Positions 1-64,000 of a stretch of DNA of 64,000 nt are shown here, one piece after another; within the stretch, counting starts at the first letter, position 1; the number at the start of each line of letters is the position of its first letter. The notes beneath the pieces are model-generated. The model was not told the origin of the DNA. It ran no database searches and worked only from the letters and a program-made list of their open reading frames with translations. Origin of the DNA: Haliotis rufescens (taxonomy: Eukaryota); NCBI RefSeq assembly GCF_023055435.1, contig NW_025964383.1, forward strand, positions 12,834,001 through 12,898,000, in the 5' to 3' direction. The translations under genes and the position numbers were made by a program.

Positions 1-798
1 AACGTAATGTTTTTCACCATCAATAATATTGGCTGTCACTCTCAAAGAATTATAGATGATTGTGTGTATTGTGCTTGTGTGATGTGTGTCTGTGTACGTC
101 CATGTGTGACTTCCTTATTAATTTCATAACATGCAGTATTTGTGTATGACAAATGACGCATAAAGACTTTAATTAATTTGACCAAACCCAAGCCACTTTA
201 TTTTATATTTAATGCTAAGCCATACGGGTATGCCACTGTAATGTTCAATTTAATGAGCATCTGTTTCAATGTAACACATTTACATGTATTTTATGAAACT
301 GTCAGATAAGAAATAGTGCATCAATGTTTGTTTATGTTTATGTATTCAAATTTTCTTTCTTCGGTTACTGCCTTGTAACGATGGCTAGCGTATACGTTGG
401 CTGAACATGTGTGACAGATTTACTTCGTATATGAGGCCAATAGTACAATTTTGTTGCAGGAACATTCTTGTTCAGCATTTTATATTGCATCTGAAAAGAT
501 GTACACATTTGAGTTTTATTAATATTCAATGTATCATCCTTCCTTCCAATATCGCGTTAACAAAAACTGCAAGTCTGAGAAGAATGTGGCTATTTGTGCT
601 GTTCATTAACTGTACAACGTTTCTTTGTGTTGGATGAATGTAATAATAGTTAGGCAGGAATTTGATTCTTATATATTATCTTTAGCTTACCTTTATATAT
701 ACTTCTTAGTAGTGTGCTTATCTTACCATGAATAGCTTTACCGAGCAACCATGTGTGACTCAATTCATAATGATAAATTTTTGCGATGGTTGTTTTAG

Positions 799-1364
799 TC
801 TTTGGCATCTTCCCGGCCGTAATTGAAGGCATTCTCACGACAGAGTATGCCTACATTGTACAGAGGCTGAGAGAGCTACCAGGCAGAGATCGTACAGTCA
901 TTATCTCAGCAGGCAGCTTACTGAAGATGGTAAACCCCTCCTGGGAGGGGCGAGTACCTGCGTCTGTCCTGTGTGATGTGTGTGTATTTTCCCCTACACG
1001 GCCTGTCTTGGTGCTGACTTTCACAGCTATGGATGGGGACAACCAGAAGCACATTCAATACAACACCCATTTGGCGAGATTGATCATACAACATGTGAAG
1101 GAGGATACAAAGTTTGATTTCAATGTTGTACATGAGACTGTAGACAACATTGTATGTCAGGAGAAACATGGTTTTCTTACGAGGATCGACCAATGTGAGA
1201 ATTCAGCCAAAAGCATCTGTTTCCCTGCCGAACTGCACATGGATCACGACAAGTGTACTGCCATTATACAGTCTTTCCTGAACTACCTGTCTGGTAACGA
1301 GTTAACGAGGCGTTCACCATCTAGGGAGGATAAAGTTGGTGTGAAGATCATTTCCAAACCGGAT
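799..1364 (+). CDS. Internal exon of a Schlafen-like gene (SWADL/linker, GTPase-like middle domain); 5' exons lie upstream of the window
   Basis: Inside ORF 786-1397; acceptor ttttag|799, donor 1364|gtatgt. Motifs TVIISAGSLL..PASVLCDVCVFSPTRPVLVLT..IQYNTHLARLIIQHV..ICFPAELHM..CTAIIQSFLNYL parallel SLFN11 ILIFSRSWAVDL..PGVICDALLIAQNSTPILYT..DYCTRTAFTLKQKL..DYPASYSL..MEALLQSLVIVL (recalled, not searched). Confidence 0.7.
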
Positions 1365-1956
1365 GTATGTATACATATTATTCTGCAAGCCAAATAATTA
1401 CAAACAAGTTCAATCCTCGAGACTTAATTTAAGGATTTGATAGACCTTCATATGGAAACTGGTTGAAGTAAGGAAATGTTTCAGGTTTTTCAAAAGCGTC
1501 GTCGTTTGCTTTCAGCAGCTGAACAAGGCCTGGTGCAATTTATATATTTATGAATATTATGACTTTGCATTGCCCATTGGCATCCATATACTAGGATTAT
1601 TGTTGATACAGTATGAAACTGTGAAATAGATGCACTGAAAGATGTGAGGCATCAAGGTATTTGTTTCCATGATTTATAAAGGGTATTTTGAACCTTAAAT
1701 GTTTGATTTTATTAGAAATACATGCTTGCTATTATTTTACCCTATTATTTATTATCACTGGACACGTGAAATAATATCATTAGAAATCACCACTTTCCGT
1801 TACATTTATATTGGATTTGTACACATACAGAAGGAGTGCAACGGGCATATGATGCATTCAAACTTTTTGGCGCCTAAAGGTTTAGTCTCACCCTACCCAG
1901 TCAAAAAATGTTGTTATCCATCCATTTTCATACGGTTTTTTTATTACCATTTTTAG

Positions 1957-2152
1957 GCACTTGATGAATTACGACAACACTTACTGTCAGTTGAGGTGGC
2001 TCAGGAACACAAGATCAGCGAAGTCAATCACCATCATGAAATGAAGCTATCACAACTGATGGACCAACATGCTCAGCAAAAGGACAGATTGGAGAAAGAA
2101 ATAGAAGAATTCTTTCTGCAGCTTCAGCAGGAAAGAAAAGACAAAACAGTTG
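1957..2152 (+). CDS. Next exon of the Schlafen-like gene, coiled coil (ALDELRQHLLSVEVAQEHKISE...LEKEIEEFFLQLQQERKDKTV)
   Basis: Polypyrimidine ttttag|1957, donor 2152|gtaagt; phase 0 matches the previous exon; open, E/Q/K/L-rich heptads. Confidence 0.8.
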
Positions 2153-2496
2153 GTAAGTTATATTAGTTTGACATGTGTAAACCGTAATTAAGGCTCACAG
2201 TCTAAGCTTGTGAAACCCTTCAGGTTGTGATTATTTTATGTATATGTATTTTTATTATACCTGATTGAATCCTTTATTCAAAATAATTTCATAAAACCCG
2301 TCTTTTATATATCTTGATACAAAACTCAAAAGGAGAAAGGTATATGCTGACAATGCCAGGATTTCACAAACGGCTACTTAATATACAATACGTAAAAGCA
2401 AATCACACCCTCATTATGGTGCTGCAAGCTTGACACGGATGACTGTGATCAGCCATTTTGTGAGTTAACAGTGCTCTGGGTAGACTTAACGTTCAA

Positions 2497-2753
2497 GCCC
2501 AGTCGTCTAAGGCGCCGCGATTCTCTGTACAGAGTTACGTCCCTTAGGCACGCCAGAAACCGATGATTGTGGGTTCGAATCCCGGTTCGCCCCAATTATG
2601 TTTCTAGGTTGGTCAGCACCATACCCGTGCTCGCGGGTTTCACCAAAGTGGTAAACGTCTGAGACCTGCATCACTTCGGGCTTTCCTCCCACATTAAGCT
2701 GATATGACTGGAATACTGTTAAAAGCGACATTAAACCCAACTCGCTCACTCAC
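2497..2753 (+). mobile_element. tRNA-head SINE, family B (V-domain-like core)
   Basis: A-box remnant gtcgtctaaggcg, B box ggttcgaatcc, core gggtttc..ctttcctcccaca, (actc)n tail; paralogs at 13341 and 36531. Confidence 0.8.
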
Positions 2754-2847
2754 TACAATATTATGACTAGACGTTTTTGACAGAGCATCGACTATGATAA
2801 TGAAGGAATGAAGTAAACTGTTGGTGGCCATTATTTTATTTTCACAG

Positions 2848-2887
2848 AACCACAACGTTTGGACGTTCGTACCAGAACATCAAGCAA
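2848..2887 (+). CDS. Small exon of the Schlafen-like gene (EPQRLDVRTRTSS)
   Basis: ttttcacag|2848, 2887|gtaagg; phase 1 matches the previous exon. Confidence 0.6.
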
Positions 2888-3387
2888 GTAAGGCACCCTT
2901 TAAATCTTACTATACTAAATTATGAACAATGGAATTAGTATTGATTTTATCTTTACAACTTTTATCTTTATCTATGCATTTAGTTCAGCGTTGTGCTTTG
3001 AGTAATGGTGGTGATTTGGAAAACAGTTTCACTTACATAACAACTCTGATCCTGATTCTGGCCTTGCATTGCATTTTGGTTCACATTGATGATCAAAATG
3101 GTTACTTAAATGTTATAAGACTTCTAAGGAACAAACCAATTAATATTCTATGCAAACAATATATTTTTGTACTAAAGATTATTAACCTAAATATACACCT
3201 CGACAAATATTGCACCATCAAATTTGAAGTGTAATTTTCAGTGTATTGCTTTTCAAACGGTACACTGTGTGTTGAAATATCATCTGCCAATAGAATGGTA
3301 GCCACCTGCTCAATCCTGTGGGTGAGTTTATGCGATCCGTATGCACACCTAATGGCTCTCTATTGAGAACTCAATGTTTGATTACAG

Positions 3388-3415
3388 AACGTTCAAGCGT
3401 CTTTACTTCTATTAA
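3388..3415 (+). CDS. Possible terminal coding exon (KTFKRLYFY*)
   Basis: ttacag|3388 read in phase 2 gives TAA after 9 codons; weakly supported. Confidence 0.3.
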
Positions 3416-4020
3416 ATTTGAATGAAAGTTCTACTAATTTGAACTTTTGTCTTTGTGAACTGAAATGCTTAATAGTCCATGAGACAGATCCAATTGTTAA
3501 TAAGAAGAACCAACTGGGGTGGTACAATCTCCCTATGATTTTTTCAAAGTCATATATCCATAGATAAAGACTTTGAAAGCAACCCGGGACTCACAGCTTA
3601 GTGGTAGTTATCATTACATTAAGGTGGACACCTTAATCGAATCCAAGGTTCCAGATTTCGGGGTAGGGGAAACTAGAAAGTTGAAAAACTTCACAAGCAA
3701 TAGCCACATAGTGACGTATGACCTCTCAAACATGATAGCCTGATCCCCAACACGTAATATAGTAGTAATTGGGTAGTTATGTAGGTTACCAGAGGTCAGA
3801 AAATACACCACGGATACCACACCAATTGCACTCTTATAATCAAAATGGGTTATAATTGAAGCCTAGAAGAAAATTTATTGTATTTTGTGCTGTATTACAG
3901 ATGGGTTTTTGATGCAGTTTATAAAAAAATGTTATTTTGCGCTAAAACAAGCAAAAATGTATGAAGTTGGACTGCTAAGCATGAATCCATAACTCTTCAC
4001 TCCAAGTTGTAACAGCATGT

Positions 4021-4186
4021 GGGGCGGTCGGGTAGCCTAGTGGTTAAAGCGTTCGCTCGTCACGCTGAAGACCCGGGTTCGATTCCCGACATGGGTACAA
4101 TGTGTGAAGCCCATTTCTGGTGTCCCCCGCCGTGATATTGCTGGAATATTGCTAAAAGCGGCGTAAAACCATACTCAGTCAGTCAG
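4021..4186 (+). mobile_element. tRNA-derived SINE, family A, with 13-bp TSD
   Basis: A box tagcctagtggttaaagc, B box ggttcgattcc, (cagt)n tail; TSD tgtaacagcatgt at 4008-4020 and 4187-4199. Confidence 0.9.
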
Positions 4187-4739
4187 TGTAACAGCATGTC
4201 CTAAATGTATTCAGAAGTTGTTGTTATGTTTTGTTAGGCACATAAGATAAAACTGAAGGTCCAAGTAAGGTCAAGTTGAAAATATCAACCAAATACCAAT
4301 AACATAAAATGCAACTCTGTTGCATTATTGATATTGATATTTGATAAAGATCACACAATTAGACTGTCAGCTTTATCACATTAGTGTTAAAACATAAGGC
4401 TTGATGCTTGGACAGACTCTGATTATTCGTCATCTGAACTATCATCACATACGCCCAATTGAAGCGATTGACACAGCACTCTGTCGTCATAAATTGTCAC
4501 TGAGTGAAGAAAGTTCAACCAAGTGTCCAAGTAACATTGGTGTTTGATAACTTCGACCGACTCAGGTGACACTGAGTGGAGGAGGAACATCACACTGAGT
4601 GAATGGAATCGTAGTGCAGCCAAAGTTATTTGGTCCAAATCATTTGAAGTTTGTCCTGAATGAACCATGGGTCATGGACCATGAGCATACTTTCCCAGAA
4701 CATCAAAGATGTCAAATAATTGGCTAGCAGCACATTGGC

Positions 4740-5310
4740 ATGCCATGTGGCCATTCCACCGTCTTGAGCATTGATGATGCTGTAATCAGTCTACTCATTA
4801 CATATTGACATATGGGGGAATTGGTGATATCAGGACGTCTACGGCAGACCACTGCCAGAGAGGACAGGGTCTTTTTTCGCCAGGCAAGACGGCGGTCAAC
4901 TTCAACTTTCAGCTTCAACTTCGTCATCACTGGCATACCCACAACAGAGCGTCCCTCAGGACTATCAGACGTTGACTGAAAGCAGGAGGATTAATGGCAA
5001 GAAGACCGATAAAACGCCCACTCCTTTCATTCCAACACACACTGATGTCACGACTCGTGTCTTAAGGCAAAGAGGAACATCTCATCATCAGCGCAACATC
5101 CAGGAAACAGTGGCATGTGGTGGCGGCCCAATGATTGTGTGGGGGTGTTGCACCTTTGGTTGTAAACTTGATGTTGTCACAGTTTAGGGGACATTAAGGG
5201 GACAAAGGTACCAAGATACCATATTGGGCGAATATGTTGTGCCTTATTTTGACTACCATGCACTTGCCACATGTCCTGTCATCATGGACAACAATGCCCG
5301 ACACCACGGA
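4740..5310 (+). pseudogene. Degenerate Tc1/mariner transposase
   Basis: Broken frames with GRLRQTTAREDR, GGGPMIVWG, GQRYQDTIL and MDNNAR(P)H. Confidence 0.75.
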
Positions 5311-5329
5311 ACACTTTTTGCTCAGCAAA

Positions 5330-6960
5330 GAGGAAAGTTATCATCCGTGATCACCTCAGCACAGATGTCCAACTCCCCTTACTCCCCTCCTTTACATGGA
5401 TGACCTTGAACTTACTGCCTGTGGAGGATCCACACCAGAAAAACAGATTTTCTTTGTCGTCTCCATTACTAATGATATCGGTATGTCCTTTGGACTCAAT
5501 GCAACATTCTTCATCAGTCAGTTTACTTGGAGGAGGAGTTATTTAGTGGAAGGTCAGGCCTATAGGGATGCAGATTAGGGACAAACTCTAAAATGCCCAT
5601 ATCAAGGAAAGACTTCAGGCAGAGTACAAATGTAGACTTTAGAGTTCAGAGCTGAAGGCTCGCAATAAAGTTCAAGCCACAAATATTTATGTTGTACCCG
5701 TCCTTTCATATTCTTTTAATGTTGTTGGTAGGACGAAACAAGAAATTCAGAGTATTGACACTCTCACGTGAAGAATTATGTCAGATGATAGATCCCATCA
5801 CCCATGCTCTTCCCTCAATCGCTAAGATTTACCAATCATTATGGAGGACCTGGCTTGATTAACATTGGGATTCTTCAGGATAGTATTATTTTTTTGCACT
5901 TTTGCACACATTTATTTGTCTGATCATCCTCTTGTGAAGCATGTCAAGACTCATGATGAAAACAAGGCATTACACAATTTCCTTACACGAGAGAAGTATA
6001 TGGGACATAATCTCAAAGTCAGTGTTGATTTTGTTGATGGTTCTGTACTGCTGGACGGTACAGAAATGAGTGTCAACCAAGTGAAGTGCCATATCAAATC
6101 ATCCCCGATTCAGTATTTCAAGGAGAGGCTATCTGAATGACCACTGCATCAAATTTATGTGAAGTGTGTTGAGAGGGTCAGCAACCCTACAGAGTCTTTC
6201 GCTTGGATGAGGTCGGCTGGCCTGAAAAGTGAAACAGAAGGCTTTCTGTTTGCTGCTAAGGACCAGTCATTTCCCACTCGAAACCGTCAATGTGTGATGT
6301 TGCATCAAAATGTAGATATGAAATGTAGATTATGTAATGAATTTAATGAGACTGTACAAAACATTGTCAGTGGATGCCCAGCTTTGGCAGACACACAGTA
6401 TCTTAAGCGACATGATGATGTAGCTCGATCAATTTATTATCGTCTTCGCCATGCTTGTGCGTTTGACACACAGGTCAATCCATTGCACGACCCAGAATAT
6501 GTAGAGGGTGTCATGGAAAATGATATATACAAAATTCTTTGGAATAGGACCGTTTACAACCTCAGACGCATCCAGGCCAACAAACCTGATCTTGTCCTTT
6601 TTGATAAATCCAATGAAATCATTTATATCATTGAATTTTCTGTCCCTTTGGACTCTTATGTGATTGGCAAGATTCAGGAAAAACATGTAAAATATGCGGC
6701 CCTCGCTTTCGAAATATCCCGCTTGCATCTCAAGGACCAAGTTGCCCGATTCATTGTTCTCGATGCCTTTGGTTTTGAACATACGATTCTATTTACTGAC
6801 ATTGGGAGAGTACTCGGGATGGATAGTGTTCACCACATCCGCCAGACTGACAAAGAGAGCGTGAGAGAACAGAAAAGTTGTCCAAGGATGTTAAGATCCA
6901 CAACCAGATCGGCATAGTGTCCACCACCCCATATGTTTCAGTCACTGATGCGTTCTACAC
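5330..6960 (+). mobile_element. 3' part of an R4/Dong-like non-LTR retrotransposon (RT, zinc knuckle, restriction-like endonuclease), degenerate
   Basis: LLYMDDL..DIGMSFGL (5390-5500), NKVQATNIYVVPVLSYSF, then ORF 6159-6917 with KSETEGFLFAA.DQ, CRLC..ETVQNIVSGC, RHD, NKPDLV..IIEFSVP..K..KY. Confidence 0.85.
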
Positions 6961-7924
6961 ATGTCTGCTTTAAAGGAGTGTAAAAGCCTTGCAGAGGCCT
7001 TGCATGTTGCCACCCTGGTCGAACAACTTTTGAGCAACTTTTTATGCTCTTGGTAATTTTCGTCGAAGGAGCATGACCAATTGCACCCTAAAATTGTGAA
7101 ATACTGGAACTGCTTGAAGATTCCTTGATGTGAAGGAAAAGTTGACAGTTGTAAGCTGAAGCCGTCCCTCTTGTCACACAGAATGTCAACCAGGGAATGT
7201 TCCTCAAAGCATTCACAGATCTAATCTGAAAAATGTTCTCCGTTAGATCCATTCTAAAAGGTGCACTTGTGCCACAGAACTGTTTGAACACTTGAACTCT
7301 TTTTGTGGCACAAAGTCCAGCAAATTATCCTGACAACATCATGTATTTCTACATTTGGGAATCCACTTGGGCTGAAGCCTTGTGGTGTTGATTTCTTGTA
7401 CTGTCACCACTGAGTGTAGCATCATATCCACCACACAAGCCCTATCTCGTAACACACTCACATTTAGGCAATTATATAAAATGTCTGTTTTAGGCAATGC
7501 GACAAGTTATGGGAGTTTTGCTTCGGTTTCAGCAATATTGTCAATTTCTCAACTATTCAAATTGGGCTGAACATGGGCCTCGTAAGGTTTTGTTTGATTA
7601 CAAAAATATAGAGTATCAGTTCTTTTTTAACTTCACTTTGTAAAGTACATCACGAATATAATCAACAGAATGAGCCGTTACTGTTTTAATAACAATGATA
7701 CTGTTTCATATATGCTTGAAGACATGTTTAATATCGTTTTCATCGAATAGTTTCAGAAACGTATTCTCAGCGAATTGACTTTCCAAAAAATAGTTTTACG
7801 GTTATTTGGTTTGCTACACTTTACTAAGGAAGAAATGCATCTCTCCTCATATTGCTCAGTGAGATTCCAATGGTTTCAGTGTATTTGTTTCTTTATGGGT
7901 AAAATTTTAAGGTCGAAATGATAA

Positions 7925-8420
7925 ATATCATTCTCCACTCGTCTGTTTACATGGGAAAGATCAACTTCGCCAGGGGGTCGGCAAATACTGATTAACAAAG
8001 ACTTGGTTGGTAGGAAGGATCTCAAGTATGCTGAAAGTTGGAACAACTTCAATATTCAATGTTTGTATCTTCAGTCATGGCAGGTTTCAAAACACATGAA
8101 ATATGGTAGTCAAAACTACACCTGCCTAATATTAGATACTAGTGATTGACATCATGAGTATCGATCTACGCAATTGGATAAGATGGCATGCATCAACTAA
8201 GTCAGCGAGCCTGACGACCACCCGATCTCGTTAGTCGTTTTTTACAACAAGTATTGAATACTGGGGGCGAATTCGGAACCCGTAACTGGAGTTTGGTTAT
8301 TCGCTACGAGTATTTTGATTATGGCATCTTTCCAGCTGTCTACTTTATTCAACATGGCGACAAACCCACAACAAACACCTTTCCTGCAGGGAATCATGGG
8401 GTCAGTGTCGCAGTGGTGAC
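7925..8420 (+). mobile_element. Highly decayed Penelope-like RT 3' fragment interrupted by a SINE family C piece (8140-8250)
   Basis: Remnants resembling LSTRLYDKRDDFNF and YG...SQL; SINE C core gtcagcgagcctgac..cccgatctcgttagtcg. Confidence 0.35.
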
Positions 8421-9707
8421 CCTTAAAAGTGCTGATGTTAGTTCCTATATAATTTTTTAGACATGCATGATACCACACAGCTGATCTTTTGAAGATATAA
8501 TGCCTCTCACGGATAACAGATTCTCTGACTGACTAAGGAAGTGAATTATGATCTATTTGGGAGCACATTTTGCATTCCTTTATCTCAATATATCAATGTG
8601 GTCACTACAGTAATCTGCATTTGAATGAACATGGAGATTAACAGCTTTTTGCCTGCAAAATGTACATCGAATAAAAACATGTTCCACTGATGCTCTATCA
8701 TCTATTCAAGCAGTTCACGGTCAGACTTGGGTTATACGGTGTGTGCAGATATCAATAGTTGGCGTCGGCGTCGGCAAGATTGACCTGATCTAATGAATTT
8801 GATATTGGTAGGTCGAGCGGACAAAAGGCATTATTCTTTTTCATAGAATTCAAAATATCTGCATTAAATATCACAAGATTTTCAACTCAAGGTATTTATT
8901 CAGATAGACACAAATATGACAGTATTCAATCTTTTCGATTTGCTGCAGCCTATAAACGGAGTTTTGTGCATACAAATGGAAAAAAAATAAAGTTATTAGT
9001 GTACTACGCAAAACTAGTATTACATATCTTAAATACACAAAATATGCATGTATCACGTTAATACATACGTGTATAGCCTATGGAACATGAATCCCTTTTC
9101 TACGCAAATCATGAAGCTGTAAAATAAAAATGCTTATTGATGTGTGTTGCTGAAGGAGAGGAGTTACTAAATGAGGAAATGTGCGCTAATCAAGGATCAG
9201 TAGCAACAACATTGTTCTATATTTCAAAGCTCCATTAAATATTTATACAGAGCGAGATACATTGCAAGTTTCAGAAAATGTTCCACCAAGTCCCTCAAAG
9301 ATTAACCATAGTCCTTAACATTATCGAGAAAGCACACTCATATGCAAAGTTGCCACAGGTTGTATTTTGTACAATTAAATCATGTTCAGTTTTAAGAATC
9401 TTAGGATCATGTACTTATTTTCTGAATGCAGTTTAACAACTGCACGTCTGACTTTTTTCCAAAGCTGTGTAACTTATCAACCCTACATGGCTTCTGATAT
9501 GGACCCCACAAGGTTCGCTTGGTTACTCGAAGCCTGCCGATGGACAACATGTTGTTTGGAGACATACCAAGAACTTTAGAAGCTCGTTTCAAGTATTTGT
9601 TAATGGCATGAATTAGTTTTCTCTTTCTTCGTCACACTGAAAGAAATCTTAAACCGATTGTTTCATATCTGCTGAGTAGCGCATCTTGTCTGTCAACAAC
9701 GACGTAT

Positions 9708-11714
9708 GGTGTCCTCCCAGTAGTCATACGGCGCATTAGTCATACGTGTTAAAACAACATATGGTATGGTTAGCTGCACCAACAACTACCTTTGTATTAC
9801 AATTAAAGTGGAATGATCCAAGAAGCACAAAATTACAACTTTTAATACTTTAAATAATCTTTTAATACTCCTCAGCATAGCATATATATTCATCATAGCA
9901 CATATCATCATCAATGACCTATAATTTGCAGTTTCACATTTAGTGGTCAGTTGGATACAGATAACCAGCAGCATCCAGAAACTGATCACAGTTTTTCTGA
10001 CCTACTTGGAGTTGGTCCAACAATTTGATGTGTCGGTTTTCCTTTTCGCGATACACTCACTTTCTGCCTTGGGGAGCAGCACCAAAGTCAATTTGACGCA
10101 TCTTGGCAGATTCAGACTTCTCAATCTGATTGATCAGTTGAACAAAACGATAAATGTTTGGATGATGATGTGGCAGAGACTTGTTCGGTCGGTAGTGGAA
10201 GCCTTCCAGATTATTGTTCATGCGAGATTCAATGTTTCGGTGGTGATTCCATAGAGGGATGGGGAATCTAGCATCATCATCAATCCAACTTGTTACAATA
10301 TAATCATTAAATCTCTCAGCGTTGTCTAGTCCTGGCGTATCGTCCATGGCGTCGACCCAGGCATCTTGGACGTCAGCTTCCGGTAACAGAGCCAGGGATA
10401 ATGCTCTTCTGACCCAGCATCTTCTTGGTATGGGACAGCTAACCCGAAGTCTTGTACCTTCTTCCAGATGGATTGGGTGAAGTGAAAGTAACATCCACTC
10501 ACTCTGGCTGCAGGAAACTCAGTCTCGATAGCTCGGATGGCGGCTTGCTCAAAGTCGGTCTGAACGGTGACAGGAGCGAGGATTCTGTTGAGTTTCTGCT
10601 GTACTTCTGCCTTCAGTCGGTGGAAAAGCCGGCAGAAGGTTGTTGTCTGGCGATCGGGAAGAAGAGCAAACACCAAGGGGTAGGTCTTCGAACCTCTTCT
10701 GGCATGGATAATGTAGAGTTGGTTCCACAGGGCTGGGCAGGATGAAAATGTACCATCCATGTAGAAGTAATCTGCTGACTGCAAAACAGTCAGCTGATCC
10801 TAAGAGGAAAAGACTAACATATTTTCTTCGCAATCACCGTCAGCAAACAACAGGTATGGTTGGCCGTCACCTGTCTCAGTCCACTTTCCCTCAAGTTCCA
10901 CATCACCTATTGCCAGTAGGAGCGCTGGTATGGTGTGTCGTCTATGCCGGTAAAGGGCACTGCTGAGATTTGCGTAGGATGGTAGATGAGGTACTATTTC
11001 AGGATCTTGTTGGGCAACTGCTTCCTGGTACAGGGTTGGCATCGGGGTTATCTCTTCTCTGGCCCTCGTGTTACTGACAAATCTAACTGTCAGGTTCTTG
11101 TGGGCCGTGGTTATGAGGAGTGGTGTTCCTGACATAGTTTCCAACTGTTGTAACTCTACCAAGGCAAGTTTTCACGACACACTTCCAGTGGATAGTGTTC
11201 CTTTGAAGAGTTCTTGTTGTGAAGGTGACCTTGAAACAGTACCTGCTGTGTATCTCGCCTAGAAGTAACATATTCCACTTCAATCAATCCTGCCATAACA
11301 AGAGTGATATGCTAGAGTCTAAAACATAGACACTTTTATGTACTAGTTTGTGTTTTTTCACTAAATTGAGTAAACTCAGTTCAACTCAGTAAAGAACAGT
11401 AAATAGTTTGAGATGAATCCTTTACTTGTCCCTAAAACATTAATTTATTTAAATAACATTAACTTGAATGTTTTGATTATGAAAGACTGTCATGTATCAT
11501 GTTCAAATAACTTCAATGTATATTACTTTAATAACATTCGTTTATGTTTTCATTAGAGAATAAACTAACTGTGGTGACAGCTGTATGTTCCTGTACCATT
11601 CCTGTCCCTTTTGACCAAAGGGTATATGCCTATTGTTCGATTTAACTAATCCCTCATTTGCTGTATAACTATTGAGAGTATGACTAATGGGCGTATGACA
11701 TATGGGACATTACC
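9708..11714 (-). mobile_element. Mutator-like (MULE) DNA transposon with TIRs and 8-bp TSD
   Basis: Imperfect ~38-bp TIRs (left ggtgtcctcccagtagtcatacggcgcattagtcatac; right rev-comp ggtaatgtcccatatgtcatacgcccattagtcatac); TSD cgacgtat at 9700-9707 and 11715-11722. Confidence 0.85.
10040..11283 (-). pseudogene. Frameshifted FLYWCH-MULE transposase
   Basis: Fragments IHWKC..C..HNH; YMDGTF..QLYIIHA..PLVFALLP..TDFEQAA..GCYFHFTQSIWKK; NNNLEGFH..HPNIYRF spread over 4 ORFs. Confidence 0.9.
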
Positions 11715-12764
11715 CGACGTATAATATGTAGAACATACACTACATGTTTCGCTGTTCCTCCTACCGGTGTGCCCCTTCCCCCCTCTCCGTTCAAGATGTC
11801 AACTTGTACAAATAACATCCTGATAGTTTCTGAAACAACTTTTTCAAGCAATGGGAAAGAGCTGATATGGTTGGGGACGGGATATTGATTGCCGTGTACA
11901 GTTTTTACATTTAATAGACTATTCCCGAGTTTGCAATTTATGGTTCTCATTTAGCGCCAAACGGAATGTTACTAACAAGGCAGTATTTTGATTAAGAGTT
12001 GGGGGGGGGGGGAGGTTAAGTTTGTTGGAAAAACATATCCATTCAGCATGTTTTTCACTATTTCTTCGCTGGGACCTGACATGTCGCACTGATTTCCGAG
12101 AAAAGACGCGTGGCATCAGTTTTCAATAAATTAATTGGTGAGTCCAAAGAGTACAATTATTCAACAAGTTGCGATGAAATTCAAAACATATATCTTTGGA
12201 CTTTCTATATTTTCTAAGATACCGGACCTTCGTACCATGTGTAATTACGCGTTCCAAGAGAGCTCTTGTCGTCATGGAAGAATGAAGATAATGAATAAAT
12301 GTCTTCACATTCACCATGCACAAGCAGTGATTACTTTATACACGGGCAACAATGTCAGTGAGCGAAGTACAAACAAATCTGGGTTGTATGCAGCGGAAAT
12401 GTAATCACTCAAATGATATAAGCTAAATCTGCGAAAAAGAACAATTTATCCAAGATACCATCACCTCCTTTCCATGAAAACCTATAACATCTGTGTACTG
12501 CTGTTTGACGATGTAAAATGAATATAAAATGACTTATTGAGGGGCAAAATAAAGCATATCGAGTTTGTGTTCTTTGTAATTGGAATTCGAAAGGACTGTT
12601 GCTAAATTTGATTATGTCCATTGCTCATTCATTAAAAGAGACATATATACATCATTCTACATGTATTTTATATTGTAACTTCAGAGCCATGCATGATACG
12701 TAAAAGAAATAGACATTGTTTTTAAAATTACCAACATAAGCATCTATTAGTTCAGACATACTTC

Positions 12765-12874
12765 GTTCCCGCATTAAGTGATCATCGGGTCAGCAGTGAA
12801 GGAACTTTTATCCAAGATACCATCACCTCCTTTCCATGAAAACCTATAACATCTGTGTTCTGGTAGGTGTCCAG
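12765..12874 (+). promoter_or_regulatory. Putative promoter/non-coding first exon of TRIM copy 1 (donor ccag|gtaggt)
   Basis: Homologous to the ETS+donor modules at 37400 and 37984; coding exon 1 begins with an acceptor 1 nt before the ATG, so an upstream exon is implied. Confidence 0.4.
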
Positions 12875-13340
12875 GTAGGTGTGTTGTGTTTCGTTTCTCA
12901 CTTTGTCCCCCTACACAAAGATAAATGTTCGATAGTCAAGGTCACAACTTCCATGAATATGTCAAGACACTATTAGGCTGCCGAAGGCCGACCGACTGCC
13001 ACACACTCCTACTTTCGGATTACGAATCCACGTTTTATTCATACAAGTCATGGCCCACTTTAACTATTCTTATATTAACTAGTTCAATTTTTCCTGAGTG
13101 CATGTAGTGTGTATAGTGTATGCATTATGTCCATTATCCCAGTCAGCGACCCTGGCCACCCGATCCCGTTAGCCACCTCTTACGACAAGCACAGTCGCCT
13201 TTTACGGCAAGCGTGGGCTGCTTCAGACCTATTTAGGGGTCCTGGTATATCAAATGTTACAAATGTTTAAATTTCATTCATGTTGAACAATCAGGGATAG
13301 ATTTGTAGTATTTTTTTTAGTGTACACTTCATCTTTTTAC

Positions 13341-13611
13341 GGGGGGCACGGTGGCCCCGTCGTCTAAGGCGCCGCGATTCGCGTCTCATGGTCGCGCCAG
13401 AAACCTATGATTGTGGGTTCGAATCCCGGTTCGCCTTGATTATGTTTCTAGGTTCGTCAGCACCATACCCGTGCTCGTGGGTTTCACCGAAGTGGTAAAC
13501 GTCTGAGACCTGCATCACTTCGGGCTTTCCTCCCACGTTAAGCTGACACGCCGTGATATAACTGGAATAATGTTAAAAGCAGCGTTAAACCCAACTCCCT
13601 CACTCACTCGC
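13341..13611 (+). mobile_element. SINE family B with TSD tctttttac, absent from copy 2
   Basis: TSD at 13332-13340 and 13612-13620; empty site at ~38925. Confidence 0.9.
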
Positions 13612-13761
13612 TCTTTTTACGTACGTCTATGAAACTCGTGCCTGTTTTGTGCCGTAAATGGAACAGGCTGTGTTAGGATGGCATGGTGCCAAATATGATA
13701 CAGGCTGACAATGAGTATGTGTGTGCATGTTTTATATCAATCTGAGATACCCATAGATAAG

Positions 13762-13970
13762 ATTGTTTCTTTGTTGTTTTACGCCACACTCAGCAATATT
13801 CCAGCTATATGACGGCAGTCTGTAAATAATCGAGTCTGGACCAGACAAGTGATTAATATCATGAGCATTGATCCACGCAATTGGGATCGATCACATGCAT
13901 CAACCAAGTCAGCGAGCCTGACCACCCGATCCCGTTAGTCGACTCCTACGACAAGCATAGTCGCCTTTAA
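13762..13970 (-). mobile_element. SINE family C
   Basis: Shared tail acgccacactcagcaatattccagctatatgacgg and core gtcagcgagcctgaccacccgatcccgttagtcg. Confidence 0.8.
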
Positions 13971-14059
13971 CGGAATGGACCTTGCTTGACACATGTCTCT
14001 ACGTTGATTGGTAACAGCTCTTAGTCTCTCAATTATCTTTAAGTTTTGTGTCTTCCAGA

Positions 14060-15104
14060 ATGGACGCCTTCCCGAAGTGTTCTATATGTCAGCAGCAGTT
14101 TACCCTGAAAAGTCCAGTCCCCTACTTACTGCCCTGTCTACACGCTGTGTGTGAGACGTGTGTGACATCTGCAGCTGGTGGAGTGATATCATGCTTTACA
14201 TGTCAGAGGGAGGTCAACCTCACAGACACAAGTCTCCAGAAGGATGCAGTCAGACAGAAGGAAATATTCCACCTGACAGTCAAACATCGCCCAACAGAGC
14301 TTCTCTGTACAAATGAAGATGACGGGAACCAGGCTGTGTGTTGGTGTCAGGATTGTGAAGAGTTCCTCTGTGAATACTGCCAGAACATGCACAGCAGCGT
14401 CAAACTTACCAAGAACCATGTACTTCAAAACTTTGGTGACATGGGACCGACTGTCTCGAATATTCCATCATATTGCGGTATCCATAAACACCACCCCCTT
14501 TATCTGTTTGATAAAAGCTGCAAGAAGTTAATCTGTGCGAGATGTAGGATTGAAGACCACGCAGACCATGAAGTTGTGGAGCTGGATGTGGTTGCTGATA
14601 CTGTAACAAAACAGCTGGACCATCATAAGAATGAGCTCTCAAAGTTACAGGCTCGCCAGCAATCACATATGCAGAGCCTTAGGCAAGGAAGCGAATTCAC
14701 AGACAAAACACACAACACTTTGAAAGAAAGTATTGGCCACACATTTCAATCTCTGAGATCACAACTTGACCAAAGAGAGAAGGAACTTCTGATCGATGTT
14801 GAAAGTCAGACGAAGGAGACCAAGTCAACTCTATATGCTCGTCTAAACACCTGTGAAGAAGAATGGAAGACATGCACTGGGGCTTTAGACTACATCGCCA
14901 AAGTCTTCCTCTATGCCTCGAAGTCAGACCTCGTGGAGAGTTATGTAGGGGACATAACTCGGAACTATCTAGAAACTGCTGCGCCTCAAACACATGTCGT
15001 ACCTTCAGCTGTCTTCAACACCAACAGCTTGTCAACACTGAAATCAACCATATCAGTGTTTGGTGCCATTTTGCCAAGGGAAGTGGATGAGGAATCAGTA
15101 AAAG
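14060..15104 (+). CDS. TRIM copy 1 coding exon 1: RING, B-box1, B-box2, coiled coil
   Basis: ORF 14048-15229; CSIC..LLPCLHAVCETC..CFTC; CWCQDCEEFLCEYCQNMH..H; CGIH..C..ICARC..H..H. Confidence 0.93.
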
Positions 15105-18100
15105 GTATTCACATCGAACATCATTGTAGTTTTATTCATTCTTTGTATGCGTACAGTTTTTTGCAAGTTCTTGTGACGATCTATTTCGTTTGCAGCCCCT
15201 CTGTTTTCTTCATGTGTTTCTCTATCTAAGACTCATGCTTTGTTTCTGAAGATTTAATGTTCGTAGACTGCACATAACATGTTCCCGGTGTTAATCGTCA
15301 GGAGTTATCCATCTGTTGTTTCAGACAAGGATACTCAAACTGACGATGACTTTATGGCAGACTTGGAAAGGAAACACAAAATGGTGAGTACAATCAGAAA
15401 AATCATGAAATCTTGCATGCACACTGACCAACAAACTGACCAACTACAGGTTGATCCAAAGCAAATTTGCCTCAATCGTCATAACTATGTTTTGTCATAT
15501 TGAGAGAAAGTGCATCAGACCATTTAACGCTTGTATTTTCGCAGGACCTGACAGAGCTGAAGACGAAAATTGCTTCAGATGAGAAACATATTGAAAGCCT
15601 CAAAACACTTACAGACAAGCTCAGTGTCGAAATCAGAAGCTTGAAATCGGTTTGTTTTTATTACCTAACATGTACACACCTTTAGACGTGTCAGCGTCTA
15701 TCATTTTATTCAAATATGTTGTGTGAGAGTGTCTTGAATTTTTGATATTGATTGCAACCGTTAATGATTGCATGTCTTGGAAATCCTTGACCCATGAGAT
15801 CCCATGACAGACACATGCTTTGTTATATAATACATATGCTATATTTTCAGCGCATTGAGGAGAAGGAAACCACAGAGAAGACCGCCTCAAACACCAGGGA
15901 GGTCTTACTTGGTAAATTTGTATCAAACTTCTTCTTTAAACCTCCCTTAATCACATTATCTCAGATACGTTTGAAAACTAAACATGCATCTCTATTTCCG
16001 TGAGTGGTAAACAGAGTAAAACCCACACACGAAGTCCCCCTGTCTCATCACACATATATATGGTGATGTATATATTGATGTTACAGGTGTGGCCAGAGAA
16101 TGCGGTGTTCATCTGCTGAAGTCAGAAGTTGTAGACAGATCAATGGTGCTGAAGTGTGAGTACATTTATCATGTATCTCCTTTGATATAAGTTTTCATGT
16201 CCATCGTGTTCAAGTATTATAAAACGTCAACACGTATGGTACATTTAGTCACCAACTACGATTGAGGGGCATAGAGTAATAAACTGGCTCATGCTTGGGC
16301 TAATGAAGGCCAGGCGCTGGCAGTCTTCGTGTGTCATTGGCTTGTTTATCTGGCCCATTTTAATTACTTGCAGGACACGTTGGTAACTGTGTACAACATC
16401 AGTCATTACAGCTTAATGTTGCTACATGATTAATTCACAACGCTTTGGTGTGACGTTGTTTCATTAATGATTATTTCTATACTCGTATATGCACGGGGTC
16501 GGTGTACGGTTCTCTGTAGGAAGTGGCAACATGGAGTCGAAGGCTTGCAGTATATACACACTGCTTTAGACAGGTAGATATATGTATATACAAGAAGCAC
16601 TAGGTGCCAGGGCAGCACAATCTGTTGGTGCCACGGATCGCCTTACCTACCCCTAGCTAGGCTGGGGGTGCGGCTATATTTCTTTGTCACAAGTCCAAAT
16701 ATTTCATATCCATGGTCAACAGACACGGATTAAGTCAACAATATAAACAACAGTAAATAATGAGTGACAAAGTTGCACACCTCGTTCAGGATGGCTGACA
16801 GTCGACGTACAATACAATTGAGATTTGCATATTTGAAGTAATTGCAATTAAGATAATAGACATATATATTTTATGGCTACAGGGTAATTCGCCTTTGTTC
16901 ATGCAGACAAAGGTCGCTTTAACAAATCTTACCAACCATATCATCGTCTTGGAAATGTTTACCTTAAAGTGAACCAATGACAGTTGCCATAAGTAGACAT
17001 TCCCCCCGCCTATGGTATCACGAAAAATATTTGCCAGATGGGTGAGTGCGTGTATTGTGATTAACGCCACTTTAAAATTCAATTCTGTTATACGATTTGG
17101 TAGCAGTTTAACATAGGTGAAAACCCCGAAGTAATGCAGGTCTTAGACCTTCAACCTTCTGATGAAGAACCCATGAGCTGACAAATGATATTCTGGGCTA
17201 ATTTTGAAATCAAACCAAAGATCACACAATTCTGCCACGCCTCGTTAAAACGAATAAGTTAGAAGTAAAACAAACATAGTATATTCTAAAGTCCATTGCC
17301 TTGGTGACACAAAAGAGTGAATGCGCGAATTGGGTTGAACCCCTCTTTAAAAAGTATTTCCTTGATATACCGACATGTCAGCTTGTGTGAGAGGAACGGA
17401 CAAAGTGATACAGGCATTAGGCAGTTGTCATGTATGAGGTGCTGACAAACATGATCAGGGAGAATCTTGGATTAGAATCCACGAGCATAGGTTTCTCAAA
17501 TTCGCCAGCAAATTGGGAAGCCAGAGGCGACTTGGCCACCAATGCCCCGACATGAAAGCCATTCGGTGGAATTAACTGCTTACAATTTACGAGATGCGGG
17601 GTGACAGTGGTTTTAGTGGTTTCCAACAGTGTTTCCTACTGCAGCTATAATTTATCGAGGAAATGAGCAGGAAAATACCGACTGAAATATTCCAGCAACA
17701 TGACAGCGGTCTGTAAATATTCGAGATCGAGTCTGGATCAGATAATCCAGTTATTGATATTATGAGCATCGATCCACCACGCAATTGGGATGCGATGACA
17801 TGCATCAACTATGTCAGCGAGTCTGAGCACCCGCTGTGAAGAAATGAGCGAGGAAAGAAGTGAGGGGGGTGGGGGAGGGATGGGTGGTGACAGTTGTTTC
17901 CAACAGTGTTTCTCACTGCAACTGTAACCTATCGAGGAAATGAGCAGGAAAATAAAGACTGAAAGCATAATCACGAGCACGGACATTGGGGACACACAAA
18001 CTGCGAGCACCCTGGCCACCCGACCGCCATCTCAGACGACGTAATGGGGACCTTGAAGAGAAGAAAGACGATGCAATCACTGCCAGGCAGACATTTTTAC

Positions 18101-21100
18101 ACGTTTGATGCACCCTTAGGATGTTCTGTATATCGTGCAATATCTGCGAAGTTCGGTCTACTTCTAAGATGTAATATCTGAAACATGTTAACATAAGCCT
18201 CACAATAATAAAAACCGAGCCAGTATGAAGTTGTCAGTGTTAATCGTGAGTTTCATGTACAGGCAGGTACAGAGGACTGTTTAACCGCTAAATTGGTCAT
18301 GTTGTTACCATTGACACTGTTGTGTCTGGTGATGTGCGTGTGTGAATAATTTCAAGTACATCAATATTCGCCTGCCGATAAAGTCACCGTGTTACTGAGA
18401 CGTGACAATATAGTCTCACAGACTTGGTTCTAAATAACCTGTGTGTCGCTCACGTGTGAATACAAATGTGTGTTGTGATGTATTAAGCAGATTATCGTTC
18501 CAGGGTAATGAAACTGCTATTGCAACACGTTGAACATTATTTATACACTGTTTGTGACCTTAGTCCCCAAATACGTGGATATCAAGGTTCACACATTAAG
18601 ATTTAAGACACTGGAACTTCTGCATGTATGTCTTGTCATTGTTCTTGCATCCGCCTCCTAACCTGCCGACATCTCAACTCTTTTATTATTACTTCCTTCG
18701 TTTGAACATTATAGACGGCGACTTGCGAAACGGACAATTTACAGGAGCTAATTTATTTTAAAGGCGAAATAGAGTTTGAAATATTGCATATAGCATTACT
18801 ACAAAACAATACCAAAAGTATCGAGCGATTTGAATGAATGGATGCGACATAGGAAGGAATAGGTGTAACATACTTATCAACAGAACATGTTGGCGGTGCA
18901 TTGTAAGGGTACAAACAATCGAGGAAGGCGACATGCGTGTGTGGTAAAAACCATAAACGTTTGAGATGACTTGATCAATAATGAGTTGTTCCCAACAAAT
19001 GGTCAAACTGTCGTTTATGCTCGACAAGGTCCGAATCAATCTCCCAATGACAATTTGCAGGATTCTTGTCAATTAATGTTGCAGCGGCTGGCCCAATTCG
19101 GCTAACGGCAGCCGTTGGCGTCGGCGTACACGTCCCCGGATTATGCGTTATAGGGGAGAGATCAGAACTCATGGATTTCATTGCAATCTTGTGATGTTTT
19201 GCTGTTGGAGGTAGTCATGAACGATACGTTTTCGTCTTGAAAGGCAAAACGTGGACTAGCATGCAGCGAAAACGGAACTACTATCGCCGCTAGCATGCTA
19301 TCTCGGTAGTACTGTCCAGTGACCGTCTTACATGTATGGACAATATGCAGTGGCGTTCTGGCAGTCATAGTGATCCTGCCCCATATCAGTACAGAGCTCG
19401 CAGCGATTTTGACAAAATCAAGAATGACCCCCTAGCCAGTGCACGGAGGTGACCCACGTGAGATGTTTCGGGTGTGTTGGGGCGTTAGGTTTTGGTTAAA
19501 AAAACTGTTCCATCTCTGGCATCCATATTTCTGGCGTGTCCAATGGACGCAACTCTGCAAATATGACATAGGTCTTGGGTGAGGTGAGGTGAAATTGGGT
19601 TTAACGTCGCGTCCATGATTATTGCACTTGTGTGTGGCTGCTTGTAATAGTTCGGACTGATGCCGATTTATATGCTTGCTCACTGAGATACCATGTGGCA
19701 GTTTAACATGAATACCCCACTCAGACACAGTATACTGACTCCGAGCCGACCAGTCCTTGTTTTAGCCCCTTAATGTCCAGCCTCAGACAGGGTAACAACA
19801 AGTATCATCTTTTAACGTCTTTTGGTATGACGCGGCCGGGGATTGAACCCCGGACCTTAAGCTCGCGAAGCTCTAGTAAATAGCGTTATTGACTTGTATT
19901 TACAGGTTATATTTTGCTAATCGGGGTTTGCGTCCATTGACAAAAATTATTTAAAAACATTTCCCATTTCATAATAATCAATAAAATTATCCCTACTTGT
20001 CACCGACCAGTTATCGCCATTTTTCATGTTATTTCTGAAATATCCCACGTTCAAAGTTAACTGTGCAATAAACTTTGAAAATGGGCAAATGTGCGTATTT
20101 CTGTCAGTGGAAAAATCCAATTCTGCTAACGTAGACGGTAGCCGTTGACGTCGGCGTACACGTCCCTGCATTATGCGTTATAGGGGAGAGATCAGAACTC
20201 ACGGCTGCAAGCTCCTCGCAGCGATAGCCCGTTCGCGGAACTCTCTATACCATCGCTGCCACCAGTCAATTATTTGAGGGACATACATCTGATGATTTTC
20301 TAATCCTGACAGTCATTTAGTTTCAACATTGCGTACAATCATACAAATGTTATTTGTTATGTCATGGAAAGAGTTTAGTCGCTTTTATTTAAATCTTTCT
20401 GTCATTTCTCACTGAAAATACTATCTCACTGCTTTAAATATCACTTTTTCATTTTTCATAACCTGCATCGTGAAACTCTAGTAAACAGCGTTATTGATTT
20501 GTATTTACAGGTTATATTTTGCTAATTGGGGTTTGCGTCCATTGACACATTTTTTTGAAAACATTAACTATTTAATAATAATAAACTTATCCCTACTTGT
20601 TAACGACCAGGTATCGCCATTTTTCATATTATTTCTGAAATATCCCACGTTAAAAGTTTACTGTGCAATAAACTTTGCAAATGGACAAATGCGCGTGTTT
20701 CTGTGCGTAGAAAAAAATCATTAGCTTCCTGTTATAACGCGACAACAGGGAATCAAATCAGTGGAAAAAGAAATTTTCCGTCGACAAACTGTACCAGTTA
20801 TCGCCATCATCTAAACAGCAAGTGCCACGTGATCAAGCACACCACTTCACTTTTACAAATTACATTTTTTATTTTCTCTGTTATCGCAAGCTGTTTTTAT
20901 ATTTGTTACAATTAATTAGAAATGCTTTTATCAATTTGTCGTCTGCAAACTGACGTAGACCAATGTGATCTACACGCTATGTACTATGGATTTCGCGATA
21001 TATACAGGGTTATTCACATTTGGAAAATAGCTCAAATAGGTTTTGGAATTGTTTTGGTGGAAGAAATGACAGACAGAAAGTAAGCTATGACAGATCTGAA

Positions 21101-23145
21101 AGTGCATCATCGTGTTGTTGGATTTTTGTTTCCGCGTGAGTTAGTCACGTGACACCGCCCGCGTGTCTCTTCTAAAGTTGTATTTGAGCAAGGTGATTAT
21201 ACGGTATGTATTTTAATATTTATTCACAGGAGTAATTTTTGTTTATCATTTGTAGATAAATATTTCTCTCTTCTAATGAAACCGAGCAAAGGTAAAACGA
21301 GATGCGATCACGTGCGCGCTGTAACGGAGAGTAAGCGATAATTGGTCTTCATCGACAGCTGGTCACTGGTCAGTTTTCAGGGTAACATGCGTGTTCACAG
21401 TTAGTTAACGGGAAAGTTCTCTTTCCACTCGTATTTCCTTCTCTGTGGTATAATAGAAATCAACCTATATGTTGTCCACGCAATGACATGAGCGCAGTTG
21501 ATATAATTTCACAAAACCAAATGTTTGTCGTGATGTTTTCGATACCAATTTTCAGAAATGACTAGAATGAAATTGACAACAATTGTTCACCTGCTTGCCT
21601 CTGCTTTTGAAACTGAGAGCAATCAAATAGCACGCGCCTCGGCTGGAGCGATGTCGACGTGATTTGCACGTTCTGGGCGGGCGGCTGGTCTATTTCGCAC
21701 GTGCCTCACGACGTTTCTTCTGACAGCAAAGCGCGAGGACATTTCAAAATATATTTGTATGTTTACAATTAATTTAATTGCTGTTTGGTCTCAACATGTT
21801 TTCGTTTGCAGAAGAACACTAAAACATACTCCAAATAATATAATAGCAGAATGTTCCAGAAATATTTCAAACATGACTTGTTCACTACATTTAATGTCGC
21901 TTATTGTTTATTGTGTTATTGACTGCTTGTGTCCTGTTCTGATAATGCTGCCCATCTCCTGTCTCCCATCGCCAAGCCCCCCAGCCCCCAGTGCGTCCTC
22001 CAACGTGCTACACCAAACTCCCCCAACTACCGGATGACGTCACCAGGTCACGTGACACTGTGATCTCAACATCCTCATTTTAAGCTTCTTCCTCATTATA
22101 CCGCGTTTACTCGTTTTTCTGTTAAACGACGGTGAACAACTGTGTTCGAGAGTATTCGCGCTCTGCGTGATTATTGCGCGATGTGTATCCTTTTGTTTTA
22201 GTAATTCAGAATCTACACTGCAAATATTTCAGTGACGAACCTCTTACACCATACCTGTTACTAACTTATTTTACATTCGCGTTAAAATATTACAGTATAC
22301 ATACACCAAAACGCAATACACAGTAGGTTTTATGTTAATCCTACTGCACTGTGATTATATTACACTATTTGTATGTCAGTACATTGTACTTAGCTGTGAA
22401 TTCCTTGCAATTGGATATTTTTGTACAACTTTACTATCCCAATTTGTCTCATGTGTTATTCACTTGTAAACTACATTCATATGTTGTAGGTATACATCTG
22501 AAGTATGACAAAGACAGAGTCAATCTCGACACAGTCCACATCAACACAGAAGGAGACCTGGTCAACAGGGAGTCGGACACCAGACCTGCAGGGGAGGGGA
22601 GACTGAAGAAGTACTGGGGCACATGTAGCACTGCCCCCCTCCCCCGGGCTGGCTGTCCCCAGTACTGGGAGGTGTTGAACAGGGTCAGTCTGGACGAACC
22701 ACTCACAGATAACGTCCTCATCCTGGAGGTGGGTGTATGCAGGGAGGAGCAGAGGGACGTGTCACACTGTATCAATGCACAACCCAGCACCTGCTGCATG
22801 CAGGTCGTCCACTGTCCTACACACGGCGGGATATGCAGGGAGACATGGAAGGAGAGGAAGCATGTGCTGTGTCTGCCTGACACTCTCCCCAACACAGCAG
22901 GGGCATCACACACACTACATTACGGTGTTGTCTATGATGACACCAGGAAGAAGATTGTCTTCATTGATGTGAAGGAGAATAGAGTGATATCGACGTTAGA
23001 CAATGTAGACTCCAGTCAGCCACTGTGGCCGATGTTCGGGGTGTATATGCCCTCATTGGGTATTGTCAGCATGACACTTGTAGTGGGCAGCGACATCAAC
23101 ATGACAGAGGAGAAGAAAGCAATGATTGTCAAGGCGCTGTCGTGA
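14060..23145 (+). CDS. TRIM E3 ligase copy 1 (RING, B-box1, B-box2, coiled coil, SPRY-like), 664 aa; join(14060..15104,15325..15383,15545..15649,15851..15911,16087..16155,22490..23145)
   Basis: All GT-AG junctions phase-compatible (1,0,0,1,1), total 1995 nt; C3HC4 RING, two B-boxes, coiled coil, YWEV/LEVGV/GVVYD/LWPMFG SPRY-type motifs. Confidence 0.88.
15325..15383 (+). CDS. TRIM copy 1 coding exon 2
   Basis: tttcag|..ATG|gtgagt, conserved in copy 2. Confidence 0.8.
15545..15649 (+). CDS. TRIM copy 1 coding exon 3 (coiled coil)
   Basis: ttcgcag|GAC..TCG|gtttgt. Confidence 0.8.
15851..15911 (+). CDS. TRIM copy 1 coding exon 4
   Basis: ttttcag|CGC..G|gtaaat. Confidence 0.8.
16087..16155 (+). 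CDS. TRIM copy 1 coding exon 5
   Basis: ttacag|GT..T|gtgagt. Confidence 0.8.
18780..19395 (-). pseudogene. Tc1/mariner transposase 3' fragment in the TRIM intron (second piece 20125-20205; paralogs 43790-44360, 45270-45350)
   Basis: SVLIWGRITMTARTPLHIV..TGQYYRDSML..VVPF..FQDENV; SDLSPI..GRVRRRQRLPSTLAEL. Confidence 0.7.
19579..19870 (-). mobile_element. tRNA SINE family D (Meta-domain-like); other copies 27880-28000, 35935-36065, 44732-45020, 52845-52965
   Basis: Rev-comp B box ggttcaatcc followed by gtcataccaaaagacgttaaaagatgatac. Confidence 0.7.
19871..20710. repeat. ~235-bp direct repeat (19871-20110 and 20477-20710), also present in copy 2
   Basis: ctctagtaaa.agcgttattga.ttgtatttacaggttatattttgc... 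occurs twice. Confidence 0.8.
22030..22056. promoter_or_regulatory. Intronic ETS-like + CRE + E-box/CLEAR motif cluster
   Basis: CCGGATGACGTCACCAGGTCACGTGAC, identical at 47170-47196; a further GTCACGTGAC at 21144. Confidence 0.35.
22490..23145 (+). CDS. TRIM copy 1 terminal exon, SPRY/B30.2-like domain
   Basis: ORF 22351-23145; ttgtag|22490; PQYWEV, LEVGVC, HYGVVYD, QPLWPMFGVY. Confidence 0.9.
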
Positions 23146-25288
23146 TGGTGACAGTGATTGTCAAGGCGCTGTCGTGATGGTGACAATGGTTGTCAAGTGC
23201 TGTCGTGATAGTGACAATGATTGTCAAGGCGTAGTCGTGATGGGGACAATGATTGTTAAGGCGTTGTCGTGATGGTGACAATGGTTGTCAGGGCGTTGTC
23301 GTGATGGTGACAATGATTGTTCAGGCGCTGTCGTGATGGTGACAGTGATTGTCAAGGGCTATCGTGAAGGTGACAATGATTGTCAAGGGCTGTTGTGATG
23401 GTGACAATGATTGTTAAGGCGCGGTCGTGATGGTGTCAATGATTGTCAAGGCGCTGTCGTGATGGTGACAATGATTGTCAAGACGTTGTCGTGATGGTGA
23501 CAATGGTTGTCAATGCGTTGTCGTGATGGTGACAATGATTTCAAGGCATTGTCATGATGGTGACAATGATTGTCAAGGGCTGTCGTGATGGTGCAAATGA
23601 CTGTCAATGGGTTGTCGTGATGGTGACAATGATTGTCAAGGCGCTGTCATGATGGTGACAATGGTTGTCAAGGCGTTGCATGATGCTGACGATTATAAAG
23701 GCGTTGTCATGATGGTGACAATGATTGTCAAGGCGCCGTCATGATGGTGACAATGATTGTCAAAGCGTTGTCGTGATGGTGACAATGATTGTCAAGGCGT
23801 TGTCATGATGGTGACAATGATTGTCAAGGCGCTGTCGTGATGGGGACAATGGTTGTCAAGGCGCTGTCGTGATGGGGACAATGATTGTCAAAGCGCTGTC
23901 GTGATTGTGACAATGGTTGTCAAGGCGTTGTCGTGATGGTGACAATGATTGTTCAGGCGCCGTCGTGATGGTGACAATGATCGTCAAGGGCTATCGTGAT
24001 GATGACAATGATTGTCAATACGCTGTCGTGATGTTGACAATGATTGTCAAGGCGTTGTCGTGATGGTGACAATGGTTGTCAAGGCGTTCTGGTAATAGTG
24101 ACAATGCTTGTCAAGGCGTTGTCATGATGGTGACAATGATTGTCAAGGCGTTGTCGTGAAGGAAACAATGATTGTCAGGCCGTTGTCGTGATGTTGACAA
24201 TGGTTGTCAATGCATTGTCGTGATGGTGAAAATGATTGTCAAGGCGTTGTGATGATAGTGACAATGATTGTAAAGGGCTGTCGTGATAGTGACAATAATT
24301 TTCAAGGCTTTGTCGTGATGGGGACAATGATTATCAAGGCGTTGTTGTGATGGTGACAATGGTTGTCAAGGCGTTGTCGTGATGGTGACAATGATTGTCA
24401 AGACGTTGTCATAATGGTGACAATGTTTGTCAAGGCACTGTCGTGATAGTGACAATGATTGTCAAGGGCTGTCGTGATGGTGACAATGATTGTCAAGGCG
24501 TTGTCTTGATTGTGACAATGCTTGTCAACGGCTGTCGTGATGGTGACAATGATTGTCAATACGCTGTCGTGATGGTGACAGTGATTGTCAAGGCGCTGTC
24601 GTGATGTTGATAATGATTGTCATGGCACTGTCGTGATGGTGACAATGGTTGTCAAGGGCTGTCGTAATGGTGACAATGATTGTCAAGACGCTTTCGTGAT
24701 GATGACAATGTTTGTCAAGGGATGTCCTGATAGTGACAATGATTTTCAAGGCGTTGTCGTGAAGGAAACAATGATTGTCAGGGCGTTCTCGTGATGGTGA
24801 CAATGCTTTCAAGGCGTTGTCGTGATGGTGACAATGATTGTCAAGGCGTTGTCATGACGGTGACAATGATTGTAAAGGCGCTGTCGTGATGGTGACAATG
24901 ATTGTCAAGGTCTGTCGTGATGGTGACAATGATTGTCAAGGCGTTGTCTTGATGGTGACAATGATTGTCAAGGGCTGTCGTGATGGTGACAATGATTGCC
25001 AATACGCTGTCATGATGGTGACAATGATTGTCAAGGCGCTGTCGTGATAGTGACAATGATTGTCAAGGCGTTGTCGTGATGGTGACAATGATTTCAAGGC
25101 ACTGTCGGGATGGTGACAATGATTGTCAAGGGTTGTCGTAATGGTGACAATTATTGTCAAGACGCTGTCGTGATGGTGACAATGATTGTCAAGGCGCTGT
25201 CGTGATGGTGACAATGATTGTCAAGGCACTGTCGGGATGGTGACAATGATTGTCAAGGCACTGTCGGGATGGTGACAATGATCGTGAT
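23121..25288 (+). repeat. 32-bp minisatellite (~68 units; consensus ATGATTGTCAAGGCGYTGTCGTGATGGTGACA) starting inside the TRIM stop region
   Basis: Directly visible tandem array with 31-bp variants. Confidence 0.97.
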
Positions 25289-25539
25289 ATGAACACACAG
25301 ATTTGTTGCAGATCCTTACTGATCAGGAACAACTACATGACTCGAACATGTCTTCTCTGTGAAGAAGGCATTCATCTTCGTATGTACAAATATCACAAGT
25401 AAACAGTGTAGTGTGTACACAACACAAAACCAGAAGTTTATCTTATGATCTCCTACACCTTTCAACTATAACCCCCTGAACCTGTAATCTTGATGTGATA
25501 TGTGTAAATGTATATAACATTTAGATAAAAGGTAAAACG

Positions 25540-25821
25540 TTTGTTGTTGTTTTTGTTTATTTGTTTGTTCGTTGTTTAACGCCGTACTCAACAATATTCC
25601 AGCTATATGATGGTGGTCGTTAACTAATCGAGTCTGGACCAGACAATTCAGTGATTGGCGTCAAGAGCATCCATCTTTGCAATTGGGATACGATGGCATG
25701 CATCAACCAAGTCAGCGAGCCTCACCGTCCAATCCTATTTGTCCCCTCTTACAAGCATAGTCGCCTCTCACAACTTGCATGTGTTGCTTAAGACCTATTC
25801 TGACTTTGATCTTCATGGGTG
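25540..25821 (-). mobile_element. SINE family C, near full length (paralog 50502-50783)
   Basis: (ttgt)n tail, shared 3' tail, core, and head cacccatgaagatc. Confidence 0.8.
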
Positions 25822-26684
25822 ACGTAAATCTATCATGGTACATGGTACGACACACAAGAAGGCAAGTCGCCGAACCTGACCAATCGATGGATGCTGTCGC
25901 CTCGTTTTGCATGCTGACAGGGGATAGCAGTGGGATTTCTTTAGATGTTTATCAAACAAAATAAAGTAAGTGACATTGCAATAAGCTATTGTTTTGATAA
26001 TAATAACTTAAAATTTGCTGATTTGCCGGACTAAGGAGGGCAGTTTAAAAGATTGAGGGCTTCTGCGAATGATTATTACAAGAAAAAATAGCGTTACCGT
26101 TATTATAGCTAAAATAGATAGAATTTGTTTTCAGATGAATATAAACATCAATATCGGTTTTGAAATATTTACTGCAATCAACAAACAATGAATGCCACTG
26201 AAGAACAAATCAGATGACGTCAAACAACGGGAGTCAAGCAATATGAGGACATTATCAAGTTACAATGGTCCGCTAATTCTGATAACATGCGGGTAGTTTA
26301 AAGATAATTCTCCCCATTTTAGCTATAAATTGCGTGGATCGATGCTCATGATGGCAATTACTGAACTGTTTGGTCCAGACTTGATTATTTATAGACCGCT
26401 GTCATATATCTCAACAATTGCTGAATGTGGCGTTAACCAGCAAACACACAAAAACCCATGGAGGTATGATTACATAGTTTGTAGCAATATACCGGGAAAC
26501 AACAGAAATGCCCTCAGCATTGGGACACTTTAACCATTATAATATGATTTTGTTATATTATTCCATAATGTTCCTCGGTAACATTTGTCTTGAAAACCTG
26601 TACAGTTTCCGAATACGATTTCAAGGCAACAAGCTGGTAGGGAGATGGAGGTATAGGTTGTATAAACCTTATGCATGTGCCGCC

Positions 26685-27015
26685 ACTAACACCATCACCA
26701 TCAACATGACCACCAACACGACCACTAACAACACGCACGATCACTAACACCATAACAACACCAATACCAACAATAGCAAGATCAACCCCAACAACACAAA
26801 CAACAACTATATCAACAACAACAACATCAACAACACAACCAACCACAGCAAGAACACCACCCACACGACCACCAACAACACGCACGACCTTTTACACCAC
26901 CAACTACACCAATACCAACAACAGCAAGATCAACACCAATACCACAAACAACAAGATCAACAACAACACCAACAACATCGATAACACCACCAACACCCAC
27001 AACGACACACACCAC
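26685..27015. repeat. AAC/ACC-rich low-complexity microsatellite (paralog 51628-51986)
   Basis: Degenerate (AAC/ACC)n. Confidence 0.9.
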
Positions 27016-27145
27016 CGTGGGTCTAGCTGAAGTGGTAAACGTCTGAGACCTATATCACTCCGGGCTTTCCTTGAACATTAAGCTGTCAGGCCGTGATATA
27101 ACTGGAATAATGTTAAAAGCAGCGCTGAACCCAACTCACTAACTC
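27016..27145 (+). mobile_element. SINE family B 3' half (paralog 51987-52113)
   Basis: gaagtggtaaacgtctgagacc..ccgtgatataactggaataatgttaaaagc. Confidence 0.75.
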
Positions 27146-27290
27146 ATCTTTGGAGACTAAACTTTGATGTTCTTTAATTCGGGATTTGAGGGGCCTAGAT
27201 GTTTCTCCAATGAAAGCTTGCCCACAACTGCACGGAATGTGGTACACTGCTCTTGATGGTTCTAGCTTGTGGCTGGATGGTTCAACTCCA
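27146..27290 (-). pseudogene. Penelope-like GIY-YIG endonuclease fragment (paralog 52113-52257)
   Basis: AVYHIPCSCGQAFIGETSRPLKSRIKEH. Confidence 0.8.
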
Positions 27291-27304
27291 CCTCCCCTCG
27301 TGCT

Positions 27305-27710
27305 CCGAACTAGACGTACATGTAGTTGCGTCGTTATCGCAGTCTGATGTAACGTCGTCGGATTCCCCTTCCAATCTAGATGTAGATGTAGTTGCATCGT
27401 TATCGCTGTCTGACGTAACGTCGTCGGATTCCCCTTTCGAACTAGACGTACATGTAGTTGCAACGTTATCGCTGTCTAACGGAACGTCGTCGGATTCCCC
27501 TTCCGAACTAGACGCACATGTAGTTGCATCGTCATCGCTGTCTGACGTAACGTCGTCGGATTTCCCTTCCGAACTAGACGCACATGTAATAGCGTCGTTA
27601 TCGCTGTCTGACGTAACGTCGTCGCATTCCCCTTCCGAACTAGACGTACATGTAGAAGCGTCCCTGACTCCGTCTGACGTGTCAGCTTCGCTACCCCCTT
27701 CTTCCGAACA
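27305..27710. repeat. 66-bp tandem repeat, ~6 units (paralog 52272-52677)
   Basis: Unit ccgaactagacgtacatgtagttgcatcgttatcgctgtctgacgtaacgtcgtcggattcccctt. Confidence 0.92.
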
Positions 27711-27813
27711 GAAAAATACTTAGGTTTCCGAGAGGTGGTGAGGTGAAGAGGGGTTTAAGATTATTACACTTATATAGCAACGTGCATGTGCGTGTGTGTG
27801 TGTGTGTGCGTGC

Positions 27814-27844
<31 letters not shown>

Positions 27845-28530
27845 TGATTGTACTAGTCCGGACTAATCCCGATGTTATAGTGTTGGCCGACAGATGCCAT
27901 GCCTCAGTTTAACATGAATACCCAGCTAAGACACAGTATACTGACTCTAAGCCGACCAAGCCTTGTTGCCGAGCGCCAGACAGGGTAATAACAAGTACCA
28001 TCTCTTATCAAAGACGCCGAATGTGCTATAACCTCTTATGTAACACATCGTTGTAAATTAATGGTCCCGATGCAATCTCACGCAATAAGACCTCAGCAAT
28101 GCATGGTGGGTAACGTTGATAACGTTGCCAGTTATGGCGGCAGGTTATATCGAGGCTCGGCGGTAGACAACTATGTGGAACTACAAGCTACGTCCATCTT
28201 ATTTCTTATAAAGCACATTGGATTCCAATCTCGGGTTATCACAGAATGTTATGGAGTTGACAGAACCTCGACATCGGAGAGAAGCGTTCGTAAAATAGCA
28301 CGACTACAATTTAACCGAGAATGCTGTGTTGATATGGGATCTGGGATTGCTTGAAATTATCGAAAAAATCAGATCAGGCGCTAAAACAACCGTATGACGC
28401 GGAACCTCGTTTTCAATCGGTTATCGGCTGAACACGTGGTTTTCGGACATTGGTCGAAGCGTGTCATCTCGGTATTGGCGCCTCTGAGCGTTGTCAGGGC
28501 GAGACGTGACCATCAATCTTACATACCTTG

Positions 28531-28880
28531 GAGAGATATCAAATCGTCGCTGTATGTCGTCGGTATAAATCCCATCGTCGGCTAGTCGTACAAAACAACT
28601 ACATTGAATCCCCTGGTCACAGGCTCATGATCAGTGACTTGCCTGAATGCTTGCCATTGCACCCGACGAGACGGGATGTTACTGATGAAGCCGGACACTG
28701 GTATTGACGCCTCTGACCGTTGTCCGGGCGGGACATGACCATCGATCTTACATACCTTGGTTTGGAGTGACTTGGATAGTTCTTGGACGCGTTTCCAACA
28801 TATCGTTTCGAGACCGTTACAATAGATTTCGTAGCACCTACAAGAGAAGGATATACATTTAATAATTAAAAAAACATGCG

Positions 28881-28936
<56 letters not shown>

Positions 28937-29098
28937 TCAAATCGTCCTGTATGTCGTCGGTATAATTCTCATCGTCGGCTTGTCGTACAAAGCAACTACA
29001 TTGAATCGGGTGGTCACAGGCTCATGATCAGTGACTTGCCTGAATGCTTGCCATTGCACCCGACGAGACGGGATGTTACTGATGAAGCCAGACACTGG
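28531..29098. repeat. ~170-bp direct repeat flanking an (AG)n microsatellite (28884-28933)
   Basis: gagat.tcaaatcgtc..actgatgaagcc.gacactgg at 28531-28700 and 28931-29098. Confidence 0.8.
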
Positions 29099-29464
29099 GT
29101 TGACTTAAATATTTACAGACCACAGTGATATAGCTGGCATATGGCTGAGTGCGGCGCGTAAATACACACAAACACACATACATATCATCATCATCATCAT
29201 CATCATCATCATCTGCTCAATGTTATAAGAGGGAAATCAATAGAGGACTCTTGTCTTGTCTTGTCAGATCTAGAATGTGTTACTCATCAAGTGACTGGTA
29301 TTTTCACGAGTGGAGCACCCACAAGTTAACACTTAACTTTGCAGATAAGATAAACATTGTGTTTGACTAGAAAATGTAAAATGTTTCGCTTATTATGAAA
29401 GTCGTTCGGGCATTAAGCGCCATTTCTACATGTTATTTTACTTGAGTGAAATATCGATTATATA

Positions 29465-30839
29465 TACTCTTAAAAAAAAGAAACGTTAAGTCAGTTTTGT
29501 GTAAGGTAGGAAAATACATTTACACGAGGAACCGTACAAGGTATGGAGCCAAACTGTTTTGGGGAGAACACTTGGTGATAGTAGTCATCTCAGTTATCGG
29601 TACATAGGAAAAGTCCAAGGTGAAAGTCCGTTCGAATCGATAGCGGCCTGACAACTCCTGCCCATGGAAGACACGATTATGCGAATCACATCCTGGGGTA
29701 TGATAGCCCACTCGGCCTGCAACGCAAAAGTCAACAGCTGCAAAGTCTGGGGTTGTGGTTGACGTCTGCGTAACCGTCTATCCAATTCATCCCACAGGTG
29801 CACTATCGGGTTCAACTCCGGGAATCTGGAGGGTCAGGGGAGAACATCAACGTTGTTGTTGTAAAGACAGGCTCTTGTGATCCGTGCTGTATACGGCCGA
29901 GCGTTGTCCTGCTGGAATGCACCGTTACAATTCGCTGCAATTGGGAGGACGTGTGGTAGGAGAATTTCGTTAATGTATCGTTGAACCGTAAGACTGCCCT
30001 AGATGTCAACCAACCCTGTCCTGCCATTATGAGAGATAGCCGCCCACATCATAACGCTAAACCTGTCCACTTCCTGTACGCGTAACGTTCTCCACGACGT
30101 CTGTAGACCTGTGCTGTCATTCCCTCGACGGTGGAGAAATCTTGATCTCGATGTTGTCGACTCAATATGAGGCATCGAACGGGACGTTTTGATTGTAGAC
30201 CTGCTGCTCTTAAACGGTGTCGTACGGTCTGGTCGGAGATTCTGCGCAGTCAGGGTATTTGGGATGCGGTTGAGGTGTCTGTGGTCGTGCTTTCACGTAG
30301 ACCGCGCACTCGGATGTAGCGATCTTGGGCGGGGGTGGTTACTCTTGGTCATCCCGACCTTGGCCGATCACGTGTTGACCCGTGCTGTTGAAACTGATCC
30401 CATAGCCTTGTGATGGTGCAGGGCGCTATATTGAAAACCCTGGCTACAGATGATCGGGATTCCCCTGCCTGCAAGCGTCCTCTGACGCTGTTTCGTTTCA
30501 CTTCTGTTAATCTTGGCGTGTTGTTGAATTGTCACTGTTCGACTGACGCAGATGCCAGGCAATCAAAAACACTGCACTTTACTACCGTTTATGGTGTTGC
30601 TGCAGGTTTAGTACGTGCAACTCCATGGTACTTTTGTTAATGTACTGGGTGCGTTTTTTTCCGAATCGTACTTGTTTCCCGACTTATTGTTTTCATGTCC
30701 TTGTTGTGATCATTTTGATCCCGGAAATGTGTCACTGTCACTAAAACACATAAAACCACTTCGTTTTGCACCTCTTGGTCCGCTGATTTTTCTTTTATGC
30801 CAAAATAAATTGTATCACATTTCTTTTTTTTGAAGAGTA
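29465..30839 (-). mobile_element. Tc1/mariner element with TIRs and TA flanks, decayed transposase
   Basis: TA|TACTCTTAAAAAAAAGAAAC ... ATTTCTTTTTTTTGAAGAGTA|TA; NPIVHLWDELDRRLRRR..LQAEW..IP..SM. Confidence 0.85.
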
Positions 30840-31093
30840 TATTTGGGGATGCTGACAGTATTTCATCACTAAATGCATTTATTTATTTATCAAAGTCAGC
30901 ATATAACGAATATACCGCTAGGTTATGTTTCAGCCTAAGCATCTACTCATCAGCTTTTGATCTGTGAAGATTCGGGTTGAAACAGATCAGCAAGTCAAAC
31001 TAAGGAATTGCATCGGACACAACTTTTGTCACGGATGCGTCAAATTTGGAAATGTCCACCACATGTCTTCCACAAAAAGTTTTGAAGGTTTTA

Positions 31094-31223
31094 NNNNNNN
31101 NNNNNNNNNNNNNNNNNNNNNNNNNNNNNNNNNNNNNNNNNNNNNNNNNNNNNNNNNNNNNNNNNNNNNNNNNNNNNNNNNNNNNNNNNNNNNNNNNNNN
31201 NNNNNNNNNNNNNNNNNNNNNNN
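31094..31223. other. Assembly gap (130 N)
   Basis: N run. Confidence 1.
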
Positions 31224-31365
31224 TTGAGCAATATTCCAGCAATATCACGGCGGGGGACACCAATATCACAGCGGGCTTCACACATTGTGCCCATGTCGGG
31301 AATCGAACTCGGGTCTTCGGCGTGACGAGCGAACGCTTTAACCACTAGGCTACCCGACCGCCCCC
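31224..31365 (-). mobile_element. SINE family A (tail lost in the gap)
   Basis: Reverse complement of the 4021 element. Confidence 0.9.
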
Positions 31366-33449
31366 TATTACCTTGATCAAACATCTTCTGAGCAAGAGTC
31401 GTATTTCGCTCTTTGAAGTCATGGTAGCAAAACATGCTCGATTGTACTTCAAAAGTTATGAAATGTAAACGCTATCGTTGATATCCTGTGTCTTGTGGAG
31501 AGTGTTTTGACCTCTGAAGCTTTATGCATTGATCTAAATATGAAACAGATGAAGTGGTCTCACTGGTCTCCTTTATTGCTAGTCCAGGTGGGTAAATCAG
31601 TGGAAGAAATCGTTCATTTGAACGATATCGTGCATCGATATACCTCAAGCTTAAAGGGGCACTGATCTGAAGCAACTCCGCGGGACTGGTTGTTGCCTTT
31701 GTTATTGTCTTTTCCCCGTAAATACCCGGATGATATAGCAAATCTAGACTAGTTCGCGACCTGTGCTGCGCCATTCGTAAGCGCATTTGACACCTTTATT
31801 GATAGTATAAGGATGTATGGTCACATAGGTCAACAAAAGGAAATACAGTTTTGGAAATAATAAGGAAATGTAGGTATCTTTGTGGGTAGCATCGGTAATT
31901 GTGACGAAGTTTTGATAAGTCACTTGCTTGGTAATTTTGCGATTTTCGTTTACACTAGTTTAACTTGCAACACAAAGTAAATATTTCACCTTAGCATTGC
32001 TCACATTTTCAAAATTTATATTTGGATATTTATTTTACAAATTGCCTGAGAAATATGTCCATCTGTATCATTATGATAACGAATTCCTAACATTTTTATA
32101 TTAATAACATCACAAAGTGACTGAAAATGTAAGGATTAAAAGTACTTTTCTAAATTGTTTGGCTTCTAATCCTAGCATAATTAATCTATCGTGATCTTTA
32201 AAGCCCCTTTGAACGACTTAATCAGTTTAAGTCAATCTTTTAAATAAATGGACAGTTTTTTTGAGCAATTTGTAAAATGACTGAAATATTTGGACATTTT
32301 ACAAATTGCCTGAGTGAATCTCATTTTACACATTGACTGTAAGATATACACGCTTACGAGGAAAAGACTTGTGAAAACAACGTCTGTCGCACATTGAAGA
32401 ACTTCCCAACCAAGACGTAGAGGAACAAGAATGATTCTGTTCAATGCTGCAGCAAATGAATGAAAACAAAATGCCAATGTCATAATTACAACCTACCAAA
32501 GTTATATGTATAATTTTAGGCAGCTACCTTGTTCGAGGAATGTATCCGTGAATATCCACATAACAGAACAATATCCCATACATCTGCAGCCGTACAAAGA
32601 AACATTTTCGATGTCAAGTGTCTCTGGAACAATCGAATATTTTAAAATATGTATAGCGTTTCGGGATATTATGACCCGTGTTCGTTTCTCAACTGACAAC
32701 TTGGTTTTTTTCAGTTGTTTCACATAGGTGTCAAGTCCCAAAGGTCAGCTGAGAAGCCCACATGACAACTATTTTCATAATATCCACGGTTCTTAAAAAA
32801 TCCCTTGAGTTAGATAACAATGAGCAATCAATCAACGTATTATCGGTTAACCTTTGAACATAGTATGTTGTTTTTACGCCATGATATGCGTGTATTCCCT
32901 TTGCTTTAGTAAACCTGGACATGTAAACACTTACTTTTGACATATCCACTGTGCAAGATAACAGCGATTAATCAATCAACGTATTTTCTGTTGATTCTTT
33001 GATGGCTAGGAATGATCCGTTGATTTACATACAATTCATCTCTTGCTTGGCTGCCACGTGCATATTACAAAACACACATTTCACCTCACTTCAAACCTGA
33101 ATTTAGTTTATGAATAATTACCCCAGACACAAGAAATGCAAAATAGGAATCTTTACCCGCTAATCTGAGCGGTGCTACCACTAGTTATACCTGTAATAAA
33201 TTCATTAAGTGAGCATCAAGTGAATGACGTCAAATAGACAAGTGTAGGGTTATACCAGAAAACATGGATGACAACAAGGGAGTAGTAACCGTATTAACCA
33301 CGCAATCCGAACATGCTTTCACTGCAGGTTTTAGTTAAACGCCTTAGTCAAATTACCTTGTTTTGACTTTGCCAAACCGATCAGATATTCCGATTCATAT
33401 TCATAAAGAATTAGATCAGCAAGAAGCGGAACACAATTGGTTACTGTAT

Positions 33450-34980
33450 GCTTGCAAGCACCATTCCTTGTCCTGGCGTCCAGATCTGCCATTACAATGA
33501 TATGACAACCAGGATCATCTGTTTTGATTTGTGTGTTGTCACTGTCCAACATGTTCAATACAGATTCTGCTGAATGTACACTTGAGTTGAGGTGTATAAT
33601 ATACTCGTGCCAAAAGCAAAGGGGTGTCGTTTGTATCTGTTGTGCTACAGTTTGTATGTAGATCACAATATGATGCAAGCTTGTCTTTTATCAACAGCAA
33701 GTGTCCTCCAGAGTTTCAAAAAGCACCAACAGGTTTTTGTCTGGTTTTGCTGTATTGTGTGTATCCAGGAAGACTAAATATATCATTCTGACCTGCTAAA
33801 GTTTCCACAAGTCCTATGACATCATAAGAGAGGACAAAGTCAATAAATGAGAGTAATTCCAGTTTCTTCTTTAAACCTCCAATATTCCACACTGTACAGT
33901 TAATAACAATTGTGTCATTAGTATTGCTAGGGCGTTTACCTACTTCATATTTTCACTGTGCTCCCGTCGACTCTGGATTTCTAGGTTTGAAAGTTCCCTC
34001 ACACGTAAGTTGGCCACATCAGTCGCATCTACCTCGTATAGTTTATTGTCTATCTCTAGTTTGTCATGTTTCAAAATAGAAAACTTGCCTTCTTCCCTCA
34101 CTTCCTCCAAGAAGGGCTTGAGGGTGTGTCAAGTACGTCACACTGCATCTGTATAATCATGGGAGATCCTTATGTTATGACTTTTCAGTTTCTTTTCTTG
34201 GTTTATGATAGTGGCTTTCTGTTTTGGAGTCCTGAACATAGCTAGAATTGGCCTTGGTCCACTTGATTTCATTGGTAGCCGACTCCCTCTTTCAAATATT
34301 ATTTCTTCTTGTATTTCCATTTTTTCAACAATCACACTGAGCAGTTTATTTTCTGTCTCCTCTGTTAACTCTCCTCCTAATGTCTCCTCGACGTTATAAA
34401 CAATGACAATGTTTTATCTCTGCTGGCTTTCCAGTATGTCCACTTTATGACTTAAGTTAGTAAGTTGGTCCCGTAAGTCACTATTTTCATCGGTTAGACT
34501 CTTTCTCTACTTGAGTTATCATAGTGCTCATTTTCTCGAAATTAGTTGACATGCCTCTCCCCATACCTTGTATTTCAGCCATCAGTTCTTTCAAGCTCGG
34601 TTCCAGTGAGCTGTCCAATGTAGCTTGTCTTGTAGTTGTCCTGATCCGGGGCCTGGGTTGCCCTCAACATCACTGCCCAATATAATATGCATAGAGACGC
34701 ACACTAAGTGTCCTGTTTTCAGTGCCAGGCTTGAGCCTCACGGCATGTGCAACATGGTGACAGGCATGACTGACCGTCGTCTTGCTCTGTCACTCATAAA
34801 TGCCTCATACGGCGCCAGGAAACATCCAACACGTCCTCTATAGGTATCCAAATCGCAGCCCATTTTATTCTTAATTACCACAGTAACTCACCAGGTTTTG
34901 TTGGTAGTTTTGACAGCTCAAATCAGTAAATTCGACGGAGCTTGGTCATATACGTGTTGTCACCCTCTCTCCAGGTGGCG
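33450..34980 (-). mobile_element. 5' half of a CR1/L2-like LINE (ORF1 + start of the APE endonuclease), decayed
   Basis: ORF1 RLP..GPRPILAMF..I.ISHDYT..DKLEID; ORF2 WNIGGL..SYDVIGLVET..IIVMADLDART. Confidence 0.75.
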
Positions 34981-34984
34981 CTCC

Positions 34985-35260
34985 CCCAATGTTGAAACAT
35001 CATGAGACATACGGTCCTAGAACCAACAACAGCCTTGAAGGTTTAAACAGTCCTCTGAATGCCACTCTGCCCTGCCGATATCCAAACATTTTCCGTCTTA
35101 TCGAGATCATGAAGTGAATCGAAAAGGCAGACACAATGAAAAGTGTTTAGTTGGACTGCTCCTCCACCTCGGAGTTTCCTGAGAGATAGAAAACCGCCTT
35201 GGTAGACTCAAAGACCAGTTGACTCAATGCAGTATTTGAATGCTGAGAGCAGACTGGTAA
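34985..35260 (+). pseudogene. MULE transposase C-terminal relic
   Basis: HHETYGPRTNNSLEG..PNIFRLIEIMK. Confidence 0.6.
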
Positions 35261-36530
35261 AATTGGGTTGACGCTTGTTAAATTATTTGAATCATTTGTG
35301 GTGAAATTGGGTTGACCCTTGATAATTTATTTGTGTGACTATTAAAGTCTATGACTATTATTGAAGCCTATTTTTTTATTATGTCGTATATTTTCGTGAG
35401 GTGTCTGACAAATCAAATGGAATATGATCGGGACTAATCCATGTTTCGACTTGGGGGACATGCATTGGACATTGGGAGAAGTCAACTGTGACATTTGTGA
35501 TTTTAAGGTGCGTGACAAATTGGGTGAGACTGCCTCTCCACGCATCTGATCGGTACCCTGTCAAAGTGTTGTTTTAGCTATTCTCATCTTATTACTGTCA
35601 TACAGTTGCTAAGCTAAGCCGCTTGTGTACTTGCTCTGATGTAATTAATCAGTTATCTTTGCCCATGCACATAGGGTTTATCTGATCTTTTATTATCACC
35701 TATTGGTATAATTAGCTGTTATTAATAAACATGTGAACCATGTTTTCATCATTATATTATTTTTTTTTGACACCCCTGTTCATTGTAGAACAGCTCCATG
35801 ACAGTTCCAAAACTCAACACTTAGTCATACACATTTAGATGTGAGGTGAAATCGGTTTAAAGCAACGTTGAAACGTTGTAGATATCCCTTGCAAGCACGT
35901 GTGTGCATGGCTGATTGTATTAGTTTCACTAATAGCTTGTGCTCACAGAGATGCCATGCAGCAGTGTTAACATAAATACACCACTCAGACACAGTGTACT
36001 GACTCCGAGTCAACCAGTCATTGTCTAAACCCATTTATGCCGAGCGCCGGGAAGGGTAACAATACAAATTTAAAGCAAACCGTAATCCCCCATGAACAAC
36101 GAACACAAACTAGCCCTGATCCTGATATCTATAAATGGGCCTCCGCGGTCCTCCCTTGTCGGTTTTAGTGTAAACAACAAAATCTTAATCATAAGAAATC
36201 TCGACTAAAGTACGATTCCGACTATATCATAAGATGTGTTTATGAATCAAAATGAAATAGAGATCATACCAGCTGTTTATGAAAAGGTGAGCGTATCCTG
36301 CCCAACCGAAGGCACCCATCACAAACACATGCAAAGGCAAGTCTATTGTTACCTGAAAAAACAACACGGGAACATATTGTACGAGTCACAATAGGGAATT
36401 GCATCTACCACCCAAAGCGAATTACAAAAGTTACTGGGTTGTATGCTGTGAACATGTACTCACTCAGATAGATTTACCAAAATCTGAAAAAAAAACATTA
36501 ATCAAAGATGCCATCGCCTACTTCCTATGA

Positions 36531-36814
36531 GTGAGTGAGTGAGTGAGTTGGGTTTAACGCCGCTTTTAACAGTATTCCAGTTATATCGCGGCGTGTCAGC
36601 TTTATGTGGGAGGAAAGCCTGAAGTGATGCAGGTCTCAGACGTTTACCACTTCGGTGAAACCCACGAGCAGGGGTATGGTGCTGACAAACCTAGAAACAT
36701 AATCGGGGTGAACCGGGATTCGAACCCACAATCATAGGTTTCTGGCGTGCCCAAGGGACGCAACTCTGCACAGCGAATCGCGGCGCCTTAGACGACTTGG
36801 CCACCCGTGCCCCC
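36531..36814 (-). mobile_element. SINE family B, full length, TSD tacttcctatga, absent from copy 1
   Basis: TSD at 36519-36530 and 36815-36826; empty site at ~12465-12480. Confidence 0.9.
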
Positions 36815-37394
36815 TACTTCCTATGAAAACATGTAGTATCTTCCTGTGTACTGTTGTTTGACGATGTAAAATGAATATCTGTTTGACTTCTTAAGGGCAA
36901 ATAAGGTACACCCAGCTTGTTTTATTTTTATTGAAAACTGAAAGTTGAAAGAACTGTTGTTAAATGTGATTACATGTGTGTCTATTTACCCATCACTCAT
37001 TCTTGCAACAGTATGCAAAAGGTGATCTGTGGCTGGGTAGTTTGTACAATAATAATGGTTCAACGAAGACTTGGGAAATGAATTTGCAGCCACAAGACCC
37101 CTACAATGTTTGAAATGTTGTAGATTTATTTATTTTCAAAGATACGATGTGTAAGATATCCACCAGCAGTAGAAAATTACGCGTTTTCTTCTTTTAATTG
37201 TTAATCCGTAAAATGGCTGAAATATTTAGGCTTTTTGTAAATTGGCTATGTTACACATTACAAGAGACATATATACATCATTCTCCATGTATTTTATACC
37301 GAAACTACAGAGGTATGCATGGTACGTAAAAGAAATAGACATTGTTATTAAATTCAGTTCAGACATATTTGTAATAAGACAGCGTTCCCGCGTT

Positions 37395-38330
37395 ATCCCC
37401 CGGAAGTGACGCGTGTGTCACAGAGAAGGAAGTTAAATGTCCAGGTAGGTGTGTTGTGTCTCGTCTCTCACTTTGTCGCCCTACACACAGATAACTGTTC
37501 GATAATCAGGGTCACAACGTCCACGTATATGTCAATATATCATGTATATATCAGGCTGCTGAAGGTGGTGCTTATACCTTGATACGTACTGCATATATCC
37601 TGAATGTTAGTGTTAGCTGACTACCACACATTCCTACTTTCGGTTTACAGCGTGGCCGGGCTTCATGTACACAAGTATTGACCCACTTTTACTGTTAAAG
37701 TGTATAATAGAAAACCCTCGGCCGTGTCGCCGTGTTTAACAGAGGAAGGGTGTGTAGGTAGGGAGAATTTACGTTTCAAATTTTACGTTTGTAATGAAAT
37801 AATTTAATTTTTACGGGAGAAAACTACGCAAAAAGTATATAATAAATAGGATATTTAATGTGACTCGTTAAATATTATATATCTCTCATCTCGTGACGGA
37901 TGACAAGGAAATATTTTCACTCATGGCCATGCCACTCGTGTTACAACGTCTCATATTACACAATTGTAAAATCACGTCACATCCCGGAAGTGACCTGCGT
38001 GTCAACAGCGAAGGAAGCTACCTGTCAAGGTAGGTGTGTTGTGTCTCGTCTCTCACTTTGTCCCCCTACACACAGATAACTGTTCGATAATCAGGGTCAC
38101 ATCTTCCATGTATATGTCAAGACACTATAGGGCTGCTGAAGGTGGTATCTATATATATATTCATACAGTGTATAGACGGGATATTAGTGTTGACTGACTG
38201 CCACACATTCCTACTTTTGGTTTACTATGAGTGCAGTCGTTTTTCATACAAGTCATGGCCCACTTTAACTATTGTTATATTGTGTATAGATAAACCCCGG
38301 TCGTGTCGGATAACCGTTGACGCGCGCTGT
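37395..38330 (+). promoter_or_regulatory. Tandemly duplicated putative promoter/first-exon module of TRIM copy 2
   Basis: CCGGAAGTG at 37400 and 37984, each followed ~45 bp later by ag|gtaggt (37445, 38030); ~330 bp of homology. Confidence 0.45.
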
Positions 38331-38649
38331 GTGCAAACATGTACCTCTTAACACTAGACTGCTATTGATTGTACTTCAATGACATATCCTGAATAGAAGC
38401 ACACGTTGTTACTGTGATGGAATTTGTGGTCGCTTTGTGATCCTGAATGCAGATTGAAGGAAGTGTGGTATGTAATGTATATGGCGTATCTACATGCACA
38501 TGTATAGTGAGGATATGCGTCATTGTCGTGTGCTGCAATTAGTTAGTGTCAAACGGTTATCTAGCCAGTGATATCAATCCTAAATTATTTTGTTGATATT
38601 AAGTGAGTGAAGATGGCTACAGGGAGGGGATCTCAAGGGGCAATATATT

Positions 38650-38853
38650 TTGTTTGTTTGTTGTTTAACGCCGGACTCCAATATTCTAGCTATATGACGG
38701 TTGTCTGTCAAACATCAGACCAGACAATCCTGTGATTGACATTATGAGTATCGATCAACGTAGCTGAGATATAGATGACAGCGAGTCTGACCACCCGATC
38801 CCGTTAGCCACCTCTTACGACAAGAACAGTCGCCTTTTACGGCAAGCATGGGT
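38650..38853 (-). mobile_element. SINE family C
   Basis: Tail and core motifs as above. Confidence 0.75.
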
Positions 38854-39158
38854 TTCATTTCAAATGTTGCAAATATTTAAATTTTATACATGTAAACAAT
38901 CTTGGATAGCTTCGTGTACACTTGCTCTTTTTACGTACTTCTATGAAACGCGTGTCTATTTTGTGCTGTAAATGGAACAGGCCATGTTATGATGGCATGG
39001 TGCCAAATATGACACAGGCTGGCTATGATTATTTGTGTGCATGTTTTATATCATACTGAGATGTTTCCCGATAGATAAGAACAAAATTGATTGATGCGTG
39101 TGACTACGTTGATTGGAAACAGCTCTTAGTCCCTCATTTCAGTTTTTTGTCTTTCAGA

Positions 39159-40209
39159 ATGGACACCTTCCCGAAGTGTTTGGTCTGTCAGCAGCAGTTT
39201 ACTCTGAAAGGTCCAGTCCCCTACTTACTGCCCTGTCTACACGCTGTGTGTGAGACGTGTGTGATATCTGCAGCTGGTGGTGTGATATCGTGCTCTACAT
39301 GTCAGAGGAAGGTCAACCTCACAGACACAAGCCTCAAGAGGGATGCAGTCAGACAGAAGGAAATATTCCACCTCACAGTCAAACATCGCCCCACAGAGCT
39401 ATTCTGTACAAATGACGATGACGGCAACCAGGCTGTGTGTTGGTGTCAGGAGTGTGAAGAGTTCCTCTGTGAATACTGCCAGAACATGCACAGCAGCGTC
39501 AAACTTACCAGGAAACATGTACTTCAAAATGTCGGTAGCATGGAACCGACTGTCTCGAACTTTCCTCCTTTTTGCAGTGTCCATAAATACGACCTCCTTT
39601 ATCTGTTTGATAAAAGCTGCAAGAAGTTAATCTGTGCGAGATGTAGACTTGATGACCACGCAGACCATGATGTTGAGGAGCTGGATGTGGTTGCTGATAC
39701 TGTAACAAAACAGCTGAACCATCATAAGAATGAGCTATCAACGTTACAGGCTCGCCAGCAATCACACATGCAGAGCATCAGACAGGGAACCGAATCCACC
39801 GACAGAACGCACAACTCTTTGATAGAAACTATTGGTCACACATTCCAATCTCTGAGATCACAACTTGACCAAAGAGAGAAGGAACTTCTGATCGATCTTA
39901 AAAGTCAGACGAAGGAGACCAAGGCAAATCTACATGCTCAACTCACCACCTGCAAAGAAGAATGGAAGACATGCACTGGGCTTTTAGACTACATCGCCAA
40001 AGTCCTCTTCTATGCCTCAAAGTCAGACCTCGTGGAACTGGAGAGTTATATAGGGGACATAACTCGGAACTATCTAGAAACTGCTGCGCCTCAAACACAT
40101 GTCGTACCTACAGCTGTCTTCAACACCAACAGCTTGTCAACACTGAAATCAAACATATCAGTGTTTGGCGCCATTTTGCCAAGGGAAGTGGATGAGGAAT
40201 CTGTAAAAG
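39159..40209 (+). CDS. TRIM copy 2 coding exon 1: RING, B-box1, B-box2, coiled coil
   Basis: ORF 39087-40280; ctttcag|a ATG; donor G|gtattc. Confidence 0.93.
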
Positions 40210-43200
40210 GTATTCACATTGAACATTATTGTTGTTGTATTCATTCTTTGTATGTGTACAATGTTTGCAAGTTCTTGTGACATTCTATTTCGTTAGAGAC
40301 CCTCTTTTTTCTTCATGTGTTTCTCTATCTAAGACTCATGCTTTTTCAGAAGATTTAATGTTCGTAGACTGCACATAACATGTTCCTGGTGTTAATCGTC
40401 AGGAGTTATTCGTCTGTTGTTTCAGACAAGGATACTCAGACTGATGATGACTTTATGGCAGACTTGGAAAAGAAACACAAAATGGTGAGTACAATCAGTG
40501 TTGGTACATCATGAATTCTTGCATGCACACTGACCAACAAACTGACCAACTACAGGTTGATCCAAAGCAAATTTGCCTCAATCGTCATAACTATGTTTTG
40601 TCATATTGAGAGAAAGTGCATCAGACCATTTAACGCTTGTATTTTCGCAGGACCTGACAGAGCTGAAGACAAAAATTGCTTCAGATGAGAAACATATTGA
40701 AAGCCTCAAAACACTTACAGACAAGCTCAATGTCGAAATCAGAAGCTTGAAATCGGTTTGTTTTTATTACCTAACATGTACACACCTTTAGACGTGTCAG
40801 CGTCTATCATTTTATTCAAATATGTTGTGTGAGAGTGTCATGAATTCTTTATATTGATTGCAACCGTTAATTATTGCATGTCTTGGAAATCCTAGACCAA
40901 TGAGATGCCATGACAGGCACGTGCTTTGTTATATAACACATATGCTATATTTTCAGTGCATTGAGGAGAAGGAAACCACAGAGAAGAGCGCCTCAAAAAC
41001 CATGGATGTCTTACTTGGTAAAGTTGTATCACACTTCGTCTGTAAACCTCCCTTCATCACATAATATCTCCATGTCCGAGAGTGGTAAACAGAGTAAAAC
41101 CCACACACGAAGTCCCCCTGTCTCATCACACATGTATATGGTCATGTATATATTGATGTTACAGGTGTGGCCACAGATTGCGGTGTTCACCTGCTGAAGT
41201 CAGAAGTTGTAGACAGATCTATGGTGCTGAAGTGTGAGTACATTTATCATGTATCTCCTTTCATATAGGTTTTGATGTACGTCGTGTTCAAGTAATATAA
41301 AACGTCAACACGTATGGAACATTTAGTCACCCACTACGATTGAGGGGCATAGAGTAGCTAATTGGCTCATGCTTGGGCTACTGAAGGTCAGGCGCTGGCA
41401 GTCTTTGTGTGTCATTGGCTTGTTTACCTGGCCCATGTTAATTACTTACAGGACACGTTGGTAACTGTGTACAACATCAGTTATTATAGCTTAATGTTGC
41501 TACATGATTAATTCACAACGCATTGGTGTGACGTTGTTTTATTAATGATTTTTTGTATACTCATATGTGCACGGGGCCGGTTTTCGGTTCTCTGCAGGAA
41601 GTGGCAACATGGAGTCGATAGAAGGCTTGCGGTATATAGACATTGCTTTAGACAGGTAGATGTATATACAAGAAGCACTAGGTGCCAGGTCAGCACATTC
41701 TGTTGGTGCCACGGATCGCCTAACCTACCACTAGCTAGGCGAAGGGTGCGGCAATATTTCTTTTTCACAAGTCCAAATATTTCATATCCATGGTCAACAG
41801 ACACGGATTTAGTCAACAATATAAACAACAGTAAATAATGAGTGACAAAGTTGCACAGCTCGTTCAGGATGGCTGACAGTCGACGTACAATACAATTGAG
41901 ATTTGCATATTTTAAGTAATTACAATTAAGATAATAGACATATATATTTTATGACTACAGGGTAATTCGCCTTTGTTCATGCAGACAAAGGTCGCTATAA
42001 CAAATCTTACCCACAATATCATCGTCTTGGAATTGTTTACCTTAAAGTGAACCAATGACAGTTGCCATAATAAGACATTCTCCCCGCCTATGGTATCACG
42101 AAAAATATTAGCCAGAGGGGTGAGTGAGTATATTGTGATTAACGCCTCTTTAAAAATCAATTCTGTTATACAATTTGGTAGCAGCTGAACATAGGTGAAA
42201 ACCCCGAAGTAATGCATGTCTTAGACCTTCAACCTTTTGATGAAGAACCCATGAGCGGGCAAATGATATTCTGGGCTAATTTTGAAATCAAACCAAAGAT
42301 TACACAATTCTGGCACGCCTCGTTATAACGAATAAGTTAGAAGTAAAACAAACATAGTATATGTATGTGTGGGTGGAGCGGACAAAGTGATACAGGCATT
42401 AGGCAGTTATCATGTATGAGGTACTGACAAACATGATCAGGGAGAATCTTGGATTAGAATCCACGAGCATAGGTTTCTGAAATTCGTCAGCAAATTGGGG
42501 TGCCAGAGGCGACTTGGCGACCAATGCCACGACATAAAAGCCATTTGGTGAAATTAACTGCTTACAATTTATGAGATGAGGGGGTGGGGTGGGGGTTGGG
42601 GTTGGGGGGGGGGGGGGTGGGGGGGGGGGGTGACAGTGGTTTCAGTGGTTTCCAACAGTGTTTCCAACTGCAGCTATAATTTATCGAGGAATTGAGCAGG
42701 AAAATAACGACTGAAATATTCTAGCAACATGACAGCGGTCTGTAAATATTCGAGATCGAGTCTGGATCAGACAATCCAGTTATTGACATTATGAGCATCG
42801 ATCCAACACGCAATTGGGATGCATGCATCAACTATGTCAGCGAGTCTGATCACCCGCTGTGAAGAAATGAGCGAGGTAAGAAGTGAGGGGGGTGGGGAGG
42901 GTTTGGTGGTGACAGTTGTTTCCAACAGTGTTTCTAACTGCAGCTGTAACTTATCGAGGAAATGAGCAGAAAAATATAGACTGAAAGCATAATCACGAGC
43001 ACGGACATTGGGGACACACAAACTGCGAGCACCCTGGCCACCCGACCGCCATCTCAGACGACGTAATGGGGACCTTGGAGAGAAGAAAGACGATGCAATC
43101 ACTGTAACGCCAGGCAGACATTTTTACACGTTTGATGCACCCTCGGGATGTTCTGTATGTCGTGCAATATCTGCGAAGTTCGTTCTACTGAATATCTGAA

Positions 43201-46200
43201 ACATTTTAACATAAGCCTCACAATAATAAAAACCGAGCCAGTATGAAGTTGTCAGTGTTAATCGTGAGTATCATGTCCAGGCAGGTACAGTGGAGTGTTT
43301 AACCGCTTAATGGGTCATGTTGTTACCATTGACACTGTTGTGTATGGTGATGTGCGTGTGTGAATAATTTCAAGTACATCAATATTCTCGTGCCGATAAA
43401 GTCACCTTGTTACTGAGACGTGACAATATAGTCTCACAGACCTGGTTCTAAATGACCTGTGTGTCGCTCACGTGTGAATACAAATGTGTGTTGTGATGTG
43501 TTAAGCAGATTATCGTTCCAGTGTAATGAAATTGCTATTGCAACACGTTGAACATTATTTATACACTGTTTGTGACCCTAGTCCCCCAATACGTGGATAT
43601 CAAGGTTCACACATTAAGATTTAAGACACTGGAAATTCTGCATGTATGTTTTGTCATTGTTCTTGCATCCGCCTCCTAACCTGCCGACATATCAACTCTT
43701 TTATTATTACTTCCTTCGTTTAAACATTATAGACGGCGACTTGCGAAACGGACAATTTACAGGAGCTAATTTATTTTAAAGGCGAAATAGAGTTTGAAAT
43801 ATTGCATATAGCATTACTACAAAACAATACCAAAAGTATCGAGTGATTGGAATGAATGGATGCGACATAGGAAGGACTAGATGTAACATACCAATCAACA
43901 GAACATGTTGGCGGTACATTGTAAGGGTACAAACAATCGTGGTAGGCGACATCCGTGTGTGGTAAAAAACTGTCGTTTATGCTCGACAAGGTCCGAATCA
44001 ATCTCCCAATGACAATTTGCAGATTTCTTGTCAATTAATGTTGCAGCGGCTGGCTCAATTCGGCTAACGGCAGCCGTTGGCGTCGGCGTACACGTCCCCG
44101 GATTATGCGTTATAGGGGAGAGATCAGAACTCATGGCTGCTCATTGCAATCTTGTGATGTTTTGCTGTTGGAGGTAGTCATGAACGATACATTTTCGTCT
44201 TGAAAGGCAAAACGTGGACTAGCATGCAGCGAAAACGGAACTACTATCGCCGCTAGCATGCTATCTCGGTAGTACTGTCCAGTGACTGTCTTACATGTAT
44301 GGACAATATGCAGTGGCGTTCTGGCAGTCATAGTGATCCTGCCCCATATCAGTACAGAGCTCGCAGCGATTTTGACAAAATCAAGAATGACCCCCTAGCC
44401 AGTGCACGGAGGATACCCACGTGAGATGTTTCGGGTGTGTTGGGGCGTTAGGTTTTGGTTCCAAAAACTGTTCCATCTCTGGCATCCATATTTCTGGCGT
44501 GTCCAATGGACGCAACTCTGCACAGCTAATCGCGGTTTTCTTCTGACGACCGTTCGTAACATTTCTCATCATCATGTACAGTTTTGGAGATCATAGACCG
44601 TGGCGATAGGTATAGTTACAATCATAGAAAACTGAAGCAAATGATATTGAAATATCACACCATCAATGAGGCATTATTCAAAATACAAAATGCACTTAGT
44701 GGTGATGAGTAAAATATGACATAGATCTTGGGTGAGGTGAGGTGAAATTAGGTTTAACGTCGCTTCCATGATTATTGCACTTGTGTGTGGCTGCTTGAAA
44801 TAGTCTGATGCCGATTTATATGCTTGCTCACTTAGATACCATGTGGCAGTTTAACATGAATACCCCACTCAGACACAGTATACTGACTCCGAGCCGACTA
44901 GTCCTTGTTATAGCCCCTTAATGTCCAGCCTCAGACAGGGTAACAACAAGTGTCATCTTTTAACATCTTTTCGTATGACGCGGCCGGGGATTGAACCCCG
45001 GACCTTAAGCTGGCGAAGCTCTAGTAAATAGCGTTATTGACTTGTATTTACAGGTTATATTTTGCTAATTGGGGTTTGCGTCCATTGACAAAAATTATTT
45101 AAAAACATTTCCTATTTCATAATAATCAATAAAATTATCCCTACTTGTCACCGACCAGTTATCGCCATTTTTCATGTTATTTCTGAAATATCCCACGTTC
45201 AAAGTTAACTGTGCAATAAACTTTGCAAATGGGCAAATGTGCGTATTTCTGTCAGTGGAAAAATCCAATTCTGCTAACGTAGACGGTAGCCGTTGACGTC
45301 GGCGTACACGTCCCTGCATTATGCGTTGTAGGGGAGAGATCAGAACTTGCGGCTGCAAGCTCCTCGCAGCGATAGCCCGTTCGCGGAACTCTCTATACCA
45401 TCGCTGCCACCAGTCAATTATTTGAGGGACATACATCTGTTGATTTTCTAATCCTGACAGTCATTTAGTTTCAACATTGCGTACAATCATACAAATGTTG
45501 TTTGTTATGTCATGGAAAGAGTTAAGTCGCTTTTATTTAAATCTTTCTGTCATTTCTCACTGAAAATACTATCTCACTGCTTTAAATATCACTTTTTCAT
45601 TTTTCATAACCTGCATCGTGAAACTCTAGTAAACAGCGTTTTTGATTTTTATTTACAGGTTATATTTTGCTAATTGGGGTTTGCGTCCATTGACACATTT
45701 TTTTGAAAACATTAACTATTTAATAATAATAAACTTATCCCTACTTGTTAACGACCAGGTATCGCCATTTTTCATGTTATTTCTGAAATATCCCACGTTA
45801 AAAGTTTACTGTGCAATAAACTTTGCAAATGGACAAATGCGCGTATTTCTGTGCGTAGAAAAAAATCATTAGCTTCCTGTTATAACGCGACAACAGGGAA
45901 TCAAAATAGTGGAAAAAGAAATGTTCCGTTGACAAACTGTACCAGTTATCGCCATCATCTAAACAGCACGTGCCACGTGATAAAGCACACCGCTTCAGTT
46001 TTACAAATTACATTTTTTTATTTTCTCTGGTATCGCAAGCTGTTTTTATATTTGTTACAATTAATAAGAAATGCTTTTATCAATTTGTCGTCTGCAAACT
46101 GACGTAGACCAATGTGCATGCCACACTATGTACTATGGATTTCGCGATATATACAGGGTTATTCACATTTGGAAAATAGCTCAAATAGGTTTTAGAAATG

Positions 46201-48269
46201 TTTTTGGGGGAAGAAATGACAGACAGAAAGTAAGCTTTGACAGATCTGAAAGTGCATCATCGTGTTGTTGGATTTTTGTTTCCGCGTGAGTTAGTCACGT
46301 GACACCGCCCGCGTGTCTCTTCTAAAGTTGTATTTCAGCAAGGTGGTTATAGGGTATGTTTTTTAATATTTATTCACAGGAGTAATTTTTGTTTATCATT
46401 TGTAGATAAATATTTCTCTCTTCTAATGAAACCGAGCAAAGGTAAAACGAGATGCGATCACGTGCGCGCTGTAGCGTGGACTAAGCGATAATTGGTCCTC
46501 GTCGACAGCTGGTCACTGGTCAATTTTCAGGGTAACATTCGTGTTCACAGTTAGTTAACGGGAAAGTTCTCTTTCCACTCGTAATTCCTACTCTGTGGTA
46601 CAATAGAAATCAATCTAAATTTTGTCCACACAATGACATAAGCGCATTTGATCTTAATTTCACAAAACCAAATGTTTGTCGTGATGTTTTCGAAACCAAT
46701 TTTCAGAAATCATAAGAATGAAATTGACAACAATTGTTCATCTGCTGGCATCTGCTTTTGAAACTGAGAGCAATCAAATAGCACGCGCCTCGGCTGGAGC
46801 GGTGTCGACATGATTTGCACGTTCTGGGCGGGCGGCTGGTCTATTTCGCACGTGCCGCACGACGTTTATTCTAACAGCAAAGCGCGAGGACATTTCAAAA
46901 TATATTTGTATATTTACAATTAATTTAATTGCTGTTTGGTTTTCGTTTACAGAAGAACACTTTAACATACTCCAAATAAAATAATAGCAGAATGTTCCAG
47001 AAATATTTCAAACATGACTTGTTCACTACATTTAATGTCGCTTATTGTTTATTGTGTTATTGACTGTTTGTGTCCTGTTCTGATAATGCTGCCCATCTAC
47101 TGTCTCCCATTGCCAAGCACCCAGCCCCCTGTGCGTCCTCCAACGTGCTACACCATACTCCACCAACTACCGGATGACGTCACCAGGTCACGTGACACTG
47201 TGATCTCAACATCTTCATTTTAAGCTTCTTCCTCATTATACCGCGTTCACTCGTGTTTCTGTTAAACGACGGTGAACAACTGTGATCGCGAGTATTCGCG
47301 CTCTGCGTGATTATTGCGCGATGTGTATCCTTTTGTTTTAGTAATTCATAATCGCCACTGCAAATAGTTCAGTGACGAACCTTTTACACCAGAGCTGTTA
47401 CGAACTTATTTTACATTCGCGTTAAAAGATTACAGTATACATACACCAAAACGTAATACACAGTAGGTCTGATGTTCATACTATTACACTATTTGTTTAT
47501 CAGTGCATTGTACTTAGCTGTGCATTCCTTGCAATTGGATATTTTTGTACAACTTTAATATCCCAATTTGTCTCAAGTGTTATTCACTTGTAAACTACAT
47601 TCATGTGTTGTAGGTATACATCTGAAGTATGACAAAGACAGAGTCAATCTCGCCAAAGTCCACATCAACACAGAAGGAGTCCTGTTCAACAGGAAGTCGG
47701 ACACCAGACCTGCAGGGGAGGGGAAACTGAAGAAGTACTGGGGCACATGTAGCACTGCCCCCCTCCCCCGGGCTGGCTGGCCCCAGTACTGGGAGGTGGT
47801 GAACAGGGTCAGTCTGGACAAACCACTCACAGTGGAGGCCCTCATCCTGGAGGTGGGTGTATGCAGGGAGGAGCAGAGGGACGTGTCTCATTCTATCAAT
47901 GGAGAACCCAGCTCCTGCAGCATGGCCGTCACCCACTGTACTACACACGGCGGGATATGCAGGAGGACATGGAAGGAGGAGGAGCAGGTGCTGTGTCTGC
48001 CTGACACTCTCCCCAACACAGCAGGGGCATCACACACACTACATTACGGTGTTGTCTATGATGACGCCAGGAAGAAGATTGTCTTCATTGATGTGAAGGA
48101 GAACAAAGTGATGTCGACATTAGACAATGTAGACTCCAGTCAGCCACTGTGGCCGATGTTCGGGGTGTATAACCCATCTCTCCTCACTGTCAGCATGACA
48201 CTTGTAGTGGGCAGCGACATCAACATGACAGAGGAGAAGAAAGCAATGATTGTCAAGGCGCTGTCGTGA
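39159..48269 (+). CDS. TRIM E3 ligase copy 2 (RING, B-box1, B-box2, coiled coil, SPRY-like), 666 aa; join(39159..40209,40426..40484,40651..40755,40957..41017,41165..41233,47614..48269)
   Basis: Same exon phases as copy 1, 2001 nt, no stops. Confidence 0.88.
40426..40484 (+). CDS. TRIM copy 2 coding exon 2
   Basis: Splice sites and paralogy. Confidence 0.8.
40651..40755 (+). CDS. TRIM copy 2 coding exon 3
   Basis: Splice sites and paralogy. Confidence 0.8.
40957..41017 (+). CDS. TRIM copy 2 coding exon 4
   Basis: Splice sites and paralogy. Confidence 0.8.
41165..41233 (+). CDS. TRIM copy 2 coding exon 5
   Basis: Splice sites and paralogy. Confidence 0.8.
47614..48269 (+). CDS. TRIM copy 2 terminal exon, SPRY/B30.2-like domain
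   Basis: ORF 47568-48269; ttgtag|47614. Confidence 0.9.
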
Positions 48270-50252
48270 TGGTGACAGTGATTGTCAAGGCGCTGTCGTG
48301 ATGGTGACAATGGTTGTCAAGTGCTGTCGTGATAGTGACAATGATTGTCAAGGCGTAGTCGTGATGGGGACAATGATTGTTAAGGCGTTGTCGTGATGGT
48401 GACAATGGTTGTCAAGTGCTGTCGTGATAGTGACAATGATTGTCAAGGCGTAGTCGTGATGGGGACAATGATTGTTAAGGCGCTGTCGTGATGGTGACAA
48501 TGGTTATCAGGGCGTTGTCGTGATGGAGACAATAATTGTTCAGGCCCTGTCGTGATGGTGACAGTGATTGTCAAGGGCTGACGTGAAGGTGACAATGATT
48601 GTTAAGGCGCGGTCGTGATGGTGACAATGGTTGTCAAGACGTTGTCGTGATGGTGACAATGATTGTCAAGGGCTGTCGTGATGGTGACAATGACTGTCAA
48701 GGCGTTGTCGTGATAGTGACAATGATTGTCAAGGCGTTGTCATGATGGTGACAATGGTTGTCAAGGCGTTGCATGATGGTGACGATTGTAAAGGCGTTGT
48801 CATGACGGTGACAATGATTGTTAAGGCGCGGTCGTGATGGTGACAATGATTGTCAAGGCGTTGTCATGATGGTGACAATGATTGTCAAGGGCTGTCATGA
48901 TGGTGACAATGACTGTCAAGGCGTTGTCGTGATAGTGACAATGATTGTCAAGGCGTTGTCATGATGGTGACAATGGTTGTCAAGGCGTTGCATGATGGTG
49001 ACGATTGTAAAGGCGTTGTCATGACGGTGACAATGATTGTCAAGGCGCCGTCGTGATGGTAACAATGATTGTCAAGGCGTTGTCGTGGTGGTGACAATGA
49101 TTGTCAAGGCGTTGTCATGATGGTGACAATGATTTCAAGGGCTGTCGTGATTGTGACAATGATTGTCAAGGCGCTGTCATGATGGTGACAATGATTGTCA
49201 AGGCGCTGTCATGATGGGGACAATGATTGTCAAGGTGCTGTCGTGATGGGGACAATGGTTGTCAAGGCGTTGTCATGATGGTGACAATGATTGTTCAGGC
49301 GCTGTCGTGATGGTGACAATGATCGTCAAGGGCTGTCGTGATAATGACAATGATTGTCAATACGCTGTCGTGATGGTGACAATGATTGTTAATGCGCCGT
49401 TGTGATGGTGACAATGATTGTCAAGGCGTTGTCGTGATGGTGACAATGGTTGTCAAGGCGTTGTCGTGATGGTGATAATGATTGCCACGGCGTTGTCATG
49501 ATGGTGACAATGATTGTCAAGGGCTGTCGTGATGGTGACAATGATTTTCAAGGCGTTGTCATGAAGGAAACAATGATTGTCAGGGCGTTGTTGTGATGGT
49601 GACAATGGTTGTCAAAGCATTGTCGTGATTGTGACAATGATTGTCAAGGCGTTGTCATGATGGTGACAATGATTGTAAAGGCGCTGTCGTGATAGTGACA
49701 ATAATTGTCAAGGCATTTACGTGATGGGGACAATGATTATCAAGGCGCTGTCGTGGTGGTGACAATGGTTGTCAAGGCGTTGTCGTGATTGTGACAATGA
49801 TTGTCAAGGCGTTGTCATGATGGTGACAATGATTGTCAAGGCACTGTCGTGATAGTGACAATGATTGTCAAGGGCTGTCGTGATGGTGACAATGATTGTC
49901 AAGGCGTTGTCTTGATGGTGACAATGATTGTCAAGGGCTGTCGTGATGGTGACAACGATTTTCAAGGCGTTGTCGTGACGGAAACAATGATTGTCAAGGC
50001 GCTGTCGTGATGGTGACAATGATTGTCAAGGCACTGTCGGGATGGTGATAATGATTGTCAAGGCACTGTCGTGATGGTGACAATGATTGTCAAGGCACTG
50101 TCGTGATGGTGACAATGATTGTCAAGGGCTGTCGTGATGGTGACAATGATTGACAAGGCTCTGTCGTGATGGTGAAAATGATTGTCAAGGCACTGTCGGG
50201 ATGGTGACAATGATTGTCAAGGCACTGTCGGGATGGTGACAATGATCGTGAT
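48245..50252 (+). repeat. 32-bp minisatellite (~63 units), copy 2
   Basis: Same unit as 23121-25288. Confidence 0.97.
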
Positions 50253-53200
50253 AAGAACACACAGATTTGTTGCAGATCCCTACTGATCAGGAACTACATG
50301 ACTCGAACATGTCTTCTCTGTGAAAGAAGGCATTCATCTTCGTATGTACAAATATCACAAGTAAACAGGGTAGTGTGTACACAACACAAAACCAGAAGTT
50401 TAACTTATGATCTCCTACACCTATCAACTATAACCCCCTGAACCTGTAATCTTGATGTGATATGTGTAAATGTATGTAACATTTAGATAAAAGGTAAAAC
50501 GTTTGTTGTTGTTTTTGTTTATTTGTTTGTTCGTTGATTAACGCCGCACTCAACAATATTCCAGCAATATGATGCTGGTCGTTAACTAATCGAGTCTGGA
50601 CCAGACAATTCAGTGATTGGCGTCAAGAGCATCCATTTTCGCAATTTGGATACGATGGCATGCATAAACCAAGTCAGCGAGCCTCACCGTCCAATCCTAT
50701 TTGTCCCCTCTTACAAGCATAGTCGCCTCTCACAACTTGCATGTGTTGCTGAAGACCTTTTCTGACTTTGATCTTCATGGGTGACGTAAATCTATTATGG
50801 TACATGGTACGACACACAAGAAGGCAAGTCGCCGAACCTGACCAATCGATGGATGCTGTCGCCTCGTTTTGCATGCTGACAGGGGATAGCAGTGGGATTT
50901 CTTTAGATATTTATCAAACAAAATAAAGGAAGTGACATTGCAATAAGCTATTGTTTTGATAATAATAACTTAAAATTTGCTGATTTGCCGGACGAAGGAG
51001 GGCAGTTTAAAAGATTGAGGGCTTATGCGAATGATTATTACCAGCAAAAATAGCGTTACCGTTATTATAGATAAATTAGATAGAATTTGTTTTCAGATGA
51101 ATATAAACATCAATATCGGTTTTGAAATATTTACTGCAATCAACAAACAACGAATGCCACTGAAGAACAAATTAGATGACGTCAAAGCTGACTCCCTAAC
51201 AACGGGAGTCAAGCAATATGAGGGCATTATCAAGTTACAATGGTCTGCTAATTCTGATAACATGCGGGCAGTTTAAAGATAATTCTCCCCATTTTAGCTA
51301 TAAATTGCGTGGATCGATGCTCATGATGGCAATTACTGAACTGTTTGGTCGAGACTTGATTATTTATAGACCACTGTCATTTATCTCAACAATTGCTGAA
51401 TGTGGCGTTAAACAGCAAACATAGTTGTAGCAATATACCAGGCAACAGAAATGCCCTCAGCATTGGGACACTTTAACCATTATAATATGATTTTGTTATA
51501 TTATTCCATAATGTTCCTCGGTAACATTTGTCTTGAAAACCTGTACAGTTTCCGAATACGATTTCAAGGCAACAAGCTGGTAGGGAGATGGAGGTTTAGG
51601 TTGTATAAACCTTATGCATGTGCCGCCACTAACACCATCAACATCAACATGACCACCAACACGACACGATCACTAACACCATAACAACACCAATACCAAC
51701 AACACGCACGATCACTAACACCATAACAACACCAATACCAACAATAGCAAGATCAACCCCAACAACACAAACAACAACTATATCAACAACAACAACATCA
51801 ACAACACAACCAACCACAGCAAGAACACCACCGACACGACCACCAACAACACGCACGACCTTTTACACCACCAACTTCACCAATACCAACAACAGCAAGA
51901 TCAACACCAATACCACAAACAACAAGATCAACAACAACACCAACAACATCGATAACACCACCAACACCCACAACGACACACACCACCGTGGGTCTAGCTG
52001 AAGTGGTAAACGTCTGAGACCTATATCACTCCGGGCTTTCCTTGAACATTAAGCTGACACGCCGTGATATAACTGGAATAATGTTAAAAGCAGCGCTGAA
52101 CCCAACTCACTCATCTTTGGAGACTAAACTTTGATGTTCTTTAATTCGGGATTTGAGGGGCCTAGATGTTTCTCCAATGAAAGCTTGCCTACAACTGCAC
52201 GGAATGTGGTACACTGCTCTTGATGGTTCTAGCTTGTGGCTGGATGGTTCAACTCCACCTCCCCTCGTGCTCCGAACTAGACGTACATGTAGTTGCGTCG
52301 TTATCGCAGTCTGATGTAACGTCGTCGGATTCCCCTTCCAATCTAGATGTAGATGTAGTTGCATCGTTATCGCTGTCTGACGTAACGTCGTCGGATTCCC
52401 CTTTCGAACTAGACGTACATGTAGTTGCATCGTTATCGCTGTCTAACGGAACGTCGTCGGATTCCCCTTCCGAACTAGACGCACATGTAGTTGCATCGTT
52501 ATCGCTGTCTGACGTAACGTCGTCGGATTTCCCTTCCGAACTAGACGCACATGTAATAGCGTCGTTATCGCTGTCTGACGTAACGTCGTCGCATTCCCCT
52601 TCCGAACTAGACGTACATGTAGAAGCGTCCCTGACTCCGTCTGACGTGTCAGCTTCGCTACCCCCTTCTTCCGAACAGAAATACTTAGGTTTCCGAGAGG
52701 TGGTGAGGTGAAGAGGGGTTTAAGATTATTACACTTATATAGCAACGTGCATGTGCGTGTGTGTGTGTGTGTGTGTGTGTGCGTGCTTGCGTGCGTGCGT
52801 GCGTGCGTGTGATTGTACTAGTCCGGACTAATCTCGATGTTATAGTGTTGGCCGACAGATGCCATGCCTCAGTTTAACATGAATACCCAGCTAAGACACA
52901 GTATACTGACTCTAAGCCGACCAAGCCTTGTTGCCGAGCGCCAGACAGGGTAATAACAAGTACCATCTCTTATCAAAGACGCCGAATGTGCTATAACCTC
53001 TTATGTAACACATCGTTGTAAATTAATGGTCCCGATGCAATCTCACGCAATAAGACCTCAGCAATGCATGGTGGGTAACGTTGATAACGTTGCCAGTTAT
53101 GGCGGCAGGTTATATCGAGGCTCGGCGGTAGACAACTATGTGGAACTACAAGCTACGTCCATCTTATTTCTTATAAAGCACATTGGATTCCAATCTCGGG

Positions 53201-53731
53201 TTATCACAGAATGTTATGGAGTTGACAGAACCTCGACATCGGAGAGAAGCGTTCGTAAAATAGCACGACTACAATTTAACCGAGAATGCTGTGTTGATAT
53301 GGGATCTTGGATTGCTTGAAATTATCGAAAAAATCAGATCAGGCGCTAAAACAACCGTATGACGCGGAACCTCGTTTTCAATCGGTTATCGGCTGAACAC
53401 GTGGTTTTCGGACATTGGTCGAAGCGTGTCATCTCGGTATTGGCGCCTCTGAGCGTTGTCCGGGCGAGACGTGACCATCAATCTTATATACCTTGGAGAG
53501 ATATCAAATCGTCGCTGTATGTCGTCGGTATAAATCCCATCGTCGGCTAGTCGTACAAAACAACTACATTGAATCCCGTGGTCACAGGCTCATGATCAGT
53601 GACATGACCATCGATCTTACATACCTTGGTTTGGAGTGACTTGGATAGTTTTGGACGCGTTTCCAACATATCGTTTCGAGAGCACCTACAAGAGAAGGAT
53701 ATACATTTAATAATAAAAAGAACATGCGTAC

Positions 53732-53794
<63 letters not shown>

Positions 53795-54041
53795 TCAAAT
53801 CGTCCTGTATGTCGTCGGTATAAATCTCATCGTCGGCTTGTCGTACAAAGCAACTACATTGAATCGGGTGGTCACAGGCTCATGATCAGTGACTTGCCTG
53901 AATGCTTGACATTGCACCCGACGAGACGGGATGTTACTGATGAAGCCAGACACTGGGTTGACTCAAATATTTACAGACCACAGTGATATAGCTGGCACAT
54001 GGCTGAGTGCGGAGTGTAAATACACACAAACACACATACAT

Positions 54042-54077
<36 letters not shown>

Positions 54078-54328
54078 TGCTCAATGTTATAAGAGGGAAA
54101 TCAATAGAGGACTCTTGTCTTGTCTTGTCAGATCTAGAATGTGTTACTCATCAAGTGACTGGTATTTTCACGAGTGGAGCACCCACAAGTTAACACTTAA
54201 CTTTGCAGATAAGATAAACATTGTGTTTGACTAGAAAATGTAAAATGTTTCGCTTATTATGAAAGTCGTTCGGGCATTAAGCGCCATTTCTACATGTTAT
54301 TTTACTTGAGTGAAATATCGATTATATA

Positions 54329-55714
54329 TACTCTTAAAAAAAGAAACGTTAAGTCAGTTTTGTGTAAGGTAGGAAAATACATTTACACGAGGAACTGTAC
54401 AAGGTATGGAGCCAAAATGTTTTGGGGAGAACACTTGGTGATAGTACTCATCTCAGTTATCGGTACATAGGAAAAGTCCAAGGTGAAGGTCCGTTCGAAT
54501 CGATAGCGGCCTGACATCTCCTGCCCATGGAAGACACGATTATGCGAATCACATCCTGGGGTATGATAGCCCACTCGACCTGCAACACGAAAGTCAACAG
54601 CTGCAAAGTCTGGGGTTGTGGTTGACGTCTGCGTAGCCGTCTATCCAATTCATCCCACAGGTGCACTATCGGGTTCATATCCGGGAATCTGGAGGGTCAG
54701 GGGAGAACATCAACGTTGTTGTTGTAAAGACAGGCTCTTGTGATCCGTGCTGTATATGGCCGAGCGTTGTCCTGCTGGAATGCACCGTTACCGTTGGCTG
54801 CAATTGGGAGGACGTGTGGTAGGAGAATTTCGTTAATGTATCGTTGAACCGTAAGACTGCCCTAGATGTCAACCAACCCTGTCCTGCCATTATGAGAGAT
54901 AGCCGCCCACATCATAACGCTACCCCCACCAAACCTGTCCACTTCCTGTACGCGTAACGTTCTCCACGACGTCTGTAGACCTGTGCTCTTTCATTCCCTC
55001 GACGGTGGAGAAATCTTGATCTCGATGTTGTCGACTCAATATGAGGCATCGAACAGGACGTTTTGCTCGTAGACCTGCTGCTCTTAAACGGTGTCGTACG
55101 GTCTGGTCGGAGATTCTGCGCAGTCAGGGTATTTGGGATGCGGTTAAGGTGTCTGTGGTCGTGCTTTCACGTAGATGGCGCACTCGGATGTAGCGATCTT
55201 GGGCGGGGGTGGTTACTCTTGGTCATCCCGACCTTGGCCGATCACGTGTTGACCCGTGCTGTTGAAACTGATCCAATAGCCTTGTGATGGTGCTGGGTGC
55301 TATATTGAAAACCCTGGCTACAGCTAATCGGGATTCCCCTGCCTGCAAGCGTCCTTTGACGCTGTTTCGTTTCACTTCTGTTAATCTTGGCGTGTTGTTG
55401 AACTGTCACTGTTCGACTGACACAGATGCCAGGCAATCAAAAACACTGCACTTTACTACCGTTTATGGTGTTGCTGCAGGTTTAGTACGTGCAACTCCAT
55501 GGTACTTTTGTTAATGTACTGGGTGCGTTTTTTTCCGAATCGTACTTGTTTCCCGACGTATTGTTTTCATGTCCTTGTTGTGATCATTTTGATCACGGAA
55601 ATGTGTCACTGTCACTAAAACACATAAAACCACTTCGTTTTGCACCTCTTGGTCCGCTGATTTTTCTTTTATTGCCAAAATAAATTGTATCGCATTTCTT
55701 TTTTTTGAAGAGTA
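54329..55714 (-). mobile_element. Tc1/mariner element, copy 2
   Basis: Paralog of 29465-30839 with TIRs. Confidence 0.85.
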
Positions 55715-55989
55715 TATTTGGGGATGCTGACAGTATTTCATCACTAAATGCATTTATCAATTTATCAAAGTCAGCATATAACGAATATACCGCTAGGTTA
55801 TGTTTTAGCCTAAGCATCTACTCATCAACTTTTGATCTGTGAAGATTCGGGTTGAAATAGATCAGCAAGTCAAACTAAGGAATTGCATCCGACACAACTT
55901 TTGTCACGGATGCGTCAAATTTGGAAATGTCCACCACATGTCTTCCACAAAAAGTTTTGAAGGTTTTATTGTGTGTTGTAACCATGATA

Positions 55990-56172
55990 GTGAGTGAGTG
56001 AGTGAGTGAGTGAGTATGGTTTACGCCGCCTTGAGCAATATTCCAGCAATATCACGGCGGGGGACACCAATATCACGGTGGGCTTCACACATTGTGCCCA
56101 TGTCGGGAATCGAACTCGGGTCTTCGGCGTGACGAGCGAACGCTTTAACCACTAGGCTACCCGACCGCCCCC
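55990..56172 (-). mobile_element. SINE family A (partial further copy at 61646-61735)
   Basis: (gtga)n tail, A/B boxes. Confidence 0.9.
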
Positions 56173-56853
56173 TATGATCTTGATCAAACATCTTCTGAGC
56201 AAGAGTCGCTCTTTGAAGTCATGGTAGCAAGAACATGCTCGATTGTACTTCAAAAGTTATGGAATGTAAACGCTATCGTTGATATCCTGTGTCTTGTGGA
56301 CAGTGTTTTGACCTCTGAAGCTTTATGCATGGATCTAAATATGAAACAGATGAAGTGGTCTCACTGGTCTCCTTTATTTCTAGTCCAGGTGGGTAAATCA
56401 GTGGAAGAAATCGTTCATTTGAACGATATCAGATCATCGATATACCTGAAGCTTAAAGGGGCACTGATCTGAAGCAACTCCGCGGGACTGGTTGTTGCCT
56501 TTGTTATTGTCTTTTCCCCGTAAATACCCGGATGATATAGCAAATCTAGACTAGTTCGCGACCTGTGCTGCGCCATTCGTAAGCGCATTTGACACCTTTA
56601 TTGATAGTATAAGGATGTATTGTCACATTGGTCAACAAAAGGAAATACAGTTTTGGAAATAATAAGGAAATGTAGGTATCTTTGTGGGTAGCATCGGTAA
56701 TTGTGACGAAGTTTTGATAAGTCACTTGCTTGGTAATTTTGCGATTTTCGTTTACACTAGTTTAACTTGCAACACAAAGTAAATATTTCACCTTAGCATT
56801 GCTCACTTTATCGTGTGTATATTTTTACAGTCAAAATGTGTAACATTTTCACT

Positions 56854-57158
56854 TAGAAAATTTATTTAACGCCTGGATATTTATTTTACAAATTGCCTGA
56901 GAAAAAATTCCATTTGTATCATTATGATAACGAATTCCTAACATTTTTATGATTAATATCATCACCAAGTGACTGAAAATGTAAGGATTAAAAGTACTTT
57001 TCTAAATTGTTTGGCTTCTAATCCTAGCATAATTAATCTATTGTGATCTTTAAAGCCCCTTTGAACGTCTTAATCATTTTAAGTCAATCTTTTAAATAAA
57101 TGGACAGATTTTTCAGGCAATTTGTAAAATAATATCCAGGCGTTAAATAAATTTTCTA
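56854..57158. repeat. Inverted repeat / MITE-like, arms ~50-60 bp (more decayed at 32020-32295)
   Basis: tagaaaatttatttaacgcctggatatt..acaaattgcctga and its reverse complement. Confidence 0.7.
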
Positions 57159-59004
57159 TTTGGACATTTTATAAATTGCCTGAGTGAATCTCATTTTACA
57201 CATTGACTGTAATATATACAGACTTGTGAAAACAACGTCTGTCGCGCATCGAAGAACTTCCCAACCAAGACGTAGAGGAACAAGAATGATTCTGTTCAAT
57301 GCTGCAGCAAATGAATGAAAACAAAATGCAAATATCATAATTACAACCTACCAAAGTTATATGTATAATTTTAGGCAGCTACCTTGTTCGAGGAATGTAC
57401 CCGTGAATATCCACATAACGGAACAATATCCCATACATCTTCAGCCGTACAAAGAAACATTTTCGATGTCACGTGTCTCTGGAACAATCGAATATTTTAA
57501 AATATGTATAGCGTTTCGGGATATTATAACCCGTGTTCGTTTCTCAACTGACCACTTGTTTTTTTTCAGTTGTTTCACATAGGTTTCAAGTCCCAAAGGT
57601 CAGCTGAGAAGCCCACATGACAACTATTTTCATAATATCCACGGTTCTTAAAAAATCCCTTGAGTTAGATAACAATGAGCGATCAATCAACGTATTATCG
57701 GTTAACCTTTGAACATAGTATGTTGTTTTTACATCGGCATATCACGCCATGATATGAGTGTATTCCTTTTGCTTTAGTAAACCTGGACAATTAAAAACTT
57801 ACTTTTGACATATCCACTGTGCAAGATAACAGCGATTAATCAATCAACGTATTTTCTGTTGATTCTTTGATGGCTAGGAATGATCCGTTGATTTACATTC
57901 AATTCATCTCTTGCTTGGCTGCCACGTGCATATTACAAAACACACATTTCACCTCACTTCAAACCTGAATTTAGATAATGAATAACTACCCCAGACACAA
58001 GAAATGCAAAATAGGATTATTGACCCGCTAATCTGAGCGGTGCTACCACTAGTTATACCTGTAATAAATTCATTAACTGAGCATCAAGTGAATGACTAAC
58101 AAATACACAAGTGTAGGGTTATATCAGAAAACATGGCTGACAACAAGGGAGTAGCAATCGTATCAGCCACGCAATCCGTAATCCGAACATGCTTTCACTG
58201 CAGGTTTAAGTTAAACGTCTCAGTCAGATTACCTTGTTTTGCCTTTGCCAAACCGAGCAGATATTCCGATTCATATGCATAAAGCAACAGATCAGCAAGA
58301 AGCGGAACACAATAGGTCACCATAGGGATGCCTACTTCTTGCCTAAATGTCTCACCCCTACATTTTACAGAGAAATTATCAAAGAGGAAGTCTAGCATTT
58401 CACAAATGTTTTTCTCAGTAAACTTCAGATGTTATTTACTTTCAATTTGACAAATTACCCTGAACCTGAAGATAGATATGTGACTGTATCTCTGGTCACT
58501 GCGTTTTGCAACAAAAGCCCCATGGGTCACGGAATCAGGTTTTTCCTTAAGTTTGTTATGTGGGATAGAGGTGAAGAAATTACTTTAACAGAATTGAAGC
58601 AAATCCTTTGAGGTTTCGAAAATACACATGGTATTGTTTGTTCGTTGTCTAACGCCTCACTCAGCAACATTCCAGCTATATGACGGCGGTCTGTAAATAA
58701 TCGCGTCTGGACCACAAAATCAGACAAGTTACCTCCACTCGACTCATGATTTGATTGGTGTGATTACACATTAATACAAGTCCATGCCGTGATGTATTCC
58801 AAGCACATGCTCTCTGCAAATATTAGTGCATGCGCATGACATGGGACAGCGTTTTGTGACATGAATGAGAATCGACCTTTAGCTAGGAAACGCAGTACTG
58901 TTTTATCGAATATATAATATGCAAATGGCATTTTCCTTAAGTGGGTAGGGCGGGGGCGTTGGTATGATTATCATTTTCCATTTCGATTGTTCTTGCTTTT
59001 GACT

Positions 59005-59255
59005 GTTTGTTTGTTCGTTTGATTGTTTTTAACGCTGCACTCAGCGATGACGGTAGTATGACGGCGGTCTGTAAATAATCGAGTCTGGACCAGACAATTC
59101 AATGACTGATATCACGAGCATTGATCCAAGCAATTGGGATACGAAGACGTGCATCAACCAAGTCAACGAACCTGACCACTCGATCCCGTTCGTCGCCTCT
59201 TACGACAAGCACAGTGGCCTTTTACGGCAAGTATGGGTTGCTGAAGACCTAATTC
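59005..59255 (-). mobile_element. SINE family C (partial copy at 58635-58715)
   Basis: Tail, core and head motifs. Confidence 0.8.
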
Positions 59256-60344
59256 TTTTTACTGAAATATATCAGAGTGAACACTCAGGCTGTAGCTATC
59301 TTTGCATGTGTTTGTGACGGATGCCAATGGAGCGTGATACGCTCATCTTTTTGCGAGCACCTGGTATCATAACAGTTTGATAGTGATTAATACGTATGTA
59401 CTAATCAAATATTCGGAATCGAACAATGGAATCTGCGTTAACAGATGTTTCTCTGATCATGAGAAGGGTTTTCTGGCTTTTGTTCAAACGTATTGTGACC
59501 AAGAAAATTGGGCAAAATGTTATAACGATACATGAGATATGAATGGAATTGGGTATCTTCAGAAATTATATAAACTGTGAAATATAACAAACCAAGGGAA
59601 AACGCCCCAATACCTTAAAAATGCTGAGGGTCAAACTGATAACGCGATTCGGATAGTTCACGGCCAGTGTGGCCTGTAATACTGGTCAGGGTTATGCAAA
59701 CAAATTTAAGACTTAACCCCTTATCAGCCTAAACTAATAATCACATGTACCACGCCTACACGCATATATTGGTCAGGTTTGCTTCTTCAAACTAAACCGA
59801 ACCCGTAAACACTTTTATCAAGAGTGGCTCGGTCAAGTTCAGTTATGCAATTCTGTCGAGATAAGTGTTACCAAAGTAACATCATTGACAACTTAATCAG
59901 AAAATGAGACCATCCGCGATAGCTCAGTCACACATAACTCTGTGGCTATTGTATAAACTATTATTCACACAAGTAAGCAGCGTTCACTATCTTTATGTAG
60001 AAAGTCCTGACGGTACACTGAACAGTTCGGCAATGTGGCTACAACCAGATACTATACGGTAAGATCTTGATGCATTTTTAACTTTTTAAATTTCATGCTT
60101 CACATATACTACAATTGTGTGAATGTCTACTTTTGTGAATGTGCCGCATTCAGATAGAGACTATAGGATGAATTGTATGAGTACTATTTAATCATTCGTA
60201 AGCTGCATGCACATTGTGATTCTGCTGTGTGCAAATCAATCTGCATCAGTCATTGTGAATCCTTTTATATATTTGTTAATTCTTTGTATATCTGTTTATA
60301 TATAATTGATTGTAATCATTATCAATCTCATTAACATCAGGTTT

Positions 60345-61001
60345 TAGTTTTCGCTACCGCTAAGCAATCATTTAAGAACATCCCATTACGTTAGAACGAC
60401 CTTTCATCCGACCAATCAGAGCGTCACTTACCAAATGAGGAACCCCGAAAAGTTTAACACGTGGTATTCCGAACGACAGTTACGTGCTGTACGACTGATT
60501 CCGTCAAACTCATCGTCTTGCTCTCGCTTCAATGGGATAAACATTTGAACGGAAGAGACTTTGCACAGCCATGTGGAGGTACAGCCATACAATCTCCGCT
60601 ATCTGTTATACATTCCAGAACGTTCTTTAGATCTGTTTTAAAAGCTTGAACATTCAAGAACGTTTTTTAGATCTGTTTTAAAAGCTTGAACATTCCAGAA
60701 CGTTCTTTAGATCTGTTTTAAAATCTTGAACGTTCCAGAACGTTCTTTAGATCTGTTTTAAAATCCTGAAGGTTCCAGAACGTTCTTTAGATCTGTTTTC
60801 AAATCTTGAATCGAGAACTTTGTCAAAGTTTCTTTTTTCAAAGAGTAGTCTTGAATGGAAGTGGCCAAGAGAAAATTGGTTTCTGATTGGCTAATGTTGA
60901 CTTCTTGTCATTCATTGGTCGGTCATAGTTCGCAAAAAGTCGTTCTGACGAGACCTGCAACGGAATGTCCTTACACTTTTGTTTAGCGGCAGCGAGAGCT
61001 A
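60345..61001. mobile_element. Non-autonomous TIR element (TAG...CTA termini, Academ-like)
   Basis: Left tagttttcgctaccgctaagcaa..ttagaacgac..ccgaccaat versus rev-comp of right tagctctcgctgccgctaaacaa..tcagaacgac..ccgaccaat; no clear TSD. Confidence 0.65.
60611..60810. promoter_or_regulatory. 5 x 40-bp tandem repeat, each unit carrying a heat-shock element (GAAnnTTCnnGAAnnTTC)
   Basis: Perfect 4-pentamer HSEs at 60688-60705, 60728-60745, 60768-60785; 3-pentamer HSEs at 60613 and 60648. Confidence 0.7.
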
Positions 61002-62950
61002 AGATCTTTTTCTAAAGAGATTGTAATTATTCTGTAATCGACTATAAATTGTAGTTGATTCTGTGCCTGACTAATAAACTCCAGTATATTAACCCAGGGC
61101 TTGTGCCAGTGTGCTGGTTGGTCGTGCACAGTGGCACTTCTGATATTGCTAGTGGCTAATATCATCATCCAACAATTAACCACGTTTTTCCTGCATTGTC
61201 ATCAATGTTCAATTCAATTCAATTCTGTGTTGTATGGAAGGCCACAGGCTCATATACAACGGAGTTAAATGATACATTTTATACATATCACATCCAGAAC
61301 GACTATGTACATTCCAGGAAGTAGTGTCTCATTCAGTACAAACTTGCATTAATACTTATCTGATTTTGTCTCGTCCTTGTTTAACATGATTACCCTCTGT
61401 GTGAAATAAAACTTTTTGTCTACCATATGAGTACACTATTATACAAATAGACATGTAGATAACTCGGGATGTAACTATATATAGTGGGATGTTCACCTCC
61501 AATAAGACAGCATACACTATGAAAATATTCAAAATTAATATTATTGTTAACATATTCAACTGCAAATTATCGATAATAATAACGGTTATCTCAATATCAT
61601 AATCATGACGTACATATGTACAATTATAGAAATTAAAATGCTTTAGTGAGTGAGTATGGTTTTACGCCACTTTCATCAATATCACGGCGGGGGGCACCAG
61701 AAATGGGCTTCACACATTGTACCCATGTCGGGAATTAAAATGCTTTAGAAAGTTCGGGTGATATATTCAGTCACGAGTATCAGGTAATTCATGAGCATGG
61801 AATCAGCGAGTGTGATTTAACATGCAATAATGGCGGGTGTTGAGATGTAAAACAACAGAATATTACTAGTTGAGTATGAACTGTGTTATGCTGTTTTTAA
61901 ATGTATATAATATCGGTAATTCCTCGTTAGTGATTCTTTGCAATTCCCACAACAATATTCTATGTCATCTGATCGGCACGTTAGCGACCGCTATAGCAGG
62001 TTAATGCATTCAAATATGCAAATATTTCATTCAAATCACTATGACGAGACAGAAGCGTTAATTCCCGAGGCACAGATGTGTGGCACCGGTCATAAGAAAC
62101 ACTCATTTGGACAGAGGTAGTATGCGTCTGTTTCTGTCGTATGATTCAACTAAATCTTTACCGTTGTGGTTTCTTATAATTAACATATTGTAAATGTTTC
62201 TTCTGATATTGAAATATGTTTACGCTCATAAAGATACACATTTCATTTAAATCTTCAAGACTGTGGTTTATTTGGTTATTCCAAAATATGCATTTTTCCT
62301 GCGGGCACATCCGATGGCTGTTTCAAAATATGCATTTGTCCCTTCTGTCCAAAGGGGTTTAATATTTCTTTGGTTCTATAATGCATACTTTTTATGTGTT
62401 TTTATATTTAGTTTATTTCTTGCATAACATAATCGGATAATGATTTGTATTTTCAACTTTTAAGACCGTGATTTTTTGGTTATTCCTTAACATGCATTTC
62501 TCCTTCTGTCATGAGGGATATGATATTTTGGGGTTCAATACTTAAAAATAATTTTTCTTTTTTTTTCTTTGACATTGAAAACAATTTTACATAAAATTAA
62601 CTCGATTGCATTTGAAGCTATTTTATTATTTTCATTGAAGACAAAATTATTATTTCTTTAGGAAATGCATTTTCTGAAGGATTTAATTGTTACATCATCA
62701 AGGGTATACAAGACAATCATCCATTTAGCTTCTGTTGCTGCATATGTTGATAAATAATTCAGTCCCGTGCATTTGGGGGAATGTTTAAAACGTAACATAG
62801 TCCGGAGAGACATACAATATTCTCCGATTACTAACGAAAGCTATGTGTAATGATCAGTAGCTATTGAAGCTAGGTCTCGACGTTATTGCAGCGACATTGA
62901 CTGTGTTTAGGTTTGTAAAACATAACGTTCAGATGACTTCATTTACACCT

Positions 62951-63163
62951 GGCGACTAACGGGATCGGGTGGTCAGGCTCGCTGACTGGGTTGATGCATG
63001 TCATTGATCATAATTCCGTAGATCGATGATATCAATCACAGGATTGTCTGGTCCAGAGCCTGACCAACCAATCCCATTGGTCGCCTCTTACGACAAGGAT
63101 AGACGCCTTTTACGGCAAGCAATGGTTGCTGAAGAACTATTCTACACCGGGCCGTCACGGGTC
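62951..63163. mobile_element. Two SINE family C pieces fused in opposite orientation
   Basis: 62951-63057 (+) and 63057-63163 (-). Confidence 0.75.
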
Positions 63164-64000
63164 GACGAATGTGTAACGGATACTGATTTTACTGTTACAA
63201 TCTATAACATTTAGTTTGCTATTTGTAGGACGTTCTGCTTTACTCCAAGCTCCGACACCAGTGTGACAAAGTTGCGATTACACGCCAGATGATAGGGCCG
63301 ACAACCGTGCTTCTACATGGTCCATTACAATTAGTTGTGACGGCAACTGCTTTAAACATGGAGCGTGCAGTGCAGACACTGTCCGCCATGATTTGATAAT
63401 ACTGTATGAGATTTTGATGGACTGTTTTAAAATCGACATCCACCCAATAATTAAAACTGACCATATTTTTGGAAATATTAATCTTGTTTATTTAGCATCA
63501 TTACTTATCCTGAATGTTACCAAAATTATTTTCAATTGCCATTTGGTGCAGAACTGAGGTTGGCGTGTTTAGCTTCCTGTACTCCGCTTTAAGGCCCGAC
63601 AATGCATGTCTAGTTATTTAAAAGACGAATATACTGTTGCTTTGGATGTCATCTAATTTAAGAATACTTATCCATACTCAACCATACTCACCTAAATTCT
63701 CCATAGTTTATAGAAAACGATGTATGATGTAGGTAAAGGTACATTGTATACACGTATGCTTATATATTTGTGTTTTAAACCCAACAGAATGTTTCCCAAT
63801 GCCCAGTCCATCTTGAGAGTGACAAGGGCATCTTATGCAACGTAGCACAGAGGAACGACATCGTGCAGAGATGGCAAGAGTATTCTCAACACATTGAAGT
63901 CCACACCGATGGTATCAAATCTACAGATTGCCTTCTTACCTAAGCATCCAAAGACCTTTCCATATACTTCAAGAATTTTCGAAAACCCCAAGACATTCCT

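What the first reader, a model, noticed from the sequence alone, without database searches (positions are those of the whole stretch)
23121..25288. TRIM stop codon is the first unit of a ~2 kb palindromic minisatellite, in both paralogs
Seen: the last seven codons and stop (ATG ATT GTC AAG GCG CTG TCG TGA = MIVKALS*) plus TGGTGACA are exactly the 32-bp unit, which is then repeated ~68x here and ~63x at 48245-50252. Each junction forms TGACAAT-G-ATTGTCA, self-complementary except the centre, so any two units can pair over ~15 bp. Diagnostic variant units (gtagtcgtgatggggaca, gaaggaaacaatg) are shared by both arrays, so the array predates the duplication and was kept in both copies. Inference: if transcribed, the 3' UTR is a 2-kb ladder of mini-ORFs and hairpins. 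It could affect mRNA stability, reinitiation or small-RNA production, supply backup C-termini, or act as a recombination hotspot next to the variable SPRY exon.
Basis: partly seen in the sequence, partly recalled or inferred. Interest (0 to 1): 0.7.

Follow-up and report, generated by a model that had tools for sequence, protein, structure and literature searches.

The report
Gene ending copied into tandem repeat
In a large abalone family of likely immune genes, the last seven codons and stop codon have been copied head-to-tail up to 68 times behind the gene, leaving the protein end intact; this is likely a harmless by-product of replication slippage rather than a regulatory device.

Summary
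A 32-bp minisatellite (68 and 63 copies) starts in the last seven codons and stop of two intact TRIM genes with a PRY-SPRY last exon (homologues named Haliotis). It is family-wide: 55 of 64 close paralogous loci carry 2-68 units, and all 491 genome-wide matches of a 28-mer lie behind this exon. The C-terminal helix is older than the repeat: 0 of 76 distant paralogues have a repeat over the stop. The array most likely arose in place by slippage. The stop lies inside the unit, so expansion leaves the protein unchanged. Only unit 1 is clearly constrained (0 of 55 indels against 149 of 836). RNA-like runs hold multi-unit junctions and downstream flank, so the array is probably 3' UTR. The proposed functions find little support. 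Folding is ordinary against a tandem-aware null (68 of 300), the palindrome is not conserved, 321 of 836 inner mini-ORFs are broken, and exon divergence peaks 300-400 bp away and does not track copy number. Small RNA was not testable. An unrelated 24-bp repeat containing the stop arose in one other paralogue.

The parts
14060..15104 (+). Gene A first coding exon of the 664-aa model: RING, two B-boxes, coiled coil
   Evidence: Pfam; tblastn of annotated homologues; splice model
15325..16155 (+). Gene A four short inner exons (15325-15383, 15545-15649, 15851-15911, 16087-16155)
   Evidence: GT-AG, open frame; exon 15851-15911 chosen as best score against P0003
22490..23145 (+). Gene A last coding exon, PRY-SPRY/B30.2 fold, ending in a helix and TGA
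   Evidence: model pLDDT 93, helix 206-216; Foldseek TRIM65 PRY-SPRY E 1.5e-8; Pfam SPRY only E 0.067
23122..23153 (+). Unit 1 of array A: last seven codons, stop, 8-nt spacer
   Evidence: sequence; 0 of 55 unit-1 indels family-wide
23120..25282 (+). Minisatellite A, 68 x 32 bp, beginning and ending on the same 7-nt word (incomplete last unit)
25283..25500 (+). Unique flank, probably still 3' UTR; first canonical AATAAA only at 25960, variants at 25398 and 25524
   Evidence: an RNA-like contig end matches 25288-25317; hexamer scan; 3' end not mapped
39159..41233 (+). Gene B exons 1-5 (39159-40209, 40426-40484, 40651-40755, 40957-41017, 41165-41233)
47614..48269 (+). Gene B last coding exon (PRY-SPRY), 86% amino-acid identity to A
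48244..50246 (+). Minisatellite B, 63 x 32 bp

Best explanation
This is a gene-family-specific minisatellite whose first unit is the end of the coding sequence; it likely arose once, in place, by slippage between short direct repeats 32 bp apart, and is likely close to neutral because each unit carries its own stop codon, so gains and losses leave the protein unchanged. Shown: the unit is the coding end plus spacer; it is confined to one clade of TRIM/PRY-SPRY last exons; copy number is labile (1-68); unit 1 is free of indels while inner units decay; the C-terminal helix exists without a repeat in distant paralogues. Inferred: a first duplication at the AATGA microhomology joined the 3' spacer to the codons before the Met and so created the palindrome as a by-product. 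Later slippage and unequal exchange then changed copy number, and gene duplication and exchange of the last exon carried the array through the cluster. The array probably lies in the 3' UTR. Exchange between unit 1 and inner units may sometimes alter the last residues.
For: 491 genome-wide matches (28-mer, up to 1 mismatch) all lie in fetched last-exon loci: 485 in parsed arrays, 6 in interrupted continuations. 55 of 64 loci at 70% or more identity have 2 or more units, median 8.5 over all 64. 0 of 76 distant paralogues have a tandem repeat over the stop, though nearly all end in a similar helix. Single-unit L100 has AATGA exactly 32 nt apart, and L100 and L111 lack the palindrome arm. Recent duplicates differ in copies: 13/34, 1/4, 55/34. 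Indels: 0 of 55 in unit 1, 9 of 55 in unit 2, 149 of 836 in inner units. pN/pS is 0.18 over the seven unit-1 codons in 39 exons. RNA fold of 6 units: 68 of 300 tandem-shuffled units fold as well; DNA 32 of 200. Palindrome against other positions: p 0.68 (transitions) and 0.55 (transversions). A second, unrelated 24-bp repeat containing the stop is confined to L120 (17 of 17 hits).
Against: Neutrality is inferred from absent constraint, not measured: a 2-kb transcribed insert could change mRNA level without sequence conservation. The four most widespread substitutions (in 26, 25, 24 and 24 of 55 arrays) all improve a second, imperfect hairpin in the unit, and two of them co-occur (odds ratio 4.0; p 8e-4 on distinct elements). 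Synonymous-type transversions are more widespread in inner units than non-synonymous ones (7.6 against 4.8 arrays, p 0.011). In 17 paralogues the exon third next to the array was the least correlated with other segments (-0.16 to 0.16), and pS in codons 176-210 is 0.066 against about 0.03 in introns. Units and arrays share ancestry, so all p-values are too small. The exon tree is poorly resolved (15 of 61 branches starred), so a single origin is parsimonious, not proven.
Confidence: 0.72

Rival explanations
1. The array is a functional 3' UTR rheostat: copy number tunes stability, translation or small-RNA output of each immune paralogue.
For: RNA-like runs are spliced at the exon's acceptor and hold tandem junctions (4 of 4 runs) and flank (2 of 4). 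Arrays occur in runs of two organism labels. No canonical AATAAA lies within 2.8 kb of the stop in A, while many distant paralogues have one 2 nt after the stop.
Against: There is no structural excess over a tandem null, no conservation of the palindrome or the ATG, and no Rfam match. Close paralogues with one unit or none have intact exons.
Confidence: 0.12
2. The array nucleates gene conversion or unequal crossover and so drives diversification of the PRY-SPRY exon, as proposed for microsatellites beside sea-urchin Sp185/333 genes.
For: The exon is a patchwork: L061 and L096 differ at 1 of 600 intron sites and 5 of 600 flank sites but at 40 of 630 exon sites. The same exon type sits on CARD-bearing proteins whose RBCC is about 25% identical. 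The exon third beside the array is decoupled.
Against: In 11 disjoint recent pairs divergence is 10.5% at exon nt 210-315, but 3.1-3.8% at the exon end and 2.9% in the first 150 bp of flank, against 2.5-3.7% in the intron. Excess exon divergence against copy number gives rho 0.23, p 0.50, n 11; a 1-unit/4-unit pair shows the same peak. Far intron and far flank stay correlated across the array (rho 0.42, 139 non-independent pairs).
Confidence: 0.06
3. Inner units are a reserve of C-termini that selection keeps usable and that recombination swaps into the coding position.
For: 27 of 84 unit-1 variants are shared with the gene's own unit 2 (32%, against 9.6% for other genes' unit 2). In 7 of 8 arrays whose unit 1 lacks a stop at the usual place, other units lack it too. 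10 of 64 loci have a shifted stop, most with short Trp-rich tails. Synonymous transversions are in excess.
Against: Sharing is also expected if arrays grew from unit 1. 149 of 836 inner units have indels and 321 of 836 lack an intact mini-ORF. Transitions show no synonymous excess (p 0.71). Units are out of frame with each other.
Confidence: 0.05
4. Hairpin-templated repair (quasi-palindrome template switching) shapes the variants and helps the array expand; this can hold alongside the best explanation.
For: The top four substitutions all perfect the 8-bp imperfect hairpin seen in the fold. T16 and A21 co-occur.
Against: Two of the four are CpG decays and three are synonymous, so they could come from unit 1. 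Neighbouring perfecting changes exclude each other (A15 with T16 in 11 of 719 elements). The predicted G1 with C2 pair never occurs (0 of 43). Partner positions are independent (p 0.45-0.50). Only 2 of 719 elements are fully paired.
Confidence: 0.05

Closest known systems
Minisatellites born from unique sequence flanked by short direct repeats (Haber-Louis and Taylor-Breden models, as summarised in PMC3389668; passages read; original papers not read)
   Same: 32-bp unit, short direct repeat at both ends, incomplete last unit, variant units, labile copy number
   Different: The seed is a protein's last codons and stop; the array is multiplied over at least 55 loci by gene duplication
Repeats in the 3' UTR of immune genes, e.g. 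the salmon Sasa-UBA 3' UTR microsatellite (PMC2592554; one passage read)
   Same: Tandem repeat in the untranslated tail of a variable immune gene, usable as a linked marker
   Different: Here a 32-bp unit that overlaps the coding end
Sea-urchin Sp185/333 cluster with flanking microsatellites (PMC3091723; abstract read)
   Same: Large clustered invertebrate gene family with repeats beside each gene, proposed to promote duplication or conversion
   Different: Here the repeat comes from the gene itself, and my tests do not tie exon diversity to it
Fish finTRIM (PMC2657112) and NLR-B30.2 (10.1101/027151) families (passages read)
   Same: Clustered expansion, hypervariable B30.2 exon, exchange of that exon between different N-terminal architectures
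   Different: A separate mollusc expansion (14-18% identity to solved PRY-SPRY domains); the passages I saw mention no stop-spanning repeat; immune function is untested here

Membership tests
Minisatellite (VNTR) | Head-to-tail units of about 10-100 bp, array up to a few kb | tested here: met
   32 bp x 68 and x 63
Minisatellite (VNTR) | Locus-restricted, not a dispersed satellite or mobile element | tested here: met
   491 of 491 matches behind the family's last exon
Minisatellite (VNTR) | Variable copy number | tested here: met
   Between paralogues 1-68; recent duplicates 13/34 and 1/4
Minisatellite (VNTR) | Allelic length polymorphism between individuals | not testable with these tools
   One assembly; public contigs break in the array
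Minisatellite born by slippage at short direct repeats | Direct repeat of 5-10 bp flanking the seed; incomplete last unit | tested here: met
   The same 7-nt word starts and ends array A; AATGA 32 nt apart in single-unit L100
TRIM with PRY-SPRY/B30.2 | RING, B-box(es) and coiled coil in order | tested here: met
   Pfam B-box above cut-off in A (35.3 bits) and just below in B (23.9); RING 26.5 bits in A; coiled-coil-type hits downstream
TRIM with PRY-SPRY/B30.2 | C-terminal B30.2 fold in the same reading frame | tested here: met
   Open spliced frame; Foldseek top hits are PRY-SPRY; sequence signal weak
Structured regulatory 3' UTR element | Folding beyond a matched null and conserved pairing | tested here: not met
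   68 of 300 tandem nulls fold as well; no palindrome conservation or partner dependence; no Rfam hit
Structured regulatory 3' UTR element | Present in the mature mRNA | tested here: inconclusive
   Spliced RNA-like contigs hold several units and flank, but none spans an array and the run type is a guess
Small-RNA precursor | Small RNAs map to the repeat | tested here: inconclusive
   0 and 3 reads laid in two miRNA-Seq runs; the tool calls the first no test
Recombination hotspot | Exchange concentrated at the element and scaling with it | tested here: not met
   Flat divergence beside the array and no link to copy number, n 11, low power; one contrary hint

The most novel reading that the evidence does not exclude
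Abalone TRIM-B30.2 genes have turned their own stop-codon region into a transcribed, hypervariable array that acts as a per-paralogue expression dial and occasionally rewrites the protein's last residues. Stop-spanning duplication would then be a recurring route, seen twice in this superfamily, by which coding ends seed regulatory minisatellites.
Probability: 0.12. Interest if true: 0.65.

Novelty: new variant of a known kind. Interest (0 to 1): 0.33.

Why it matters
It is an unusually complete natural series for minisatellite birth and turnover: the single-unit state, 2-68 units, interrupted arrays and a constrained first unit all lie in one genome across about 60 paralogues. It shows that a non-triplet repeat can start inside a coding sequence if the unit contains the stop. 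The arrays could mark single genes in a hard-to-assemble cluster of likely immune genes, and they offer a ready test of whether 3' UTR repeat length affects expression. The host family (at least 150 PRY-SPRY exon matches, a hypervariable exon shared with CARD proteins) may interest mollusc immunologists more than the repeat; my searches listed no paper on it.

Tried and rejected
Hairpin significance from a plain dinucleotide shuffle (z -7.1) was rejected, because that null destroys periodicity; the tandem-aware null gives z -0.66. Summed contig depth over the array was not used as an expression measure: the likely DNA run shows the same peak. The run search listed no holder on record as RNA. 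Array-centred conversion, suggested, was followed up with longer flanks and not supported. Template-switch co-conversion was mostly not supported. The exon tree was too unresolved to order events. Rfam gave no match at E up to 1. Earlier findings of this scan: none returned. Literature: no listed title or abstract described a stop-spanning minisatellite or this family (listings only, and the library lacks most subscription papers). An assembly artefact was rejected for the repeat's existence, since tandem junctions occur in independent runs; exact copy numbers remain unverified. No supplements were read.
Full report
Observation. TRF reports a 32-bp array of 68.2 copies at 23120-25282 and 63.2 copies at 48244-50246. 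Unit 1 of A (23122-23153) is seven codons, TGA and an 8-nt spacer. The arrays lie in two copies of a roughly 19.5-kb tandem duplication (13605-33441 and 38919-58317, mostly 87-98% identical). Only 3 and 2 units equal the consensus.

The gene. Annotated homologues are all named Haliotis (81 hits). They map to six exons in each copy, giving open GT-AG frames of 664 and 666 aa. The first exon has RING, B-box and coiled-coil signals. The last exon is only weakly SPRY by sequence, but its model (pLDDT 93) matches TRIM PRY-SPRY structures (E 1.5e-8). MIVKALS is the end of the terminal helix, residues 206-216.

Distribution. The exon has 152 matches in the genome, a lower bound because 150 of 260 candidates were scored. 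I fetched 140 loci around them, plus the window's two; a handful of distant matches were not fetched. A 28-mer with up to one mismatch hits 491 places genome-wide, and all 491 lie in the fetched loci, with the same strand split of 405 and 86. More diverged copies elsewhere would be missed. Of 64 loci at 70% or more identity (three partial), 55 have 2-68 units, seven have one, and two have a diverged end followed by (GA)n. My parser undercounts three interrupted or degenerate arrays (L063, L109, L113). Of 76 distant paralogues, none has a tandem repeat over the stop, yet nearly all end in a similar helix (one match is truncated). The peptide is therefore older than the repeat.

Origin (inferred). 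Array A starts and ends on the same 7-nt word, and single-unit L100 has AATGA twice, 32 nt apart. This fits the short-direct-repeat models summarised in PMC3389668 (passages). The palindrome's left arm is formed by the duplication junction and is absent from single-unit genes such as L100 and L111, so it is best read as a by-product. The stop lies inside the unit, so adding units changes no amino acid. A second case points the same way: L120 (60% identity) has an unrelated 24-bp repeat, about 57 copies, whose consensus unit holds a TAG, and all 17 exact hits lie at that locus. The order of events is not resolved by the tree.

Constraint. Unit 1 has indels in 0 of 55 arrays, unit 2 in 9 of 55, and inner units in 149 of 836. 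pN/pS over its seven codons is 0.18 in 39 ungapped exons. 515 of 836 inner units keep an intact mini-ORF, and the A of the ATG is changed in 11.7%. Palindrome positions vary like others. Against this reading: synonymous-type transversions are more widespread in inner units (p 0.011), and the four most widespread substitutions all improve a second imperfect hairpin. Co-occurrence tests were mixed: one pair is enriched, one adjacent pair is mutually exclusive, and partner positions are independent. Shared ancestry inflates all these p-values.

Structure. Ten units fold at z -7.1 against plain shuffles. Against shuffled units repeated in tandem, 68 of 300 (RNA) and 32 of 200 (DNA) fold as well, and 74 of 5000 shuffled units have a palindrome arm of 7 bp or more. 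Rfam has no match.

Transcription. Reads were laid on the 2-unit paralogue L064, not on the window's array. In run X1 two contigs join the exon at its acceptor with over 660 unlaid upstream letters, and the intron has no cover, as expected for spliced RNA. All four runs show tandem junctions going back 64 nt. Two have flank contigs of depth 54 and 33, against 7 and 5 for intron pieces. In X5, flank cover falls about 200 nt past the array while the likely DNA run stays flat, and one contig end matches window 25288-25317. The runs are only guessed to be RNA, their organism labels are coded, and no contig spans an array, so a full 2-kb UTR is likely but not shown. Small-RNA runs gave no usable test.

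Recombination. A first pass on 17 paralogues found the exon third beside the array least correlated with other segments. With 3 kb of intron and 2.5 kb of flank, 11 disjoint recent pairs (chosen from 139 alignable pairs, under 6% background divergence) show 2.5-3.7% divergence in the intron and 10.5% at exon nt 210-315. Divergence is 3.1-3.8% at the exon end and 1.7-2.9% in the flank. Excess exon divergence does not track copy number (rho 0.23, p 0.50). The exon does diversify quickly (pN/pS 1.2-1.9 in codons 73-144) and appears exchanged between architectures, as described for fish finTRIM and NLR-B30.2 genes (passages). The array is not shown to cause it, unlike the proposal for Sp185/333 (abstract). 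Power is low.

C-termini. Ten of 64 loci have a shifted stop, mostly giving 1-4 extra residues and ending at an out-of-register stop. In 7 of 8 arrays whose unit 1 lacks the usual stop, other units lack it too. Exchange between unit 1 and the array may therefore touch the protein, but growth from unit 1 explains the same pattern.

Verdict. This is a real, family-specific, stop-spanning minisatellite, probably in the 3' UTR and most likely near neutral (0.72). My searches listed no description of it or of the host family (listings only). Quasi-palindrome mutagenesis is cited from the abstract of PMC3820800; PMC6905558 (passages) shows that long minisatellites also occur in an intron of an abalone gene. 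It is a new variant of a known kind; interest 0.33.

Noticed in passing
L120 (G000:C168:1393840-1399784), at the stop: Unrelated 24-bp minisatellite of about 57 copies whose unit holds the stop; its first unit encodes a C-terminal extension also seen in a homologue named H. asinina (P0078). All 17 exact hits are at this locus.
   Followed up: partly
window 22490-23145 and paralogues: The PRY-SPRY exon is hypervariable and patchwork: L061 and L096 are nearly identical in intron and flank but differ at 40 of 630 exon sites; pN/pS exceeds 1 in codons 73-144.
   Followed up: partly
P0008, P0011, P0013, P0014, P0022 (four from a contig the length of C580): CARD-bearing proteins carry a PRY-SPRY 84-88% identical to the window's while their RBCC part is about 25% identical, pointing to transfer or homogenisation of the last exon between architectures.
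   Followed up: partly
window 777-1541 and 1957-2151: ORF pieces match the N-terminal third of annotated P0002; no Pfam hit. One stretch recalls the middle region of Schlafen proteins (from memory, untested).
   Followed up: partly
window 14051-15145 against P0002: P0002 has the window's RBCC exon (99.4%) but later exons only 78-90% identical to the window, the last one at the identity level of L061, 330 kb away: a chimeric gene model or long-range splicing between tandem paralogues.
   Followed up: no
L086, L099, L092, L102: (GA)n tracts start 0, 0, 39 and 292 nt after the stop; a short GA seed is present in the older tail type.
   Followed up: no
L063, L109, L083, L116: L063 has an inner 60-bp unit that includes the older tail; L109's array is split by an insertion; in L083 and L116 insertions sit at the array end.
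   Followed up: no
L125, L130, L133-L135 and many of L201-L260: Many distant paralogues have AATAAA 2 nt after the stop; one clade has a 182-bp tandem repeat about 190 nt downstream.
   Followed up: no
window 26746-27701 and 51627-52668: Asn/Thr-rich degenerate repeats and a 66-bp repeat (about 6 copies) in Ser/Asp-rich open frames, next to a peptide that recalls a GIY-YIG retroelement endonuclease (from memory, untested).
   Followed up: no
window about 25540-25830, with related copies near 13763, 38650, 50520, 59010: Short dispersed repeat, very abundant in the RNA-like runs where its copy in L064 was laid.
   Followed up: no
window 6141-6917 and 10057-11171: Broken frames that look like a reverse-transcriptase element and a Mutator-like transposase (from memory, untested).
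   Followed up: no
window 31094-31223: 130-nt run of N, outside the finding.
   Followed up: no
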